A stretch of DNA of 58,892 nt from the IMG/VR virus record IMGVR_UViG_3300032320_002219, positions 1 through 58,892 of that record; one strand, given 5' to 3'. Made by a program: the position numbers and the translations under genes. Below are positions 1 through 58,892 of this stretch, one piece after another (within the stretch, counting starts at the first letter, position 1; each line of letters starts with the position of its first letter). A model generated the notes under the pieces. That model was not told the DNA's origin. It saw only the letters and a program-made list of their open reading frames with translations, and did no database searches. Source of the stretch: a virus. Its lineage: Duplodnaviria; Caudoviricetes.

Positions 1-68
1 CAGGGAGGGCGGCGCACCAGGGAGGGCGGCGCACCAGGGAGGGCGGCGCACCAGGGAGGACGGCGCAC
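1..68. repeat. 17-bp tandem array CAGGGAGG(G/A)CGGCGCAC x4, continuing from the contig end
   Basis: Units at 1-17, 18-34, 35-51 (G variant) and 52-68 (A variant); the same unit occurs at 58811-58892. Confidence 0.97.
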
Positions 69-71
69 CCA

Positions 72-125
72 GGCGGCAGGCGGCGGGCGGCGGGCGGCGG
101 GCGGCGGGCGGCGGCGGGCGGCGGG
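72..125 (+). repeat. 7-bp GGCGGCG tandem repeat with six GGG tracts
   Basis: GGG at 85, 92, 99, 106, 116 and 123. Confidence 0.9.
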
Positions 126-166
126 CCGGCCACCGCCGGGGCTGTCCATACATAGACCCCGCTGTG

Positions 167-276
167 GCAAAGACCCCTCCATCGCAAAGACCCGTCCGAT
201 GCAAAGACCCGTCCGATGCAAAGACCCGTCCGATGCAAAGACCCGTCCGATGCAAAGACCCGTCCGATGCAAAGAC
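167..276. repeat. 17-bp tandem array GCAAAGACCCGTCCGAT
   Basis: Five perfect copies at 184-268, a degenerate copy at 167-183 and a partial copy at 269-276. Confidence 0.97.
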
Positions 277-287
277 TTTTTTCGCTT

Positions 288-303
288 TGGCACGACTTGT
301 GCA
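288..303 (+). promoter_or_regulatory. putative sigma54 (-24/-12) promoter
   Basis: TGGCACG-ACTT-GTGCA (GG-N10-GC), 45 bp before the first plus-strand ATG. Confidence 0.7.
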
Positions 304-347
304 GTAGGTGAAATCCAGACAAGGCAAACGAAACAGGAGACAAACCC

Positions 348-737
348 ATGACCAAGCGAACCATCGAAGTAGACGACGTTCTTCCCGGCTGTGTCGATAC
401 GGCCGTCGAGGAAACCGAGCGCATGCTGCGGGAGTATCTGGAAGAAAACCCCGACCTCGACGAGCCGCCGTGCCTGTCGAACGACCTCGATTACGACGGC
501 AGGTTCCACGAAATGATCGACGGGTGCGTCCCTATCTGGACTAACAAAATTGAGGCGGCGTGGTTCCTCCACGGTAGCGACCTTGAACAAGCCTACGAGA
601 ACGCCGGAGTTGGGGAGAACCCGCGAGAGAACAGCGGCATGGCGGCTATCTACTACTACATCTATGAGCGGGCCGCTGACTGGTACACGAAAAACGTGGA
701 CCGGATTTGGGAAGAAACCAAGGGGGGCAAGGAATGA
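348..737 (+). CDS. hypothetical acidic protein
   Basis: RBS CAGGAG; 129 aa; stop overlaps the next start. Confidence 0.8.
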   Translation: MTKRTIEVDDVLPGCVDTAVEETERMLREYLEENPDLDEPPCLSNDLDYDGRFHEMIDGCVPIWTNKIEAAWFLHGSDLEQAYENAGVGENPRENSGMAAIYYYIYERAADWYTKNVDRIWEETKGGKE

Positions 738-1165
738 CCACGGCAATTTTCAATGGGGAGCCGCTGCAGCTCGACGCCAGGCGCATTTCCCTTGTGTTCA
801 ACAAGACGCACGGGGAATCGTCTTACCCGAACGCGGTAAACATAACGCCGCAAAGTTCGCTGGAGTATTTCCGTGGGATGGGCGAACCGTCCGACGTTGC
901 CGAGGCGTTCTTTCGTGCAATCGTCCACGACTGGGAAGGCCCGGTGAGCCGCGAAGCGCTGGTGAATTCGCAGCCATGCTTTCGCCGGCTTGCGGCCATG
1001 CTTGAGCAGTCGGTGCGGCTGATGATCGAGGGCCGGCAGTTTGCCTGGAAGTATCCAGAGGACGGGCTGCACCCAATGTATCAAGGCAATATCGCGGACG
1101 TAGTTATCGCTATGGGTGACGCCGGAAAACTCCGCTCGGTCCTGGCACGGCACTTGCAGAAGTAA
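734..1165 (+). CDS. hypothetical protein
   Basis: ATGA overlap with the upstream gene. Confidence 0.75.
   Translation: MTTAIFNGEPLQLDARRISLVFNKTHGESSYPNAVNITPQSSLEYFRGMGEPSDVAEAFFRAIVHDWEGPVSREALVNSQPCFRRLAAMLEQSVRLMIEGRQFAWKYPEDGLHPMYQGNIADVVIAMGDAGKLRSVLARHLQK
1143..1158 (+). promoter_or_regulatory. sigma54-type promoter
   Basis: TGGCACG-GCAC-TTGCA, perfect consensus, followed by AAGGAG RBS and ATG at 1189. Confidence 0.8.
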
Positions 1166-1188
1166 ACAAACAGAAGGAGACCCGAGCG

Positions 1189-1380
1189 ATGAAAACAGAA
1201 GAACAAGAATCTCTAAAAAAGTGCTGCCTGTGCGGCTTCAGTATTCAGCCGGTTGGCGACTGGGTGCACGGGCACAACGCCGAGCCGGCCGCGGACGGTC
1301 GGTGCTGCGACGAGTGCAATTCCTGCGTGGTGATTCCGCTGAGACTTTTGGAACTCATGAAAAGGAGACCCGAACGATGA
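1189..1380 (+). CDS. small Cys-rich (Zn-finger-like) protein
   Basis: CCLC...CCDEC; strong RBS. Confidence 0.75.
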   Translation: MKTEEQESLKKCCLCGFSIQPVGDWVHGHNAEPAADGRCCDECNSCVVIPLRLLELMKRRPER

Positions 1381-1565
1381 AAGCGGAACAGGAAATGCTC
1401 GAAGCGCTAAGGCGCGCCGAGAACGCGCTTCGATGGGCTGCGCGGAGGTGCGTCGGTCGAGTACGGAAAGATGTTGTCGGCGGTTTCCTTCACGAGGCAA
1501 ACGTCGTTCGTGATGCCATCGAAAGGGCTGAACACGCAGCAAAGGCTACAGGGGAACACTCATGA
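1377..1565 (+). CDS. hypothetical protein
   Basis: RBS AAGGAGACCCGAACG-ATG; ATGA overlaps on both sides. Confidence 0.7.
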   Translation: MKAEQEMLEALRRAENALRWAARRCVGRVRKDVVGGFLHEANVVRDAIERAEHAAKATGEHS

Positions 1566-2257
1566 GAGTTCTTGATTTGTATTGCGGTGCAGGGATGGCC
1601 GGCGAAGGCTACAGGCGGGCACTATTCGACGTTGTTGGCTGGGACATTCGCCCGCAGCCAAACTACCCGTACGAGTTTCATCAAGGCAGTGCGCTCGACG
1701 TTCTCCGCGACCGCGACTACCTGCGGCAGTTCGATCTGATTCATGCGTCCCCTCCGTGCCAAGCACACACAAGGGCGAAGCACCTGCGAGATGCGCAGGG
1801 CGGCAAAAGCAAGTACGGCGATCTTCTGACGCCGACGCTCGAACTACTCCGCGACTGCGGCGTGCCTTGGGTTGTGGAAAACGTGCAGGGAGCCCCCGGC
1901 ATGGAAAATGCTGTGATTGAGTGTGGGTCGGCGTATGGATTGAAAGTTCGCCGACACCGATACTTCCTGGCGTCGTTTCCGCTGGTCGGGTCTGGGTGCA
2001 AACACAAAGAGCAGGGCAAACCAATCGGCGTGTATCACGCGATGAACGACACCTGCAAAGGCGTATGCAAAAAAACCGGAAAGTTGGTGATTGGCGGATC
2101 GACGGCGCGAACGGTCGAGGAGGGTCGTTTTGCTATGGGCGTCGATCGTCCGATTTCGTGGAATGAACTGAAAGAAGGTTTCCCGCCGGCGTACACGGCG
2201 CACGTTGGAGCGCAGGCTGCAGCGTGGATTCAACAACAACTGGAGAAAGTGGCATGA
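1562..2257 (+). CDS. DNA cytosine-C5 methyltransferase
   Basis: Motif I VLDLYCGAG, catalytic SPPCQ, ENV and RRHR motifs. Confidence 0.9.
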   Translation: MRVLDLYCGAGMAGEGYRRALFDVVGWDIRPQPNYPYEFHQGSALDVLRDRDYLRQFDLIHASPPCQAHTRAKHLRDAQGGKSKYGDLLTPTLELLRDCGVPWVVENVQGAPGMENAVIECGSAYGLKVRRHRYFLASFPLVGSGCKHKEQGKPIGVYHAMNDTCKGVCKKTGKLVIGGSTARTVEEGRFAMGVDRPISWNELKEGFPPAYTAHVGAQAAAWIQQQLEKVA

Positions 2258-2493
2258 CATTCGCAGAGTGGGTCAAGACAGGACAGCGAACCACTGACGT
2301 TTCTGTTCTTGAGGAATCATTTGGTTATCCGGTGCTCAACGCTGTGGCTGCGATCCTCTACAAGCCTGGGGCAATCGCTGAACTGCCAAATGGAGAGTTC
2401 TTCACGCATATCGGCCGCAGCGAATACACCGGAACGAAGGAAGAAATCGAGAAAGTTTTGTGGGAAGAATACGCAGAAATGGAGACAAAGTAA
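2254..2493 (+). CDS. hypothetical protein
   Basis: Coupled start/stop with neighbours. Confidence 0.7.
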   Translation: MTFAEWVKTGQRTTDVSVLEESFGYPVLNAVAAILYKPGAIAELPNGEFFTHIGRSEYTGTKEEIEKVLWEEYAEMETK

Positions 2494-2798
2494 TGAGCGG
2501 ACACACGCCAGGGCCGTGGTGGATTGAAAACGAAAAAGACAGCGAAGGCCCGCGGGAAATAAGCGACTGCTACGGGAGGACCGCGGAGGTGTACGGAGAA
2601 GGCAGCGAGGGGGACGCAAACGCCCGTCTGATTGCTGCCGCCCCGGAGTTGCTGGCTGCCCTGAAGGAGGCAGCGCAGGAACTATCGCTGGTATGCAAGT
2701 GGTTTGATCATCCTGAGCAAACCACAACCGAGACTTTGAGGCGGGCGACATCCGCAATCGCCAAGGCCGAAGGATCGGCACGGAACTTGCAGAAGTAA
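2493..2798 (+). CDS. phage hypothetical protein (HTPGPW...NARLIAAAPELL family)
   Basis: Motifs widespread among phage early proteins. Confidence 0.8.
   Translation: MSGHTPGPWWIENEKDSEGPREISDCYGRTAEVYGEGSEGDANARLIAAAPELLAALKEAAQELSLVCKWFDHPEQTTTETLRRATSAIAKAEGSARNLQK
2776..2791 (+). promoter_or_regulatory. sigma54-type promoter
   Basis: CGGCACG-GAAC-TTGCA within a 53-bp near-duplicate of 1143-1195. Confidence 0.8.
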
Positions 2799-2821
2799 GC
2801 AAACACAAGGAGACCCGAACG

Positions 2822-3154
2822 ATGAAAATAGAACCAGTCAGCATTGAGGGGGACGGCAGCAGCCTGTGGTGCGATGACTCCAGCGGCAGGTATGTCGTGA
2901 CGCACATGGAAACCAGAAATCTTTGCAACACGAAAGACCCCTACGAACTTGTTCTGCATGGCCCCAACACAAAATGGGGGCACTACACGGACAACGCAAT
3001 CGAAGAAAACGTGAACCGCGTGTTCGTTCCTCTTTTGCAGAAGGCATATCCCAACCACTCCATCGCAAGGGTCACCTGGAGCGAACAGGGAATGCAGCCA
3101 GACAACGGATGGAGTTTTGACATTCACGGGGAAGAAAAGGAGGCCCGTTCATGA
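2822..3154 (+). CDS. hypothetical protein
   Basis: Strong RBS; 110 aa. Confidence 0.75.
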   Translation: MKIEPVSIEGDGSSLWCDDSSGRYVVTHMETRNLCNTKDPYELVLHGPNTKWGHYTDNAIEENVNRVFVPLLQKAYPNHSIARVTWSEQGMQPDNGWSFDIHGEEKEARS

Positions 3155-3420
3155 CAACAAACGGATTTACGCAGGACATTATCACCATGTTTCAGTCTGC
3201 CCCGATGGGGCGAACTCTTGCCCGCAAGGCCATCGGCCTTATGGAGCAGGAGGGCGGCGACATTGCGGAAACCATGAAGCAGGGAGTCATTCAGGCGCTG
3301 TCACCTGAGATGCAAGGGGCAAACCCGCTGGTAGCGCAAGTCGTGGCACGCGCCTTGCTTGAGCACGTTGATTGGCAGCAGGTGGTGCTATCGGTCGCAA
3401 CCGACGAATCGAGGAACTGA
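3151..3420 (+). CDS. hypothetical protein
   Basis: RBS AAGGAGG; coupled to neighbours. Confidence 0.75.
   Translation: MTTNGFTQDIITMFQSAPMGRTLARKAIGLMEQEGGDIAETMKQGVIQALSPEMQGANPLVAQVVARALLEHVDWQQVVLSVATDESRN
3344..3359 (+). promoter_or_regulatory. sigma54-type promoter
   Basis: TGGCACG-CGCC-TTGCT, about 60 bp upstream of the glycosylase ATG. Confidence 0.7.
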
Positions 3421-3890
3421 TGCAAACCTTCCTCCCCTACGACAATTTCATCGACTCTGCCATGTGCCTCGACTACAAGCGGCTCGGAAAACAGCGGGTC
3501 GAGTGCAAGCAGATTTTGCAGGCGCTCGGCGTGCCGGTTGGTGGCCCGCTGCGTGATAAGCCAAGCAGCTGGCGCAATCACCCTGCGACCCGTATGTGGC
3601 AAGGCTACGAGTATTCGCTGTGCCTGTATGCGATTACAGTCTGCGCTGAGTGGCGGCGTCGAGGCTACAGAGACACACTACGCGATCAGTTTTCCTACGC
3701 TGCAGCGTGCATCATCGAGCAGGGGCGCGACGATTGCGGCAGGCCACCTTGGCTCGGGTGCGAGGAATTCCATTCCTCACACAGAAGCAACCTGCTTCGC
3801 AAACTTCCGTCGCACTACGGTCAGTTCGGGTGGAGCGAGCCAGACAATCTTGAGTATGTCTGGCCGATCGGCACGGCAGTTGCACTTTAG
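3420..3890 (+). CDS. pyrimidine-dimer DNA glycosylase-like protein (MSMEG_6728 / DenV-related family)
   Basis: MQTFLPY...LDYKRLGKQRVE...NHPATRMW...SHRSNLLRK...YVWP. Confidence 0.85.
   Translation: MQTFLPYDNFIDSAMCLDYKRLGKQRVECKQILQALGVPVGGPLRDKPSSWRNHPATRMWQGYEYSLCLYAITVCAEWRRRGYRDTLRDQFSYAAACIIEQGRDDCGRPPWLGCEEFHSSHRSNLLRKLPSHYGQFGWSEPDNLEYVWPIGTAVAL
3869..3884 (+). promoter_or_regulatory. sigma54-type promoter
   Basis: CGGCACG-GCAG-TTGCA, followed by AAGGAG and ATG at 3912. Confidence 0.8.
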
Positions 3891-3911
3891 TCAAACCGAA
3901 AGGAGATCGAG

Positions 3912-4106
3912 ATGAGAAAGCAAGCACCAGTGTTTCTGACAAAGCGAGAAGCCAACGCAGTGATGAGCGCCTTCGACGAACTGTTCAGAGTCTTCCCAGG
4001 TGGGCCTGACTGTCCGAAGTGCGCGAAGTCGCTGTGGAGGGCAATCGAAAAGATCGACGCCGCGTTCGGCATGAACATTCTTCAAGAGGAGGTCAGCGAT
4101 GAGTGA
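3912..4106 (+). CDS. small hypothetical protein (CPKC)
   Basis: RBS; 64 aa. Confidence 0.7.
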   Translation: MRKQAPVFLTKREANAVMSAFDELFRVFPGGPDCPKCAKSLWRAIEKIDAAFGMNILQEEVSDE

Positions 4107-4545
4107 TTTTATTTCCAACTACGCTTCCTACGTTGAGAAGCAACGCAAAGAAGCCGCAGTGTCACGCAAGAATCTCATTCGTGCCCTGCGAGACGCTGGC
4201 GTCACGAAGGTGACGGTTGAGTTCGACGGGTCGGGGGACAGCGGGAATATCTACGAGCCCGTGTTTGACCCGCCCGTGAAAAACATCATGGGCCGCGAGG
4301 TTCCTGACACGCAGTTCGAGGCAAGCGACTGGTCCGACGGCACGCTGAAAAAAGTTGTCCGCAACAAGTCAATCCGAGACCTGCTCGATGACGTCTGCTA
4401 CGGCATCCTCGGCGCAGAACACGGGGGCTGGGAGATAAACGAGGGCTCGTTCGGGACGTTTCATATCAACGTCGAAAAGGACGCCGTTGCCCTGGACTAC
4501 AACCACCGTCGTGAGTGCTACGACTCGTACGAGGAGGAGTATTGA
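4099..4545 (+). CDS. DUF6878-like protein
   Basis: VEFDGSGDSG and GWEINEGSFGT motifs; RBS GAGGAGG. Confidence 0.75.
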   Translation: MSDFISNYASYVEKQRKEAAVSRKNLIRALRDAGVTKVTVEFDGSGDSGNIYEPVFDPPVKNIMGREVPDTQFEASDWSDGTLKKVVRNKSIRDLLDDVCYGILGAEHGGWEINEGSFGTFHINVEKDAVALDYNHRRECYDSYEEEY

Positions 4546-4546
4546 A

Positions 4547-4912
4547 ATGGCCCACTCGTACCACCATGCGGTCAGTTCGCAGAAAAAGTGGGGCGGCTCA
4601 GTCGAGGACTACCAGCCGATTCACGACTGGTTCGATGAGTCCAAGATGATGATGGCCGACTTCCGGCATCGGGCGCTGCGGCATCACGCGGAGGGGATTT
4701 TTATGGCCGAGCGATTGTTCGGCCACACGATCACCAACTCGGATGGTCGCGTCGTGCCGGTGCGGTTTGTCGGGGAGCAGCACGTTCGCGAGGACTGCGG
4801 CTTCATTCCGTCGATGCAGGACTGGCTGTGCCATATCCGGCCGCAGAAGTGGATGGGCGAGCCGCCAGTGAAGTTGGAAGAAGTTCTGGAACCATCAGTG
4901 GTGGAGGTATGA
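4547..4912 (+). CDS. DUF6915-like protein
   Basis: HHAVSS..KWGG..EDY.PIHDWFD...RHRALRHH..GIF...EQHVRED. Confidence 0.8.
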   Translation: MAHSYHHAVSSQKKWGGSVEDYQPIHDWFDESKMMMADFRHRALRHHAEGIFMAERLFGHTITNSDGRVVPVRFVGEQHVREDCGFIPSMQDWLCHIRPQKWMGEPPVKLEEVLEPSVVEV

Positions 4913-5008
4913 CCATGCAGACCGAACTTGATGACGCGATGGCGGAATTGGAACGGCTTTTGCATGACGCAGAAGAAGCGTACGAGTTGATGGTTTGGGA
5001 GCAAGAAA

Positions 5009-5320
5009 ATGAAGACAGAGATTCTGACTGAATACAGAGTGTCGCCGCGTGTCGTGCTCCGAACGGGCGACAAGTTTCGCGTCACGGGCGGGCCGTACGT
5101 CCGTGGCGGTCAGGGCGAGAAAATCGCAATGGCATACCGTGGGGTTTGCACGTTCGTCAGGGCCGAAAAGATCGGGGCGAGGGTGCATATCTACGCGGTC
5201 AATAAAGATGGATCAGTCCTGCTGCACGTTGCCGGCCGTCGCAGGAACGAGTACCTGCCGGATTTAGTTTGCCGCCCCTATAAAATCAAAGGGCGGGTCA
5301 GGAAGGGAGTTCGTAAATGA
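5009..5320 (+). CDS. hypothetical basic protein
   Basis: ORF in an operon-like array. Confidence 0.65.
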   Translation: MKTEILTEYRVSPRVVLRTGDKFRVTGGPYVRGGQGEKIAMAYRGVCTFVRAEKIGARVHIYAVNKDGSVLLHVAGRRRNEYLPDLVCRPYKIKGRVRKGVRK

Positions 5321-5571
5321 AGAAGAACGCAGAAAACCAAAAGCCATTCACGACGTTCGTGCGCGAGTACATGGCAGGCTTCGTGGCCGGCGAAAGTGCC
5401 GACGAGATTGCGAGGCGGCTGGAGACCACTCCGGCAACGATGCTGGTGTATGCGGCCAGCCTTCGGAAGCGCGGCGTAGCGCTGCCGAAACTGAACGAGC
5501 GATTCGACGCCGGCCACTTGAACGGCATGATCCGGTCCGTGAAAAGAAAGGCGAAGCAATGGGCGCTGTAA
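5317..5571 (+). CDS. putative HTH DNA-binding protein
   Basis: SADEIARRLETTPATM pattern. Confidence 0.6.
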   Translation: MKKNAENQKPFTTFVREYMAGFVAGESADEIARRLETTPATMLVYAASLRKRGVALPKLNERFDAGHLNGMIRSVKRKAKQWAL

Positions 5572-5834
5572 AAGAAGCGATGATGGACTGCCATGAGGCT
5601 GGATTTGTGTGGGTAGACGATGATTTCGCTATCCCGTTCGTCGAAAACCCAGAGGCACGCGACTTGCTTGCTGGTATGCCGCTCAAGCACACTATCACCA
5701 ATCGCTGGGGTGAGCCGGTCGAGTGTCCGGTCATCCCAGTGACGGTGGCCGTGCGCCTTGAGAAGTTGTTTCCAGAAGAAGTGAAAGACACGATCGGGTG
5801 GCAACTCGACATGATTGCGGAGACCCGTCTATGA
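5559..5834 (+). CDS. hypothetical protein
   Basis: Operon position. Confidence 0.6.
   Translation: MGAVKEAMMDCHEAGFVWVDDDFAIPFVENPEARDLLAGMPLKHTITNRWGEPVECPVIPVTVAVRLEKLFPEEVKDTIGWQLDMIAETRL
5653..5668 (+). promoter_or_regulatory. possible sigma54-type promoter
   Basis: AGGCACG-CGAC-TTGCT, co-oriented with the genes. Confidence 0.5.
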
Positions 5835-5978
5835 CAAACAGAATCCAGAAATACGACGCGGCGGCATGGCTGGCGTTTCTCGTCGAGCAGCGGCTCATCG
5901 AGCACGGAGAGCCAGTGGTGGCAGCCCACGAAGCGATGCTGTGCAGTCCAGAAATATGTGAATTTGGGGAGGCCAGCA

Positions 5979-6425
5979 GTGAGCAAGAAGAATGAACTGG
6001 TCGATGCCGACTACATTGCAGACCTCCACGGCGTAAGCCGAAGGACAGTGGTGCGGGCGGCGATCAAAACCAACGCAGCGACGATGCTTGGGAACAAGTA
6101 TTTCGTGAAGCCTGACGTTCTTGGCAAAGACCCGTCCGTGGAAAAAGCGGCGAAGGCTTTGTCTGGTGCGATCACGCTGCAGGAGGCGGCGAATCGGCTC
6201 GGGTGCTCTCGATCCACCATCTTGCGGGTGGTTGAGCGCACGAGCCTCGGCATCAAAGTTGGCGGGCGGCGATATGTTCTTGAGCGTCACCTAGATGACA
6301 TCAAGTTCAACATCTTGAAGCCCGGTTTGCCGTTACGATTCCACGACCCTGCGGAGATGAAGGCCCATGCGTCACGAATGGCTCGAAAACTGTGGCGAGT
6401 GCGGAAATCGGCTAAAGCGGTATGA
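5979..6425 (+). CDS. tandem HTH (excisionase/HTH_17-like) DNA-binding protein
   Basis: IADLHGVSRRTV and ITLQEAANRLGCSRSTI; RBS GGAGG before GTG. Confidence 0.75.
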   Translation: MSKKNELVDADYIADLHGVSRRTVVRAAIKTNAATMLGNKYFVKPDVLGKDPSVEKAAKALSGAITLQEAANRLGCSRSTILRVVERTSLGIKVGGRRYVLERHLDDIKFNILKPGLPLRFHDPAEMKAHASRMARKLWRVRKSAKAV

Positions 6426-6527
6426 CGTACGCGCCTGGCTGGAGCTGCTCGTCGATATGAAGGTTGTCCGCGAGGACAGCCTGGGCGAAGTCGCCCACTC
6501 AATCCGTCGCCGGTTCTTGGACGGCTA

Positions 6528-6806
6528 CTATCCGTGGCAAGTCAAGGACGAATGACGCTTTGAGTGGCACGAACGGCAGAGCACGCGCAGGTTGTGGAGT
6601 TCGTCCGTCCCGTGCGGTTTCTCGATGATATGGTCAACGTGCGCCTCGCGGCCAGACACGATGGCCTTGCAGATTCGGCACTGCGAGCAATCGCGTGCGA
6701 TCACGGCAAGCCTAGTCCTGCGCCACGCAGCGGAGCAGTAGCCTCGCTGCGCGGCGTTTGGCCTAGTCTTTGTCGCCGGCCTGTAAGTCTTGAGCCTCTT
6801 TGGCAC
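6528..6806 (-). CDS. HNH endonuclease (HK97 gp74-like)
   Basis: RGY..W...R...RD...CRIC...VDHII...NL..LC..CH. Confidence 0.9.
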   Translation of the reverse strand: MPKRLKTYRPATKTRPNAAQRGYCSAAWRRTRLAVIARDCSQCRICKAIVSGREAHVDHIIEKPHGTDELHNLRVLCRSCHSKRHSSLTCHG

Positions 6807-7104
6807 GCTTGCTCCACCCAGTCATAAGAACACGATGCGAATCGCGCTCCAGCCACCAGTCGATAACGATGCGAACCAGGGCGTTGATGAACGCCGACAG
6901 CAGGATGATCGCGATCACGCTGCCGTACTGATTCCTGGCACGGATAGTCAGGCGAGCACGCAGAACGTCTTCAATCTTGTCGGAATCGCAGCCGGTTGGC
7001 CAATCGAGTACCGCGGACTCAGTGAGCTGGTCGCGGAGTTTGGGGTGCATGGCAAGCCGAAGACCGCCGGAGCGGCGAACTCGCGCCTTCAGCGGCTCGT
7101 ACAT
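6763..7104 (-). CDS. membrane protein
   Basis: Hydrophobic segment YGSVIAIILLSAFINALVRIVIDWW. Confidence 0.65.
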   Translation of the reverse strand: MYEPLKARVRRSGGLRLAMHPKLRDQLTESAVLDWPTGCDSDKIEDVLRARLTIRARNQYGSVIAIILLSAFINALVRIVIDWWLERDSHRVLMTGWSKRAKEAQDLQAGDKD

Positions 7105-7367
7105 TTTCCATCCTTGCAGACAGCAGACTTGGCCTTGCACGCGCAGGTGTCGGGGCATCGGCAATTCACGACCGAGATGCCGTCGCCACTCTTTTCCTTC
7201 CCTGTGCCGTTGCACTTGCAGCCCTCGACGCAGCCGGTTTTTGGCTGCGGGGGTTCGTGGCAAAGCAAGGAGTAGTGGCCGGTGACGGAAACCCACGGCT
7301 GCAGGTTCGGCGTCGTGTCGCAACCGTGGAAAGCAAGCACCGTGGAAAGCAGCACAGCTTTATACAT
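7089..7367 (-). CDS. Cys-rich putative lipoprotein
   Basis: Signal-like MYKAVLLSTVLAFHGC; multiple CxC motifs. Confidence 0.6.
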   Translation of the reverse strand: MYKAVLLSTVLAFHGCDTTPNLQPWVSVTGHYSLLCHEPPQPKTGCVEGCKCNGTGKEKSGDGISVVNCRCPDTCACKAKSAVCKDGKCTSR

Positions 7368-8358
7368 TTCCAGTGGCCCCGTACGTGGGAAGAGTCCGAA
7401 GCGGCCAGCCGGCAACGCTCGACAGAGCGATGCAGTTGCACCTGTCAATCGTGCTGGCCAACGCCCAAAATGCGCCGCTCGGGAGTTCGTAGTTCGTGCC
7501 GAGAACGCGACGAGGGCCGGAGTTCCAGTTCCCCCATTGGTTGAGCCACGCCACAAGCGGCTGGCCGTACTTCTTTACGGTCTCGGGCCGGTCGTCGTAG
7601 CCGATGAAACTTTGGGCGTGCGCCCAAGTGCCTCGCTGCTGCGAAAAACCGTCTTCGTTTCTCGAGTCCGAGAAACCCATGCTCGAGCAGTTGAAGACGC
7701 CGTAGCCGGCCGCGAGGAAATCTCGTACCTGCTCCCGTCCACGCAAAACAGTCGCGGTTCGAGCTCGGTGCTGCTTGGACTCGGCCAGCCATTTGTCGCC
7801 TGGGCGTTTCGATCCGCCGATCTTGATAGTGCGGTCGGTGTACTTCGTGAGGTCGATCGAAAGGTCCGGGTAGTTCTTCCGAATGAGGAAGCCCTTTTCG
7901 GTGGCCACCTGGGCGGCCTCGGAGCACACCCAGCCGTCTTGGTCGAAGCCCCTCCACGCCCAAAGAGACTCCGACGCAACCGGAATGTTCTTGATGCCCT
8001 CTTTCGAAAGCTCGGGAACGCCCTCGATTTTTCCAGTCTCTTCGTCGGGCTTTCCAGAGACAATCTCGCAGCACGTAGACGTAAGGAGGCAGTTTGCCGC
8101 TGCTTTCGCCACGCAGTCGCCCCAAAGTTGGGGCGGCCCTGGCCAGCAGCCTGGGAAAACGTGCTCGACATGAAGCCAGAGCATCGTGAGTTTTCCGGCC
8201 CCGGCCCCGGCCAGTTCCCATTCGTGCGCAACCTCTGCGCCGATCGGATTGCCGCCGGCACGAACGATGCTGTCTTCAAACAGTTCGTCTGCGCGGGGGT
8301 CTTTCCGGCAGCCGACGAGGCCGGAGTCGTAGGCTACTTTCGGGTCGAAGTCATTCAT
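7360..8358 (-). CDS. papain-like (C1 family) cysteine peptidase
   Basis: Q-LWGD-C, HAQSFIGYDD and LNQWG match the papain Cys/His/Asn motifs. Confidence 0.8.
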   Translation of the reverse strand: MNDFDPKVAYDSGLVGCRKDPRADELFEDSIVRAGGNPIGAEVAHEWELAGAGAGKLTMLWLHVEHVFPGCWPGPPQLWGDCVAKAAANCLLTSTCCEIVSGKPDEETGKIEGVPELSKEGIKNIPVASESLWAWRGFDQDGWVCSEAAQVATEKGFLIRKNYPDLSIDLTKYTDRTIKIGGSKRPGDKWLAESKQHRARTATVLRGREQVRDFLAAGYGVFNCSSMGFSDSRNEDGFSQQRGTWAHAQSFIGYDDRPETVKKYGQPLVAWLNQWGNWNSGPRRVLGTNYELPSGAFWALASTIDRCNCIALSSVAGWPLRTLPTYGATGNV

Positions 8359-8836
8359 CGGACTGAATGCCGAAAGACCACGCCAGCAATCCGCACGCCG
8401 CCACAAGGCGGTCGCGAACGTCTGGCGTCATTTGCTTCACCTCTGGGCCAACCGCGTTGACAAACACTTCGTCGATGGCCGCGCCGAGGCCGTCGTACTT
8501 GCCGACGTCCTTGCGGTCGACAGCAAGCTGCAGGCTGCCAGCATGGAAAGCAGCGAACTTCTCGGTGTCCGTGATGAGCGGCGCCGAACGCTGCGCGTCA
8601 CGGAACAGGATGAACGCCATCGCGTCGTAAAAACTCGACAGGAACAGCCGGTCGGTGTGAGTCATTCGTGGCAAGACGTCGCGAATCGGCTCCGCGAACT
8701 TGAGGACTTCAGCGCTTGGTTTCGGGATGACTCGCTGCTTTGAAGCAGCCGGCGGCCACTCGAGATCGAGCACAGACCCCTTCCATGCAAAAAACAGGAG
8801 GACTGCCACAATAATGAACCTCACCTGCGAACTCAT
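8351..8836 (-). CDS. N-terminally anchored membrane/secreted protein
   Basis: RFIIVAVLLFFAW transmembrane segment. Confidence 0.7.
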   Translation of the reverse strand: MSSQVRFIIVAVLLFFAWKGSVLDLEWPPAASKQRVIPKPSAEVLKFAEPIRDVLPRMTHTDRLFLSSFYDAMAFILFRDAQRSAPLITDTEKFAAFHAGSLQLAVDRKDVGKYDGLGAAIDEVFVNAVGPEVKQMTPDVRDRLVAACGLLAWSFGIQSDE

Positions 8837-9063
8837 TTATCGGACCCCACAACCAGGGCGAGCGTCAGCGTGTCGATTGCCTCTTTCTGGTCGTCGCCAA
8901 GCGTCTCGGTGTTCAGGAGCCGCCTGCGAACAAAAGCAAGATTCGCAATCGCTTCCTGGTACGACGGCCCAGTGCCGCGCGGCCCAGGAATCACGTTCTT
9001 GAGCTGCGGCCAGAGGCCGACGATGGCTGCCGCGGCGACCGACCCGATCTGCATCCAAGTCAT
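8833..9063 (-). CDS. small membrane protein
   Basis: MTWMQIGSVAAAAIVGLW. Confidence 0.65.
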   Translation of the reverse strand: MTWMQIGSVAAAAIVGLWPQLKNVIPGPRGTGPSYQEAIANLAFVRRRLLNTETLGDDQKEAIDTLTLALVVGSDK

Positions 9064-9332
9064 TGGTTCACCTTCTCCACCACCCAATCGAACGCTGCCT
9101 TGCCCTCTGGGCTCACCAGAATCGACTCGATGTGAAACATCACCTCGTCGTCCAGTTCCGTGTTTGACTTTCCTGCCGCCCACTGCAGGGCGTCGACGAT
9201 TGCCGCCGCCCGTTCGTGTGGGGTCTTTGCTTCCGAAAGCACCTGCACGCGAGCGATCAGTGGTGCCCATTCCGTTAGCAGCTTGATCTTCGCGAGAAAG
9301 CTAAGACTGTCCCCGTAGTTTTCCTCGTTCAT
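9060..9332 (-). CDS. hypothetical protein
   Basis: RBS; ATGA coupling. Confidence 0.7.
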   Translation of the reverse strand: MNEENYGDSLSFLAKIKLLTEWAPLIARVQVLSEAKTPHERAAAIVDALQWAAGKSNTELDDEVMFHIESILVSPEGKAAFDWVVEKVNQ

Positions 9333-9490
9333 CCTTTTGCGCCTCCTTGCGCTTATGGTTGGCCAAAAACAGCAAATACGAAACGCTGCTTGTGCGGCTT
9401 CTACTTGTGAGCTTCCCCCAGTGGCTGGGCGGCGGCTCGGGAACCTTCGCCATCAGCGGAGGCTCGTCGTTCCCGTATGCCAACGGCCTG

Positions 9491-9688
9491 TCAGGGAGTT
9501 CCGTCATGTGCGACCGAATTCATGAAGTCATACAGGTCGTCGAACGAAACACGTGCGACCTCGCAAGCCTCGGTAGACGAGACCTTTGCATCGAACTTCC
9601 AGATTTCGTCGTCCACGATCTCGCCGCCATTCATCAGCATGAGGCGAGCCTCACGGGCGGCAATCATTAGGCGCACTTCCGCCAGCAT
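9491..9688 (-). CDS. hypothetical protein
   Basis: RBS GGAGG. Confidence 0.55.
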   Translation of the reverse strand: MLAEVRLMIAAREARLMLMNGGEIVDDEIWKFDAKVSSTEACEVARVSFDDLYDFMNSVAHDGTP

Positions 9689-10016
9689 GATTGTGTCCTC
9701 CGGTAGCCTCTTTCATTCTACCGAAGTCCAAGCCACCGATGCGGGCTTCCCGCTCTGCTTGACTCCACGATTGGCGTATCGCTGCACACGCCAGCCGTAT
9801 CTCGGAGGGCGTCGGAATGTAGTCGTTCGACTCAACTCGCTCTGGGAGTTGCATTTCGCTGGCGATCTCGAGCACCATCTCAGAAGTGAAGTCCACGACA
9901 TCGCAGTCGCCAAAATCGACAGACGAGATCGAAAGCTCTTCGGCGACCTCTTCAATCGTCAGACCTCCGCGCCACAAACGCCGGACGGCCCGCTTCTGGT
10001 TTGGGGTAAGATTCAT
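9651..10016 (-). CDS. HTH-containing protein
   Basis: LTPNQKRAVRRLWRGGLTIEEVAEELSIS. Confidence 0.6.
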   Translation of the reverse strand: MNLTPNQKRAVRRLWRGGLTIEEVAEELSISSVDFGDCDVVDFTSEMVLEIASEMQLPERVESNDYIPTPSEIRLACAAIRQSWSQAEREARIGGLDFGRMKEATGGHNHAGGSAPNDCRP

Positions 10017-10867
10017 TGCCAGATTGCGACATACCTGCAGCCGGGATTGAGATAAAGCTGATACCCGGCGCGCTTCAGGCTGTGGTGAAACGGAACGTGC
10101 TCGCAATCTTCACCGCCGTACTCACCAGATAGGTAAGCGCGAGTCGAGTAGACGCACAGGCCGCCGAACGCCGAGTTCATCGGGATTGGTGGCGAGCCAA
10201 CCGGCGGCAGGAGCGTTGAGAACCATGCGAAGCCGATCTCATCTTTGCGGTCATGCCACCAATTCAACCTTGCGGCCCACGAGTCGTAGCCGGCAACGTC
10301 CTTGCCGCCCTCGGCGTTCGTCACGCCGTAGAGACTAAAACTCGCCATTGCGCCCGGCGCGGCGACAGCCGGCTGCGACTGAAGCGATCCGAGCCATCCG
10401 ATGCTGTTGAAGACGCCGTCTACGCTGAACCCGTGGTGTGGGTCCATGTCGAGCACGATTGTCCAGGCAGTGCCAAATGCGTTTTGTCGAACCCAGCTCT
10501 GGCACTTGGCCCTGCAGGCCGCGAGCCTTCTGGTCCGCTCTTTCTCGAAACCACGGCCGTCGCAAACGCCAAGCGTTTCGTGCTCGATCGTGGCCCACTG
10601 CCGTGTGGCGGCGTAAGCGTCAAGAACGCTGGCCGTCTGGTCTGTTGAGTCGTTTTCGTAGACGTACAGGCTGCAGCTGCGAAAGCCGCGCTGCACTTCG
10701 TCTATAAGTTCCAGCGTATTCGGGAGATATGGCATCGCGTTTCTGGCGATAGCCACGACAGAAGCATCGAGGTTTTTGGCAATCTCGCGACCGACGCGAA
10801 CTTTCGTCGCGTAGTCTTCGGCGCACTCCTCGGCGAGCGGCCAGATTTGTTCAGGAGTTTGCGGCAC
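10013..10867 (-). CDS. GT-A glycosyltransferase (Cap59/mannosyltransferase-like)
   Basis: IARN, YENDS.D.T, R..RLA.CR, VLDMD, SAFGG...Y, CEHV.FH, LNP. Confidence 0.8.
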   Translation of the reverse strand: MPQTPEQIWPLAEECAEDYATKVRVGREIAKNLDASVVAIARNAMPYLPNTLELIDEVQRGFRSCSLYVYENDSTDQTASVLDAYAATRQWATIEHETLGVCDGRGFEKERTRRLAACRAKCQSWVRQNAFGTAWTIVLDMDPHHGFSVDGVFNSIGWLGSLQSQPAVAAPGAMASFSLYGVTNAEGGKDVAGYDSWAARLNWWHDRKDEIGFAWFSTLLPPVGSPPIPMNSAFGGLCVYSTRAYLSGEYGGEDCEHVPFHHSLKRAGYQLYLNPGCRYVAIWQ

Positions 10868-11483
10868 GATCCCACTCCTGAATGGCCCCGAGCCGGTCTG
10901 TGATGATGCCGCAGGCGTGAAGCCAGTTTTGCTTCGTTCCTGGGGGTGAGTACCGGCAGAAGTTGAAGCTCTCGTCGAGCCAGTGTGTCTTTTGGTACAG
11001 CAACGTGTCGTGAACGTGCCTGTTGCCGTCTGGGCCAAACTCGAAGCCCATCATGGCGTGAATCGCTGCTTGCTCCCACCACGGGTGGTTGACGAGGTGG
11101 TCGCTCATGGCCGCTGCCATGAGATACATGAGCATCGGCCGCCTCACTACCCAGACGCCTGCGTTCGGGACGTCGCCTTCGTTCGTGTGATGCCGCACCA
11201 TCGCCTGCCAAGCGTCGTCTGGCACACCGGCCATGATGTCGTCAATGAAGTTCAAAACGTAGACGTCGGCATCGACCCAGATGACCGTATCGGCCTGCGT
11301 TAGGCCGTGGGCGATGAATGTGAGCTTCTTCCACGATGACGGCCTCTTGTTTCCGCTTGGCATATCGTCGTGATAAAAGCCCATGCCGTGCTTCTCGGCG
11401 TACGCTTGAAGCCTCGGCCATGTGATCTGCCTGACGGCGAGAAACTCATCGCCCTCGCTGCCGGTGATGATGAGTGGTTTCAT
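10851..11483 (-). CDS. glycosyltransferase (GT34, GMA12/MNN10-like)
   Basis: W.K, WVDAD, NAGVWVVR and WEQAAI motifs. Confidence 0.8.
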   Translation of the reverse strand: MKPLIITGSEGDEFLAVRQITWPRLQAYAEKHGMGFYHDDMPSGNKRPSSWKKLTFIAHGLTQADTVIWVDADVYVLNFIDDIMAGVPDDAWQAMVRHHTNEGDVPNAGVWVVRRPMLMYLMAAAMSDHLVNHPWWEQAAIHAMMGFEFGPDGNRHVHDTLLYQKTHWLDESFNFCRYSPPGTKQNWLHACGIITDRLGAIQEWDRAANS

Positions 11484-12046
11484 TTCTTGATCACGAAAGA
11501 GGTGTAGCCGTCCATCGCAATCCCGTAGAGCATCAGATCGTGCTCATCGAGAAACTCGTCGACAGCTCGCTTGACTCCGAAGTTTGTGTAATGCGAAGCG
11601 TCGACACACTTCTCGGCGTTGATCGAGTAATCGTGGCCGGCGATGAAGCCGCCGTAGCGGACGAGCCGCCACGCCTGCGCGAGATCGTTCTTGATGCCCT
11701 CGTAGGAGTGGTCTGCGTCCAGATAGATGAAGTCCAGAGAGTGGTCTGGGAACGTCGGCAGCGCCTGAGACGACAGCCCCGAGTAGACCTCGACGCCCTC
11801 GCGGCTCGCAGCGAGCGACTTGGCGCTCGCCAGCAGAGCCTCCCCGGAGAGTGTTCGCGGGTTTCCGCCGTTTTCGTCGCACGAGAAAGACCACGCGGAG
11901 AAGGCGTCCACGAGAACGAGTCGCGTCGGGTCGCAGATGGCCGCGATCTGCCGAGAAAAATCACCTGCGAACACGCCGACCTCGCAGCACTCGCCGCCCT
12001 GCGGAATCTCGTGGAGCATCTCTGCTCTGCTCTCGAATCGAATCAT
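11480..12046 (-). CDS. class I SAM methyltransferase (Methyltransf_24-like)
   Basis: EVGVFAGDFS, DFIYLDADHSYE, GGFIAGHDY. Confidence 0.88.
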   Translation of the reverse strand: MIRFESRAEMLHEIPQGGECCEVGVFAGDFSRQIAAICDPTRLVLVDAFSAWSFSCDENGGNPRTLSGEALLASAKSLAASREGVEVYSGLSSQALPTFPDHSLDFIYLDADHSYEGIKNDLAQAWRLVRYGGFIAGHDYSINAEKCVDASHYTNFGVKRAVDEFLDEHDLMLYGIAMDGYTSFVIKK

Positions 12047-12333
12047 TCGATCCCCTCCAGAAATTGCCGCGCTTCGGCGGCAGAGTAGGCAACTGTCACG
12101 GCACACCCGGCCGCGGCAAGTTCTTTCATCCTGTGCTCTTGAACCTTTGAGGGCTTGTTTCCCTCCACCTTGACCTCGATCCACGCCGCTTTGCCGCCCT
12201 TGAGGGCAAGGACGTCAGGCAGGCCGGCCAACTGGAAGGCGTTTCCGTGAATCTTGAATGCGAACCACCCGAGAGAACGCGCGGCAGCCAGCACTTTGGC
12301 CACCACGGTTCTCTCGAGCGGTTTCTTTCGCAT
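12043..12333 (-). CDS. VRR-NUC domain nuclease
   Basis: GLPD, WIEVK and S..Q motifs. Confidence 0.88.
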   Translation of the reverse strand: MRKKPLERTVVAKVLAAARSLGWFAFKIHGNAFQLAGLPDVLALKGGKAAWIEVKVEGNKPSKVQEHRMKELAAAGCAVTVAYSAAEARQFLEGIE

Positions 12334-12363
12334 GGCCGATTGTGTCGGCCGGTAGCAAACAGG

Positions 12364-12672
12364 TCAAGACTGAATCACGTGGCCGTTTCCGGTGAAGTGA
12401 TACGCCGGCGGTCGCCACCGAGCGACTGGTGTTCTCCGGCGGCGCTCAGTCATAGACCACCCAGCGCGAACCGCGGCAGCCCGAATCTCGATTTCCTCTG
12501 GTGAGGGATCGAGTTCGCAGACCTGACGCTTTCCGCTGTATCGCTTCGGCAGCCCCAGCCGCTTGGACTCTCGATACAAGGTTGTCATCGTGAGCCCGAG
12601 CTTGGAAGCCACTTCTTTTGTCATGAGCCGGTCGTCGGCCCACAACTCACGAATGCGATCGTCGTCTGGCAT
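12364..12672 (-). CDS. HTH protein (GcrA-like N-terminus)
   Basis: IRELW...EVASKLGLT.....KRLGLPKR. Confidence 0.55.
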   Translation of the reverse strand: MPDDDRIRELWADDRLMTKEVASKLGLTMTTLYRESKRLGLPKRYSGKRQVCELDPSPEEIEIRAAAVRAGWSMTERRRRTPVARWRPPAYHFTGNGHVIQS

Positions 12673-12962
12673 CACTCGTACCTCACGCAGGCGTACCAGC
12701 CACGAGCACCACGCGCCACGCCGATCTCGCGGGCGCGGTACTTCCCCCAAAAACAGCAGTTTTTGATGGCCGCGTCGGACGAGACCGAAGAGAATCCGAC
12801 TCCTTCTCGACGCCCCCTCGCGCCACCGCAGTGGCCGAGAACGCCTCGACGAGCCATCGTTTCAGCCGACTGCTGTGCAGTCACAGTCATTGTCACCGTC
12901 ACGTTCTGGGCAGACGCAACGGACGCAAACAGCAAGCAAAGGGACAAGATAACCGTCTTCAT
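12672..12962 (-). CDS. small secreted protein, possibly minimal CAP/SCP-like
   Basis: Signal peptide ASA-Q; GH, EGVG, G.A.G..GWY. Confidence 0.6.
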   Translation of the reverse strand: MKTVILSLCLLFASVASAQNVTVTMTVTAQQSAETMARRGVLGHCGGARGRREGVGFSSVSSDAAIKNCCFWGKYRAREIGVARGARGWYACVRYE

Positions 12963-12979
12963 AGAGACCTCCGTATCTA

Positions 12980-13192
12980 CTAAGGAACAGCCCTCTCAAC
13001 AACGAACCGAGTCATTTCTTCACGAAACTCCTCGATTGACTCAAGCATCATTTCAGCCGAGAAAGACAACCCAGGTGCGTCACAGCGCTTGGCAGCCTCG
13101 GCCATTTGTTTTGTCATGTCGATCAGTCCGTCGAGCGACTTCCGCATTACGTCGAGGACTGCATACGCCTCGGCGATGTCTTCTGGATTCAC
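12980..13192 (-). CDS. hypothetical protein
   Basis: GTGA coupling with the GNAT stop. Confidence 0.55.
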   Translation of the reverse strand: MNPEDIAEAYAVLDVMRKSLDGLIDMTKQMAEAAKRCDAPGLSFSAEMMLESIEEFREEMTRFVVERAVP

Positions 13193-13626
13193 GAGACCCT
13201 CTCCCATCGCGTGACTTTTCTTTGCTCGAACAACTGCGCAAAAATGCTCGCCTTTTTTGCAACCAGCAGCATGTGCGGATGAAAGACAGCCACGCTGCCC
13301 GCGCCATACAGCGGGCCGGCTGCAAGAGACGCTGCTGCTATCGCCGCTATCCCGCGGCTGCGGAAGTGCGGGTGGACGAACGCTTCCAGCGTGTCCCACG
13401 CCAGGAGGCTACTGTCTTCCCATCGCTCGCTTCTGGCCCAGCCGACGATTTCGCCGTCAATCTTTACGACTGAAAGGTAGCCGTCGTCTATTGTCGGCTC
13501 GTCGCCCGACATGAACCGCTTCAGCTTGCGGTGAAAGTCGCTGCCCTTGTGGCACAGCGACGAGGCGATCTCTCGGTAGTTCTTCGAGAACGCACCAATG
13601 TCATCGAGAACAATCTTCAGTCTCAT
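13189..13626 (-). CDS. GNAT acetyltransferase
   Basis: DGEIVGW and FVHPHFRSRGIA acetyl-CoA-binding motif. Confidence 0.8.
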   Translation of the reverse strand: MRLKIVLDDIGAFSKNYREIASSLCHKGSDFHRKLKRFMSGDEPTIDDGYLSVVKIDGEIVGWARSERWEDSSLLAWDTLEAFVHPHFRSRGIAAIAAASLAAGPLYGAGSVAVFHPHMLLVAKKASIFAQLFEQRKVTRWERVS

Positions 13627-14338
13627 GCAACCTCCGTTTTGCAATCTCTGCGTACTCGGGATTCAGTTCGATCCCAACGCCGATGCGGTCCAGTTCTTGT
13701 GCTACTGCAAGTGTCGTGCCGGAGCCCGCAAAGGGATCGAGCACCGTGTCGCCTGTGTTGCTCGACACCCCGATGATCCGACGTACGAGTTCAAGAGGGA
13801 GTTGCGTAGGGACACCCTTGATGCGCTCCTTGAACGTGCCGCAGACTCTGCTGATCTTCCAGACGTCTCCCATGATCTTGCCGCCTGCCGCGGCGCGCTT
13901 GTCGCCGTAGATTTCCTGCCTTGCCGACGGGATCGTCACGGCCTCGCGGTTGAAAGTGAAGTTCTTTTCGTCCTTGACGGCGTAGTAGATCGGCCGGCTC
14001 GTCCTCGAGAACTTCCGCTGGCACTGGACCCCGAAAGTTTCGTGCCAAGTGATCCGGTTGCGCACAGCAAATCCGCACCGCTGCAGGGCGATGTCGATGT
14101 CAGCGCCGTGCTCCTGGCCGCTGACGATCCAGATCGAGCCGTGCGGCTTGAGTGTCCTGTAGCACCAGCCGATCCAGCGTTCGCACCACAGGTCGTAGTC
14201 AAGCCGTCGGTCGGCCTTGCTTCCGGCCCCGTAGTCGATGCCGATGTTGTACGGCGGGTCGGCCACGATGAGGTCAGCGCTTTCGCGCTCCATCTCGGAC
14301 AAGACGGCACAGCAGTCACCAGTGATGATTCTGGTCAT
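13601..14338 (-). CDS. DNA N6-adenine/N4-cytosine methyltransferase (beta class)
   Basis: DPPY followed by VLDPFAGSGTT. Confidence 0.93.
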   Translation of the reverse strand: MTRIITGDCCAVLSEMERESADLIVADPPYNIGIDYGAGSKADRRLDYDLWCERWIGWCYRTLKPHGSIWIVSGQEHGADIDIALQRCGFAVRNRITWHETFGVQCQRKFSRTSRPIYYAVKDEKNFTFNREAVTIPSARQEIYGDKRAAAGGKIMGDVWKISRVCGTFKERIKGVPTQLPLELVRRIIGVSSNTGDTVLDPFAGSGTTLAVAQELDRIGVGIELNPEYAEIAKRRLHETEDCSR

Positions 14339-14429
14339 TCGCCACCACCAGTCATGTACGGCCACAGCGACAGGTAGAAGACGAGGCCGGCAAGTGCCAG
14401 CACGGCGCCTGCGTTGGCAAGGTCGTTAC

Positions 14430-14603
14430 TCACTGCTTCTCCGTCCTTTCGGCAAGCAGCTCCTCTCGAAATACGAGAACCTTCGGCGGCGCCTTGATCC
14501 CAAGCCGCACCCGGCCGTTTGGCAGCACAGCCGCCACGACGATCTCGATGTCGACCTGGGGGATGATGACCTTCTCCCCGGCTTTTCTTGTCACAACAAG
14601 CAT
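14430..14603 (-). CDS. csrA: carbon storage regulator CsrA/RsmA homolog (57 aa, absent from the ORF track)
   Basis: Translated by hand: MLVVTRKAGEKVIIPQVDIEIVVAAVLPNGRVRLGIKAPPKVLVFREELLAERTEKQ; RBS AAAGGAG. Confidence 0.92.
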   Translation of the reverse strand: MLVVTRKAGEKVIIPQVDIEIVVAAVLPNGRVRLGIKAPPKVLVFREELLAERTEKQ

Positions 14604-14638
14604 CTTCCGACTCCTTTCGGATTGTGTTCGTGGGTAGC

Positions 14639-15109
14639 CTACGTGCGACGAGCACGAGAGTCAAGCCACGTTCTGCACGCCTCTTTGACGGCCTTTCGCT
14701 TGTGCGAGGATGCCGCCCATTCGATGTAGTCCATTCCGTTCTCTTGCTTGGATGCGTCTTCAATCGACAGCCCCTCGAAGATTCCGTCACGAAACACGAA
14801 GTCGTTGCCAACTGGTTCTGGCAGCACGCCTGCGATAGCAGGCACATGCTGGCCAGTGCCGCAGATCATGCACTCGATTCGCCATTCGCCTCGGTAGTCG
14901 TCGATGATGTCGAAATGACGCGATTGGCATCGCGTATCTGCACACTCATGCAAATCCCGTACCTGTCCAATAATTTCGTAGCCGCCGTGCACGACAACAG
15001 GCGCGAACTCGACTTCTTTTTTTGGCTCGACAACTGCAGAAGCCTGTCGCTTCGACTTCTTTTTGACGGGCTCTTCTTCCGAGATGTCAAACAATACGCC
15101 CTGGTTCAC
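14639..15109 (-). CDS. hypothetical Zn-ribbon protein
   Basis: C....C and CMIC. Confidence 0.6.
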   Translation of the reverse strand: MNQGVLFDISEEEPVKKKSKRQASAVVEPKKEVEFAPVVVHGGYEIIGQVRDLHECADTRCQSRHFDIIDDYRGEWRIECMICGTGQHVPAIAGVLPEPVGNDFVFRDGIFEGLSIEDASKQENGMDYIEWAASSHKRKAVKEACRTWLDSRARRT

Positions 15110-16746
15110 AGCATCATCCTGTAGTCGCATGGTTCCGAGCACACAATCAGCTTCTTTCTAGCCCTCGTCACGCCGACGTATTCGACGCGCCGCTCCTCGT
15201 CGTACTGCTCTGGGTCAAGTTGCTGCGACTCATGAACCCGCCGGCTCGTGGTCGTGGCAAGGCAAACCGTATCGGCCTCCATGCCCTTTGCTGCATGAAC
15301 CGTGCCAATTCGTATCTGTGGCTTGGTAGCCAATTCGGGGCCGAACTTCACGGCCGCGAGCCGCCAGCGATCGCCGCCGGTAACGAGCTCCGACCACGTG
15401 CCGTCATTGAGCCGCTGAATAAAGTACGGCGTCATGCCGGTTTGCTCGAGCATCGACGGGTAGACGCGATCCCATTTGTCGACCGTTGAGTCCCGCTCCC
15501 ACGAAGTCTTGACGCCCCTTGCCATGAGCGCCCCGTCTGCCCCACGAACTGGAATCTCGGCAACAGCGCAGGCGAAGTCGACGCCATTGACAGGCTTGCC
15601 GTGCTCCAAATCCCAGAGGGCTTTCATGCCCCTCAAGATCGCCGTGTTCTCCTTGGCCTTGAGTTTCGCAAACGGAATGCCCTTTTTCTTGAGGGTGTCG
15701 GCCCAGTCGTCGATAGTGTAGTTGCAGCGGGCGATGATGAGAGTCGACTCCAGGGGGTCGAGCCTCGGGACAATCGACGACGGGCCCCCCCCAGCGCGGA
15801 CTTCGCCCTCGTGGTCGGCCGGTGCTACGCCCCTGTCCCAGTAGCCTTTTCGCATCCTGCGGAGGCACCGCTCACCGAGCTCAAGGATGGGCTTTGGGCA
15901 GCGCCATGACTTCTGCATGACGGTCTGCTTGTTTGCCTCCCACCCCATGAAGTGCGAGGCATCGGAGCCGCCAAAACCGAAGACAGCCTGGAACGGGTCG
16001 CCGGCCAGATAAACCCACTTCACTTCGGGGCCATCCGCAAGCCGGCGGCAGACGAGGTCGACGAGCTTCGAGGCGTCCTGGGCTTCATCAAAAATCCAAG
16101 CCTGCACACCCTTTGGGTGCATACCCTCGGGGTCGACCGGATAGAAACCATCCGGCGTGAACTTGATCCCGACGTACCGAGACAGGAGGTCGGCGTAGTC
16201 GGATCGCTCTTCGAGGCGCTTGGCCTGCTCATATCGCTGAATGAACTGCTTGCACTCGGCAAACGTCGGCGGCGATTGCCCCGTGCGGGACATGCGCTTG
16301 ATCGTCTCGCAGAGCGGCTCAACCCGTGCCCGACTGAGTTCCCAGCAGTTGAGGGACGCAGCCGCAGCCGTGTCGCCTGCGTACATGGAGTACCCGCTGT
16401 CATCGTCCATGATGACTCGGACGTCCACCTTGAGGGCGTCAGCGATCCACCGCTGGTCAGCCTTCGAGTCTCCAATGAGCTGCCCCTTCTTGATGTCGAG
16501 CATCCGGTGGGCGACACCGTGGACGGTCTTGAACCACCCGTCCTTGGCCAGGACGTCTGGGGGAATCTCCCAAGAAGCCCCAGCCCTCGCCACGGCCTCG
16601 GCCCGAGCGGCCCGCGTGAAGCTGGCGAACCCGATCGCGAACGGGTCGCCGCCAAGGCCCGCCTTAGCCCCCTCCATGACCCTCAAAAGTTCCGTAGTCT
16701 TCCCAGACCCCGCAGCGCCAACCAGTCGAGCGACTTGCATGACCAC
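15106..16746 (-). CDS. UvrD/Rep-like SF1 helicase
   Basis: GAAGSGKTT, DEAQD, GDPFQ, SWRC, TVHAAKGME, YVGVTRA. Confidence 0.92.
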   Translation of the reverse strand: MVMQVARLVGAAGSGKTTELLRVMEGAKAGLGGDPFAIGFASFTRAARAEAVARAGASWEIPPDVLAKDGWFKTVHGVAHRMLDIKKGQLIGDSKADQRWIADALKVDVRVIMDDDSGYSMYAGDTAAAASLNCWELSRARVEPLCETIKRMSRTGQSPPTFAECKQFIQRYEQAKRLEERSDYADLLSRYVGIKFTPDGFYPVDPEGMHPKGVQAWIFDEAQDASKLVDLVCRRLADGPEVKWVYLAGDPFQAVFGFGGSDASHFMGWEANKQTVMQKSWRCPKPILELGERCLRRMRKGYWDRGVAPADHEGEVRAGGGPSSIVPRLDPLESTLIIARCNYTIDDWADTLKKKGIPFAKLKAKENTAILRGMKALWDLEHGKPVNGVDFACAVAEIPVRGADGALMARGVKTSWERDSTVDKWDRVYPSMLEQTGMTPYFIQRLNDGTWSELVTGGDRWRLAAVKFGPELATKPQIRIGTVHAAKGMEADTVCLATTTSRRVHESQQLDPEQYDEERRVEYVGVTRARKKLIVCSEPCDYRMML

Positions 16747-16861
16747 TTTTCCAAAAACCTGTCAGGAGTTGACCAAAGTTTGGTTCGACGTAACTCGTTC
16801 TACGCAAACGAGTTACAGCCCAAAAAACCACAAAACCACAAAACCACGACCATTTTGGAAT

Positions 16862-18544
16862 TCATGTCCCAATTCCGCGTGAATAACTGGCGGGTTTCGC
16901 AACCGAGACAGAAGCCTCGCCGGTAGCAATTCGCTCCAGTGCGCGCAAGTGCTTGGCAGTAAAGCGGATATAGCGTTTTGACGCCCCGCCGTCGCCGGTG
17001 TGCCGCCCAGACAAGAACCCAGATTCCCCAGTTTCCGCGAGGATGAGCTTCTTCATCATCTGCTGATCCCCGTCCATGAGCTTCCTGCGGCCCCTGTCGA
17101 CGTCCTCCCAGGCCCGCGACCACCCGAACCACAGTTCCCACTCACCGGCCTCGCTGCGGACCCAGGACGGCCTTCCGCCGGCATCTGGTGTGCCGTCCTC
17201 GGCCTCCTCGTCACCCGGCTCTGGGGTGAGGCTCAAGACGTCCAGGAGCCAGCCGGCGACCTTCGCGTACCGCAGGTCTTCCACGGTCGCCTCTTCTTCA
17301 AGGGCGGCGTCCATGAGCTTCGCCTTCAACCCTCGGATGGCCGGCTGCCCCTTCCTGGCCCCCTTGCCGCACCAGATCGTCGACCAAGTCTCTGGAACCT
17401 CGTCCAAGATGACCGTGTGGGTGGCCTCTAGGACAGCATGGGCGACCATAGCCGCCGACCTGTACTGCTCCGCGTTGAGCGTGACCTCGACCACCCGGTC
17501 TGCCCCTCGCTGGTGCACCGGCAGCGACAGCACGTAAACCACTGGGTCGTTGTGGATGACCCGCAGCCGCCACCGCCCAGGAAACCACTCGCCATCCCGG
17601 TACTCGAGCCCAGTCAGCGTGAACGGCGTGTCGACAGCCTCTTCTTCTGCTGGCTCGTCTTCTCCAGACAGGTGGGACTCGAGTTTCTCCTTCAGAAACG
17701 CCGGCCCCTCGCCGGCCGCCCGCACCTTGATGGCCCACTTGAGTTGCCCCTGCCAGATGGAGGTGATCTCCTTGTCGTCCAACGGCGGCCGGCACATCGT
17801 CTGGTTGATGGCCCGCGCCATCGCCAGCGTGTCCTGCTGCTCTCGCGGGTCGTGCGGGTCGAGCATCTGAATGCAGGCCCGCGAGATGTAGCGGCACATC
17901 TCGGAGTTTCGCTCGCCCTCGCCTGCGCCCTTGTGCAGAATCTCGCTGGCCGGCCGCTTTGACAGCGACGTTTCGCCGCCGGCATTGACGATCGCCTGCA
18001 GAAAAGCATCTGGAATCGGCGCGACGTCTACTTCGTCTGGCGAGAATCCATACTTCCAGCGATACCGCACGCCGCTGGCGTGAACAGACGGCGGAAAAAC
18101 AGACTGCGACCCGCGTGAGCCGCCTCCAATGCGAATCTCCAGCCCGCCGACCTTGATGACGGCCTGCGCCGGCAGGCGGGAATCGAACTTGAAGATGCGG
18201 TGTTCGCTGCGGTGCGACGTATAGGTCGGCGTCTCGATCGACGTCAGGCCGTATCGCTCGGCAGTCGCTTTGCCAGACTCATCGTCCCACTCGATGTCGA
18301 TAATGCCCGACGCCTCGCCAAGCGCGACGCCGACGTTGTGTTCCGTGCCGTCAAACCACTCGGCCAGCTTGTCCTCGTCTGTAGTAGCAGCACGCTGCCA
18401 CCCAGACACAACCGGATGCTTTCCTGGCGTGCCGCACGCCGGGTTTTTGCACGCGCATCGACCGTCCTCGCGCAGGCCGTAGACAGGGAGCGAGCGCCAG
18501 CCTCGCGCAGCATAGTCGGCTGCGCACTTGAAAACGTCTTCCAT
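16862..18544 (-). CDS. bifunctional primase-polymerase (Prim-Pol plus PriCT-like)
   Basis: C.C....C..PGKHP, NVGVALG..SGIIDIEWD, PPSVH.SG..Y.W, GERN. Confidence 0.85.
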   Translation of the reverse strand: MEDVFKCAADYAARGWRSLPVYGLREDGRCACKNPACGTPGKHPVVSGWQRAATTDEDKLAEWFDGTEHNVGVALGEASGIIDIEWDDESGKATAERYGLTSIETPTYTSHRSEHRIFKFDSRLPAQAVIKVGGLEIRIGGGSRGSQSVFPPSVHASGVRYRWKYGFSPDEVDVAPIPDAFLQAIVNAGGETSLSKRPASEILHKGAGEGERNSEMCRYISRACIQMLDPHDPREQQDTLAMARAINQTMCRPPLDDKEITSIWQGQLKWAIKVRAAGEGPAFLKEKLESHLSGEDEPAEEEAVDTPFTLTGLEYRDGEWFPGRWRLRVIHNDPVVYVLSLPVHQRGADRVVEVTLNAEQYRSAAMVAHAVLEATHTVILDEVPETWSTIWCGKGARKGQPAIRGLKAKLMDAALEEEATVEDLRYAKVAGWLLDVLSLTPEPGDEEAEDGTPDAGGRPSWVRSEAGEWELWFGWSRAWEDVDRGRRKLMDGDQQMMKKLILAETGESGFLSGRHTGDGGASKRYIRFTAKHLRALERIATGEASVSVAKPASYSRGIGT

Positions 18545-18563
18545 CGGGAATCCTCCGTGATTG

Positions 18564-18607
18564 AAAAAGTGCCGCTGGGGGGCGGGTGTGTCACGCCCCC
18601 CAGCGGC
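18564..18607 (-). terminator. intrinsic terminator/attenuator upstream of the primase gene
   Basis: 14-bp perfect stem (18571-18584 / 18594-18607) followed by ACTTTTT. Confidence 0.7.
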
Positions 18608-18741
18608 GAACGCTCGTCCATGCGCCATGCGCGGAGAAGGGCGCTGCTCATGGTCGAACTTCCGGTGTTATGAAGCCACCGCCGGCTGGGCTGGCGGCCG
18701 GCGAAAGTGCCGGTTGTGGGCCGCCGCCCCAGCCGCTGTGC

Positions 18742-19515
18742 TTACTCCTCGTCCTCGATCTCCACAGCACCGCCACCGATCGGCGGCGCCGTAAACATCG
18801 CGCGGATCGGGTCCGCGTAGGTGCGGCGAGCCACTTCGCCCTGCTCCTCGGAAATCTGTCCGACGAGACGCGGAACGATCTGGCTGTAGGGCTGACCGCC
18901 CTTGCCCTTCGAACGCACCAGCTTCAGGCCCACGACAGCCTCGTGCGGGAAGCACGGCAGGCGCTTGAGGAACGGAATGATGTTCCGCAGGCTACCTGGG
19001 CCGACGGTCACAAGGATCGGCCACGTTTCGCCCTGGCGAAGAATCGCCAAGACACGCGCCTCCTTGCACCGCTTGCCGCTGCCAGACCGCGACGAGCCGT
19101 AGCCAAACTCAGAGGAGTTGGCGAGCGCCGCCCAGTCGTACTTCCTGTCACCGATCCGGTAGCGCTCGAGCGCATCCGGGTCGATCGTTCCGAGATCGTC
19201 CGACACGCGGTATCCGACCATGAGGTCGTTCGACACCACCACCGGACGGGACTCGGACGGGTCTTCCGCCGGCCACAAAAGTCCCTTCTTGCCGATGCCG
19301 ACGAGAAGCCCGACGATTTCGTCGGTCGTCTCGACATTGCCATCGACGTCAATCGACCACTGCGTCGCGCCGCCGAGTGGCGTTTTGACGCGAACGAGAT
19401 CGGTCTCGCTCATCTGCTCGCCTTCCAGATTTGCAGCGATGACCTGCATCTGGCGGCTATTCGGCGAAAGCGCCGGGTAGTCGACCACCTTGGTCGACAG
19501 GGCTGTGGTAGCCAT
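18742..19515 (-). CDS. putative ssDNA-binding/replication protein
   Basis: GK.CKE motif, acidic C-terminal tail EIEDEE, replication context. Confidence 0.55.
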   Translation of the reverse strand: MATTALSTKVVDYPALSPNSRQMQVIAANLEGEQMSETDLVRVKTPLGGATQWSIDVDGNVETTDEIVGLLVGIGKKGLLWPAEDPSESRPVVVSNDLMVGYRVSDDLGTIDPDALERYRIGDRKYDWAALANSSEFGYGSSRSGSGKRCKEARVLAILRQGETWPILVTVGPGSLRNIIPFLKRLPCFPHEAVVGLKLVRSKGKGGQPYSQIVPRLVGQISEEQGEVARRTYADPIRAMFTAPPIGGGAVEIEDEE

Positions 19516-19551
19516 TACGAACTCCTTCTGTAGAAACTCACCGAACCAGCG

Positions 19552-20001
19552 TCAGCCAACCGTGACATGACGCAATTTCATCTCCACGAACTCACCGACG
19601 AGGCCGCTGAATGGCGTCCCGTCGGAGAAGGGCCGGCCGGCTTCCCTTCCGGCCTCTTTTGCCCGCTCCACCAACCACGCCTTGAGCGTGGGTGTGGCCA
19701 CCGTCGTGATCGCATCCTCGATCCCGACGGCACGCGCTGCCTCCAGCACCGCGTCTCGCCGATCCTTCGGCACCGACAGGCGAAGGGCTTCTTCGACCCG
19801 CCAACTCCTCCCTGCGACTCGAACTCCGTCGAGCCGTTGTGTTTTGATTTCTTCCACCGCGAGACTCTCCAACTCAGCGCGTTGCCGCTGTAGTTCGTCG
19901 ACCTGTGCAGAAACCGTGCCAATCGTCTTGTCGAGTTCGGCAATCCGCTCAAGCAGCGCCGACAAGCCCGTGTGTTGTTCTGTATCCACTGATGATTGCA
20001 T
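19552..20001 (-). CDS. coiled-coil hypothetical protein
   Basis: Heptad N-terminus; operon position. Confidence 0.65.
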   Translation of the reverse strand: MQSSVDTEQHTGLSALLERIAELDKTIGTVSAQVDELQRQRAELESLAVEEIKTQRLDGVRVAGRSWRVEEALRLSVPKDRRDAVLEAARAVGIEDAITTVATPTLKAWLVERAKEAGREAGRPFSDGTPFSGLVGEFVEMKLRHVTVG

Positions 20002-21328
20002 CTATGACTTCCTTTCTCTCCGTCAGTGCCTTGTAGACTCCTCCGTCCACCGTCATGCCGCCGCCGACCGTGGCGACGAGCGAATAGAAATGCGTTGTCT
20101 TTGTTTGCCCTGGCCTGTGCAGCCGCGCGACGGCCTGCAGGTATTCGCTCAAACTGTGGCCAAGCGAATAGAAGACTCCGTACGACGCGCGGGTCAGGTC
20201 GATGCCAATGCCGCCGCTGGCTGTGTTCGCAACGAGGACGTTGGTTTTGCCGCTCTGCCAGTCGTCGAGTTCGTTCCTGCTGCCCGACAGTTCGCTCGCT
20301 GCTCGACCGGCCTTCTTGCACTCAGCGAGGATCGCCTCCATGTCGGCGCGGTACTTGCAGAACACTACCAGCGGTTCGTGCGGCGGTAGATCGTCCATGA
20401 TTTCTTTGAGCGCCGCCGCCTTGCTCGGCGTTTCGGTGAGTCGTGTGGCCTGACGGTTGCCGTCCTTGTGGACGCTTCCGCCGCAAACCTCGAGCAACCG
20501 GATCAGTTGCACGAGCACGTTCGCCGGAGTGACCTCTCCGTCGCCCACGACAGCGCAGAAATCTTTCTCGATTTCTCTGTAGAGCTTGGACTCCGTGCTG
20601 TTCAGTTCGACGTCAACTTGTTCGTGCATGATTGCTGGCAAATCCAAAACGTCTTCCGACCGACGATGGAATGTCGTTTCTGCAATCTTCGTGCCAAACT
20701 GCTCGGTGTTTCTGTAGCCAACCACCATGCCGGGTATCCGCGGGTTGGTGATTGCGTAGGTGCTTTTGAATGTCGTGTAGGACGTTCCAAAAGTCCTGCA
20801 CTCCGGTGATTCGATGGCCCTGTAGACGCCGTAGGCATCGAGCGGGGAGTGCGCCAGAAGCGTCCCAGACAGGCCGATGCGTCTGGCGGCTGGGTTTTTC
20901 TTGCCCATCCTGGCCGCCCAGCGGCTGGTGGTGCCGCTCGGAGCCTTGAGGCGGTGGCACTCGTCGTAGCAGAGTGCGTCCCAGGGGGTCTTTTCCAGTG
21001 TCGGCAGCCGCCACGCGGCCTCGTAGTTGACTACTACAACCAGCGGCGAGCTGTCAGCCAGAGCGGCCGCCAGCATCTTTTCCTTCTGCGCGGAGGTGCC
21101 CTTCGTCAGCAACAGCACTCGGTAGCCGTCCAGCCACAGGCCGGCCTGTTTCCCCCACGCCGGAACGACGGCCTTGGGGCAGCAGATCAATGCGCGCCTC
21201 GCGCCGCACTGCATCAGAACCTCGAGGAGGCAGCGGCTCTTCCCGGTGCCCATCCCCATATGCAGGATCGCACAGATGCGACCAAGCGCCCACTCGACAG
21301 CCTCTTGCTGATGCTTCCACATGCCCAT
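19949..21328 (-). CDS. SNF2-like SF2 helicase
   Basis: MGTGKS, DECH, LSGT, GIGIDL, QAVARLHRPGQ. Confidence 0.92.
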   Translation of the reverse strand: MGMWKHQQEAVEWALGRICAILHMGMGTGKSRCLLEVLMQCGARRALICCPKAVVPAWGKQAGLWLDGYRVLLLTKGTSAQKEKMLAAALADSSPLVVVVNYEAAWRLPTLEKTPWDALCYDECHRLKAPSGTTSRWAARMGKKNPAARRIGLSGTLLAHSPLDAYGVYRAIESPECRTFGTSYTTFKSTYAITNPRIPGMVVGYRNTEQFGTKIAETTFHRRSEDVLDLPAIMHEQVDVELNSTESKLYREIEKDFCAVVGDGEVTPANVLVQLIRLLEVCGGSVHKDGNRQATRLTETPSKAAALKEIMDDLPPHEPLVVFCKYRADMEAILAECKKAGRAASELSGSRNELDDWQSGKTNVLVANTASGGIGIDLTRASYGVFYSLGHSLSEYLQAVARLHRPGQTKTTHFYSLVATVGGGMTVDGGVYKALTERKEVIDAIISGYRTTHGLVGAA

Positions 21329-21364
21329 CTCCTTGGCGGGACGGGCATCCTACGCAATGAATTG

Positions 21365-21886
21365 CTACTGGTCAACACACGATCGAGGTCGGCCAACTTT
21401 TGTGCCTGCGTCTTCCTGCCGCCTGACTTCGGAAGCCCTTGCCTCGACAGAAGATCGGGAAAAAATCCACAGCCGCGACCTGTCGGCCCGCTCGGACCAC
21501 AGGATGCGCCCCACGATCTTGCCCTCCCTGGCGAGCCGAGGCACCAGTGTCCAGAAGACGCCGAGAATTTTCGCGGCCTCCCCGACGCCGATGGCATCGC
21601 CGAAATCTATGCAGGGCTTCTTTTTCGCCGCCAGCCGTCGCAGCGCTTCGCCTCTGCTATCGGCAGCAGTCCGCGGCCGGCCGGCCTTGCCCAGTCCGCG
21701 CCTCTCCTCGTACTCGAGAAAGTTCTCGTCGCACTCTCGGGCCGAGTACACGGAAAACGACCTGCCGTCATTGGCGGCAATTACGCGAGACGACAACACC
21801 CCCTGGTCGGCAAGTTTCCCCGGCCGGGTGAAATGCACCCCCAGGACTCCTGCCGCCTCGTACGCTCCAATCGCCTCGTCTCTCAT
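21365..21886 (-). CDS. tandem HTH regulator
   Basis: Two repeats, IGAYEAAGVLGV and IGVGEAAKILGV; divergent from the integrase operon. Confidence 0.65.
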   Translation of the reverse strand: MRDEAIGAYEAAGVLGVHFTRPGKLADQGVLSSRVIAANDGRSFSVYSARECDENFLEYEERRGLGKAGRPRTAADSRGEALRRLAAKKKPCIDFGDAIGVGEAAKILGVFWTLVPRLAREGKIVGRILWSERADRSRLWIFSRSSVEARASEVRRQEDAGTKVGRPRSCVDQ

Positions 21887-21972
21887 GCAGTCATAATCGT
21901 CCCGCAACCAGCGCTTGACAAGTCGAGTGGAGGATAGGAGACTTGCAATCGCCACGGAAGGAGCCGCAGCAA

Positions 21973-22182
21973 ATGCCGAAAAAACGATGGACCGTAATTG
22001 TTGACTGGAGCGACGGCGACGTTGCCGATGCCGATGAGGTTGTGGTTTACGCAGAATCTGCGGCCCAGGCAATCAGTATCGCCAAGCAAAAATGGCGGAT
22101 GACTGTCGGCGCCGCGTGGCCGGATTGTCGTTTTGAGCGGGCTTGGATTTTGTCCCCCAGCAGGCGGTTGGGGGTTGTCTAA
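21973..22182 (+). CDS. small hypothetical protein
   Basis: RBS AAGGAG; TTGACA upstream at 21915. Confidence 0.6.
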   Translation: MPKKRWTVIVDWSDGDVADADEVVVYAESAAQAISIAKQKWRMTVGAAWPDCRFERAWILSPSRRLGVV

Positions 22183-22217
22183 ACACAAGGAGGTGGCATA
22201 ACCCCCAGTTCAACTAG

Positions 22218-23096
22218 GTGGCCACCGTGATTGTCAACAAAGTTGAAATGCCCCTGCGTGGGCTCGTGCGCGACGTTTACGCCCCGCTCAAGGCGATTTC
22301 GCCGAAGACACTTAGGTTGTACGAGTTCACGCTCGACGCGTTTGCGAAATTCCTGGGCCACGAACCAACGACGGCCGACCTCGAAGAACTTGTCGTGGCC
22401 CGGTTTTTGGCGCACCGCACTGCGACGCGCGCCGCCGCAACAGCCGCCAAAGACAGAGCACAGCTTCACGCCATCTGGGAGTTCCTTGCCCGTCGCAAGG
22501 CCGTCCAAACGTGGCCTACGATGCCGCCCGTGCGTGTGCCGGAGCGCGTCCCCGAGGCGTGGCTGACCGAGGAGTTTGCGAGACTTCTGGCTGCGGCCTC
22601 ATCCGAGAAGACCACAATCGCCGGCATCCCCGGTGGACTGTGGTGGCGGGCGTTGCTGCTTGTTGCCTACGACACTGGAGAGCGCGCCACCGCTCTCGTT
22701 TCGCTGCGGTGGCCAGACGTCCGCGGCAACTTCGTGACGTTCCGCGCCGAGGCAAGAAAGGGCAAGCGTCGCGACATCGTCCGCGACATTGGCGAGGAAA
22801 CCCGCTTGGCGATCGAAGCAATTCGTGGCGATCGAGACCTCGTGTTTCCGTGGCCGTTTCACCACACCTATTTATGGAACCGCCTGTCGATCATCCTGAA
22901 AAGGGCGAAGCTCCCGGCAAGCCGGCGAGACAAATTTCACCGCATTCGGCGCACGACGGCCTCGTACTACCAAGCTGCAGGGCATTCGGCCCAGCAGTTG
23001 CTCGACCATTCCTCGCCAGCGACCACTCGAAAATACCTAGACCCGAGGGTCGTGCAAAACGTCCCGGCGCCGAGCGTTATCCCGCGAGTGTGCTAG
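22218..23096 (+). CDS. int: tyrosine recombinase/integrase
   Basis: TGER, HRIR, LDH and KY catalytic residues. Confidence 0.92.
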   Translation: MATVIVNKVEMPLRGLVRDVYAPLKAISPKTLRLYEFTLDAFAKFLGHEPTTADLEELVVARFLAHRTATRAAATAAKDRAQLHAIWEFLARRKAVQTWPTMPPVRVPERVPEAWLTEEFARLLAAASSEKTTIAGIPGGLWWRALLLVAYDTGERATALVSLRWPDVRGNFVTFRAEARKGKRRDIVRDIGEETRLAIEAIRGDRDLVFPWPFHHTYLWNRLSIILKRAKLPASRRDKFHRIRRTTASYYQAAGHSAQQLLDHSSPATTRKYLDPRVVQNVPAPSVIPRVC

Positions 23097-23116
23097 TAGC
23101 CCGTCTTTCTTTTCGC

Positions 23117-23341
23117 TCAAGAGCGCACCGGAACCAGATGCCGGTGATGCGCAACCCACCGTTTTCCTGTGCCGTCTTCTACCGTGCAGTCCGCGAATAC
23201 GTTGCCGTCCTCGTCGTGCGCAATGAAGCAAGAAAGAAAACGGCCGGAAACCTTTCCGAACATACCGTCCAGCATCACCTCAATCGGGCTGCCGTTGGCC
23301 TTGCCGGTCTGAATGAATTCGACGAATTGCTCGTCTGTCAT
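23117..23341 (-). CDS. hypothetical protein
   Basis: RBS GAGGGA. Confidence 0.55.
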   Translation of the reverse strand: MTDEQFVEFIQTGKANGSPIEVMLDGMFGKVSGRFLSCFIAHDEDGNVFADCTVEDGTGKRWVAHHRHLVPVRS

Positions 23342-23450
23342 GCGTCCCTCTCTGATTTCAGTAGTGCCGTTGTCTCTCACTTTCGCCCCAAACGTGCAAC
23401 ACAACCGGCGTTGTGTTCAACAAGCGAGACGCTATCTGCGGCGTGTAGGG

Positions 23451-23657
23451 TCAGTCGTTCAGCAACTCGGCCGGGATCATCGCCCGAACGTACTCCAGGG
23501 CGTGCAGCTCGTCGGCCACCGGATCACCATGCTTGATCCGGCTGCGGCACCACTGGTCAATATCCCAGAGAGCGGCCAACGCCTCGCTGCCCAGCCTCGC
23601 GGCGTCGTACTCGGCCTGCTCGTCGGGCAATCGGTAGCGGATCGTGACGGTTGGCAT
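23451..23657 (-). CDS. hypothetical protein
   Basis: LPDE...ALWDID..CRS..KHG pattern typical of small phage proteins. Confidence 0.65.
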   Translation of the reverse strand: MPTVTIRYRLPDEQAEYDAARLGSEALAALWDIDQWCRSRIKHGDPVADELHALEYVRAMIPAELLND

Positions 23658-23730
23658 GGCTCAGATTCTACCCGTGCGGCCCAGCCGCGCAATGCCATCC
23701 TCGTCGCCACTCTGGTGCAAGAGCGCACCG

Positions 23731-24210
23731 CTACGGTTGCAGCGACTCCCATAGCGCAATGTCGGCAGCGTAGGCAACCCGCACCGCAGCCTCCTGCTCT
23801 GGCGTAAGCACCGGCTTGTCGGCCTCGTCCGTACCGTCCAAATGCGGCAGCGGAACCGTGATGCCCAGCCAGTCAGCGCACGCCTGCAACTGATCTTCAA
23901 ACCGGAAGTACGCATCGTAGGTTCTTCCGTGACAAAACTCGCAGCCGTATCGTGGTGCCGCGAGTTGCTCCTCAACGGTGCTTTGTGCGTGAGCAACCAT
24001 CGACCGGAATCGCTCTACAGGATTCCGCACGATCACGCACACCGGGCCTTCTCCCCCTGCGTCTGGGTAACTCGCTGCCGGGTGTGCGCTCGCGTCGATT
24101 GCGATCTCCGGGTGGAATGACTGCATGACGGCGGCAGCAATGGAGTGCGATCCGCTGCGTGGAATCAGGTAGATGCCTCGACCATTCGGTGTGCGCAAAA
24201 CCTTCGGCAT
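23731..24210 (-). CDS. sulfotransferase-like protein (Sulfotransfer_2-like)
   Basis: IPRSGSHSI (5'-PSB-like), VRNPVERFRS (3'-PB-like), RFE, LPHL, Y..D. Confidence 0.65.
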   Translation of the reverse strand: MPKVLRTPNGRGIYLIPRSGSHSIAAAVMQSFHPEIAIDASAHPAASYPDAGGEGPVCVIVRNPVERFRSMVAHAQSTVEEQLAAPRYGCEFCHGRTYDAYFRFEDQLQACADWLGITVPLPHLDGTDEADKPVLTPEQEAAVRVAYAADIALWESLQP

Positions 24211-24219
24211 GAGAATGTC

Positions 24220-25893
24220 CTATGAAAAATACAGAACGACAGCGCCGCCAACGCGGGTGTCAACAAACGGCGAACCGCTCGCCGCCGTCCCGTAACTACC
24301 GCCGCCACCGCGACCAGGCGCAACAGCATCCGAGTTGTTGTCGTACTTCCCAGTGAAGCCGCCCGATCCGAACGCCTGCGGATTACCGGCAGACAGAGTG
24401 GTATTCACGCCAGCAAGTTGCAAGGCGGCAAACAGGCCGGAAACATCGGCGGCGGCAAATCGCGGTTTCGTGGAGATCGTGGCGGCAGTGGCGGCAGCGT
24501 TATTGTTGCCCACAGCGCCGAATCGGGTGTCGCCGCCCCCAAGATACTGGTCGATGCCCCCCGCAACGCCGCCGTCACCGCCCGTGAACTCGCCGCCGCC
24601 AGTGCCGAACGCATTTTTGTTCGTGCCGTTCGCAGCCTTGCCAGCACCGCGACCCGTAACCGTCGCGCCACCGAACGTGACGCTAGAGTCGTTGCCGAAA
24701 TTGGTGGTTGATTTCGCGCCGACCGCGTAGGCCACTGACTGCCCACCAGACACCGACCATGTTTTGAAAGCCGTGCCACCGGCACCGGAAGTTCCGCTGC
24801 CCACCGCCCACGCCTTCATGCTCGTCGCGCCTGCGGGCACCGTGTATGAGGTGCCAGAGGTCAGCATCACGGCGGTGGCCGTGAACGATGGCGCGGCGGG
24901 CGTTGCCGGTGCAGATGCCGACGAGTACGGGCCGGTGCCTACTGCACTAACCGCAGCAACTCGCACCGTGTATGCCGTGCCGTTCGCGAGGCCAGTGAGC
25001 GTATACACTGCCTCGCTGCTGCCAGTGCTGACCGTTGTTGCCGATCCTCCCGCTGGCGTGTATTCGACAGCGTAGCCCGTGATCGCTGAGTCGCTAGATG
25101 ACGCCGTCCACGCAATCGACAACTGACCATTGCCGCTGGTGGCGCCGACGCCTGTCGGCGCGGCCGGAGGTTGCGGAACGTAGGGAGTTGCATTCACCGC
25201 CAGCGGTGCGGCGGGCGGCGTGTAGTTGGTGGTAAAGACGGCCAAGCCCTTTACGATTCGCACCTCGTCTACATAACCGTTGAACCACTCGCCTTCGGCT
25301 GACTGTTGACCAATGAAGATGGTTGCATTGTTCTCCGGCTGCGTAGCCCAAGGCTGCGTGTCAACGAGAACGCCGTCTACAAAAAGTTTCGCACCCCCGC
25401 CAGAAACGACAGCGGCAACGTGGTGCCATTCTCCGACCGTGAGCGGTGCATAACTCCTGCATTGAGAGTAGCCGTCATTTCCCTGAGCGGTCGCGGAGAA
25501 AAACAATTCCGTCGTGGCCGGTTCGCTAAAACCAAGCAAGTATTGCCAGTTGACGCCAACTCGTTTTGTGAGAATTGTCGTGTAGTTTTCCGTGTGCGAC
25601 TGTATGTAAAGCCACAACTCTATGGTGTAAGGCACTTCGCCGGTGAGGTTTAGCGGTTCGCTATTTGGCACTTCGACCCAAGAATAGTTCCCGTCAAGGT
25701 ACGCGGCGCCAGACCCGTACTTCTTTGTGGTCGTGTTTATCGCCGCATCGCCGTTCGCCGTAACCGCCAACGCATTGGGAGACGAGTCGTTGAAGTTCCC
25801 GTCGAAACGCAGGAGCAAGGACGCGGGCGTGCCAGACTGCGGCGCAGCGGCGGTCGTGGCTCGCGGCCGCATTAGCCTATTGTTCATCGCCAT
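24220..25893 (-). CDS. tail fibre/receptor-binding protein (LamG + FN3 + Gly-rich domains)
   Basis: SLLLRFDG, YTIELW, WHHVA, LFVDG, GYVDEVRI; FN3 motifs YTLTGL.NGT.Y..RV.A. Confidence 0.85.
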   Translation of the reverse strand: MAMNNRLMRPRATTAAAPQSGTPASLLLRFDGNFNDSSPNALAVTANGDAAINTTTKKYGSGAAYLDGNYSWVEVPNSEPLNLTGEVPYTIELWLYIQSHTENYTTILTKRVGVNWQYLLGFSEPATTELFFSATAQGNDGYSQCRSYAPLTVGEWHHVAAVVSGGGAKLFVDGVLVDTQPWATQPENNATIFIGQQSAEGEWFNGYVDEVRIVKGLAVFTTNYTPPAAPLAVNATPYVPQPPAAPTGVGATSGNGQLSIAWTASSSDSAITGYAVEYTPAGGSATTVSTGSSEAVYTLTGLANGTAYTVRVAAVSAVGTGPYSSASAPATPAAPSFTATAVMLTSGTSYTVPAGATSMKAWAVGSGTSGAGGTAFKTWSVSGGQSVAYAVGAKSTTNFGNDSSVTFGGATVTGRGAGKAANGTNKNAFGTGGGEFTGGDGGVAGGIDQYLGGGDTRFGAVGNNNAAATAATISTKPRFAAADVSGLFAALQLAGVNTTLSAGNPQAFGSGGFTGKYDNNSDAVAPGRGGGGSYGTAASGSPFVDTRVGGAVVLYFS

Positions 25894-25981
25894 GAGTAAC
25901 GCTCTTGTGTTTAGCGGCAGCGGATCGCCAGGACGAAGACGCCGACGAGGAGCAGGGCGAGAATCAAGTGCTCGAACATGG

Positions 25982-26293
25982 CTAGTTTGTGCCTTCGGTC
26001 CTAGCAGGCCGTGCAAGCACCTGCTGAATCTCGCGCTGGCCGTGGGCCAGCTCTTCAAGCGTGTCAGCCTGCTTCTCTTGCGTCCTGCCAATTTCCCTCA
26101 GCGTCTCGCTCGTCGTCTCCAGAAACTCAACGTGAGATTTCACGACCGGCTCTACGAACGAACCGTGCAGCGTGATTGCCGCCTCCCGGCCCAGCCAGAT
26201 AATGACGGCGAGCAGCACGACTGGAACGCCGAATCGCTCGGCGATCCGCAGCATCGAGTCCAGAACACCTTGCTTCAGTTCGTCGGCTGTCAC
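25982..26293 (-). CDS. single-TM coiled-coil protein (holin-like candidate)
   Basis: RFGVPVVLLAVIIWL followed by a coiled coil. Confidence 0.55.
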   Translation of the reverse strand: MTADELKQGVLDSMLRIAERFGVPVVLLAVIIWLGREAAITLHGSFVEPVVKSHVEFLETTSETLREIGRTQEKQADTLEELAHGQREIQQVLARPARTEGTN

Positions 26294-26301
26294 TTGCAGC
26301 C

Positions 26302-26658
26302 TCACGACTTCATGGTGACGATGCAGACGGCGGCCGTAGAGGCGGTCGTGGCCGACACGAGCTTGATCGCGCCGCAGCCATACGTCTCGTCGGGGAGGGC
26401 GTAGACGCGGGCCTCAGTTGTTGAAGGGGCCAGGGTCAGGTCGGCCGCCGAGCCGTCCACTTTGTAGAGCCGGCCAAAAGTGCTCGACGGAGTGTCGGAC
26501 GCCCAGACTTGAATGGTCGTGGCCGCGGTGCTGACGGTGCCCATCTCCAGGGTGCCGCCGGCGACATCGTCCCAGCGGAGCGTCGTGGCAGCGTCCACCG
26601 ACGTCGAAAGAGTAACGGGGACCGACTTGAACTTGCGACGAATCTTTGGCTCAGACAT
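26302..26658 (-). CDS. Thr/Ser-rich virion-like protein
   Basis: Beta-rich composition; strong RBS. Confidence 0.6.
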   Translation of the reverse strand: MSEPKIRRKFKSVPVTLSTSVDAATTLRWDDVAGGTLEMGTVSTAATTIQVWASDTPSSTFGRLYKVDGSAADLTLAPSTTEARVYALPDETYGCGAIKLVSATTASTAAVCIVTMKS

Positions 26659-26712
26659 CGGCACCTCCTTGTGCGTTGCGGGCCTCTAGGGCCGCTCGTG
26701 GCGTGTCACAGG

Positions 26713-27276
26713 CTATACAGCCATTGTATCCGACAGAAGCCATTCAATGGCTTTATCGACGCGAGACAGAAGGCCGGCGATGTCGGTGTCGTTGACTATT
26801 TGAGCGTCTACGAGATCGTCAGGGATTCCTGCCTCGCTGGGGTGCAGGCGGGCCTCCTCCGGCACGCCTGCCAGCGGCATGGGCCGCACTATCTCGATGA
26901 TGCGACCGCCGCGCTCGCGAATGGCCTTGGCCTCGTTGGCAAAACGGACGTCTGTGACGACGAAGTTCTTGTTCTTGCCGGCGTCAGCCATGCGCCGAAA
27001 CAGGTGTTTGACCCATACGTCATCGCCGAGCGTGCCGCGGCCCCACTCTGTACCAATAGTCTGGAGCAAACGTCGCGGCGATGCTCCCAGCCAGCCGATC
27101 GTCGTTTCCTTGACGTTTCTGTCAGCCAGCCGCTCTGCAGCGATGCCCGTCATGGCGGCAACCATTTCGTAAAGAGGGTCGGCGAGCGCCATGGCGATAA
27201 ACTGTCGCTCTTGCGACAGGTGCATTGCTGCAGTGTCTTTCCCCGCCCCGGCAGCACCAGCAAGTCCGATTAGCAT
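26713..27276 (-). CDS. deoxynucleoside monophosphate kinase
   Basis: GAAGAGKD, RRLLQTIGTEWGR, TDVRF.NE, H.SE. Confidence 0.92.
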   Translation of the reverse strand: MLIGLAGAAGAGKDTAAMHLSQERQFIAMALADPLYEMVAAMTGIAAERLADRNVKETTIGWLGASPRRLLQTIGTEWGRGTLGDDVWVKHLFRRMADAGKNKNFVVTDVRFANEAKAIRERGGRIIEIVRPMPLAGVPEEARLHPSEAGIPDDLVDAQIVNDTDIAGLLSRVDKAIEWLLSDTMAV

Positions 27277-27722
27277 TCCATCGCCCTCCCGTCAAATATG
27301 ATCGTGACACCAACGCTGTCGTTTACCCACCGCAGTCCCACGCCAGCAGCCATCAGCATCCGGTCTGCTGTGTCGAGGTTGTGCCGCCACCGTTCAGGCG
27401 TGGCCTCCCTCAGTCGCACGAGTCCAACGACCTGCCGCACGCCCGCAAGAATGATCCCGCGTGCGCAGTCAGTGCATGAAAACCACGGCGCGTACATAAC
27501 AGCGCCGGCCGTCGGCACCCCGCACGCGGCTGCTTTGTATATGGCCGCACGCTCTGCGTGCTCGATGATCTCGCTCTTGCCCGCAACGACATCGACCGCA
27601 CGGCGGTTGGCGGCATAGACGGCACGCTTGCCGGAGACAAGCACAGCGCCGACCTGCGTTCTGTCGTGAGAATTCCCCTTGGCGTACCGCAAGGCCTCGC
27701 GAAGATATTCATGGTCTGTCAT
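27270..27722 (-). CDS. dCMP deaminase-like protein
   Basis: VGAVL, HAE and SCTDC. Confidence 0.9.
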   Translation of the reverse strand: MTDHEYLREALRYAKGNSHDRTQVGAVLVSGKRAVYAANRRAVDVVAGKSEIIEHAERAAIYKAAACGVPTAGAVMYAPWFSCTDCARGIILAGVRQVVGLVRLREATPERWRHNLDTADRMLMAAGVGLRWVNDSVGVTIIFDGRAMEC

Positions 27723-28768
27723 TTGCAGAAGATTGGCAGCACTTTCGTGACTCTGCCGTGCTCGTGGTCGATGATGATGAGGCTCTGCGACGGCGGCTGG
27801 TACTCGGCCTTGATTCTGTCGGCGAATGCGTTGTGGCCAATCAAGCATCCGTTCGCCACGAAGCGATACGGGAGCCAACTAAAACAGTGCCAGTGCCCGA
27901 ATATGTCGAGGTCTGCCCGCTGCGCCTGGTTCCAGTTGCTGATGGCTTTGTTCGCTGGAATGGTCAGGCCGCCCACGCCGCCGCCGAACCGAATGGCGTG
28001 ACCGTGGTGCGCCCGCACAATGAAGCCGTCGAGGTTGATGTTGTTGAGGTAGCCCTCGCCCACCTGCCACTCGACGTTTGCTCGCCGTTCTTCTGCCGCC
28101 ATCGTCAAATACAGGTCTTGCTCAAAAGAGTGGTCATTTTCCGTCGCCATGCGGGGGAACTTCGTTGACCGGCCGTGGTTGCCGCTGGCCGTTGCAACGA
28201 GCACGGGGGCGATCTCGCTCATTGCGTCGATGACGCCGTTGAGCCTTTTGCCGGCCCACCGCTTCGCAGCCAGCGGGGCCAGCTGCGTCACTTCGACGAG
28301 GTCGTCATGAATATGCCCGGTTATAAAATCACCAAGGGCGGCCACGACGACCCGGCGGATGCCAGTCAGCGACTTCTCGTGCTCGATCAGCATCGACGCT
28401 TTTTGCACGAGCTGGGCGATTCTGCGGTCGGCGATTTCGAGCGTGTACTCGTTGAGGTTCCGACACGTTGCTGGGTCGACTCGCTCCTCGCAGTGCCAGT
28501 CCGAGAGCACGAGCACCGCCGTCGCTTCTGGTCGGTCGCCGGCGGGGCGCTTGCGGCTGATCTTCTTCGTGCCGACACCCGACAGAGCCGTGAGCCTGTC
28601 GTTGCGTTGCCGAGAGGCGTCAAGCTGCTTGAGCGCGGAGTCGTACTTCTTGCGAAGCGCCGACAGTTCGTCACGCAGCCTGGAGTTGTCCGCGTCTCGA
28701 GCGACTTCTAGGTGTCGCTCGAATGCAGCCAGCGGCTGATCGTGTTTTTTGATTTTGGTACGGGCCAC
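27719..28768 (-). CDS. calcineurin-like metallophosphoesterase with coiled-coil N-terminus
   Basis: SDWH, GD, GNH, HGH, GHWH. Confidence 0.88.
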   Translation of the reverse strand: MARTKIKKHDQPLAAFERHLEVARDADNSRLRDELSALRKKYDSALKQLDASRQRNDRLTALSGVGTKKISRKRPAGDRPEATAVLVLSDWHCEERVDPATCRNLNEYTLEIADRRIAQLVQKASMLIEHEKSLTGIRRVVVAALGDFITGHIHDDLVEVTQLAPLAAKRWAGKRLNGVIDAMSEIAPVLVATASGNHGRSTKFPRMATENDHSFEQDLYLTMAAEERRANVEWQVGEGYLNNINLDGFIVRAHHGHAIRFGGGVGGLTIPANKAISNWNQAQRADLDIFGHWHCFSWLPYRFVANGCLIGHNAFADRIKAEYQPPSQSLIIIDHEHGRVTKVLPIFCK

Positions 28769-28971
28769 TGCTGCTCCTTCAAGAGTGCCTCGACTGCCTG
28801 ACACACCGCGGCGAGCGTTATGCCGGCGAAGCGTCCGTCCACGAACGCCTTCTTGATTTCGCTGAGTCGCGTCTGTGCGTCTGGCGGCAACTTTGAGAAC
28901 CACGATTTCTTGGGGTCTCGAGCCATCGCGGCGTTTGCCGCCTTCAGAACGAAAAGCAGGTCTTTTGCCAT
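28708..28971 (-). CDS. hypothetical protein
   Basis: Coupled to the upstream gene. Confidence 0.6.
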   Translation of the reverse strand: MAKDLLFVLKAANAAMARDPKKSWFSKLPPDAQTRLSEIKKAFVDGRFAGITLAAVCQAVEALLKEQQWPVPKSKNTISRWLHSSDT

Positions 28972-29261
28972 TACTCAGTCTCCCGATAGCCAAGTGACCA
29001 GAGAACCCTCGCCAGATCGCGGGCCGATTCTGTGATGTGCTCTTCGCTCACTGTCGGATAGAGAACGTGCAAACACTCGTGGATAACGACCTCGAGCCGT
29101 CGGCGGTGCATGAGCCTGGAGTCGATGAGAATCTTGCGGATCGACTTCTTTGTGTCTTTGACGTCAGGCAGGTAGGCCCAGCCGTCGGCCTTGCCGCGGA
29201 GGCGTGTGAATCGCAGAAGCCAGCGCAAGCCGGCGAGCGTGAAGTGGTGGTCATCCGGCAT
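28971..29261 (-). CDS. small HExxH zincin-like protein
   Basis: EVVIHECLH. Confidence 0.7.
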   Translation of the reverse strand: MPDDHHFTLAGLRWLLRFTRLRGKADGWAYLPDVKDTKKSIRKILIDSRLMHRRRLEVVIHECLHVLYPTVSEEHITESARDLARVLWSLGYRETE

Positions 29262-29283
29262 GGCTATATTGTGTGCCGGTAGC

Positions 29284-29739
29284 CTATTGGGTCAATGGGG
29301 GTTTCTGCCCCTTCCTGGCGTTTGAGATCGCCCGCTTTACCAAAAGGCGAGCCGCCGTCTCGATAAATGGCAGTTTCCGCTTCACTGCCTCCTCCTTCAG
29401 CCAGCCAACAATTTCGTCAATCCGCCGCTCGCACTCGTCCGCACCCCACAGGTTCATTCTGGCGGCGTGTGCGTTGCATGAGCACCCCGGCGCGGCCGTG
29501 ATGCCGATCATCGAAAGCAGTTTTTTGAGTTCCGCGCCGGGGCCGTTGACGTTAATCTCTCGGGGATTTGCTTGCACAAGATCAGTTGGCGTCACGCCTA
29601 AGTCTTGCATTCCTTTTTTGCAACCAGCAAACGGCTTTTCGGCCGAGACTGCCTTCGGCACGACCGCGCCGCACCGCTCGCACGTCCAGTTGTCTGCACT
29701 GTCAGCCCATAAACAAAACAACCCCGGCGGCGCTGCCAT
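29284..29739 (-). CDS. Cys-containing hypothetical protein
   Basis: CERC, GPG.EL, CSC...MN.WG...C. Confidence 0.65.
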   Translation of the reverse strand: MAAPPGLFCLWADSADNWTCERCGAVVPKAVSAEKPFAGCKKGMQDLGVTPTDLVQANPREINVNGPGAELKKLLSMIGITAAPGCSCNAHAARMNLWGADECERRIDEIVGWLKEEAVKRKLPFIETAARLLVKRAISNARKGQKPPLTQ

Positions 29740-29744
29740 TTTTG

Positions 29745-32700
29745 TTACTCCCTAGTAGGTGTACCATTGCTGTGATCCGGGCACGGAGACGGCGTAGCGT
29801 GTCCAAGCGAGAGCGTCGGCCCGTGTTCGATTACTACCCAATCGCTCCCGCGCGGAGGGTCGTAGTGATTCTTCCTCAACAGCAGAGCGTATGGAGTGCA
29901 TGGCGCGCCCGCTCCGGTTGTCGGATCAATCGGCGCTCCCGGCCCGTCAACCCCGGCTTGCGGGCATGAGCCGCCCCATCCCTTGTAGAGTGGATACGTT
30001 CTTGTCAGCAGACTGTGATAGCAGTCCGAGAAAGCGCACACGCTGCTACGTGGGACGAACTCCGGCATCGTGCCGCGCTCGACCGTGTGGGTAGACCGGG
30101 ATTCGTGGTACCAGTTCCTAGGCGCGGTTCCCTCCTGCGTCGGCGGGTCAAATACAGACCGCTGCCCCCATCCAGCGTGCGCGAGCAGCCTCCACTCAGG
30201 GCACACAGGCCCGCCGACTGGGGTGTCCATTAGCATCCAGAAATACCCGGCAGACTGATCGGCGTAGTCCCGTCCACCAACGGGGATTCGCTCGCCGGGG
30301 TGCTTCGGGTCGCCTGCCGACTCCGGGGGGGCGTCAACCGTCACCCCAGTCAATTCCCCGAAATGGTCAGACTCGTAGTTCGTGTCGAACGTACCCGTGA
30401 TGAACGCTCCGTACCCAAGCGTCGACCCGAGATACATGTAGGCCGACGGCGACCGCTTGCCAACTCCCATCACTGTCCTGAACATCATCCCGCCATGAAC
30501 AACTTCAAGTCCGGTGATGCTGCCGTTCTCGTCAACGCTCGATATGCGTATAACGCATTTCGGCTGTCTCGGAGCGATTGGCTCTAAATATTGCCCGTTC
30601 TCATAGTCGAAAATAATCGACACGTATCCAGCGTTATTCAACGTAGCGCGTTCGCCGTCGTACCATGCTCCGTTGGGGCAACTTTCTGGACTGTCTCCGC
30701 CAGTAATCGACCACATATCGCTAACCGGCTTCCCGCCTTCTGGATAGACCTCAAATGTTTGCCCCTCCTCGTAGCCGCTGCCTCGTTCGCCAATAAAAGC
30801 ATCCGTAACCGGGAAGTAGGAAAACCTATTGTGATCTGGCGCGCGCCCCCCCCAGTCAATCGCCGGGTTAGGAAAGTTGTGAACGCCTTCAAACGTATAA
30901 CCGGCAATAGTAGCGCCTGACCCGCCGCCGATCTGCGGCACAGCCGATGGAAGCGTCGGAGGTTCGTGATACTTGTCACGGTAGCAGTACCCGCCGCCAC
31001 CGGCATAAACCACGCCACCGGCAAGGTAACTCCCGAAGTCTGACTCATTGCCGCCCGACGGCCCGAACAACGGCTTTACTGCCGCCCCGCCACCGGCGCA
31101 TCGAGGGAACGGAGGAAACAATGCCCGCACTCGCTCTATCCCGCCGGTCTCAGGCATGTTGTACGGCCACTGAGCGATTGCTACCTGAATAAACGTCTCG
31201 CACTGAACCCTTGAAACCCGGATCGTGAGCGTAGTCAGGTTACTTGTGTTTGCCTGCCCCTCGGTGTCTGGATGCCCCATGAGGCACGGCACAGAGAGCC
31301 CGCCCTCAAGGAGACTTACGTTTGCGCCTCTCGCTGGCACGCCGACCCCTGTCCAAGTCAGATCACACAGGACGTTCGCCTTCCAGCGGTACTTCCCTCT
31401 CTGATCTGGCTCCGAACCCGGCATCCGCTGAAAGCATGACGCAATGCAGTTGCCTGCGCCGTCTGTCTCGTCGCATGAGTAAGCCGTGGCGTAGCCGAAC
31501 GGGAAGTCGCTCCCGCGAATCCTCCAATCAAGGATTCCACCTTCCTCGTCAACGTCACTGACAACCGCGATGGCGTGCTGCGGAACGCCTTCCTCGTTCT
31601 CAATGATCTCGCACGGCGGATCGTCGCAGTAAAATTCAATAGAGTCCCCAACCGTGTAGCCGATTCCGGGCAACTGCACCGAGCGCGGATGGCAGAGGAC
31701 TCTTCCGTAGCCGACGTAGAAACGCGTCTGCTCCGCCCGCGACTTCGCCCTCATGCACAGCGGCGGGTCTTTGTATTCTGGATTTTTGAAGATGGGTACA
31801 ACGTAGACGGAGACAATGGCTCCGTTTTCGTCGACCTCCGAGATTCGAAGCCGCTGAAACATTCTTGCGGCGGGCGTGCCGTCTCCAAGTTGTATCTCTT
31901 CGCCCGTGTACCCGTACTCGTCTACCCAACTCGGACGGTACGGAGGCATGCAAGTCATGTCGAACTTGCCGAACACCGTCATAATTTCGCCGCCGAGCCA
32001 CGGCCTGCGGATATCGAAGTCAACTTCAAAAAACTCACCCACTGAGTATCCGTACCCGCCGTCCCTAACCTCAACGCTGCCTACTCGCCACCAAGTCGGG
32101 AACCGGCCTTCGGTGTCAGCCTCGTAGTCACGCGGGATGAGGCGCAGGTACAAGTCGGCCGACTGCATTTGCGCGACTTGTGCCAGCGTTGGCCTAGGCT
32201 GACTCTTCAAGCCTTCGTGGTAATAATAAACGTGCGGCTTCACGACGCCTTGATTTGTGGTCGTGCATTTTCCTCGCACGCAAAACCCAAAACCAAAGGC
32301 GCTGTACCAAGGATTGCGTTTTCCGCACCTGTAATCAACGCAATACTCCTCTCCCTCTGGCGGGAACATAACGTCCCAGCATTCGTATGGCGGCCCCAGC
32401 AGCACCCACGTTCGCCGTGGGTCTACGTTATAGAGCAGTTGAGCCTCGGTAACGCCTCGATACGGCGAGTCCGCCGCATTATCTGGCAGCGGAACCTGTC
32501 GGTTGATGCGTGCCTTCAACTGAGGGCGTACATAAATCTCAGGACGGTGGCAGACGTAGGTTCCGTTTAGGTCGCCCTCGTAGGAGAGGTTCACTTGCCG
32601 GGAACCACCGCCGCAAGGCCCAGCATGAAGGCAGTCGTTCGCTGGCCGCGTGCAGAGAATTCCGCTGATCTCACATAGTTTCCCCGGATCGACAATCCAC

Positions 32701-33191
32701 CGAACTATCTGGATATCGAGCAGGTTTGACTGACGCCCGAACCCGTAGTCGCTCGTCATAAGCCGCGACCATGCCTCTTGGCAGGACTGCGGCTCTCCAT
32801 ATTGGTCAAACGGCTCACACCCCGGAACGCTAAAAACTGCCGTAGCGGGCGGGAACGACGCCGGAGGCCACCAGTTGAGCGAGTCTCCGTTGAAACAAAT
32901 CCAGTCAAAGAACTCTTGAAAGATACCCATGTCGCGGAGTGTGCCGGTGGGCCTTCCACTTACGGCCATCGCGTCCATGATGGAGTGCAGAAACATGGAG
33001 TCGTTGCACACCCAACACTCGTACATTTCAGTTCCAGCATACGGCTTCCCGGTTATCGGTCTGTAGTGGTACGGCGCGCGTACCGTCTGGCCAGCCATCC
33101 CCGAAACGGTGGCGGTTACTGTTGTCGGGGTGCAGCAACGCATCTCCGGGCAGCAGCAGTCGTTCTTTGAATCAACAAGCATCCCGCTCAT
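29745..33191 (-). CDS. large Cys/Gly-rich tail-tip protein
   Basis: 1148 aa downstream of the TMP; repeated G.GY motifs. Confidence 0.65.
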   Translation of the reverse strand: MSGMLVDSKNDCCCPEMRCCTPTTVTATVSGMAGQTVRAPYHYRPITGKPYAGTEMYECWVCNDSMFLHSIMDAMAVSGRPTGTLRDMGIFQEFFDWICFNGDSLNWWPPASFPPATAVFSVPGCEPFDQYGEPQSCQEAWSRLMTSDYGFGRQSNLLDIQIVRWIVDPGKLCEISGILCTRPANDCLHAGPCGGGSRQVNLSYEGDLNGTYVCHRPEIYVRPQLKARINRQVPLPDNAADSPYRGVTEAQLLYNVDPRRTWVLLGPPYECWDVMFPPEGEEYCVDYRCGKRNPWYSAFGFGFCVRGKCTTTNQGVVKPHVYYYHEGLKSQPRPTLAQVAQMQSADLYLRLIPRDYEADTEGRFPTWWRVGSVEVRDGGYGYSVGEFFEVDFDIRRPWLGGEIMTVFGKFDMTCMPPYRPSWVDEYGYTGEEIQLGDGTPAARMFQRLRISEVDENGAIVSVYVVPIFKNPEYKDPPLCMRAKSRAEQTRFYVGYGRVLCHPRSVQLPGIGYTVGDSIEFYCDDPPCEIIENEEGVPQHAIAVVSDVDEEGGILDWRIRGSDFPFGYATAYSCDETDGAGNCIASCFQRMPGSEPDQRGKYRWKANVLCDLTWTGVGVPARGANVSLLEGGLSVPCLMGHPDTEGQANTSNLTTLTIRVSRVQCETFIQVAIAQWPYNMPETGGIERVRALFPPFPRCAGGGAAVKPLFGPSGGNESDFGSYLAGGVVYAGGGGYCYRDKYHEPPTLPSAVPQIGGGSGATIAGYTFEGVHNFPNPAIDWGGRAPDHNRFSYFPVTDAFIGERGSGYEEGQTFEVYPEGGKPVSDMWSITGGDSPESCPNGAWYDGERATLNNAGYVSIIFDYENGQYLEPIAPRQPKCVIRISSVDENGSITGLEVVHGGMMFRTVMGVGKRSPSAYMYLGSTLGYGAFITGTFDTNYESDHFGELTGVTVDAPPESAGDPKHPGERIPVGGRDYADQSAGYFWMLMDTPVGGPVCPEWRLLAHAGWGQRSVFDPPTQEGTAPRNWYHESRSTHTVERGTMPEFVPRSSVCAFSDCYHSLLTRTYPLYKGWGGSCPQAGVDGPGAPIDPTTGAGAPCTPYALLLRKNHYDPPRGSDWVVIEHGPTLSLGHATPSPCPDHSNGTPTRE

Positions 33192-33194
33192 TGG

Positions 33195-33686
33195 CTAACA
33201 CTCCAGCGCTATGAGGAGCCAGAGTTTGCCGTACGGCCTCATGATCGGCACATCTGGGCCGTCTAGGCTGGAGATGACTTGGCCCGTGTCGTATTCACCC
33301 GGCAAGTCACTGATAGGAACGATGGCACACCACTTGATAAGGTCGCCCTGCCCAACTGGAATATGCGAAAACCAGTTGATGGCGACCGCGAACACAGGAT
33401 CGCCGAACTCGTCGGTCTCAGGAACCCAGTCGGCGGGGCCGGCGGGGTTGTCCGGCTGTTTGAATAACTGCACCGCTTTTACGTTCAGAGGCGGTTCGTT
33501 CGGCCACGGACCGGAGGTTTGTGCGAGGCGGATGGGAAGGCCGCCAGAGGCCGCTGCGCGACGCGGAATGTCCTCAAACCGCGCGTCAAACTTGGGCGCC
33601 GACATCGAGGCGACGCTATTTCTGCGTTCAGCAACGATGTCTCGCAGCTCGCTGCGAAGCCCAGGCCCAATCAGAAAGCCGCTCAT
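33195..33686 (-). CDS. minor tail protein
   Basis: Synteny. Confidence 0.55.
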   Translation of the reverse strand: MSGFLIGPGLRSELRDIVAERRNSVASMSAPKFDARFEDIPRRAAASGGLPIRLAQTSGPWPNEPPLNVKAVQLFKQPDNPAGPADWVPETDEFGDPVFAVAINWFSHIPVGQGDLIKWCAIVPISDLPGEYDTGQVISSLDGPDVPIMRPYGKLWLLIALEC

Positions 33687-34849
33687 CTGAACCTCAAGTT
33701 CAGGAGTCCCATGTTGAACGTCTTGTACATCTGGTACCTGCGGACGAGCACGGGATCGGGTATCTGAACTCCATTTCTCATGCGTGTCGCTGCCGGGTCT
33801 CTCGGAGTTCCGTCCTCGTTGAGAGGCACTGGAGACGCGGATGGCCGCTGTGACGCCCGCGTGCCGTTTTCTGTGGGCGTAGTGATGAGGACGTTGGCCC
33901 TCATTTTTCGCCCGTTCGTTCCTCCGGCGATTTGAACACCCGGTGGAAAACCAGGGCCGTTCCAGTTGTTCGGCCAGTTTTTTATTGCACCAGTCTGCTC
34001 ATTCTCTAGCTCAAGGTGGCACGCGCCTTTGTCTACATCTTGCCCGAATTGGTTGATGATGTTGAACCCAGCGAGCGGAATCGCAATGTCCCACCCGAGG
34101 AACTCCTCTAGGTAGTTGTTGTAGTTGGCTTTGTACGCGAACTCGAACGTGCCGATCCACCCTCTCCACTTTCGCCTCCCGATCACCTCTGCGTGCGGCT
34201 TGAAAGACACGCTCCTGAAGAGCACGCTTCGCGGAAATAGATCGAGCGAGCCGAGCTTCCCTTGGTTTTCGTTTACCATTCCGACGTATTGCGAGTATTG
34301 AGTCTGATCGCCGGCGCAATACTGCTCGACGCTAATGTTGACGATCGGCTGGAGAATCGTGAGTCCGTCTACGATGTCCCGTGCAGGGTTGAACGCCGGC
34401 ACGGCGACTCCAGCCTGGTTTCCCCACCGAGGAATCCACCACCACGACGGAACCTCGATTGTCGTCGTCGAGGTAGACCAGTTGGCGGAGCGCAGGTCCG
34501 GGGCTTGCTCTCGAGGGTCTGGCTCTGTGTTGTTGTCGCCGGCTTGATCAAGCGCGATCGCCCCGGATGGTCTGTAAGTGAGTGTTACCGTGTACGCAAG
34601 CCGACTGTCTCCGTCAGGTGACACAGAGACCGACTCGCATGACGCAAAGGAGTCAAGCGGGTGAAGAGTTCCGATGCCCGTAAACTGGCCGTCCAGGGAC
34701 GTTATGCCGGCTGCTACGTCGACTGTGTTGATGTCGACTGGTGCGTCCAGCAGCATTTTGAAGACGCGCGTATACTGAACGCCACTGCCGCCGGCCGAGA
34801 GCGTCGCCCCCTGGCCCTGCGTCACTTCCTTGATGAGTTTTATCCCCAC
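33683..34849 (-). CDS. tail protein (distal tail/hub position)
   Basis: Immediately follows the TMP. Confidence 0.65.
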   Translation of the reverse strand: MGIKLIKEVTQGQGATLSAGGSGVQYTRVFKMLLDAPVDINTVDVAAGITSLDGQFTGIGTLHPLDSFASCESVSVSPDGDSRLAYTVTLTYRPSGAIALDQAGDNNTEPDPREQAPDLRSANWSTSTTTIEVPSWWWIPRWGNQAGVAVPAFNPARDIVDGLTILQPIVNISVEQYCAGDQTQYSQYVGMVNENQGKLGSLDLFPRSVLFRSVSFKPHAEVIGRRKWRGWIGTFEFAYKANYNNYLEEFLGWDIAIPLAGFNIINQFGQDVDKGACHLELENEQTGAIKNWPNNWNGPGFPPGVQIAGGTNGRKMRANVLITTPTENGTRASQRPSASPVPLNEDGTPRDPAATRMRNGVQIPDPVLVRRYQMYKTFNMGLLNLRFR

Positions 34850-34851
34850 GG

Positions 34852-37800
34852 CTACAAGTCGACGACTACTCCTGTTGTGGCGCGGATTGCGTTCTCGATG
34901 GCCTGAAGCAAGTCAGACTGCTTCCGCAACTCCAGGAGGTTGACGTCCTTCGCGGCATCGTCACCGCGAAGCAGCCTGTTGAGCTCCCTCGCCCCTTCGG
35001 TTGTCTGGACGTCCTGGGCGTTTAGGGCCGCCCGAGACGGTCCCGCAAGCCTCGCGTTCATGACTTCGTCGGCGAATTGCGCGAGCAGAGGAGCGGCTTG
35101 TCGCGCTAGGTTGTTGGCTGCGTTCTGCACCTGCGACTGAACCTGGGCACGCGGCACTCCATCTGCTCGCATTTGCGCGGCGGCGTTGCCGATGTCCCCG
35201 GCGCTTGCCCGGAGTTGCTCTTCAGCACGCTGCCGCTCCGTCTTCATGAGTTCGCGGCCACGGGCTGCTGAGTCTTTGCGAGCACGCTCCCTGTCGGCTT
35301 CGTCTGCCTTGCGGCGCTCGTCTTTTACGCCGGGTCTGTTCTCGAACTCACGCTCCTGCTCTCGCCGCAGCCTGTCTGCCTCGGCCTTTGCCGCCTCACG
35401 CTCGGCGGCTGACTTCCGCTCGTCGGCCGCGTCGGCCTCCAGTTGGCGGATTTTTTCTGCCCTGGCAGCGGCTGCTGGATTTGCCCCGGCGGCGATTTCA
35501 TCCTCGAACTTTGTCCGCTCGTCGGCGATGGCTTTTCTTGCTCTTGCAGCCTCGTCGTCGGCGGCTCTCGCTGCGTCCTCACGGCGCTTCTGCTCTGCCC
35601 GAGCCTCGCGCGCTTGCGGCGACCTTTCGCCAAAGATTGCCTCGGCTTCGTTGGCCCGCCGGCGGGCAGCCTCTGCGGCCCCTTGCGATTCGGAAGCGAC
35701 CTTGTTCTGCAGATCGAGAGCCGCCTTGTTGGCGGCTGCCTGGAACGCACCGACAGCAATCGCCGCAGCGTTCAACCGCGCGGCATGGGCATCCATTGCG
35801 TTGATGTCGGTCTGAATGGTACTCGCAAGCTCGCCAAAGTTTTGCTGCAGCGCCTCGTCTCGCTGTTGTTCAAGCGACTGCCTTTGCACTTCCAGTGCAG
35901 TAAGCTCGCCCTCAATGTTAGAGGCAAAACCCTGAACTTCGTCTCGGGCGCGCTTGGACTGGGCGTCGAAGCCGCCGGCCCTGTTCTGCGTTCTGTCTAT
36001 GGTTTGATTTACGAAATCTTCCCGCTGCCTTGCAACTTCTTTAGCAAGTTCTTCAATCCGATCCGTGAGTTCCTCTGGAATGTCGGCTCCGGTTTGCGCG
36101 GCGTCGTCGATCTTCCTCTTTGCCTCTTCCATTGCGCGGGACAAGTCTGCCGCGGCTTTCACGGAGTCTCCACCGAGCGCAGCCGCCATTCGCTTATTGC
36201 CGCTCTGTATTCCGCCAACGACGTCTGCCCTGCCAATTGTTCGCTCGTTGAACTTTCGAGACGCCTCGATCTCTGCCTGCCGCGCGCGGTCGCGTTCGTC
36301 TGCGGCCTCGCGAAACGGCTCTAGCCTGTCCTCAAGCAACCTGCGGAGCTGCGCGTCTGCCTCGTCGGCCCGCTGTTTACCTGCAAGTTGCTGATCGACG
36401 CCAAGCGTCATGTTCTCTTGATCCAGCCGCCCCTGCTGCACCTCGCGAGCCAGATATCCAACGCGCCCTTGGCCCGCTTTTTCGCGCTCAAACTTGGCAC
36501 GTTCGTTTTCTGTCTCTCGCTGCAGTTGTCGGTCGCTGTCTTCCTGCTCTCTCCGGCGGCGCTTGGCCTCCTCTAGTTCGCGCCTCGCGCCAGGACCGAG
36601 TTCACGGTCTTCGGCAACGCGGTTGGCTCGTCGTCGGGCTCTCTCGACGTCCGACTGTGCTTCGCTGACGAGAGTTCTCGACAGATTCAGGGCCGCTTCT
36701 TCTGCAGCACGCTGGAACGCTGCCACAGCGATTGCGGCCTTGCCGACCTCGCCGGCCAGCAGACGAATCTTCTCAAGTTCTTTGTCGATGGCCGCGACGT
36801 CGGCTGCGCCGGCTGGGCCGCGAAGTTCAGCGCGTCGCCGGCGGTTTTCTAGCTCTTGGCGATCCGCCTCGAATCGGGCAGCGTTTGAACCTGCGAGAGT
36901 CGGCCCCCCGGCGGTTCCGGCGATTTGTGCTGCGGTGGCCAGCCTTTCCGCGGTCGGGACGAAATTCCCGAGGGCCGCGTCCCTCGCGAGGGCGTCTGCT
37001 TGCTGATAAAGCGATTCAAGAGCCTTGGCCGCAGTCTCTGCTTCTGTCTTGAGGGCAGAGATGTCAGCACTCGGGTCTAGACGCAGGGCTTCTTCAATCT
37101 TCTTTACTGCGTCTGCGAGGCCGGTCGCAGGCGCGCTGAACTGCTCTTCGAGACGGCCGCGGACGTCTCCGTCGAGCCGCAGCGCGGCCAAATCTTTGAA
37201 TACGCCCTTGATCTCTTCTTGGGCGATCAGCGCTTGCTCGGCAAAACCAGCGGCAGTGTCATCAGCGCCGTTGCGGATTACTTCCTTGAGCCTCTCGAGT
37301 TCGGCATTCAGTTCAACAATGACCTTTTCGTTTATTTGAAACGCTTCGACGGCGGCGAACCGGCCCGGAAGAGCAATCTGGAAGCCGCCCAGGGCATCCT
37401 CTAGTTGCGCCGCAATTCTGTCGATCGGATCAGCGGTCTGCTGCGTTTTTATCAGCTCGTCAAGCCGCGATTCAATGGCTTTGACAGCCTCCTGCTGCGT
37501 CGTCGGCGCAGTCACCCTCTCGGCGCGAAGTCCCGCAAGTCTCTCGCTGCGGCGCTGTTCGCCAAAGGGCACAATGGCAGCAGATTCTCTCCTGCCGAGA
37601 GAAGTTAACTCAGCCTGCCTTGCTCTCTCAAGAAGATTTCCAACGCCGGTCAGCCGCCCGCCCGGTGCCCTGCCGTCAAGAGGCGTTGTAGACCTCTCAA
37701 TTGCGTCTCGCTCTCGCTTTCGGAGTTGCTCAAGTTCTCTGGCAAGTCGCACTCGCTCACTGCCGGTGGCTTTTGAAAGACGCTCCTCGGCGGCAGCGCG

Positions 37801-40104
37801 GGCGCCGGCTGCGCCAGAAACCTCTGGCGACGCGCTGCGGACTTGAGCCTCGCGCGATTTCTTCTGCTCTTCGCGCAGGTCTTTGATTCGCTGCTCAATG
37901 TCTCCGCGTGGCCCACTTTGAGACGCAGCCCTCAGCGCCTTGGCCATGTCCTCGAAGGCTTTTTTGTTCTGCTCGGCAAGGTTTCTCGACTTCTCAAGTT
38001 CGTCGTTCATGAACTTGAGTGCGCCTTCGGCTTCCTTGGACGCCTTCCCAAGGCCGCTAAATTGAATAAGCAGCTGCGCTCCAACCGTCGCCGCAACGCC
38101 CGCAATCAACCCCTTTGTGCCGCCGAGAACGAAGCCGAACTGGGAAATGTTGTTGCTGATCGCCCGCAGCTTGTACTCAAAGCCGCCCGTGGACGAGAAG
38201 AAGTCGTCGACCGCAAACGTCAACTGCTGCAACGCAAGCTGGCCGGCCATTGCAGAGCCGCGTAGACCGGAGATGTCGCCTCGCAGTCGGCGGTTGGCAG
38301 ACAGAAGCCTGTCAAGTTGTTTTTCTGTAAACCTCGTCGGGTCGAGGCCGGCAAGTTCCGTCGCCAGTGCTTTGCTCTCGGCACGAATTTGTGCCAGAAG
38401 CCTCTCTGCGTTGGCGTTGCCTTCTGGAGTCCGAGGCTGGGAGGCGATCTGCTGATAGAGCGACTTGACCTTTGCCCTCGACGCCTCAAGGGAGGCGCCG
38501 AACTTCGTGCCGAGTTCTTCGTTCAGGTTGCCGCCAAGGTTCAGCAGCAGCTGAAAGTCGTTGATGTAGTCCTTGACCGCGCGAGGCTGCAGGTTGATGG
38601 CCGTTGACGAATCGAACTCGTTTAAAAGTTGCTGCTGCTTGGCGGCGGCCCTGGTGTCCTGCTCAAGGTCTGAGATAGTGCGACGGAGCGTTTCGATCTC
38701 TGCCTTTAGCGGCGTTGTTTTCTGGTTTACGAGCCTCTGCAGGCTTGCAGTGGCGCCGTCAAGCCGCTTCTGAAGGTCTCCCGCCAGACTTCCATCGAGT
38801 TTTCCGATAGAGTCCTGAAGCTGCCTCGCTCGGCCGCCGATGTCTTCGCTCAGTGATCTGCGCCTGCGGGCTCCGATGACTTCGTCGCGGGCCACTCCGG
38901 CTGATAGAAGCTCTCGGTCGACGTCTCGCCGCTTGGAAGCCTCGCTGCCCAGCGAGGAGACGCTGTCTCTTGCCGACTTGTTTATGTTGTCAATCGTCGC
39001 CCGAGCGCCCGCAAGCCGCAATCCGGCGTCTGCCTGAGAATTGAGTTTTGCGAGTGCCGCAGCGGCAGCGGCGCTTCCCTCCGCTAACGACTGGGACGCC
39101 TGGGCGGTGCTTCTGATTTGCTCTGCGTAGCTGTCGAGACCCGCCGCGCGAAGTGCCTGGATGGCTTGGGCGGCTTTCTGTGCAGTCCTCTCTGCCTCTG
39201 TCCCCGCGGACGGCGCGATCATGCCGGCAACGGACGCCAGAGACGTCACGTTCGCGAGCCTTTGATTGCGAATCGACTGCTGCTCTGTTTCTCTGTCGAG
39301 CCTTGCCTGGGCCGCTGCCTGCTCACGCGCAGCGGATGCCGCCGACGAAAGGGCAACAGAATTCGTCGGACTCCTGGACAGGACCGACTCTGCCACGGCG
39401 GCTTTCAGTTTCGCGCGCTCAACCTTTGCGGTGAGCGCTTCAATTCGCTCTGACGCCGCAGCCGCGTCGCGAATGATCCCCTGAAAGAACGGGTCTTCCC
39501 GCTGGGCGGCCGGAAGCTGGGCAGCCTTGTCTCGCAGGGCGATGAATTTCTGCAGTTCCTCGAGCGCCCGCGGCTGAACGAACTTGGCTCCGGCGTTCTC
39601 GGTGGCCAGCCCGCCAGTGACCCTGCTGAACTCCGAGACAACAGCGGTGCTGGCCTTCAGCCGCTCGATCTGCTTCGTAAGCGCGTCGATCCTCGCTCGC
39701 GAGGCGTCGAATGTCGTCGTGCCGGCCTGGATTTCCTTGAAGAGGTTCTGGAAGCCCTTTTGGGCTCGCTCAAGGGCGGGATACAGATACGCCTGAGTCG
39801 ACGAGGCCAGCGACTCGATCTGTCCCTTGACCTTTGTCAGCGGCTTGCCGATGTCTTCGAAGACCTTGTAGAGGTCTTGAAGCGCTCCAACGTCGATCTT
39901 CTTGCCGAGGGCTTCCTGCAGCGTCCTGCGAAAAAGCTGGACTTTTGTCAGCGTCTTGTCGAGCGCCGAAGTCTCAAGGTTAAGGCGATAGCCCTGGACT
40001 TTCTTCTGCAGCGAATTTAGCTCGGACTTCACGCTCCCAATGGTGCGGGTGAAGTCCGTGGCGTTCGCCGTGATGACTGCAGAGATTTTTCCTAGAAGAG
40101 CCAT
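34852..40104 (-). CDS. tape measure protein
   Basis: 1750 aa, Ala/Arg/Glu/Gln-rich helical protein after the tail chaperones. Confidence 0.92.
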   Translation of the reverse strand: MALLGKISAVITANATDFTRTIGSVKSELNSLQKKVQGYRLNLETSALDKTLTKVQLFRRTLQEALGKKIDVGALQDLYKVFEDIGKPLTKVKGQIESLASSTQAYLYPALERAQKGFQNLFKEIQAGTTTFDASRARIDALTKQIERLKASTAVVSEFSRVTGGLATENAGAKFVQPRALEELQKFIALRDKAAQLPAAQREDPFFQGIIRDAAAASERIEALTAKVERAKLKAAVAESVLSRSPTNSVALSSAASAAREQAAAQARLDRETEQQSIRNQRLANVTSLASVAGMIAPSAGTEAERTAQKAAQAIQALRAAGLDSYAEQIRSTAQASQSLAEGSAAAAAALAKLNSQADAGLRLAGARATIDNINKSARDSVSSLGSEASKRRDVDRELLSAGVARDEVIGARRRRSLSEDIGGRARQLQDSIGKLDGSLAGDLQKRLDGATASLQRLVNQKTTPLKAEIETLRRTISDLEQDTRAAAKQQQLLNEFDSSTAINLQPRAVKDYINDFQLLLNLGGNLNEELGTKFGASLEASRAKVKSLYQQIASQPRTPEGNANAERLLAQIRAESKALATELAGLDPTRFTEKQLDRLLSANRRLRGDISGLRGSAMAGQLALQQLTFAVDDFFSSTGGFEYKLRAISNNISQFGFVLGGTKGLIAGVAATVGAQLLIQFSGLGKASKEAEGALKFMNDELEKSRNLAEQNKKAFEDMAKALRAASQSGPRGDIEQRIKDLREEQKKSREAQVRSASPEVSGAAGARAAAEERLSKATGSERVRLARELEQLRKRERDAIERSTTPLDGRAPGGRLTGVGNLLERARQAELTSLGRRESAAIVPFGEQRRSERLAGLRAERVTAPTTQQEAVKAIESRLDELIKTQQTADPIDRIAAQLEDALGGFQIALPGRFAAVEAFQINEKVIVELNAELERLKEVIRNGADDTAAGFAEQALIAQEEIKGVFKDLAALRLDGDVRGRLEEQFSAPATGLADAVKKIEEALRLDPSADISALKTEAETAAKALESLYQQADALARDAALGNFVPTAERLATAAQIAGTAGGPTLAGSNAARFEADRQELENRRRRAELRGPAGAADVAAIDKELEKIRLLAGEVGKAAIAVAAFQRAAEEAALNLSRTLVSEAQSDVERARRRANRVAEDRELGPGARRELEEAKRRRREQEDSDRQLQRETENERAKFEREKAGQGRVGYLAREVQQGRLDQENMTLGVDQQLAGKQRADEADAQLRRLLEDRLEPFREAADERDRARQAEIEASRKFNERTIGRADVVGGIQSGNKRMAAALGGDSVKAAADLSRAMEEAKRKIDDAAQTGADIPEELTDRIEELAKEVARQREDFVNQTIDRTQNRAGGFDAQSKRARDEVQGFASNIEGELTALEVQRQSLEQQRDEALQQNFGELASTIQTDINAMDAHAARLNAAAIAVGAFQAAANKAALDLQNKVASESQGAAEAARRRANEAEAIFGERSPQAREARAEQKRREDAARAADDEAARARKAIADERTKFEDEIAAGANPAAAARAEKIRQLEADAADERKSAAEREAAKAEADRLRREQEREFENRPGVKDERRKADEADRERARKDSAARGRELMKTERQRAEEQLRASAGDIGNAAAQMRADGVPRAQVQSQVQNAANNLARQAAPLLAQFADEVMNARLAGPSRAALNAQDVQTTEGARELNRLLRGDDAAKDVNLLELRKQSDLLQAIENAIRATTGVVVDL

Positions 40105-40108
40105 TTCC

Positions 40109-40417
40109 TCATCCTTGAGGTGCCCGCAGTTTCATCAGTTCCGAAATGATCTGTTCCTGCGTTTGTTGCGGCGCAACTGCAGCAGGAATGAACGTGTTTT
40201 CGTCTGGTACTTTCTTGTAGTTCCCGCTGGCCGCCATGACGATCCGGCAAATTCTCGCCGTCTGCGCCCAGGGGTTTGGCAGTGGCCATCGCTGGTCGAA
40301 GGCGTACCACTCCGAAAGCTCCTCGCTGTCCAGTTCGGACAGCAGTTGTTTGACGGTTTTCCCCAGCGCCAGCGCTAGGCGGAAGTAGAACCTCCGCTCT
40401 GGCCTGTCTGTAAATCT
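40109..40417 (-). CDS. tail assembly chaperone extension (gpT-like), made by -1 frameshift
   Basis: Slippery G GGA AAA at 40423-40417; the -1 frame reads RFTDRPERRFYFRLALALGKTVKQLLSELDSEELSEWYAF... to TGA at 40109. Confidence 0.85.
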   Translation of the reverse strand, partial: RFTDRPERRFYFRLALALGKTVKQLLSELDSEELSEWYAFDQRWPLPNPWAQTARICRIVMAASGNYKKVPDENTFIPAAVAPQQTQEQIISELMKLRAPQG

Positions 40418-40746
40418 TTTCCCAGGGCATCAACGTCCTCCGAGCGGAAGGCATTGTGGGCCCACGCCTTTTCAAACAGCCGCGAAATCACGGTGGCAGA
40501 CTTCTTCCCGAGATCGTCTGCCTCCGCATCGGCGAACAGGCGCTCCCCTTTGCTGTCGCACAGCGTCAGGATCAGAAAGCGAACGCGGAAGTTCTTCATC
40601 TTGTCGGTGCTGTACGCGTCCTCGAACGCGTCGCGCTCCGTGCCGGAAAGTGTCTTGATGTAGACGTCGCCGCCCCACTCAGGAACAGAAATCGCTTCCG
40701 TCTTGACGTCATCGGCCGCCAGAATCTTTGCCTTGTTCAAAGCCAT
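40375..40746 (-). CDS. tail assembly chaperone (gpG-like)
   Basis: VPEWGG.V...LSG.ERD, CD..G.RLF, ...LGK. Confidence 0.85.
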   Translation of the reverse strand: MALNKAKILAADDVKTEAISVPEWGGDVYIKTLSGTERDAFEDAYSTDKMKNFRVRFLILTLCDSKGERLFADAEADDLGKKSATVISRLFEKAWAHNAFRSEDVDALGKDLQTGQSGGSTSA

Positions 40747-40768
40747 CTTTTATGTTCCTGTGAAGCCT

Positions 40769-41134
40769 TTACGGCACGTAATCGGTCAAACGAAACTTCA
40801 TCGTACCACGAACCAATTCACCAGCGCTTGCTTCGACTGTCGCACTTTCCAGGATTCCGCGTCTTGAAACAGTGATTGCTGTCGAAGCAAAAACAATCTC
40901 CCCGACGGTCCCTAGTTCCGCGTTGGGGACGGCATCTGCCAGATAGTCGATTGTAATCGAGCCCCCCGTGTACGCGCCGGTCGGGACTGCAACAACTTTG
41001 TTGACAGGGTCGAACATTCCGGTCATGTCCACAATCTCTGCCGTCGGCGTCTCGACCTGAATGCCGACCACGTTTCCGATGGCAGAGCCATTGAACGACA
41101 CCGAGGCGCTGTACGGTATTCCGGGCATTGTCAC
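40769..41134 (-). CDS. tail-tube-like protein, paralog 3
   Basis: Shares G..TIDY and AS.GELVRG...FR with its neighbours. Confidence 0.6.
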   Translation of the reverse strand: MTMPGIPYSASVSFNGSAIGNVVGIQVETPTAEIVDMTGMFDPVNKVVAVPTGAYTGGSITIDYLADAVPNAELGTVGEIVFASTAITVSRRGILESATVEASAGELVRGTMKFRLTDYVP

Positions 41135-41490
41135 ACCCCGACGCGGAAGGAAGCCGAGCCGCGCACAAGCTCGCCAAGCGACGCGCTGACTTGGGATGAG
41201 ATGCAGGTCGCTGACGTATACGGGCCGAACGCCAGCTTGCCTGACACTGTGAGTGTCGCGTTCGCCCCAACAAGCGGGGCTGTTGCGCCGATGAAATCGA
41301 CCTGCACGGTGGGGAGCGAGTCGACGGAGCGGTGCAGGTAGTAAACTGGCTCGATGTCGTTCGGCCCCAGCCCCACGTGCGCCCCGGATACGCGTTCGCG
41401 CTCCTGGCCCAAGTCAACGCTAACGCTCGTGACCGTGTAGGCAGAAGCGCCGAACGTGAACGACGTCCCCTGCGAGCTTGTGCCTGCCAT
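41131..41490 (-). CDS. tail-tube-like protein, paralog 2
   Basis: MAGTSSQGTSFTFG...TVTSV...GELVRGSASFRV. Confidence 0.65.
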   Translation of the reverse strand: MAGTSSQGTSFTFGASAYTVTSVSVDLGQERERVSGAHVGLGPNDIEPVYYLHRSVDSLPTVQVDFIGATAPLVGANATLTVSGKLAFGPYTSATCISSQVSASLGELVRGSASFRVGV

Positions 41491-41496
41491 GTCGCC

Positions 41497-41835
41497 TTAC
41501 GCGACGCGGAAGGTCGCGCTCCCTGACACGAGGGCACCGACCGAGCCGCCGATCGAAGACGAAGCGATCGTCGCCGTAACGCCGGTGAACTGGAACGGTC
41601 CGGTGATCGAGAGGTTGCCGCTGATGCCGGCGGTGAGGATGACGTTCGAGATGTAGTCGATCGTGACCTCGCGCTCCGTGGCGAATCCGCCCACGAACTC
41701 ACGGCGGCCGTTCGGGGCGATGCCGAGGTGCGAGCCGTCGAGGAGGTCTTGGGTGTCATTGACCTGAACGCTTGTGACCGTGAGCGTGGTGCCGCCGAAA
41801 ACAAAGGTCAAACCCTGGGACGAAACGCCTGCCAT
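41497..41835 (-). CDS. major tail (tube) protein, paralog 1
   Basis: MAGVSSQGLTFVFG...TVTSV...GALVSGSATFRV; strongest RBS; follows the tail terminator. Confidence 0.7.
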   Translation of the reverse strand: MAGVSSQGLTFVFGGTTLTVTSVQVNDTQDLLDGSHLGIAPNGRREFVGGFATEREVTIDYISNVILTAGISGNLSITGPFQFTGVTATIASSSIGGSVGALVSGSATFRVA

Positions 41836-41867
41836 GTTTGCTGCGCCTCCTTGCGCCTAAAAAACTG

Positions 41868-42296
41868 TTACTCGGTAGCCTCTGACCACCGAATTGAGTA
41901 AAGCTGTCGAACTTCGTAGGCCGGTGGAAGTTGAGCGCCCACCTCCGTCGGGTCGATGTAGTCGTCGACCTCAGAAACAAGCCTCATATCACTGATTGTA
42001 ACGCCCGCAAGGGTGCCCGTGTGGCCATCCAAAGCCAACCGGACCTCGTCGGCAAGCTCCCTGACGACGTCATACGACAACGCCCAGCACGAGATTTGCA
42101 GGCTGACAACCGGCTGAAACATCGGGCCACTCAGCGTGGACTCGCGAAGGATATTCACTCGCCTGTACGCAATCAGCGGCATCGTGGCGCCGGTCTTGGG
42201 GACCGCGATTGGGTAAATCTGAAAACCAGTCAGCCTCGCCACGCCGGGGGAGGACGCGAGCTTCAGGTATGCGTGCCGCTCTGGTGAGACCAGCAT
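41868..42296 (-). CDS. tail terminator/completion protein (DUF3168-like)
   Basis: IYP, P.I.Y, LQIS.W...Y...LA..VR.ALD. Confidence 0.8.
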   Translation of the reverse strand: MLVSPERHAYLKLASSPGVARLTGFQIYPIAVPKTGATMPLIAYRRVNILRESTLSGPMFQPVVSLQISCWALSYDVVRELADEVRLALDGHTGTLAGVTISDMRLVSEVDDYIDPTEVGAQLPPAYEVRQLYSIRWSEATE

Positions 42297-42298
42297 GG

Positions 42299-43027
42299 CT
42301 AGATGGACCCCGAGATGGTGTCATTGATGGCATCTACAATGCCTGACCTGAGAATGTTGCGCACGTTTGCGGACTGTGCCGCGATGGTCTTCTGCATCAA
42401 GCCGTAACCCGGCATGGCGCCGTACGTTTCGCCTGGGTGCAGCGTGTAGACCCTCGGCCCCTTGCCGATGTCTGGCAGGAAGTCGTGCGGGTAGCCTTTT
42501 CCTCGTCTCGGCTGCCGCGTCGGCTCATGCCACGAAGACATCAAGAAGTAGTAGCCGCGGCTGCGCTTGGCGAACTTTTCGCTATCTTCGAGCCTTGCGT
42601 GCACAGTCATCTTGCGATTTATCATCTTGTGGACGTTGACATATGTCTTGCGATTTCGCGTGCTCGGCTGCCTGCGGCCGTTGCTCCCAAATTCCACGAG
42701 CCAGCTGTGGTTGCCGCTCGCCATCGCGCCGGTTGCCCCGGAGCTGCCGGTGTGCCTTGGGCCGGCAACGGCGATAGACGTCCCGCTTGGGTAGGTTTTC
42801 GTCTTGATGGTCGTGCTTTTCGCGAGGTTGCCGGTGGCGTCGTGAGTCAGGGCGCGGCTCTTGTACTCGTCGCGAATCGGGATGGCGGCCTCCCGCAGAA
42901 CCTTCTCTAGCACGCCTCCCTTGCCAAAGGAGCCGATAAGCAGGTCGAGAATGTCGATCATTGGGCCGACGCCGGTCAGGCTGACGCGAATGAACGCTTC
43001 TGCTGCCGACAGATTGGACGCCATCAC
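42299..43027 (-). CDS. HK97 gp10-like neck protein
   Basis: TG.L..S, LVEFG; synteny. Confidence 0.7.
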   Translation of the reverse strand: MMASNLSAAEAFIRVSLTGVGPMIDILDLLIGSFGKGGVLEKVLREAAIPIRDEYKSRALTHDATGNLAKSTTIKTKTYPSGTSIAVAGPRHTGSSGATGAMASGNHSWLVEFGSNGRRQPSTRNRKTYVNVHKMINRKMTVHARLEDSEKFAKRSRGYYFLMSSWHEPTRQPRRGKGYPHDFLPDIGKGPRVYTLHPGETYGAMPGYGLMQKTIAAQSANVRNILRSGIVDAINDTISGSI

Positions 43028-43341
43028 TGCACCTCGCGGGCTAGGATTTCGTGCATCGTGCGGTTCTCCCGCTCGACCACGCTCGCTATCTCCATTGTGC
43101 GCCCCCGCCAGACGATGCGGTGGGTATGCAAAAGCCCCGGCAGGAATCGTGTGCGAATCTTGTGAGACGCAATGGCGTTGGCCTGCTGGGCCTGCAGCAT
43201 CTCGCGGCTCGAGAGTCCGTCGACGCTAGCCCAAACGATCGCGAACGTGGCCCACGACAGCGTGGCCTCGCCGAGCGGGCTACGCAACTCTGTGGGCACC
43301 TCGATGGTGATCCGCTCGCGAAGAGCTCCGGCTTTTATCAC
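43024..43341 (-). CDS. head-closure (head-tail adaptor) protein
   Basis: AG.LRERITIE, WA.V, RIVW.G. Confidence 0.88.
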   Translation of the reverse strand: MIKAGALRERITIEVPTELRSPLGEATLSWATFAIVWASVDGLSSREMLQAQQANAIASHKIRTRFLPGLLHTHRIVWRGRTMEIASVVERENRTMHEILAREVQ

Positions 43342-43841
43342 GAGACCGTGCCCTCGCCGATGAGAACGATGTCGTAGGTGCAAGAGCCCGAGACGGCGGC
43401 GAATCTTGCGACAGCCTCGATGCCGACGCCAGTCGTCGGCCCGTCTGCCCCTGGAGTCGAGAAAAAGTAGCACCCCCCCGGCGCGATCTGGAGCGGTACG
43501 TTAATCGGAAGGCCGGCAAAAGCCGTGACGCCGGTGACGCCTCCGACTGCCAGCGTTGCTGATGCGCTCGTGTTGCGGACGTACACCAGCTTGATGTTTG
43601 AGAACGCAACAACGACAGCGGCGCCGTCGCGAGTGTCTGGCAGTGTCTTGAGCGGAAGGTCGTCATTTGAAGTCGTTGCCGTCCGCGAGTCGCTCCAGAC
43701 GACCTGGGCCTGATTCGCCTCCGTGCCGTCCGTCAGAGACAGCGCGTACGAGGCCGGCGTTGCCCGCAGCGTCCGCGACAGGTCGCCGTTCGACGTCTCA
43801 TGGGCCAGAATCGACAGCAAAATTTGTGCGTTCAGTGGCAT
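43338..43841 (-). CDS. neck-region virion protein
   Basis: WSD.RT, K.VYVRN; related to 44214-44702. Confidence 0.6.
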   Translation of the reverse strand: MPLNAQILLSILAHETSNGDLSRTLRATPASYALSLTDGTEANQAQVVWSDSRTATTSNDDLPLKTLPDTRDGAAVVVAFSNIKLVYVRNTSASATLAVGGVTGVTAFAGLPINVPLQIAPGGCYFFSTPGADGPTTGVGIEAVARFAAVSGSCTYDIVLIGEGTVS

Positions 43842-43842
43842 T

Positions 43843-44211
43843 TTAGCCCTCCGTAATGTCGACCCGGAGTCGTGTGCCGGCGGTGCCGCGGGCTCTGTAG
43901 TCCGTCCCGGCGGAAAGCCTCAAAACCGCTGGCTCGCCGGCACGGAGTGTGCAGAAGCCAACAAACGACCCGCCTTCGCTGATGCCGATCGTTACGGTCG
44001 CGGCCGTTGCCGTAGACAGATTCCTGAAGAACGCCATCCCGACTCTTGACAAGTTCGCCGTGCTGATCTGCGTGACGTTCGTCGACAGGGCCATCGTCAT
44101 GCTACTCATGCCAGCCTCGCTCATCGTGGCTGTCACGTTGCCGACGCTGACGGAGTTGCTGAGAAATTCCTTGTCGACCTTCATGCTTAATGTGTAGGAA
44201 ATATCTGCCAT
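43843..44211 (-). CDS. neck-region virion protein
   Basis: FFRNLS, LRAGE; Ser/Thr-rich. Confidence 0.6.
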   Translation of the reverse strand: MADISYTLSMKVDKEFLSNSVSVGNVTATMSEAGMSSMTMALSTNVTQISTANLSRVGMAFFRNLSTATAATVTIGISEGGSFVGFCTLRAGEPAVLRLSAGTDYRARGTAGTRLRVDITEG

Positions 44212-44213
44212 CG

Positions 44214-44702
44214 CTATACCCCCATGACGTAGATTTCGTATTGCTGGCCGCTCGTGCCGCCGATGCGGAGAATGCTGCCGCCGCTCGTTGTGGCGAAGCC
44301 TGTCGTGTTCGGGCAGGAGAGCATAAAACAGCCGCTCTCGCGTATCGGATAGCCTCGAAGTGTCAGGCTTCCGAGGTTGATCATTGGGCTGAAGTTCCAG
44401 CTCGTAACGTCCTGCCTGAAGGCGCTGAACTGGGAGCCAGTCCAGCCGGCCGTGAGGGCCATCTGGGTTGTCGATGACAAGTTTTTGAGGAACAGCATCT
44501 TTACTGTGCCGATGCCAATCGAGGCGAAGTCGATATCGTCGTAGCCGACCGACTGGAACGTCCTCCGGTCGCTGAACACCTTCGTGCAATCGCCAACCAA
44601 CACGGAGAAGTCGAAGGAGTGGGTAGAGTTCGACCGCGTCAGGCCGCTGGTCTGGTCGAGCGAGGCGTCTGCTTTTGCGACAACCGTCGCTGTCAGGCTC
44701 AT
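44214..44702 (-). CDS. neck-region virion protein
   Basis: FSD.RT, KMLFLKNLS, GCF, YEI...G. Confidence 0.6.
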   Translation of the reverse strand: MSLTATVVAKADASLDQTSGLTRSNSTHSFDFSVLVGDCTKVFSDRRTFQSVGYDDIDFASIGIGTVKMLFLKNLSSTTQMALTAGWTGSQFSAFRQDVTSWNFSPMINLGSLTLRGYPIRESGCFMLSCPNTTGFATTSGGSILRIGGTSGQQYEIYVMGV

Positions 44703-45337
44703 CTGTACCCGCCCCACCCGCTTGCGGCCATCAGTGTTTCGAACGTCATCGGTACTTCCATCATTTGGCCAGACGTCACGGCCTCGCGGTTTGCATACCA
44801 GTGGCCAATCAGAAGCAGCATCCCGTGGCGGATCGTCTGCGGCACACTCGACCCCGAGGCACCGTACCCAGCGTTCCACTGAACAATCACGCTGTTTTCG
44901 TCGCCTCGCGCGGGCGGCCATGCCTCGAGATACTTCGGGTAGATGCGCCCCGGCGTGACGTAATGATCGACCTGGAAGTCTCCGGTGCTGCTCGTCAGTA
45001 TTACCGCGTCTCCGTTTGGGTTCCTGTACGTGACGGTCACAGCCCCAGAGAGCATCGGCGGGCGCGGGAGAATGACCTCCCACGACGGGAAGTTGTCGTA
45101 CCGTGCGGTCCATGTCGTCGTAATGAGCGTGACGTCGAGCCTGCCTTCCACGTATTCGCGCGCGCCGGCGATGAGCGCCGAGATAAGGGAGTCGTCTGAG
45201 CTGTTGTCGACGCGGCAGTGGGCCTTCGCCTCTGCAAGCGTTACCGGCTCGACTGCTGGCCCAGACGTCCGCACAAGGCTCCTGTACGGCGTGAGCGCGA
45301 CGTCTGGGTTTTCTGGTGCTGGAAATACAAGTGTCAT
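44699..45337 (-). CDS. head-tail connector protein (gp6-like)
   Basis: EPVTLAEAKAHCRVD and LLLIGHWY.NRE. Confidence 0.9.
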   Translation of the reverse strand: MTLVFPAPENPDVALTPYRSLVRTSGPAVEPVTLAEAKAHCRVDNSSDDSLISALIAGAREYVEGRLDVTLITTTWTARYDNFPSWEVILPRPPMLSGAVTVTYRNPNGDAVILTSSTGDFQVDHYVTPGRIYPKYLEAWPPARGDENSVIVQWNAGYGASGSSVPQTIRHGMLLLIGHWYANREAVTSGQMMEVPMTFETLMAASGWGGYR

Positions 45338-45528
45338 GGCTTCTTTTTCTTTGGCCTGCTGTCAATGAATGCCCGTTCGCACCGCTCCTCGACGGCAGCC
45401 GCCTCCGGTTCGTTGCGAACCTCCTCGACCATGCCGCGGCCGATGAAGATGCGGCACATGCCATCGGCCCAGTCGAACACCTGCCCGACCTTGTAGCCGC
45501 GAAACGCCTTGGCGATGCGAATCTTCAT
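45334..45528 (-). CDS. small head-associated protein
   Basis: MKIRIAK...Y..GQV...I.RG; ATGA coupling. Confidence 0.6.
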   Translation of the reverse strand: MKIRIAKAFRGYKVGQVFDWADGMCRIFIGRGMVEEVRNEPEAAAVEERCERAFIDSRPKKKKP

Positions 45529-46256
45529 GCCACGAACCCCCATGCGTCGCTCGGCGGCTTCTGGCCGCTGTTCCAGAAGTCGGTCGTGTGCTGCTGAATC
45601 TTGCCGCCTTCGACAGTCCGCGATGGCCAAGTCACCATCAGTTCGCAGTGGCCGACGCTGACGTTGGTCGCGATTCCCAGCTTGTTGCCGGAGGCCGAGA
45701 ACGATTTCCAGAACGCAATATCTTCGTCCAGGTGGCCGCCGTTGTATTCTCCCTGCTCGTTGGCGCGGCCCTCGAACCACGGCTTCTTCATCTTCTTGAT
45801 GGCTGCGGTGCGGATGAACGTGCAGCCGAAGTGAGCCGTCTCGGCTATCTGGACCGGCTTGTTGAACCAGTCGTCGTCGACGCTCGTCTTATCGTCCACG
45901 CTGACGCCGGGGAGGGCGAACATGACGGCGTTCGACTCCCGCTTCGTCTGAAGCGGAGCGATGGCGTCCACGCCGGCGTGCATCATCAAGGCTAGGAGAG
46001 CCTCCACGGTCTTGGCCGTGAAGACGGTATCGTAATCGAACGTGAGCACGACGTCGTGCGTGTCGATCACCGTCTCCATGCTGCGCTGGAGGCACTGGCC
46101 CCAGAACGCGCCCGTGTACTTGATCGGAGAAATCCGATGCGGGGCCAGCGCTTGGGAGACGCAGAAGAAATTGTCGGTGAAGCCGAGGCGAGGGCAGGAC
46201 ATAAGCGCCGCTACCTTCACCTCGGCTTCACAATTACCGATTCGCAGAAACATCAC
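45525..46256 (-). CDS. GT2-like glycosyltransferase in the head module
   Basis: DYD (DxD), FGC.FI, ED..F, VGH. Confidence 0.75.
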   Translation of the reverse strand: MMFLRIGNCEAEVKVAALMSCPRLGFTDNFFCVSQALAPHRISPIKYTGAFWGQCLQRSMETVIDTHDVVLTFDYDTVFTAKTVEALLALMMHAGVDAIAPLQTKRESNAVMFALPGVSVDDKTSVDDDWFNKPVQIAETAHFGCTFIRTAAIKKMKKPWFEGRANEQGEYNGGHLDEDIAFWKSFSASGNKLGIATNVSVGHCELMVTWPSRTVEGGKIQQHTTDFWNSGQKPPSDAWGFVA

Positions 46257-46332
46257 TCGCTCCTTGTGTAGGAGCGGGCGCGCGTCCTTGCGCCTTTAGT
46301 CGGCCGTCGTGGCCGTCCCGCTTGTATCGGGA

Positions 46333-46782
46333 CTAGCGGACCACCCAACCGTTGACGCACGCACCAGCCTCTGAGGCCACAGCCGGTGCAACTTCGGGCC
46401 GCGAAAGGCGGGCCGAGAGACCGCAGGTGGCGCTCGCACCGGGCGTGTAGGACAACCGGAGGTATCGGCGGCGAGCCTTGGTGTCGACGTCGATCTTCAC
46501 GACGGCCGCAGAGGCGGTCGCAGAAGCGGCAACCGTCGGCATCGTGAAGCCAGTCGCAGCGCCGCCCACGAGCCCCGTAACATCCGTGTAGGTGGAGTTA
46601 TCGTCGCTCTCGGCGATCTTGAGCACGTTCGCGAACGCCGTGCTGGCATTCGCGGCGCGGATCACCGTGAACGATGCGTAGTCGTAGCCGAGCATATCAA
46701 CCGTCAGCGTTGCCGTGGCGGTTGCTCCGACGGCAGCCGTGGGGACATCGCCGACGATCTTTTCGTTCTGGGCCTTGAGCAT
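46333..46782 (-). CDS. head decoration/accessory protein
   Basis: Directly after the MCP; VD..GYD, ESDD...YTDV, RYLRL. Confidence 0.65.
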   Translation of the reverse strand: MLKAQNEKIVGDVPTAAVGATATATLTVDMLGYDYASFTVIRAANASTAFANVLKIAESDDNSTYTDVTGLVGGAATGFTMPTVAASATASAAVVKIDVDTKARRRYLRLSYTPGASATCGLSARLSRPEVAPAVASEAGACVNGWVVR

Positions 46783-46800
46783 CTCTAAGAGACTCCTTTA

Positions 46801-48153
46801 TCACGAGGCGGCAGTCTTGAGGGCGACGACGGGGCCGACCTCAGAAGTGCTGCCGAGAGAGTGGTGGTTCACATCGAATCGCATGGTGCCCTGGAGCAGG
46901 AGCTGGTCCGTGGTGGCGTACACTTGGTCGTACAGCCGCACGGAGAAGTCCCGACGACGGGCGTAGATGCTCGAGAGGGCCATGTTGCCGAAGAGCACCT
47001 TGACCTTGTTCGTGTCGGCGCCGAGCGTGCTGTTCATCACGTGCACCACCGAAACTGGATATCCGAGCCAGCTGTCCGAAGCACCGCCGGAGACGGTGTC
47101 GGCCGTGTTCCCGCCGGCCGCGTACTTCAGGCGGTCGATGGAGGCAGCCTTGCCGGCCGGCGAGATGTACCACCGAGCGCCCTGGCGGGCGTAGATCGGG
47201 AGCTTGCCGATGACGCCGAGGAAGTCCTCGATGTCGAGGGTCTCGAAGGCCGTGTTGCCAGAGGCAGCCGTCACCATCGAGGCCGAGAAGCCGCTTTCCG
47301 CGATCTTGCTCACGATGCCACGGATGCCGCCGAAATCGGAGGTGCCGTCGCCGAGCCAGCCGCAGAGGTCGATCTTGTAGGCCAGAGACGTCGCGAACTC
47401 CTGGGCCACCGCGTCGGCCATTCCGACCACGCCCTGCGAATCCTCGACCACTTCCGAGCTCATCCGGCAGCTGACGGCCAGCTTCTTGGCCACGAGTTGC
47501 ACGTTGCCGTAGGTGGGCTCACTTTCTTGGATGCTCGACCCTTCGCCCACAAAATACGCTGTGGTGCCCGTAAGCCGCTTCGGAATCACCATCGTGTCCC
47601 GCGACATCGACACGTTCTCGGCCGTGCCGGGGAACGTGCCGTAGGTCTCGACAAGACGGATCACCCGGTTGGCGAACTCTTCCGGCACCAGGGCGCCACC
47701 GGCAGCGTTGCTGCCCTCGTTCAGGGCGCGGGCCTCGACGCCGTGGTCGCGGCACCACCGAATGTCATCGCTGTTCTTGAACACCGTCGCACGCAGCCAG
47801 CGGCCACAGCGGTAGGCGCTCTCCACAGCCTCGGGACCGTCGCCGAAGGCGCGGAGCTGGGTGTGGTGGGGCAGGATATGGCGAATCTCGGTCTTCTTCT
47901 CTTCGGCGGCCGGCTCGACGGCCTTGGCCGGGGCGGGGGCGGCCCGCTCGACCACGGCACGGAGTTCAGCCTCCTTGGCGGCGAGCTTCTGCTCGAACTC
48001 GAGGTCCGACTGAACCTTGTCGGCCTCTTCGGTCAGGCGACGGAGTTCGGTGGTCTGCTCTTCCGACCGCTCCTCGCAGTCGGCAAGTTCGTTGAGGCGA
48101 GCCGCAATCGCGGCGGCGCGGTCTTGAAGACGCTTGAGGTTGCTCGATGCCAT
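46801..48153 (-). CDS. HK97-fold major capsid protein
   Basis: Coiled-coil delta domain, GG.LVPEE, VGEG, GDG...GI, FGN. Confidence 0.95.
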   Translation of the reverse strand: MASSNLKRLQDRAAAIAARLNELADCEERSEEQTTELRRLTEEADKVQSDLEFEQKLAAKEAELRAVVERAAPAPAKAVEPAAEEKKTEIRHILPHHTQLRAFGDGPEAVESAYRCGRWLRATVFKNSDDIRWCRDHGVEARALNEGSNAAGGALVPEEFANRVIRLVETYGTFPGTAENVSMSRDTMVIPKRLTGTTAYFVGEGSSIQESEPTYGNVQLVAKKLAVSCRMSSEVVEDSQGVVGMADAVAQEFATSLAYKIDLCGWLGDGTSDFGGIRGIVSKIAESGFSASMVTAASGNTAFETLDIEDFLGVIGKLPIYARQGARWYISPAGKAASIDRLKYAAGGNTADTVSGGASDSWLGYPVSVVHVMNSTLGADTNKVKVLFGNMALSSIYARRRDFSVRLYDQVYATTDQLLLQGTMRFDVNHHSLGSTSEVGPVVALKTAAS

Positions 48154-48329
48154 TTTTGACTGACTCCTGTTGAGCCGGCCAAAAACGCAAAAGCGACGGC
48201 CGGCGGGTAAAAGTCCCGCAAGCGCGCCGCACTTTGAGTCCTCAAAGCACTCGCACCATCTCCAAGCGAAATCCTCGCTTGGAGTTGTGTATTTCTGTAG
48301 CCTAGCAGACGAAGGGGGTGGCGTGCAAC

Positions 48330-48695
48330 CTAGTCGACCACCGATGCCTTAACGCCCCAGGTCGCAAGGAAGGCGACGACGTCGTCGTAGAGTTCGCGGC
48401 GGGTCTTGTCTGATTCGACATATTCAGCGAGCCGCTGCTCGCCGAAGCCTTCTCTGACCATATCGACGGGAGCCTTGTCGCCGTCAGAGTCCCAGTCCAT
48501 AGCCTGAATGTCCAGCCAAACGAACCACCCGCCCTTTCCCGCAATGAAGGGCGTACGCTCGCCGCGCGCGGCGATTCTTTCTTCTATATCCGCCTGGGAG
48601 TCCTTCGTCCTCTTCGGCCAGTCCGCGTTCGAGAGGACGGCGTCGATGGGATCAGCCTCGTCTTCGGACGGCGATTCGTCTTGCTCGGTGTCCAT
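48330..48695 (-). CDS. acidic hypothetical protein
   Basis: Starts 2 bp after the stop of the ART-like gene. Confidence 0.65.
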   Translation of the reverse strand: MDTEQDESPSEDEADPIDAVLSNADWPKRTKDSQADIEERIAARGERTPFIAGKGGWFVWLDIQAMDWDSDGDKAPVDMVREGFGEQRLAEYVESDKTRRELYDDVVAFLATWGVKASVVD

Positions 48696-48697
48696 TG

Positions 48698-50308
48698 CTA
48701 CCAGTCAAAAGATTTGTTGACGACTCGGCCCCGTATGACGCCCCCCAGGATAGTCAATTCTTGCTCGTGAAGGCAGCCGAATCCAGTCCTGGCGGTCGAA
48801 AGAACTCTGCTCACATCAACTGTTGCGGTGAGGTGCCGAGCCTTGGCCGGCCCGCCTTCTTGCGCAAACTTTTCGGCTATTCCTTTGCTCATCGAGAAGC
48901 TGGATGCCGGCTGCATACTGACATTCTGCTCGCCGCCAGCGGTTATCTTTGCACTGCTGGAGTAGCCACGCACGACCGTTAGTTTCTTGATGCCTTGCAT
49001 ATGAAACCATTCTTGTGTGGCCTCGTACTGGGCTCGCAAGACAGCGCGAACTGCCTTGTTTTTCCTTACCTTCGCCACCTTTTCGTCAAAGCCCGCCTTG
49101 TTGTATTCGGGCTTGAGGTGTCTGGTGTACGGCTTCGCTACGCCAAATTCGTCCTTAATGGCGTACTGAATGCCAACGGCCGTTGGGTTTGAGTCTCCTG
49201 AAGTTGCGGCCCAAGTGTCGGCCATGCCGGCGGAGAGTGCGTACCTCCTGTGGTACTCCTTCGGAACTCCATGCGAGATTAGTTTCTGCGTGGCGTCGGT
49301 GCTCCCGTGGTATCTCATGTAAGGATCGACGGTAGCAAGCATTTCGTCGTCAATGTCTTGTTCTTTTATGCCCACCTTGCCAATTCGCTTTGCCTTGTCG
49401 ATCGACAGGCTGATCTTGGCTTGTATGGCAACTTCGGCGCCGGAACCGTAGTAGTTTTTCCACCCGTCGTGCAGGTCTTTGCCGAAAACTGCGTCCCGTT
49501 CTTGGTCGAGCTTGCCTTGATCTGCAATGTTTTTCTTGACTAGATGCTGTTGACCAATGTGATTTTCTGCCGCTTGAGTCTGCGGAGGCTTTTGCGCTGC
49601 GACCTCTTTTTTGGCGGCAAGCCGAGCCTTGAGTTCGTCCAGTTCTTCTCTGATGCTCTTCGGGGTGCCTGCGACCTTCAGCCCTTCTCCGGCCTTCTGC
49701 AGCTTCGCCTCCGCAATCTCTTGCTTGATGCTCTTTGGCGTTCCCGCAACCGTCAGTTGTTTCGACGCTTCGGCTGTCTTCTGCTTCATGGCGGTCTTGG
49801 CTTCCGCCAACTGGTCGGCCACACTCTTTGGGGTGCCGACAACACTGACCTTGTCGTTCGCTTTTTTGATGCGAATCTTTTGAAGCGTATCTGCCCGCTT
49901 TTTTGCACGGGCGGCGTCTGCGGCCTGCTTCTCGGCGCTTTCTTTAGCCTGCTTCTCTTTTTTTCGAATGGCCGCCTTCTTGCGCGCGGAGGAGATTTTT
50001 GCGCTTTTGGCGGCCGCCTCCAGGGTGGCTGCCTTTGCAATCAGCGCTTCTTTTGTGGCGGGCAGGCTCGCGGCCGTCGCTTGCTTGCCTTTCTGCGCAA
50101 ACGACTTCGGGACATTGGGACGTCCGTCTTCCTTCGCGCAGTCGTTCCCCTCGCCAAATCCTCCGGCCCCTGTGCCGCAGCCGGTCTTGCGGCCGGTCTT
50201 TGCCGGCCTACCGGGCGCGCGCACCTTCTTCTTCTTTTGCGACTTGCGGCCGCCCATTCGCGCCCGCACTTCTGCGAGCGCTCTGCGGAGTTCAGCGAGA
50301 ATGTCCAC
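48698..50308 (-). CDS. head-module protein with C-terminal ADP-ribosyltransferase-like domain
   Basis: VVRG...SSFS...A.KF...EQE (R-S-E pattern); Lys/Ala-rich N-terminus with 3x GTPKS repeats. Confidence 0.65.
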   Translation of the reverse strand: MDILAELRRALAEVRARMGGRKSQKKKKVRAPGRPAKTGRKTGCGTGAGGFGEGNDCAKEDGRPNVPKSFAQKGKQATAASLPATKEALIAKAATLEAAAKSAKISSARKKAAIRKKEKQAKESAEKQAADAARAKKRADTLQKIRIKKANDKVSVVGTPKSVADQLAEAKTAMKQKTAEASKQLTVAGTPKSIKQEIAEAKLQKAGEGLKVAGTPKSIREELDELKARLAAKKEVAAQKPPQTQAAENHIGQQHLVKKNIADQGKLDQERDAVFGKDLHDGWKNYYGSGAEVAIQAKISLSIDKAKRIGKVGIKEQDIDDEMLATVDPYMRYHGSTDATQKLISHGVPKEYHRRYALSAGMADTWAATSGDSNPTAVGIQYAIKDEFGVAKPYTRHLKPEYNKAGFDEKVAKVRKNKAVRAVLRAQYEATQEWFHMQGIKKLTVVRGYSSSAKITAGGEQNVSMQPASSFSMSKGIAEKFAQEGGPAKARHLTATVDVSRVLSTARTGFGCLHEQELTILGGVIRGRVVNKSFDW

Positions 50309-51839
50309 GGGACGCCGACTCCAGGGCTGTTGCCTTGAGGCGTGCCGCAGCCGCCGCCGCGTCGATGCTCCGCTCTGCGGGCATTTCTTCTTTGGCCGAG
50401 AGCTTTTCCTCTGGGATGATCCAGAGCTTGCACAGCCCCTTCTCTTCAATCTGGCCTTCCACGACGTCGCACGACCCGCCCTCGTTGAAGAAGACGCAGT
50501 TCGAGCACATCATGCCGCGTGCCGCAAACGGGCTGGCGGCCATGTAGTGCGATCCGTCTGGGCCTTCTTGCGGCCACATGCCCTCGGCCTCGGCGATGTT
50601 GTTCAGCGCCTCATAGAGGGCGTAGTTTGCCGAAGACAACGAGCCGCTTTCGGGCGGCGTGTCTTCTGCGCGAATCTCGGTCCCAGGCTCCTCGATGCTC
50701 CGCTCCATTGCGGCCGTCTTCCGCTTGGCCCAGTTCTTCGCGGGGGTGCCGCCCCAGAGGAGCCACGCCACGAATCCAGGCTTCTCTTCGCCGGCCTTGT
50801 CCCAACCAGGGGACTTGCTCGCCGTCTCGTGGCGGGCAAACCATGCATTCATTTCTCGAACGTGGTCGTCAGTGAGTTCTTCGCGTCGTGCAATCTTGTT
50901 GGCGCGAGCCACGGTTTCTGGCTTCAGGCCGTCGCCAGACTTGCCCTCCTCGTGCAGCCGAAGACCCCGCTTGGCAGCAGCGGCCATGCCGGCCGTCGGC
51001 CGCAGGCTTGCTGCGCGCTCGTCTGGCATCGAGTCGATAAATGCCGGAACCTCACCCATGATGCCGCTGGCGCCAACCAGTTCAGACATCATCTTGGCAA
51101 TGAACTCGTCGGTCTCTTCCCAGTAGCCTTCCTCGAACTCGTACTTGCGGACGAGAACGATCGGGTCTCCGGGTTTTGCCTCCATCGGGCTTTCGAGGTA
51201 CTCGCCAAGCTGGCCCTCTTCCATCACGTACTCAATGCGACCGACGCCGCCGTCCCAGGCAACGAACTCGCCCTGCTCGTACATGCGGGCTTGAGCCATG
51301 TCGAGGGCTCGCCTGCTGACGAACGATTCGGTGGCGACGTAGGCCGGCTTCAAGACCGGCCCGACATCGAACAGGCCGTCGACGGCCCGGATTTCGCGCA
51401 ACTGCCGGCCGTCGGCGGTGCGACTCCAGGCTTCGCCAGACCCCTTCACACGGAACGCAAAGCTCGATCCGCGAACATCGCCTCTTTCGATGGCCTCAAT
51501 CACATCAGCGCGGGATTCGGGCGGGTCGATCTCATATCGCAGACCGCGGTCGTCGACTGAAATCCGCAGCGTGCCGGAAGACTCCCGCCCAAGCAGAAAC
51601 ATCGGGTCGTGGTTATAGAGGGCCACAACGTCAGTGCCGCGCTTCATGACGTCGTCGAAGGCGCCTGGCGCAATTCTCTCCACAAAACCGCCCAGGTCTT
51701 GCGAGTCTGAGTTAAACAAGGCCGCGTAGCCGCGAATGACCGGCTTCTTCTTGCCGGTCTTCTCACACAGGCATCGCTCGACGACGGCCTCGGTCTCGAT
51801 CAGCCGGCGTTCAACGTCTTCTCGACTCTGTCCGTCCAT
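50292..51839 (-). CDS. HK97-family prohead protease with multi-domain C-terminal extension
   Basis: GYAALFNS.S.DLGGF.E.I.PGAF, YNHD, GSSFAF, V..PAY. Confidence 0.92.
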   Translation of the reverse strand: MDGQSREDVERRLIETEAVVERCLCEKTGKKKPVIRGYAALFNSDSQDLGGFVERIAPGAFDDVMKRGTDVVALYNHDPMFLLGRESSGTLRISVDDRGLRYEIDPPESRADVIEAIERGDVRGSSFAFRVKGSGEAWSRTADGRQLREIRAVDGLFDVGPVLKPAYVATESFVSRRALDMAQARMYEQGEFVAWDGGVGRIEYVMEEGQLGEYLESPMEAKPGDPIVLVRKYEFEEGYWEETDEFIAKMMSELVGASGIMGEVPAFIDSMPDERAASLRPTAGMAAAAKRGLRLHEEGKSGDGLKPETVARANKIARREELTDDHVREMNAWFARHETASKSPGWDKAGEEKPGFVAWLLWGGTPAKNWAKRKTAAMERSIEEPGTEIRAEDTPPESGSLSSANYALYEALNNIAEAEGMWPQEGPDGSHYMAASPFAARGMMCSNCVFFNEGGSCDVVEGQIEEKGLCKLWIIPEEKLSAKEEMPAERSIDAAAAAARLKATALESASRGHSR

Positions 51840-53395
51840 GTTCCAGTCACCTCTTCGTAGGGCTTGCCGCTGCGATGGCACTCCAGCAGCAGGTCTCGCG
51901 TTTCGTTCATCCAGTCGGCTGCAAACTCGTCGATTTGTCGGCCGGTAGCCTTTGCGGCGTCGCAGAGTTCGGTCTTCATCCGGCCTTCGTGGGCTTCGAG
52001 CCACGCAGTCAGTTTTGCCGGCTTCTTGCGGCGCTCGAGAATTCCGTCGGCCTCGATTGACGCCAGCTTGCGGAGCGTCTGGGCGAACAATACTTCGGCG
52101 ACTCCTCGCGTGGCCTCGGCGGCCGGCTGGTTGTCTTCGGGAGCAGGCTCTTCTTCGGCGGCAACCACAGGCGGCTCTTCGACTGGCGCGACGGCCGGCT
52201 CCGGCGGTTGCACGACGAACGACTCGAGCAAGGCCATGTTGACCTGCACGAACCGCTTGTCGCCTTCGTCGATTGGATTCAGCCCTTCGCTGGTTCTGAT
52301 CTCATTTATCGAAAGAACTCCGAGCGACCAGAGTTCCCGGTAGTAGCTCGCTCTTCCGGCGTTGTCGCCTCGCATCAAGCCGCGGACGTCGAACTCAGCG
52401 AAGTAGTTCTCGTCGTCCATGATGAGGTCGCGACGGCAGGCAGATTCCCATCGCCGCAGCCACGGCACGAGGCTGAACGTCACGAAGTCGAGCCCTTGCT
52501 GTTCGACAGAACTGTACGAACTCTTCGTGAGGTCGCCGATCATGTAGGCCGGCACTCTGTAGATTCTCGCAATGTCTTCTACTTGATAGCGCCTGGTCTC
52601 GATTAGCTGGGCCGACTCGTTCGTGCCAGACAGCTCTTTGACTTTGATGCCGTGCGGGAGGACTGCCGTGCGGCCATTTTGGTTTGGGCCACGGTGCATA
52701 TCCTCCCACGATTGCCGCAGACGCTGCGCGGTTTCTGGCTTGAGAGGCTGATCGCTCTCCAAGACCACACCCGGCCGCGCGCCATTCCCGAAGTACGCGC
52801 TCGAGTGAAGTTCCGTGGCACGCGCCAGCCCGATGGCCTCGCGGGACAGCATGGTCGGAATGTAACCCTTCACGCCGTCCTGCGTGAGCCAGCGCAGATG
52901 AAAAATCTGATCTTGCGTGTACGGCGTCGGATCAAGTTTGTCGGGCTCTTGGTACAGGTATCGGAGCCGGCCGGTCTTCAGCCGCTCGACCTTCATTCTG
53001 CTGGGGTGCAGCGGCCACAGTTCCGTGACAGCGCCAAACTTGCCTGGGCGAATCTCTGCGTAGGCGTTGCCCCAGAGAAGCAGCCAGCTCTGCATGAGCT
53101 CCCGGAACTCGAATGACGTCATCCAGCTATTTGGCTGCTCGGAGAGGATCAAGTGCAGCGGCATCCCGGAGGCCAGCTCTTTGCCGCCGGTCGCAATCCT
53201 GCGGAAGAGGTTGAATGGCAGCGTTGCCACTGACTCCGAGATCACGCGGACACACGCCAGGACAGCGCTGCACTGAAGCGCGGTCTCCGGGGACAGTGAA
53301 ATGCCGGCGACTGTCTTCCTGTCGTCGGACAGCTCTTCGAATACGCGAGAAATGCTCCGCATCTCAACGATGTCTTCGATCGCCGCTTCTTCCAT
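51800..53395 (-). CDS. HK97-family portal protein
   Basis: AV.ACV..I...VA.LP, PN..MT, GNAY, F.NG..P, NE.R..EGL.P. Confidence 0.95.
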   Translation of the reverse strand: MEEAAIEDIVEMRSISRVFEELSDDRKTVAGISLSPETALQCSAVLACVRVISESVATLPFNLFRRIATGGKELASGMPLHLILSEQPNSWMTSFEFRELMQSWLLLWGNAYAEIRPGKFGAVTELWPLHPSRMKVERLKTGRLRYLYQEPDKLDPTPYTQDQIFHLRWLTQDGVKGYIPTMLSREAIGLARATELHSSAYFGNGARPGVVLESDQPLKPETAQRLRQSWEDMHRGPNQNGRTAVLPHGIKVKELSGTNESAQLIETRRYQVEDIARIYRVPAYMIGDLTKSSYSSVEQQGLDFVTFSLVPWLRRWESACRRDLIMDDENYFAEFDVRGLMRGDNAGRASYYRELWSLGVLSINEIRTSEGLNPIDEGDKRFVQVNMALLESFVVQPPEPAVAPVEEPPVVAAEEEPAPEDNQPAAEATRGVAEVLFAQTLRKLASIEADGILERRKKPAKLTAWLEAHEGRMKTELCDAAKATGRQIDEFAADWMNETRDLLLECHRSGKPYEEVTGTWTDRVEKTLNAG

Positions 53396-54897
53396 CAGAT
53401 CACCATGAGTTCGGGTTCGGTCTGCGGCCCGTACGTTTCGCCGCTAGAAAGGCCGAGGGCCATGATGCAGGCAATGATGCCGTCAATGCGGCCGATGTCG
53501 TGCGATGACTTCTTGACAGGCTTGATAAGACCTTCATCGTTAGTCTTGATCTGCACGTTGCTTGCCTGCCACGAAAGAACCGGGTTTCCGGCGTGCCGGA
53601 TTTTGCCGGAGATCACAAGGTTCTCGAGCATGCGCGTCGGCGCGTTTAGCGGGCCAAAACCCTGCCCGAACGGGTGTACGGTTTGCCCTTCAGCCGATAA
53701 TTGCGTCATCAAATGGACCGCATTCCAGCGATCCACAGCGATGCCTTTAACCCAGTTTTTCTCACAGAACTCGAGAACGTAGTCTCGAATCTGATCGTAA
53801 TCTGTTATGTCGCCATCAGTTAGTCTAACAAATCCCTCTTTCACCCACTGTTGATACGGGACTCTGTCCTGCTTCTCTCTGCGGCCGGCGTTCTCTTCAG
53901 GAATCCAAAACATCGCCTTGACGTCGAAGCTGCCGTCGGCATCTGGCCATACGGCAACGAACGCTGTGGTGTCGTAGGTGCTCGCAAGGTCGAGGCCGCA
54001 GTAGCAGGGCCGGTTCTCTGTGCTTCGCAGCGGGGCAGCGCAGCCCTCCCAGGCGCCGTGCCTGAAAAACTTTTCTTCCGAGGTTGTCCACTGGTTCAAG
54101 TGGAGGCGGCGAAATGTCATCTCGTCGGCCGTCGACTCCTTGGCCTTGGCCGACATCTGCGTGAAGTAGTCTTCCTTGATGGTCGTGCCGTAATTCGGAT
54201 TTGCGACACGCCATGTTTGCGGGTCAAAGGGGTCGGCGTCCGACGCAGCTGCGTAGATGCAGGGCAGGAACGTGTCGTCCTGGAGGACTCCGTCCCGTAT
54301 CTTCTCTGCTCGCTCCCAGGTCTTGTAGCACGGCGACTGCCTGTCGTACCCGGCCGTGGTCAAGAAAATGGTGAGCGGCTGACGTCTGGCGCCCGTGGCT
54401 GTCTCGAGGACGTCGACCAGCTCTCGGTCTCGCTGTACGTGATACTCGTCCACGAGGATGCAGGACGGGTTGTATCCGTGCTTCGTGGCCGCCTCGCTCG
54501 AGATGGTCTTCATCACTGCGTTCGTATCCGGGACAGCAATGCTGTTCCGGTAGAGTTTGCAGCGGGAAAGCAATGTCGGATTGCTTTCAACCATCTGCTT
54601 GGCGGCATCGTGGAGAAGCGCCGCCTGCTGCCGGTCGCCGGCGGCCACGATCACCTCGGCCCCGACGTCGTCGCAGAACAACATATACAGGCCAATCGCT
54701 GCACAAAGCTGGGTCTTGCCATTTTTGCGCGGAATCGCGAGCAGGCTGGAGCGGTACTGGCGAAGGCCGTCGGCGCGGCGAGTGTTGAAGAGCTTGTCCA
54801 GGTACTCTGCCTGCCACTCAAACAGCTCGAACGGCTTCCCGGCGTGTTCGCCGCGGGTGTGGCGCAGGCAGGAGATGAAATCGCGTATGTCAACCAC
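53395..54897 (-). CDS. terL: terminase large subunit
   Basis: PRKNGKT, VDEYH, TTAG, GLDLAS..D, IDG..A. Confidence 0.95.
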   Translation of the reverse strand: MVDIRDFISCLRHTRGEHAGKPFELFEWQAEYLDKLFNTRRADGLRQYRSSLLAIPRKNGKTQLCAAIGLYMLFCDDVGAEVIVAAGDRQQAALLHDAAKQMVESNPTLLSRCKLYRNSIAVPDTNAVMKTISSEAATKHGYNPSCILVDEYHVQRDRELVDVLETATGARRQPLTIFLTTAGYDRQSPCYKTWERAEKIRDGVLQDDTFLPCIYAAASDADPFDPQTWRVANPNYGTTIKEDYFTQMSAKAKESTADEMTFRRLHLNQWTTSEEKFFRHGAWEGCAAPLRSTENRPCYCGLDLASTYDTTAFVAVWPDADGSFDVKAMFWIPEENAGRREKQDRVPYQQWVKEGFVRLTDGDITDYDQIRDYVLEFCEKNWVKGIAVDRWNAVHLMTQLSAEGQTVHPFGQGFGPLNAPTRMLENLVISGKIRHAGNPVLSWQASNVQIKTNDEGLIKPVKKSSHDIGRIDGIIACIMALGLSSGETYGPQTEPELMVI

Positions 54898-55378
54898 CGG
54901 CCAGCAGCGCACTCATTGGGTCTGCCGTTTTGCCTTGGCGGTCGATCACAGCCATCCCCAGCCGCGTCCTGTCTGCTGGGGTGAAGCCAAGAACGGCCTC
55001 GAGTTGGCGAAGTTGCTCGTGACACGACGTCGACTGGGCGAAAGCCGGAGTAGGCTTGGCTGCCTTCTCCTCGCCGGAGCGGCCGGTCATCGAGTGGTAG
55101 TGAATGGCGTTCTTCGAGAGTTCCTCCTCGGCCGAATACCATCGGTCGAGCGTTGCGGCATACCGAATAACGGTGTGCTTGTCCGTCTTCGCAAGAACGC
55201 CCATCGCGTCGAGGTTGCGGGCTGCCTCGCGAAAGAAGTCGGCGGCCCGCTCTCGCAGAAAAGTCGGTGGCTCGGGGAGCGTGTCGTAGAACTCGCCAAG
55301 CTCCTCGCGGTGGTCGGCGCGCCAGGAGCCGTTGAGGGCAAGAACGTGCTTCGGCTGTGGAGGTGGACCGCGGCGCAC
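54890..55378 (-). CDS. terS: terminase small subunit (P27 family)
   Basis: RGPPP.P...L.G and LGFTPADR.RL. Confidence 0.88.
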   Translation of the reverse strand: MRRGPPPQPKHVLALNGSWRADHREELGEFYDTLPEPPTFLRERAADFFREAARNLDAMGVLAKTDKHTVIRYAATLDRWYSAEEELSKNAIHYHSMTGRSGEEKAAKPTPAFAQSTSCHEQLRQLEAVLGFTPADRTRLGMAVIDRQGKTADPMSALLAGG

Positions 55379-55593
55379 TTGACAATCTCCCGTAATCTTT
55401 AGAATACAGGGCAACATGAGGTCGCCGCAGGTTATGCACGAAACCGGGGGAGTTACGAACCGGAGCCATTTTTGGCTAAACCCGTGATCGCGTGCGAGAC
55501 CTGAGCATGCGGTCTGCCGAGGGGGGCGAAAAAATTGGCCGGCCCCCCCCTCCCCCTCCGCAAAATTCCGGGCGCGTTTTTACGTGGCGCGGC

Positions 55594-55900
55594 GAGCCAG
55601 GGCCGGCGAGCATCGAGCATCGAGCGGCCGGCGGCATCGAGCGGCCGGCGGCATCGAGCCAGCCAGGGCCGGCGAGCATCGAGCATCGAGCGGCCGGCGG
55701 CATCGAGCCAGCCAGGGCATCGAGCCAGCCAGGGCATCGAGCCAGCCAGGGCATCGAGCCAGCCAGGGCATCGAGCCAGCCAGGGCATCGAGCCAGCCAG
55801 GGCCGGCGAGCATCGAGCATCGAGCCAGCCAGGGCCGGCGAGCATCGAGCATCGAGCGGCCAGGGCGGCGAGCATCGAGCATCGAGCGGCCAGGGCCGGC
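55594..55900. repeat. composite tandem array of 17-bp and 7-bp units
   Basis: Units GAGCCAGCCAGGGCATC, GAGCGGCCGGCGGCATC and GAGCATC; about 18 copies of GCATCGAGC. Confidence 0.95.
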
Positions 55901-55990
55901 GGGCCTCGATGCCGGGGGTATCGCGGGTCGGCCGGCCGGCGGATCGGCCTTCCTGCGCAATCCTATTGCGTCGATTTCGGGCCGCGCAGC

Positions 55991-56028
55991 AAAAAACCGG
56001 CCGGCGCTCGCCATCGAGCGCCGGCCGG
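55991..56028 (-). terminator. intrinsic terminator after the vWA gene
   Basis: 14-bp perfect stem followed by T6 on the minus strand. Confidence 0.85.
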
Positions 56029-56045
56029 CCACCCGGAACTAGACT

Positions 56046-57296
56046 CTACTTCAGTTCGTCAATCGACCCGATGATCCTGATATTCGCGGCGCGGCAGATT
56101 GCGACACACTCCTGATGGCAGGGGCCACCCAAGCCGAAATCCCCAACGCCGCCCACTTGCTCATCGCTCACCCAAAAGCGCGGGGCTGGCTGGCGTGCCA
56201 GCCAGCGAAGCGCCGGGCCGTCGATATAGTTTTCGCCACCCGGCAGCGCTCGTCGGACGTCGCCCACCGCTGCGGCGCGGCCACGGTCTGCGGCCACGGC
56301 AATCTTGCCCACAGGCTTGCCGCCCCTCCGGCCACCAGCATAGAACGCGATTTTCGCGGCCGGCGCTTCCCGGAGAATACGCTCGATATCCTCGTCGCAA
56401 TATGACATGGAGCCAGAGTAATCACACAGGATCGTGCCGCCACGGGCGCGGCGCTTCGTTGTGAATATGCTGCCGTCAACGGGCAGCCGATGCACGGCCG
56501 ACGGTATCACGCCAGTGTCGCTGAAGCGCCGGCCAATCGGACGGCGCGGCCGCACGGTCAGCGGCTTTTTCAAGTCTACGATTTCGAGCAGCCGCCCCCA
56601 TTTTCCAGCGCCACGGATGGAGTCTAGTTTGCGCTTCATGGCCGGATCGTCCCCCTCGCCGCGCCTTGCGGGCGGCGGGTCGGCCGGGAATTCCAGGTCA
56701 AAAGCGCGAGCCAGCGGCACGGAGATTTTCGCGAACCCCGTCGGCTTGCGCTTCATGGCAGCGCGTCGGCCACGGAACGGCGAGTAGGTCATGCCGGTAA
56801 TCTCACGCAGCGCCGACACTGCAGCGCCGAGCGCGTCGGCATCGACGCCGGCCGCGACCAGGGCAGCCTGCAGCCGATGAAACTGTTCACGGAGCGGCAT
56901 CAGCGCCATGAGCGCGCCGGCGCAGAGCCGACGGTCGTGGGCGATACCTTTGGCCATCACGGCCATTTCATCATCGGGCAGCGCTTCGGCATCGACCAGA
57001 CCGTGTCGCCCCTGCAGGAGATGGACGCGGTAATCTTCCGCCCACTGCAGCGCCTCGACGGTCGCGCCGTGTTTCTTTGCGGCCGCGCCAGGGTCTAGCC
57101 GGGGCGTGATTTTAGCATGGATCATTTCGTGGTTGCGGATCAGGCGGGCCGTGGCGCTTCCAGACAGCGGCGCGGCCATGAGCGCTTTCTTCATATCCGT
57201 TGCCCCTGTCACGGGCGGGCAATCGTTGACGGTCCATCGACGGCCGTCGATGGCAGCAGGTACGGGGCGGTTTCGGTCCGGCGTAGTCGTGAACAT
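56046..57296 (-). CDS. HExxH + vWA (MIDAS) partner protein
   Basis: HEMIH...ED.R and ILCDYSGSM...VSD. Confidence 0.8.
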   Translation of the reverse strand: MFTTTPDRNRPVPAAIDGRRWTVNDCPPVTGATDMKKALMAAPLSGSATARLIRNHEMIHAKITPRLDPGAAAKKHGATVEALQWAEDYRVHLLQGRHGLVDAEALPDDEMAVMAKGIAHDRRLCAGALMALMPLREQFHRLQAALVAAGVDADALGAAVSALREITGMTYSPFRGRRAAMKRKPTGFAKISVPLARAFDLEFPADPPPARRGEGDDPAMKRKLDSIRGAGKWGRLLEIVDLKKPLTVRPRRPIGRRFSDTGVIPSAVHRLPVDGSIFTTKRRARGGTILCDYSGSMSYCDEDIERILREAPAAKIAFYAGGRRGGKPVGKIAVAADRGRAAAVGDVRRALPGGENYIDGPALRWLARQPAPRFWVSDEQVGGVGDFGLGGPCHQECVAICRAANIRIIGSIDELK

Positions 57297-57378
57297 ATCG
57301 GCGAGTCTCCGGGTGGGTGCTTGGATTGAGCCAGCCCCGGCCGGCGACGATGCCGGCCGGGGCGCGAACTACTGGCAA

Positions 57379-58059
57379 CTACTCAGCGGCAGCGACGGCG
57401 AGCGAGTCGAGCACGGCGCGCCAGTCGCGGCCGAAAACCGCCTGAGCGGCAATATCGTCGCCCACCTTGCCGCACAGGGCGGCGAACGCGAGCCACGAGC
57501 GGAGAGTGATACGCTCCCCGTCGGCGGCGCTCACCGTGCCACGGGCGGCATTTCTCAATCGCTCCGGCAGCGCTTCCAGCGCGGCCGGGTTGCAATCTTC
57601 AATCTCGACGCCGGCCGCGAAACGGTCGCGGAGCGCGGGAATCAAGTCTTCCGGCCGGCCATTCATCGTCGCCACGGCATGGAAGCCAGGGGCCGGCCGC
57701 ACGGTCTCACCCGACGGCAGCGTCACCCGGCACGATTCCGGGTTGTCGAGCGCGGCCAGCAGGAACGACAAAGTGTCGCCGCCCGCATGGTCTATCTCAT
57801 TGAGCACAACACGGCAGCCGCGCCGCATTGCCGACACTACGGGGCCATCCTGCCAGACGAATTCACCGCCACGGGGGTGATAGTGCCCACGGAGTTCGGC
57901 CGCAGGGGTTTCGGGGGTGAGCGTGATATTGAAAATATCACCACCACCGGACTGCGCCGCGTACGATTTCCCTGTGCCAGGGGGCCCGTAGAGCAGCGTG
58001 TTGCCCTCGCGAGCAGCCACAATCGTTTCCGCCACCTTCCAAAAGTCGATTTTCGCCAT
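57379..58059 (-). CDS. MoxR/CbbQ-type AAA+ ATPase
   Basis: GPPGTGKS, F.W.DGP, VLNEID, ATMN, ALRDRF. Confidence 0.9.
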   Translation of the reverse strand: MAKIDFWKVAETIVAAREGNTLLYGPPGTGKSYAAQSGGGDIFNITLTPETPAAELRGHYHPRGGEFVWQDGPVVSAMRRGCRVVLNEIDHAGGDTLSFLLAALDNPESCRVTLPSGETVRPAPGFHAVATMNGRPEDLIPALRDRFAAGVEIEDCNPAALEALPERLRNAARGTVSAADGERITLRSWLAFAALCGKVGDDIAAQAVFGRDWRAVLDSLAVAAAE

Positions 58060-58157
58060 GGTTCAGAATCTCCGGGTAGTCAATCGTCCATCATCCGCCG
58101 GCCGGCCGCAGGGGCGAGCGCCCCGAAAACGGCCGGCCGGATTGTGTCGGCCTGTAT

Positions 58158-58319
58158 TTATTCGCCGATCAGACGGCAGAGCGCCTCATCGTCAACGAAG
58201 GAGGAAAAATCCCCGCGCCCCTCGATTTCGCGGGACTCGAGTTCGGCCAGCCGGCCGTCGATCCATGCTTGAAATTGCGCTTCTGTCATCGCTTCGAACG
58301 GGTCTAGGTTGTGTTGCAC
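58158..58319 (-). CDS. 53-aa acidic protein (absent from the ORF track)
   Basis: GTG start with the same CCGGAGA RBS as the AAA and vWA genes. Confidence 0.55.
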   Translation of the reverse strand: MQHNLDPFEAMTEAQFQAWIDGRLAELESREIEGRGDFSSFVDDEALCRLIGE

Positions 58320-58370
58320 GGTATTCAATCTCCGGGGGTTGTTTGCGGCGGTCCTTCCGTCGCACAGTAC

Positions 58371-58400
58371 ATTTTAGGCCAGCCGGTCAAGTCCCGTCAA
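58371..58400 (-). promoter_or_regulatory. sigma70-like promoter of the AAA/vWA operon
   Basis: TTGACG-N18-TAAAAT. Confidence 0.55.
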
Positions 58401-58501
58401 GCGATTTTTGCGTTTTTGCGGTTTCGCGGCCGTACGGCGCTAATTTGCTACCGATGGACACTTGGGTGAAATCGAAAAATGGCCCCAAAAAATCCCCACC
58501 G

Positions 58502-58708
58502 TCAGGGGAGCCAACGGGCGGCGAGCCGGTCAGCCGCGCCGAGCACACGGGCGACGGGGCCGGCGGGCGACGGGGCCGGCGGCATCATGAGCACGGGCGG
58601 CGGCGGCATCATGAGCACGGGCGGCGGCGACGGGGCCGGGGGGCCGGGGGGCAGCATAGGCCAGAGCACGAACGCGGCGAGCGCCGCACGGAGCGTATCA
58701 CGGAGCAT
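58502..58708 (-). CDS. small Pro-rich membrane/secreted peptide
   Basis: RBS GGAGGA; hydrophobic N-terminus; duplicated PPPVLMM. Confidence 0.45.
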   Translation of the reverse strand: MLRDTLRAALAAFVLWPMLPPGPPAPSPPPVLMMPPPPVLMMPPAPSPAGPVARVLGAADRLAARWLP

Positions 58709-58794
58709 CGAGGGTCCTCCACAGGGCCGGCGGGCGGGTTGTGTCCGCCGGTAGCCTATTCATCGGCGCGCGGCTGGCCAGACTTGAGTCGCAC

Positions 58795-58892
58795 CAGGCG
58801 GACGGCGCACCAGGGAGGACGGCGCACCAGGGAGGACGGCGCACCAGGGAGGACGGCGCACCAGGGAGGACGGCGCACCAGGGAGGACGGCG
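58795..58892. repeat. 17-bp tandem array CAGGGAGGACGGCGCAC running off the contig end
   Basis: Four full copies at 58811-58878 plus a partial copy; same unit as 1-68. Confidence 0.97.

Follow-up and report, generated by a model that had tools for sequence, protein, structure and literature searches.

Candidate sigma-54 (-24/-12) promoters repeated along the accessory gene block of an uncultivated freshwater phage

The window analysed here is a whole phage record of 58.9 kb (58,892 nucleotides). A plus-strand block at 0.3-6.4 kb holds DNA-modification and repair genes together with small genes without known function, and converges on a replication operon encoded on the minus strand; this gene content gives no support to the label "early block" under which the original prediction had placed it. 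Many of the block proteins belong to no known family, and the last gene of the block (5979-6425) encodes a protein with two helix-turn-helix (HTH) domains (HTH_17, E 1.8e-9). Two large proteins, of 1750 and 1148 aa, are without a Pfam family. Close to the other end of the record lie the only AAA+ protein found, of the MoxR/NorQ class, and a vWA-like protein (Table 1). Sigma-70-like sites are present at both minus-strand operon heads, the replication operon starting from such a promoter beside the integrase, and there are none in positions 1-7200 (0 vs 2.0 expected).

Table 1. Candidate -24/-12 sites and neighbouring features of the phage record (RBS: ribosome-binding site; gap: distance from the end of the 15-mer to the ATG)
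Feature	Position	Strand	Description
Direct repeats	167-276	+	6.5 copies of the 17-bp unit GCAAAGACCCGTCCGAT; array ends about 12 nt before P1
P1	289-303	+	relaxed site GGCACGACTTGTGCA; copy at 288-302 reads TGGCACGACTTGTGC; GTGCA replaces TTGCA; predicted start near 314; first block gene with RBS, ATG at 348; gap 44 nt
P2	1144-1158	+	strict; overlaps final codons of upstream ORF (stop 1163-1165); predicted start near 1169; ATG 1189; gap 30 nt
Cassette leader, RBS and start	1171-1195	+	CAGAAGGAGACCCGAGCGATGAAAA; second copy at 2804-2828
P3	2777-2791	+	strict; same cassette as P2; upstream ORF stop 2796-2798; predicted start near 2802; ATG 2822; gap 30 nt
P4	3345-3359	+	strict; within gene 3151-3420; 60 nt upstream of the ATG (3420) of the DenV-like glycosylase gene
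P5	3870-3884	+	strict; final codons of DenV-like gene (stop 3888-3890); predicted start near 3895; ATG 3912; gap 27 nt
P6 (candidate)	4950-4964	+	GGAACGGCTTTTGCA; third base A for C; 4949-4964 is TGGAACGGCTTTTGCA; ATG at 5009, 44 nt downstream
P7	5654-5668	+	strict; within gene 5559-5834; next start (5831) 162 nt downstream
Methylase site	13706-13720	-	strict; overlaps conserved GSGT motif of N6/N4 DNA methylase, same direction
UvrD site	15292-15306	-	GGCACGGTTCATGCA; within conserved UvrD-helicase motif
Site 19920	19906-19920	-	GGCACGGTTTCTGCA; in coding sequence, 775 nt downstream of helicase-internal site
Helicase-internal site 20695	20681-20695	-	strict, GGCACGAAGATTGCA; within SNF2-helicase gene (19949-21322, -), same direction
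Strong terminator	56030-55995		after vWA-like gene
vWA-like protein	56046-57296		follows MoxR/NorQ-class ATPase gene
MoxR/NorQ-class AAA+ ATPase	57379-58059	-	AAA_5, E 3.3e-20
Sigma-70-like promoter	58371-58400	-	TTGACG-18-TAAAAT; divergent small operon

The record was compared with TGGCACG-N4-TTGCW, which we take to be the sigma-54 consensus. This pattern agrees with the Salmonella site table of PMC3844500, in which only 4 of the 29 intergenic sites (counted by eye) fit the strict pattern and the GTGCA variant of P1 recurs in the glmZ entry. Seven strict copies (GGCACG-N4-TTGCW) are found in the window: five on the plus strand within the block, and two on the minus strand at 13.7 and 20.7 kb. 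Dinucleotide shuffling leads one to expect 0.16 (100 shuffles, at most 2 copies in any); codon-preserving shuffling, a comparison proposed with the original prediction, gives 0.19, and none of 1000 shuffles reached 7 (largest 2). When one mismatch is allowed (at least 11 of 12 positions), there are 11 sites against 0.88 expected (500 codon-preserving shuffles, largest 4), and in all of them the GG-to-GC distance is exactly 10 nt; by the gene map, 11 of 11 run in the same direction as the local genes. Among 28 strict sites in eight contigs, 22 have an RBS and the start of an ORF of at least 40 aa within 62 nt, vs 25% of random positions in the same stretches, and six have none.

Most of what had been read from the sequence by eye is borne out. 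The five strict plus-strand sites are all present, with coordinates one base higher than first given because the preceding T, C or A had been included, and the relaxed copy at 288 is there as the GTGCA variant. Four sites had been placed 28-45 bp before an ATG; the gaps at P1, P2, P3 and P5 agree within counting convention. The gene map likewise confirms that the block sites all lie on the coding strand, and the claim that the structural region lacks strict copies is true for about 24-55 kb, where sites matching at 11 or more of the 12 positions are absent as well. The two strict minus-strand copies had been missed, P6 adds a seventh candidate on the plus strand, and the sites are not limited to the plus-strand block as described, since conserved weaker ones occur in the replication operon.

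Several of the sites are, from their sequence, best read as part of a portable promoter-leader-RBS cassette, in which the -24/-12 element is followed by a short leader, AAGGAGACCCGARCG and ATGAAA. It stands before unrelated genes in five contigs, and a further copy of its RBS core is found at 1365. The ORFs upstream of P2 and P3 show no homology to each other; unrelated upstream ORFs read into the cassette and terminate within it, and the motif at the ORF ends occupies two different reading frames (1144 and 2777 vs 3870).

Conservation in related phage contigs, which was also proposed as a check, is evident: six whole related IMG/VR records hold 27 strict copies (0 for a reversed-pattern control), and the seven nearest viral loci hold 23, every one on the block strand. 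Around more distant DUF6915 homologues no strict copy was found in 630,656 + 935,892 bases (1.57 Mb). Synonymous positions do not vary in the core of the sites, whereas spacers and flanks have drifted; as most sites overlap coding sequence, the conservation is partly protein-driven. The relatives differ in a mosaic fashion in which genes the block contains. The g2 orthologue is preceded by an identical copy of the P1 15-mer in L001 and L002, by variant GGCACA-N4-TTGCA sites in L003, L004 and L009, and by strict sites in L144 and L166. In L001, P4 is retained with one spacer change and P7 at 15 of 15 nt. Over six genomes P5 is invariant at 14 of 15 nt and at 4 of 5 third codon positions (17 of 50 in the flanks), and the genes downstream of it vary from genome to genome. 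TGGAAC-N5-TTGCA sites resembling P6 stand at or directly past the DUF6915 gene in L002, L004 and L009.

On the minus strand, the helicase-internal site is identical in the records of five relatives: in five aligned genomes all 15 nt and all five third positions are invariant, vs 26 of 100 third positions in the flanks. Site 19920 is invariant in six genomes at 11 of 11 core positions, 1 of 4 in the spacer and 110 of 240 in the flanks. Both are probably bound by the holoenzyme too, and may function as promoters internal to the operon or have some other regulatory role as binding sites. The function of the remaining two is doubtful, and they may be coding by-products as they overlap conserved protein motifs. 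At the position homologous to the methylase site three relatives have GGCACGGTTTGTGCA and the nearest relative a degraded version; the core of the UvrD site is invariant at 9 of 11 positions in five genomes, with third positions at 2 of 4 vs 24 of 80 in the flanks. For simple promoters, sites 5654, 20695 and 19920 are oddly placed, at 150-750 nt from any obvious start downstream.

The closed complex of the sigma-54 holoenzyme is silent until remodelled by an AAA+ enhancer-binding protein (bEBP), the usual position of the enhancer being 80-150 bp upstream. The phage has no visible bEBP, as the original prediction had noted: a profile search with PF00158 (Sigma54_activat) gave 0 matches at E<=10, and no GAFTGA-type motif (G[AS][FY]TGA) occurs in any of its six frames. 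The AAA+ ATPase does not qualify as a bEBP, its sequence having neither PF00158 nor GAFTGA; the solved proteins that it resembles best are midasin, NorQ and CbbQ, with no bEBP among the 60 listed, and homologues are also present in five loci without the motif. Nor do the regions upstream of the sites have a k-mer or palindrome in common, so that the usual enhancer architecture is not seen, apart from the 17-bp array, which adjoins P1 only and is nearer than a classical enhancer. A related repeat core adjoins the first promoter in relatives.

Taken together, the sites carry every sequence-level property of sigma-54 -24/-12 promoters, and we consider it likely that the repeated 15-mers are such promoters, read by host RNA polymerase with sigma-54 (RpoN). 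The seven sites P1-P7 would divide 20 small genes into short units, with predicted starts about 12 nt past the GC, just beyond the stop codon of the upstream gene, and predicted leaders of 17-50 nt with a strong RBS. As the holoenzyme is silent without an AAA+ activator, which is missing from the phage's own genes, expression of the block is expected to be tightly off until the host turns on such a protein. Because no shared upstream enhancer was found, we infer that this activator is a host protein, acting either from solution or through an enhancer not recognisable in the phage DNA. Gating of the block by such a protein, and with it any link to the state of the host, may reasonably be inferred, on the assumption that the phage's host carries rpoN and a suitable activator. 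Four of the five bacterial genomes that carry the nearest genome-borne DUF6915 homologues have rpoN (Sigma54_DBD above cut-off). Enhancer-free activation is feasible, as the AAA+ domain of DctD alone activates diverse sigma-54 promoters (PMC3844500) and AAA+ domains without DNA binding can activate bacterial ones (PMC3844500, PMC4591121).

Other roles for the sites can be envisaged. They might bind sigma-54 or its holoenzyme chiefly for purposes other than initiation, as a sink titrating the scarce factor during phage replication or as roadblocks or interference in the operons. Three to five sites do lie deep within genes without a nearby start, the helicase-internal one being synonymously conserved with no obvious gene downstream; neither activator nor enhancer was found, and possible non-promoter functions of intragenic sigma-54 binding are discussed for Salmonella (PMC3844500). 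We nevertheless hold this unlikely: titration predicts neither the co-orientation with genes, nor the distances of 18-55 nt that separate the 22 sites from RBS and ATG, nor the absence of other promoter types in the block, and it is not needed to explain the data. Very unlikely is a motif private to the phage, serving as operator or promoter for a phage DNA-binding protein or an unrecognised sigma-like factor and resembling sigma-54 sites by coincidence. The restriction of the sites to one narrow phage clade would suit it, as would the numerous family-less proteins of the block and its terminal two-HTH protein, which matches the HTH part of Sigma54_DBD (a weak, HTH-level match only: E 0.012, 10.6 bits). 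Against it, it is very improbable that many independent sites would agree with 11-12 of 12 consensus positions, exactly spaced, by coincidence, and two conserved blocks around a free 4-nt spacer are what -24/-12 recognition expects. In addition, neither Sigma70_r2 nor, at E<=1, a T7-type RNA polymerase (PF00940) was matched in the phage, the latter being a weak negative as its control gave no signal in any genome.

That the 15-mers and their leader-RBS cassette are primarily recombination linkers for module exchange between mosaic phages strikes us as very improbable. The cassette does stand at junctions of unrelated genes, upstream ORFs end inside it, and the block is mosaic, yet the exact sigma-54 consensus, the intragenic sites under synonymous constraint and the fixed orientation are left unexplained; moreover promoter cassettes can double as crossover points, so this reading is compatible with promoter function rather than an alternative to it. 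With the sites taken as sigma-54 promoters, there is also a slim chance that a phage-encoded factor of a new kind opens the holoenzyme, candidates being the divergently transcribed MoxR/NorQ-class ATPase with its vWA partner or a small family-less block protein; the 17-bp array, which adjoins the first promoter throughout the clade, could then be its loading site. Such a factor would be the first activator of the sigma-54 holoenzyme outside the bEBP family.

Among known systems, bacterial sigma-54 regulons (Salmonella Typhimurium LT2, E. coli) share the bipartite element and many co-oriented intragenic sites; in Salmonella 58% of the sigma-54 binding sites are intragenic (PMC3844500). In contrast to the about 70 sites of a 4.9-Mb chromosome, the phage clusters 7-11 in 59 kb, and these are virus-borne with no cognate activator gene adjoining. 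The promoters of T7-like polymerases and the repeat motif of phage YuA are similar in being short, conserved, co-oriented motifs with short leaders before successive gene groups, but recognition there falls to a phage polymerase or requires a cofactor from the phage; in the window phage the motif is the consensus of host sigma-54, and genes for such a polymerase or sigma factor were not detected.

The original paper on YuA (Yuavirus, Pseudomonas aeruginosa) reportedly showed its sigma-54 dependence in an rpoN mutant. Development of this phage depends strictly on host sigma-54 (PMC5053324, PMC10914365), a usage that PMC5053324 calls rare, in keeping with the original prediction. YuA, of about 58.7 kb, is likewise a siphovirus that uses host sigma-54; it has an integrase-like gene, and none of the annotated features that overlap its first 50 kb is a bEBP. 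In its GenBank record three promoters are labelled "-24/-12 consensus"; unlike those of the window phage, which lie in the accessory block and replication operon with none in 24-55 kb, they stand at 38.4, 40.9 and 47.2 kb among structural genes, in the region for particle formation and lysis. Besides these, YuA carries sigma-70 promoters and a private repeat promoter motif, and in its first 50 kb neither GGCACG-N4-TTGCW nor GGCAC-N5-TTGC occurs (0 each), vs seven strict copies in the window phage. The first 8 kb of the window have no nucleotide match to YuA, which is also absent from the 25 best portal matches, all at most 43% identical. A YuA-type assignment was therefore rejected, neither Yuavirus kinship nor a late-region location being found. 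The window belongs to a group of uncultivated freshwater phages whose accessory genes stand behind many near-perfect copies of the sigma-54 promoter type. As the link of a phage to a host switch such promoters are rare and already documented, with Pseudomonas phage YuA as the precedent.

Seven strict copies of GGCACG-N4-TTGCW, a 15-mer of the -24/-12 type used by sigma-54 (RpoN), are present in the window, five on the plus strand (1144, 2777, 3345, 3870 and 5654) and two on the minus strand (13720 and 20695). Dinucleotide shuffles lead one to expect 0.16 copies, and 1000 shuffles that kept both the proteins and the codon usage 0.19, with a maximum of 2 and none of the 1000 reaching 7. Under a relaxed rule (GG and GC fixed; at least 11 of the 12 defined positions of TGGCACG-N4-TTGCW) the number rises to 11, against an expectation of 0.88 and a maximum of 4 in 500 codon-preserving shuffles: seven sites on the plus strand from 289 to 5654, with 289 and 4950 added, and four on the minus strand at 13720, 15306, 19920 and 20695. 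The pattern is thus real and far beyond chance. All six sites of the original prediction are found in the sequence, their enrichment stands against shuffles that preserve codons, and their placement on the coding strand holds for all 11 relaxed-rule sites, which run in the direction of the surrounding genes. The structural region, said to lack strict copies, also contains none of the 11. Two elements of the prediction are not supported, the restriction of the sites to the plus-strand block and the label 'early': no feature marks this block, whose genes run toward the far end of the convergent replication operon, as early. Consensus-match counting was preferred to a position weight matrix derived from 17 relatives' sites, which was overfitted, missing the site at 3345 and ranking chance matches.

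The record is 58,892 bp long, with a CheckV completeness estimate of 100%. Since both window ends enter the same 17-bp tandem repeat (unit GCACCAGGGAGGRCGGC; 1-69 and 58790-58892, at least 10 copies), the genome is most likely circular or circularly permuted, with the assembly break inside the array. The gene map in the table comes from our own gene calling on the window. Nearly all genes outside the plus-strand block lie on the minus strand, the exception being the integrase, beside which a sigma-70-like site is situated in the divergent gap at the head of the replication operon. Products of the block include a C5-methylase-like protein, a DenV-like pyrimidine-dimer glycosylase, DUF6878 and DUF6915 proteins, and a protein with two HTH domains; many others are small and belong to no family, and only one of ten block proteins matched PHROGs, in a family of unknown function.

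Main features of the genome map and conservation of three individual sites
Feature	Position	Strand	Source	Genomes	Invariant	Comparison with flanks
Accessory block, 20 short genes	348-6425	+	gene calling			
Integrase	22218-23096	+	gene calling			
Small operon with MoxR-class AAA+ ATPase and vWA-like protein	58.3-56.0 kb	-				
Small and large terminase, portal, protease, capsid and tail genes	~55.4-24 kb	-				
Replication/modification operon: SNF2 helicase, primase-polymerase, UvrD helicase, N6/N4 methylase, glycosyl- and methyltransferases	21.9-6.8 kb	-				
Helicase-internal site	20695	-		5	15/15 nt	third positions 5/5 vs 26/100
Site at end of DenV-like gene	3870	+		6	14/15 nt	third positions 4/5 vs 17/50
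Site 19920	19920	-		6	core 11/11, spacer 1/4	flanks 110/240 positions

Several other genes of the minus strand deserve mention. The replication operon closes, opposite the block, with the gene for a Cys- and Trp-rich protein of 332 aa (7360-8358) that is kept at 65-95% identity in all clade members and has no Pfam or PHROG family. The same operon holds two glycosyltransferase-like genes and a Methyltransf_24 gene (10013-12046), while a dNMP kinase and a dCMP deaminase are encoded near the tail genes (26713-27722, minus strand) in a genome that also has two DNA methylases; taken together, these sugar-transfer, nucleotide and methylase genes hint at DNA hypermodification or surface-sugar modification.

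Relatives were collected by a search with the DUF6915 protein, which gave 56 viral loci. The strict motif occurs in just seven of them, the nearest (L001-L005, L009 and L011), with 23 copies that all lie on the block strand; it is absent from the remaining 49 (630,656 bases) and from 80 loci of named bacterial genomes (935,892 bases). Two metagenome fragments, L143 and L144, are clade members too. Conservation in related phage contigs, put forward in the original prediction as a check, is borne out by the six related whole records scanned, which contain 5, 3, 5, 6, 2 and 6 strict copies and none of the reversed pattern. All orthologues of the block's first gene have a site in front of them, its sequence varying by genome, and 14 more distant, mostly low-GC relatives of this gene have no site. 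Inside genes, the 15-mer of the helicase is identical in a sixth genome, and the sole varying base of the site in the DenV-like gene, across six genomes, is the permitted A/T, while the genes downstream of it vary among genomes. The two fixed blocks and free spacer at 19920 are what would be predicted for recognition of two separate elements. Weaker cases are 15306, inside a conserved UvrD motif (core 9/11; third positions 2/4 vs 24/80 in the flanks), and 13720, which overlaps the GSGT motif of a methylase and is kept as a sigma-54-like variant in three relatives and lost in the nearest one.

Four sites had been placed close before an ATG, and this proves correct for those at 289, 1144, 2777 and 3870, with gaps of 44, 30, 30 and 27 nt, respectively, between 15-mer and ATG, each containing an AGGAGA-type ribosome-binding site. 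When the C of GC is set as -12, transcription from these four sites is predicted to start at about 314, 1169, 2802 and 3895, in three cases immediately beyond the stop codon of the upstream gene. Over eight clade contigs (fragment L143 was set aside, as were L005 and L011, which nearly duplicate L004 and L009), 22 of 28 strict sites are followed within 62 nt by a ribosome-binding site and an ORF start, counting ORFs of 40 aa or more, compared to 25% of random positions in the same stretches. Three of the six exceptions, one each in L003, L004 and L166, stand at the block head and are followed by simple repeats; the other three are intragenic (5654 and L001:4663, 162 nt; L001:2103, 71 nt). The extra sites at the block head (L003 2943, L004 158 and L166 2973) lie upstream of simple GC-rich repeats of GCGGGC or GTGC units, and transcription from them is predicted to cross the repeats and the 17-bp array toward the first promoter; the window has a GC-rich repeat at 72-126 and no extra strict site, the contig break being just upstream.

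The motif might instead reflect a protein sequence shared by the ends of the upstream ORFs. It is indeed translated as ..A-R-x-L-Q-K-stop at both 1144 and 2777; yet at 3870 it is read in an unlike frame, as G-T-A-V-A-L-stop, and the ORFs ending in the sites at 1144 and 2777 are not homologous, giving no alignment even at E<=100. In an alignment of six junctions from five contigs, unrelated upstream sequences give way to an invariant GGCACG..TTGCA, followed by a variable stretch of 7-45 nt and a conserved leader, ribosome-binding site and start (CAAACACAAGGAGACCCGARCGATGAAAA). We therefore read the motif as a DNA signal and not a protein motif, and the whole (-24/-12 element, short leader, ribosome-binding site and start) resembles a portable cassette for expression, with upstream ORFs reading into it. 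The extended cassette GGCACGGNACTTGCAGAAGTAA has no other exact copy in IMG/VR. One ribosome-binding and start region, AAGGAGACCCGARCGATGAAA, is common to three window genes (1173-1195, 1361-1383 and 2806-2828) and also serves genes in L001, L004, L009 and L166, the repeated DNA including the opening codons (M-K-...).

As to what could read this signal, no sigma-70-like promoters were found in the block, against 2.0 expected, and the phage has no match to Sigma70_r2. A T7-type polymerase was not matched in the phage either, a weak negative because the control for this family matched nowhere. As to an AAA+ enhancer-binding protein (bEBP) of the phage's own, the earlier remark that none is visible is upheld, with no Sigma54_activat match at E<=10 and no GAFTGA-type peptide in a six-frame scan. 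The two-HTH protein that closes the block (5979-6425, plus strand; HTH_17, E 1.8e-9) gives the only Sigma54_DBD match in the phage, on its HTH, at 10.6 bits and E 0.012, which is below the cut-off and probably generic HTH likeness. It is also the only DNA-binding protein in the block under putative sigma-54 control. The one AAA+ protein (57379-58059) matches AAA_5 at 3.3e-20; a profile search of solved structures places midasin, NorQ and CbbQ nearest to it, thus the MoxR class, and its predicted structure has a mean pLDDT of 73. Given these AAA_5/MoxR-type relatives, and homologues at 36-39% identity in five loci without the promoter motif, it is neither a bEBP nor specific to the clade. Its operon (56046-58400, minus strand) runs from a sigma-70-like promoter (58400-58371) through a 53-aa ORF, the ATPase and the vWA-like protein to a strong terminator with a 16-bp stem (56030-55995). 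The vWA-like protein carries DYSGS, a DxSxS motif typical of vWA partners, and the pair is kept at 50-79% identity among clade members and at 36-39% (ATPase) and 27-40% (vWA-like) in other DUF6915-bearing phages.

Upstream of the sites there is no common k-mer or palindrome that might serve as an enhancer, the sole recurrence being one GC-rich 9-mer in three of eight regions. A CCAGAC-N10-GTCTGG palindrome near two sites was rejected as not recurrent (1 match vs 0.22 expected). The genome has three distinct tandem arrays of 17-bp period, at the window ends, at 167-276 and at 55595-55896 (about 13 copies between the terminator of the vWA gene and the small terminase gene), for which roles as iterons, in partition or in packaging are conceivable. 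The array at 167-276 consists of direct repeats with core AAGACCCGTCC (five exact copies and one near copy at 170-265) and stops about 12 bases before the site at 289; related repeats adjoin the first promoter in L003, L004, L144 and L166. A classical enhancer would lie farther from the promoter, and an operator is an equally possible reading of the array. Further exact copies of AAGACCCGTCC lie at 6127-6137 (plus strand), in the two-HTH gene, and at 19255-19265 (minus strand), in gene 18742-19515; with up to one mismatch there are 9 matches vs 1.12 expected, and a phage DNA-binding protein may use the core as its operator.

A sigma-54 promoter stays silent unless an ATP-driven activator fires it. 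In the mechanism that we propose, host sigma-54 holoenzyme would sit on the sites as a closed complex, to be opened by a host enhancer-binding ATPase active only on its own signal, and the block would then yield a series of short transcription units that overlap and carry strong translation signals. Such activation could plausibly do without a nearby enhancer: in Salmonella, an AAA+ domain free of DNA binding is reported to activate sigma-54 promoters of diverse kinds, and 58% of sigma-54 binding sites are given as intragenic (PMC3844500). Sequence and comparative evidence lend good support to the reading of the sites as sigma-54 promoters; that they are bound, start at the predicted positions and need both rpoN and a host activator we infer. 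Indications of the host are few: the window has no tRNA genes, the Atlas neighbours of the capsid are viral, and the portal is at most 43% identical to isolated phages (25 best matches) and at most 41% across 401 genomes of the order of one Burkholderiales MAG, its homologues of up to 91% identity coming from metagenome sources only. Indirectly, and by record titles, the nearest genome-borne homologues of the block are almost all in Pseudomonadota and Acidobacteriota, and rpoN is present in four of five tested genomes carrying them.

A gene block wired in this way would be conditional on the signalling state of the host, and not on a phage repressor alone. The clade opens the questions of which host activator the phage listens to, and of whether intragenic sigma-54 sites under synonymous constraint are promoters or have another role. 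The cassette, a compact and presumably tightly off expression module, may also interest builders of orthogonal sigma-54 circuits.

The use of sigma-54 by phages is rare and already documented. The original study of Pseudomonas phage YuA reportedly used an rpoN mutant. YuA is said to depend strictly on host sigma-54 for its development (PMC5053324), and a sigma-54-like YuA promoter was found again by 5'-end sequencing (PMC10914365). Besides YuA, no other sigma-54-using phage appeared among the top matches of a limited literature search, which is not proof of absence. An unrelated large phage contig, L214 (from a record of 118,946 bp, GC 44%), has two TTGGCACGG-N3-TTGCA sites (275-289 and 1762-1776), the only strict copies in its record. 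Both are in AT-rich intergenic DNA at one contig end, and downstream of each come a GC-rich hairpin and, after it, ATTATATCATA; this may be another case, independent of the first, in which a phage uses sigma-54-type promoters. The phages of our clade are unrelated to YuA, whose record carries three annotated '-24/-12' promoters, all in the structural and lysis region and noted for high reporter activity. The clade sites lie in accessory and replication genes, whereas those of YuA are in late genes; they are numerous and of consensus grade, whereas the YuA sites are poor consensus matches, and the first 50 kb of YuA contain no copy of even GGCAC-N5-TTGC. With consensus sites, a portable cassette, at least nine related contigs and no phage activator, the clade offers a much cleaner system than YuA.

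Follow-up and report, generated by a model that had tools for sequence, protein, structure and literature searches.

A minimal phage CsrA and ANGGAN hexaloop hairpins before its own and late-region genes: a candidate post-transcriptional circuit in a clade of freshwater tailed phages

The window, that is, the whole stretch of DNA analysed here (58,892 nt), is a complete 58.9-kb record of an uncultivated, integrase-bearing freshwater tailed phage with a GC content of 61%. It carries a small gene of the CsrA family together with the following upstream features:

14430..14603, minus strand: csrA, encoding a 57-aa CsrA-family protein (Pfam PF02599)
14606..14621, minus strand: csrA leader hairpin TCCGA-AAGGAG-TCGGA, a proposed autoregulatory CsrA site
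14634..14664, minus strand: promoter-like TTGACT-17 nt-TAGGCT(AC), then ACACAA, upstream of the csrA leader (putative)

The phage is a member of a large clade that has a minimal CsrA (53–58 aa) among its core genes. All nine clade records that are at least 90% complete encode csrA, and no complete csrA-less member was found, all csrA-less records being fragments (35%–74% complete); one of these, G011, lacks the gene because the record begins at gene 26658, so that the csrA side is cut off. Megablast of the window against deposited phage records gave no match, nor did tblastn of its CsrA against 50,697 deposited phage records at E<=1e-3, and a CsrA profile scan of 185,579 species genomes recovered only CsrAs at no more than 54% identity (Planctomycetota, Acidobacteria, Clostridia and others). 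The sole hint of a host is a Caulobacteraceae MAG label on the CsrA of one relative, which is too weak for use. A look through public sequencing runs listed no RNA data set for the phage. Gene calls and starts come from our own crude codon-bias caller rather than from a standard gene-finding tool; no tRNA genes were found in the window.

The assignment of the 57-aa ORF to CsrA, made in the initial annotation from the letters alone, is borne out by the profile searches. The Pfam profile PF02599 recognises ORF 14430-14603 over positions 1–50 of 53 with 54.2 bits (cut-off 27; E=1.4e-14), and a six-frame PF02599 search of the record yields a single match, at 52.7 bits. The NCBIfam equivalog cut-offs are not reached (47.6 vs 73 bits for NF002469 and 46.3 vs 70.1 bits for TIGR00202), and, judged by its sequence, the phage CsrA is a divergent short subfamily and no equivalog of canonical bacterial CsrA. 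Residues 1–50 align to RsmE (2jpp) and CsrA (1y00), whereby MLVVTRK pairs with MLILTRK and FREE with HREE; the N-terminal LVxTR is conserved, an Arg stands where RsmE has R44, and L2, V3, T5, R6, V32, R33, P39, R46, E47, E48 and L49 are invariant across 36 family members. In this family, the L-x-x-T-R near the N-terminus and the counterpart of R44 are residues of the RNA-binding strands. Homodimer prediction gave a score of 0.45 vs 0.00 for the best of three controls, which shows likeness only, as CsrA dimers have already been solved and the prediction may simply reproduce them; the mark applied to this score is reached by 20 of 30 proteins solved as one-chain pairs and by 1 of 23 with a single-chain structure. 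At least 98% of contacts recur between runs, pLDDT is 74 or higher, and strand 1 of one chain is predicted to touch residues 31–36 of the other.

Comparison of relatives indicates that the csrA leader folds into a hairpin showing the Shine-Dalgarno (SD) GGA in an A-N-G-G-A-N hexaloop and that selection keeps this structure. The csrA SD lies inside the hexaloop, 7 nt upstream of the ATG, in an intergenic gap of 36 nt. Stem covariation in homologues had been proposed as a check, and for the autoregulatory-type hairpin strong compensatory covariation was indeed found across 23 distinct csrA leaders, in which 84.3% of the cells pair vs 53.4% in shuffled ones (0 of 500 shuffles reach the observed value). 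All five pairs vary on both sides, and slid controls pair at 18%–35%. At least nine different stems occur, for example TCCGA, GCTGA, CTGA, GCAA, CAGG, AACGG, GAGG, AGGA, ACGGA and CGCA, and the loop is always A[AC]GGA[GCT]; the closing pair is A-U in 15 and G-C in 6 of the 23 leaders. The hairpin is missing in 3 of the 23, and its pair probability in context is only ~0.45 (RNAfold). Farther upstream, the TTGACT-17-TAGGCT-type motif is kept in relatives; TAGGCTAC occurs 5 times vs 0.23 expected and AGGCTACC 8 times vs 0.62 expected. The element may be a promoter, although a sigma-70 consensus scan gave 0 sites near csrA, so that it was not called.

The csrA hairpin is one of ten that the initial annotation had listed as a set sharing the stem/ANGGAN-loop design, and every one of the ten sequences lies where, and on the strand on which, it had been placed. 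The other nine are:

41843..41856, minus strand: GCGC-AAGGAG-GCGC at the RBS of the tail-tube-like gene 41497-41835
46280..46293, minus strand: HP1, GCGC-AAGGAC-GCGC, in the leader of the glycosyltransferase gene 45525-46256, not an SD
26661..26674, minus strand: GCAC-AAGGAG-GTGC at the RBS of gene 26302-26658 (118 aa; 'gene 26658')
40107..40120, minus strand: CCTC-AAGGAT-GAGG at the RBS of the 1750-aa tape-measure gene 34852-40104
9339..9352, minus strand: GCGC-AAGGAG-GCGC at the RBS of gene 9060-9332 ('gene 9332'), lineage-specific
18549..18562, minus strand: AATC-ACGGAG-GATT at the RBS of the primase-polymerase gene 16862-18544 (Prim-Pol Pfam match)
12965..12978, minus strand: AGAT-ACGGAG-GTCT before gene 12672-12962, pair probability 0.02
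21955..21966, plus strand: 3-bp hairpin CGG-AAGGAG-CCG at the RBS of gene 21973-22182, within chance
22184..22195, plus strand: 3-bp hairpin CAC-AAGGAG-GTG upstream of the integrase, pair probability ~0

The window holds 335–337 ANGGAN sites on both strands, 19 of which are flanked by at least three Watson–Crick pairs; at least four pairs enclose 10 ANGGAN hexaloops, 7 of them near gene starts. The rate of 4-bp stems is thus 3.0% (10/335) vs 0.57% around any 6-nt loop, a 5.3-fold excess over the 1.9 expected (binomial p=2.8e-5), and ANGGAN ranks first among 256 loop patterns of the same shape. Counting stems against shuffled flanks, the check suggested with the original proposal, likewise revealed enrichment: 6 of 31 start-proximal ANGGAN sites have stems of at least 4 bp vs a mean of 0.55 after permutation of the 5' flanks, and 0 of 20,000 permutations reach 6. 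When the 71 GGA sites near starts are sorted by register, 6 matches fall in the hexaloop register, which leaves 2 nt before and 1 nt after GGA, and 0–2 in each of the others; the mean for the 42 registers lying off the same-hairpin diagonal is 0.05. Scanned over its full length, each of the csrA-bearing relatives G001–G007 is enriched 3.6–6.3-fold and the fragment G008 4.2-fold, with 2–6 start-proximal hexaloop hairpins in each of G001–G008; none was found in any of five unrelated GC-rich phages (phiC31, L5, D3, BcepMu and Bcep22). Bcep22, the one unrelated phage of these that bears csrA, is enriched only 1.5-fold, and the hairpin before its own csrA is absent. The hairpin class is real, non-random, specific to the NNGGAN hexaloop register and kept in relatives.

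Chance combined with SD composition would explain such hairpins as palindromic flanks around AGGAG in a GC-rich genome; GCGC is self-complementary and common at 61% GC, 3 of the 10 stems are GCGC, and several of the listed sites have 3 bp or are unconserved. The flank permutation keeps composition, though, and together with the top rank of ANGGAN, the single enriched register, the covariation of the csrA leader and the retention of hairpins in 75–79 of 78–79 relatives it makes this explanation strongly disfavoured, to the point of being hardly credible. The chance level for a 3-bp stem is ~2% of sites, and 4 or 5 of the ten listed sites are unconserved or only 3 bp.

In seven of the ten hairpins C-G closes the loop, which gives CANGGANG. 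Loop and SD coincide, 6–11 nt from the start, for csrA, the tail-tube-like gene, gene 26658, the tape-measure gene, gene 9332 and the primase gene; they do not at HP1 and at the integrase site. The hairpin-bearing genes follow intergenic gaps of 33–77 nt and mostly have strong AAGGAG(G)-type SDs. RNAfold pair probabilities in context are high at just two sites, those of gene 26658 (0.98) and the tape measure (0.95), and they are below 0.15 for the tail-tube-like gene, the glycosyltransferase gene, gene 9332, the primase gene and the integrase.

By comparison of sequences, the same module is kept before the tail-tube-like gene and gene 26658 and, as a non-SD hairpin, before the gene for a GT-A glycosyltransferase of the head-tail module. 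Gene 41497-41835 comes after the tail terminator and has weak fold matches, of the tube/Hcp type only (best E 0.016); its position and these matches suggest a tail-tube-like product. Its leader hairpin occurs in 79 of 79 relatives, identical in 73, as CACGC/GCGTG in 4 and with 3 bp in 2; its pair probability in context is 0.13. The hairpin of gene 26658, the product of which has no family match, is found in 75 of 78 relatives with an invariant core (loops AAGGAG, TGGGAG in 7, AGGGAG in 4 and ACGGAG in 1), and it survives the replacement of the upstream flank in L332, L333 and L335.

Before the tape-measure gene the module is present less stably. The hairpin there overlaps the terminus (...QG*) of the frameshifted tail-chaperone frame, and in relatives, the tape-measure and primase leaders of which were compared by eye from the printed sequence, it is identical in G001, compensatory in G008 (GAATC/GATTC) and CTTC/GAGG with one G.U in G003; G007 has one mismatch and G006 no hexaloop hairpin, so that conservation is partial. 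Stem covariation is evident for csrA and in part for the tape-measure gene, but the glycosyltransferase and gene-26658 stems are invariant. HP1 (23 distinct sequences) and the gene-26658 leader display no covariation for this reason, and outside the csrA and, in part, the tape-measure leaders conservation cannot tell structure from sequence.

The glycosyltransferase leader differs in that its hairpin is not the SD. The gene product was identified as a glycosyltransferase by the fold search alone (GT-A fold; 276 PDB matches at E<=0.001), a sequence profile giving no match against PDB, and the start is probably the ATG at 46253. HP1 occurs in 78 of 78 relatives, with the loops AAGGAT (45), ATGGAG (20), AAGGAG (6), AAGGAC (5), ATGGAA (1) and AAGGAA (1); A1, G3, G4 and A5 are constant in all 78 and positions 2 and 6 vary, which is the CsrA core pattern. 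This agrees with the earlier argument that the non-SD loops speak for more than SD function. The real SD lies 15 nt downstream of HP1, within a second hairpin:

46258..46276, minus strand: HP2, CGCTCCT-loop-AGGAGCG, in which the real glycosyltransferase SD is paired with an anti-SD in the MFE structure

In HP2, 93.8% of the cells pair across 23 distinct sequences, without compensatory changes. The GGA of the HP1 loop and that of the SD stand 17 nt apart and are kept together in 77 aligned leaders.

These observations bear on the possibility that the hairpins are CsrA-free cis modules, which hold the SD single-stranded for ribosomes in a GC-rich mRNA or cap 5' ends against RNases, the phage CsrA acting mainly on host mRNAs. 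The hairpins do stand at genes that follow 33–77-nt gaps, that is, at new translation units, mostly with strong SDs; the mostly invariant stems are compatible with a sequence-level constraint, and host manipulation is what the accessible text of the literature proposes for the CsrAs of mobile elements (PMC11879866; PMC9928087). Yet SD display needs no strict hexaloop with A at loop position 1, and only that register is enriched. Moreover, the glycosyltransferase hairpin is not an SD, and its gene's true SD lies base-paired within a stem, the opposite of display; the AAGGAT loop of the tape-measure leader and the AAGGAC loop of the glycosyltransferase leader are weaker SDs, yet conserved; five other GC-rich phages have 0 start-proximal hairpins; and the strongest covariation is on the csrA mRNA itself. 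On balance, we regard cis modules of this kind as an unlikely, if still sensible, account.

The remaining listed hairpins are weaker. That of gene 9332 occurs in only 2 of 12 relatives, with a pair probability in context of ~0. None of nine relatives has a primase stem with at least three Watson–Crick pairs, the pair probability is again ~0, and the primase hairpin is probably incidental; an intrinsic-terminator-like hairpin lies upstream of it. The product of gene 12672-12962 has 96 aa and a signal-peptide-like N-terminus; the stem upstream of this gene is present in its place, but the closing pair of the stem is U.G. The integrase (Pfam and PHROG matches) has its first possible start at 22218, 22 nt downstream of the hairpin; the latter holds a motif resembling an SD, but no start codon follows at the usual spacing, so that this hairpin is not an RBS. 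Nor is HP1. At four sites (primase, gene 9332, integrase and gene 21973) the hairpin is probably either incidental or confined to one lineage. Of the regulon that had been proposed to span replication, lysogeny and virion genes, csrA and three late or virion-region genes stand as a conserved core, and the replication and lysogeny part is weak (primase 0/9, gene 9332 2/12, and only 3 bp at the integrase and gene-21973 sites).

The hairpins could also be bound by a host CsrA. Real CsrA-type sites read by host CsrA/Rsm would couple late-gene translation to host physiology, with the phage CsrA serving as a mimic of, or competitor for, the host protein by soaking up host sponge RNAs rather than regulating phage mRNAs. 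The design of the sites fits the general bacterial CsrA/Rsm consensus, and the plasmid-borne RsmQ is described, in the accessible text, as taking global regulatory control in its host (PMC9928087). Against this, the only host hint is the single Caulobacteraceae MAG label, and chromosomal csrA is commonly missing in alphaproteobacteria. S. meliloti is without chromosomal csrA, and csrA-bearing phages occur in csrA-less hosts, as reported in the part of the phage survey that is accessible (PMC7366521); furthermore, the phage's own csrA mRNA bears an autoregulation-type hairpin that covaries clade-wide, which points to the phage protein. A host reader appears decidedly improbable.

The reading that we prefer, with a confidence only a little above even, is that of a candidate autoregulated, phage-internal CsrA circuit acting over virion genes. 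The phage CsrA dimer would bind the hexaloops in the way RsmE and CsrA bind (A/U)CANGGANG(U/A), and bound CsrA would cover the SD, such that 30S subunits could not load. On the csrA mRNA, this would amount to negative autoregulation; on the late mRNAs, to a dose- or time-dependent limit on a few virion or late proteins. A CsrA dimer can bridge two GGA sites that lie within a suitable distance. A single dimer on the glycosyltransferase mRNA could thus hold the HP1 loop together with the SD GGA in HP2, which might either lock translation off or open HP2 and switch translation on. Among the points against the circuit are that the loops would mostly be purine-rich GGA anyway because AGGAG is the SD, and that there is no obvious reason for a regulator encoded in the replication module to repress abundant virion proteins.

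More tentatively, and with a confidence somewhat short of even, the circuit can be read as clade-wide and self-contained: a minimal core CsrA would repress itself and set the timing or stoichiometry of virion proteins (the tail tube, the structural-module glycosyltransferase, the gene-26658 product and, in some lineages, the tape measure), maybe in a host without CsrA. It would be the first virus-encoded CsrA regulon on viral mRNAs.

CsrA acts on glgC, and E. coli CsrA on its own mRNA, by translational repression through GGA hairpins. The phage protein resembles the CsrA/RsmA/RsmE regulators (RsmE-hcnA, CsrA-glgC, E. coli csrA) as a small Pfam-CsrA protein predicted to form an interdigitated dimer, and the phage sites resemble theirs as A-N-G-G-A-N hexaloops, mostly closed by C-G, over the SD, with one on the regulator's own mRNA. 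According to the accessible text of two sources, the CsrA consensus is (A/U)CANGGANG(U/A), with the SELEX motif CANGGAYG in a hexaloop (PMC6849547; bioRxiv 10.1101/2020.08.24.265819); stem-loop 2 of RsmZ, the positive control of another study, is CCCCG-AAGGAU-CGGGG (PMC4066749). Unlike the bacterial proteins, the phage CsrA is phage-encoded, 57 aa long and below the equivalog cut-offs, and its candidate targets are phage mRNAs, chiefly late virion ones. The leader hairpins share the single-hairpin form of the RsmZ, RsmY and CsrB stem-loops but stand one per mRNA leader instead of being clustered in one sRNA.

By contrast with the Csr/Rsm systems, neither a sponge of the CsrB/RsmZ type nor another antagonist was detected in the window, where the Rfam scan returned no family at gathering score. 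A CsrB-like candidate in relatives, with three ANGGAN hairpins within ~400 nt at the counterpart of window positions 19300-19800, was rejected as coding-driven. In the cluster region (gene 19552-20001 and its neighbour) variation is codon-patterned and the GCCGGC arms encode an Ala-Gly repeat, and the 7-bp hairpin has no GGA in its loop (ACCGAT or ACCGAC) in the window or in G002 and G005.

To our knowledge, no set of SD hairpins on the element's own mRNAs has been described for RsmQ of plasmid pQBR103 or for the ICE-encoded CsrT of Legionella. Like these two, the phage protein is a CsrA-family regulator on a mobile element, and it is phage-borne like the alleles of the phage survey and the csrA homologue of phage PTXU04; in the accessible text, RsmQ acts on host behaviour and CsrT is cited as linked to the control of its own element, and the carriers of both are not viruses (PMC9928087; PMC7366521). 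That phage and plasmid csrA genes exist is already known: they have been catalogued, and one phage csrA has a knock-down phenotype. In the survey (Sobrero and Valverde 2020; PMC7366521), the accessible text counts 30 csrA-bearing genomes among 2517 from phages, and that of a second report describes smaller plaques after CRISPRi-ART knock-down of PTXU04_00028, the csrA homologue of phage PTXU04 (PMC11879866). As far as their accessible text goes, both papers describe the gene's function during phage development as still untested and propose host manipulation; they report gene presence and one fitness phenotype, and their accessible text describes no cis sites on phage mRNAs (PMC7366521; PMC11879866). 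Our literature search, in which some papers were judged by title or abstract, found no paper describing CsrA sites on phage mRNAs.

Against this background, the clade offers a testable alternative to host manipulation, with candidate sites of 14–16 nt on the phage's own mRNAs, one of them covarying, and a 57-aa protein that is easily purified. If the circuit is real, the pair would constitute a compact orthogonal protein–RNA repressor, and translational control by a virus-encoded CsrA would join the known ways in which phages schedule virion synthesis.

The phage genome (58,892 bp, the whole IMG/VR virus record; 60.7% GC; CheckV completeness 100%) encodes the following genes, with 82 genes in all called by a home-made codon-bias caller that set the gene starts:

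Head and packaging: large terminase, portal, head protease, major head protein
Connector and tail: head-tail adaptor, tail completion protein, tail terminator, tail assembly chaperone
Tape-measure-sized protein: 1750 aa
Replication and lysogeny: helicases, primase-polymerase, DNA methylase, tyrosine integrase

Because of these head, tail, replication and integrase genes, the phage is classed as temperate and siphovirus-like. No DNA-level resemblance to it was found among deposited phage records, and the public runs in which parts of the genome occur carry freshwater or lake metagenome labels. The 670-nt gap on the upstream side of the terminase region holds tandem repeats (55595-55896; a 17-nt unit x13, 79% matches, nested within a 66-nt unit x4.6), which follow a strong terminator-like hairpin (~55990-56040) and could represent a packaging or replication-origin element.

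The ORF at 14430-14603 (-) encodes a 57-aa CsrA-family protein, which matches the Pfam CsrA profile at 54.2 bits (cut-off 27) and does not reach the NCBIfam equivalog cut-offs. Phmmer aligned its residues 1-50 to RsmE (2jpp) and CsrA (1y00), with MLVVTRK over MLILTRK and FREE over HREE, and L2, V3, T5, R6, V32, R33, P39, R46, E47, E48 and L49 are unchanging in the CsrA of 36 relatives. The predicted homodimer scored 0.45 versus 0.00 for the best of three controls (contact agreement at least 98%, pLDDT at least 74), passing a mark attained by 20 of 30 solved one-chain pairs and by 1 of 23 solved single-chain proteins; since CsrA dimers have already been solved, the pass attests only to likeness. 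Searches of clade records found the gene in 5/5, 2/5 and 19/30, and it is a core gene of the clade, as all nine records at least 90% complete carry it and the csrA-less ones are all fragments, leaving no csrA-less relative to serve as the control suggested in the initial annotation. Previously, 30 of 2517 phage genomes were reported to carry csrA alleles, of untested function (PMC7366521); PMC11879866 describes smaller plaques upon knock-down of a phage csrA and states that what the gene does during the phage life cycle was until then untested, and plasmid RsmQ is described as acting on host behaviour (PMC9928087).

The initial annotation proposed a CsrA regulon of ten stem and ANGGAN-loop hairpins located before genes, all of which are present as written. 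The window contains 337 ANGGAN sites on both strands, with at least three Watson-Crick pairs in 19 and at least four in 10; compared with a 4-bp-stem background of 0.57% for any 6-nt loop, 10/335 exceeds expectation 5.3-fold (binomial p=2.8e-5); ANGGAN ranks first among 256 loop patterns of equivalent shape. Of these ten hairpins, seven are found directly upstream of gene starts and three (2766, 16399, 19758) within coding sequence. Among 31 start-proximal sites, stems are of 4-5 bp in six and of 0-2 bp in the other 25; permuting the 5' flank gave a mean of 0.55 such hairpins, none of 20,000 permutations reaching six, and chance as their source is very improbable. One of the coding-sequence hairpins, GCCG-AAGGAT-CGGC at 19758-19771 (-), inside gene 19552-20001, shares its form with RsmZ stem-loop 2 (CCCCG-AAGGAU-CGGGG, the positive control in PMC4066749) and has counterparts in five related contigs (G001-G005) and an identical 14-mer at 2766-2779 (+); across the full set of six genomes, the surrounding stretch shows unusual nucleotide-level conservation, and we read the hairpin as coding-driven.

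The A(N)GGA motif is similar to the Shine-Dalgarno (SD) sequence, as PMC4066749 cautions, and hairpins acting in cis independently of CsrA, for instance by displaying the SD, are an appreciable though minority possibility. Across 49 loop registers tried on 71 start-proximal GGA sites, enrichment was confined to the one with two nucleotides before and one after GGA (six hits); every other register gave 0-2 hits, with a mean of 0.05 for the 42 lying off the same-hairpin diagonal. In context, RNAfold stem probabilities were 0.98 for gene 26658, 0.95 for the tape-measure gene, ~0.45 for csrA, ~0.7 for two of gene 21973's three pairs and <0.15 for the remaining stems. The four-pair stems are thermodynamically marginal, which counts against a purely structural role, yet fits protein-stabilised sites. 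Seven of the ten hairpins read CANGGANG, as in the consensus (A/U)CANGGANG(U/A) derived from the RsmE-RNA structure, which PMC6849547 quotes alongside the SELEX motif RUACARGGAUGU; bioRxiv 10.1101/2020.08.24.265819 gives 'CANGGAYG positioned in a hexaloop'.

Relatives were reached via CsrA and portal proteins, and ten related viral contigs were taken whole. The seven carrying csrA (G001-G007) each display a 3.6-6.3-fold hexaloop excess (rank 1-4 of ~250 patterns), and a structural-module fragment (G008) a 4.2-fold excess; each of these eight has 2-6 start-proximal hairpins of at least 4 bp, and two more distant fragments have none (G009) and one (G010). The control set comprised only five unrelated GC-rich phages (phiC31, L5, D3, BcepMu and Bcep22, the last csrA-bearing), in which start-proximal hairpins number zero each and genome-wide ratios are 0-2.3-fold, none significant. 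In Bcep22, a Burkholderia phage, the CsrA-like gene gp54 (31170-31364) directly precedes that of the major head protein; the gp54 leader lacks a GGA hairpin and the genome lacks hexaloop enrichment.

Stem covariation in homologs, raised as a check in the initial annotation, is strong in the csrA leader. Thirty distinct leaders yielded 23 distinct 22-nt windows, anchored solely on the SD-proximal GGA; by our reading, 20 of 23 have at least three pairs. The stems vary (TCCGA, GCTGA, CTGA, GCAA, CAGG, AACGG, GAGG, AGGA, ACGGA, CGCA) around a constant A[AC]GGA[GCT] loop. Paired cells amount to 84.3% versus 53.4% in shuffled leaders and double-change cells to 36 versus 9.8 (0/500 shuffles reach either), with both-side changes at all five pairs; the shuffle control ignores relatedness, for which the slid registers (18-35%) compensate. 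The hairpin is a selected RNA structure. A host protein as the reader of the hairpins is improbable; a phage-internal CsrA circuit is favoured because csrA is a core gene and its own mRNA carries this covarying, autoregulation-type hairpin.

Upstream of csrA lies a further motif, TAGGCTAC(C), found at 14634-14641, 29279-29286, 48297-48304 and 58751-58758 (all -) and 8330-8337 (+), with AGGCTACC additionally at 9702, 41874, 42490 and 51944 (-) and 18989 (+); it is over-represented in the window (5 vs 0.23 expected, and 8 vs 0.62). Most copies are on the transcribed strand and occupy gaps ahead of genes, among them csrA, 29261, the major head protein, 9688 and the tail-tube-like gene, often with ACACAA 5-7 nt downstream. 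Before csrA it reads TTGACT-17 nt-TAGGCT, kept clade-wide. The motif could combine the -10 element of a phage promoter with its start region; a consensus promoter scan did not call it.

The glycosyltransferase gene (45525-46256, -; GT-A fold, 276 PDB matches at E<=0.001), with an invariant D-Y-D, is flanked by the head genes and the head-tail connector genes, and its closest folds include the viral glycosyltransferases STIV A197 and Mimivirus R699; its location and fold likeness suggest virion glycosylation. The start is probably ATG 46253 rather than GTG 46256. The leader (46254-46322, -) is a deeply conserved noncoding element of ~65 nt, with ~34 invariant columns over 77 aligned sequences and three hairpins (CGGCC/GGCCG, GGA hexaloop, anti-SD/SD). 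Its hexaloop hairpin (46280-46293, -), which is not an SD, occurs in 78/78 relatives as GCGC-A[AT]GGA[ACGT]-GCGC, loop positions 2 and 6 varying and A1, G3, G4 and A5 constant, so that the earlier argument from non-SD loops stands. An invariant CCCGCTCC follows and pairs with the true SD (AGGAGCG) as a second hairpin. As the stems never vary, the alignment shows conservation, not covariation.

Other virion and late-gene hairpins are likewise retained, although the relatives are phylogenetically close and the counts are not independent events: that of the tail-tube-like gene 41835 is kept in 79/79 (73 identical, four CACGC/GCGTG), and that of gene 26658 in 75/78, also where the upstream flank is replaced. 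The tape-measure leader, read by eye in relatives like that of the primase, is mixed, being identical in G001, compensatory in G008 (GAATC/GATTC), with one G.U in G003, mismatched in G007 and without the hexaloop hairpin in G006; its 5' arm and loop are part of the chaperone frameshift frame, at its ...QG* end. After the chaperone gene (40375-40746, -; PHROG 344) comes an open frame that lacks a start of its own and ends ...QG* at 40109-40111, directly before the tape-measure ATG, a layout usual for a programmed-frameshift chaperone extension. Between tail terminator and chaperone, three small genes (112, 119 and 121 aa; 41131-41835 and 40769-41134, -), two sharing an N-terminal ATGGCAGGC, may be paralogs that code for tube-like proteins; fold matches of the first are weak and tube/Hcp-like (best E 0.016, model pLDDT 68).

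The proposed regulon spanned replication, lysogeny and virion genes; its conserved sites are those of virion and late genes, and the primase site is not among them, at least three Watson-Crick pairs occurring in 0/9 relatives. Two of 12 relatives have the gene 9332 hairpin; at the integrase, gene 21973 and gene 12962, the stem is of 3 bp or closes with a G.U pair. The RBS of the primase-polymerase gene is immediately preceded by a GC-rich hairpin with a trailing U-tract (18563-18640, -), which resembles an intrinsic terminator; such a hairpin is also present in 9/9 relatives, its stem sequences differing by lineage.

The literature searches turned up no account of CsrA sites in phage mRNAs. 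A phage-internal CsrA circuit fits the data better than SD display or chance, being further favoured because the hexaloop register is strict, a conserved non-SD ANGGAN hairpin adjoins an SD-sequestering one and the five unrelated phages lack start-proximal hairpins. The binding of phage CsrA to the hairpins, the sign of the regulation and its biological purpose are all inferences. Overall, a phage-CsrA regulon is somewhat more probable than its alternatives taken together; its conserved candidate targets would be virion and late genes, not the replication and lysogeny genes that the initial annotation included.
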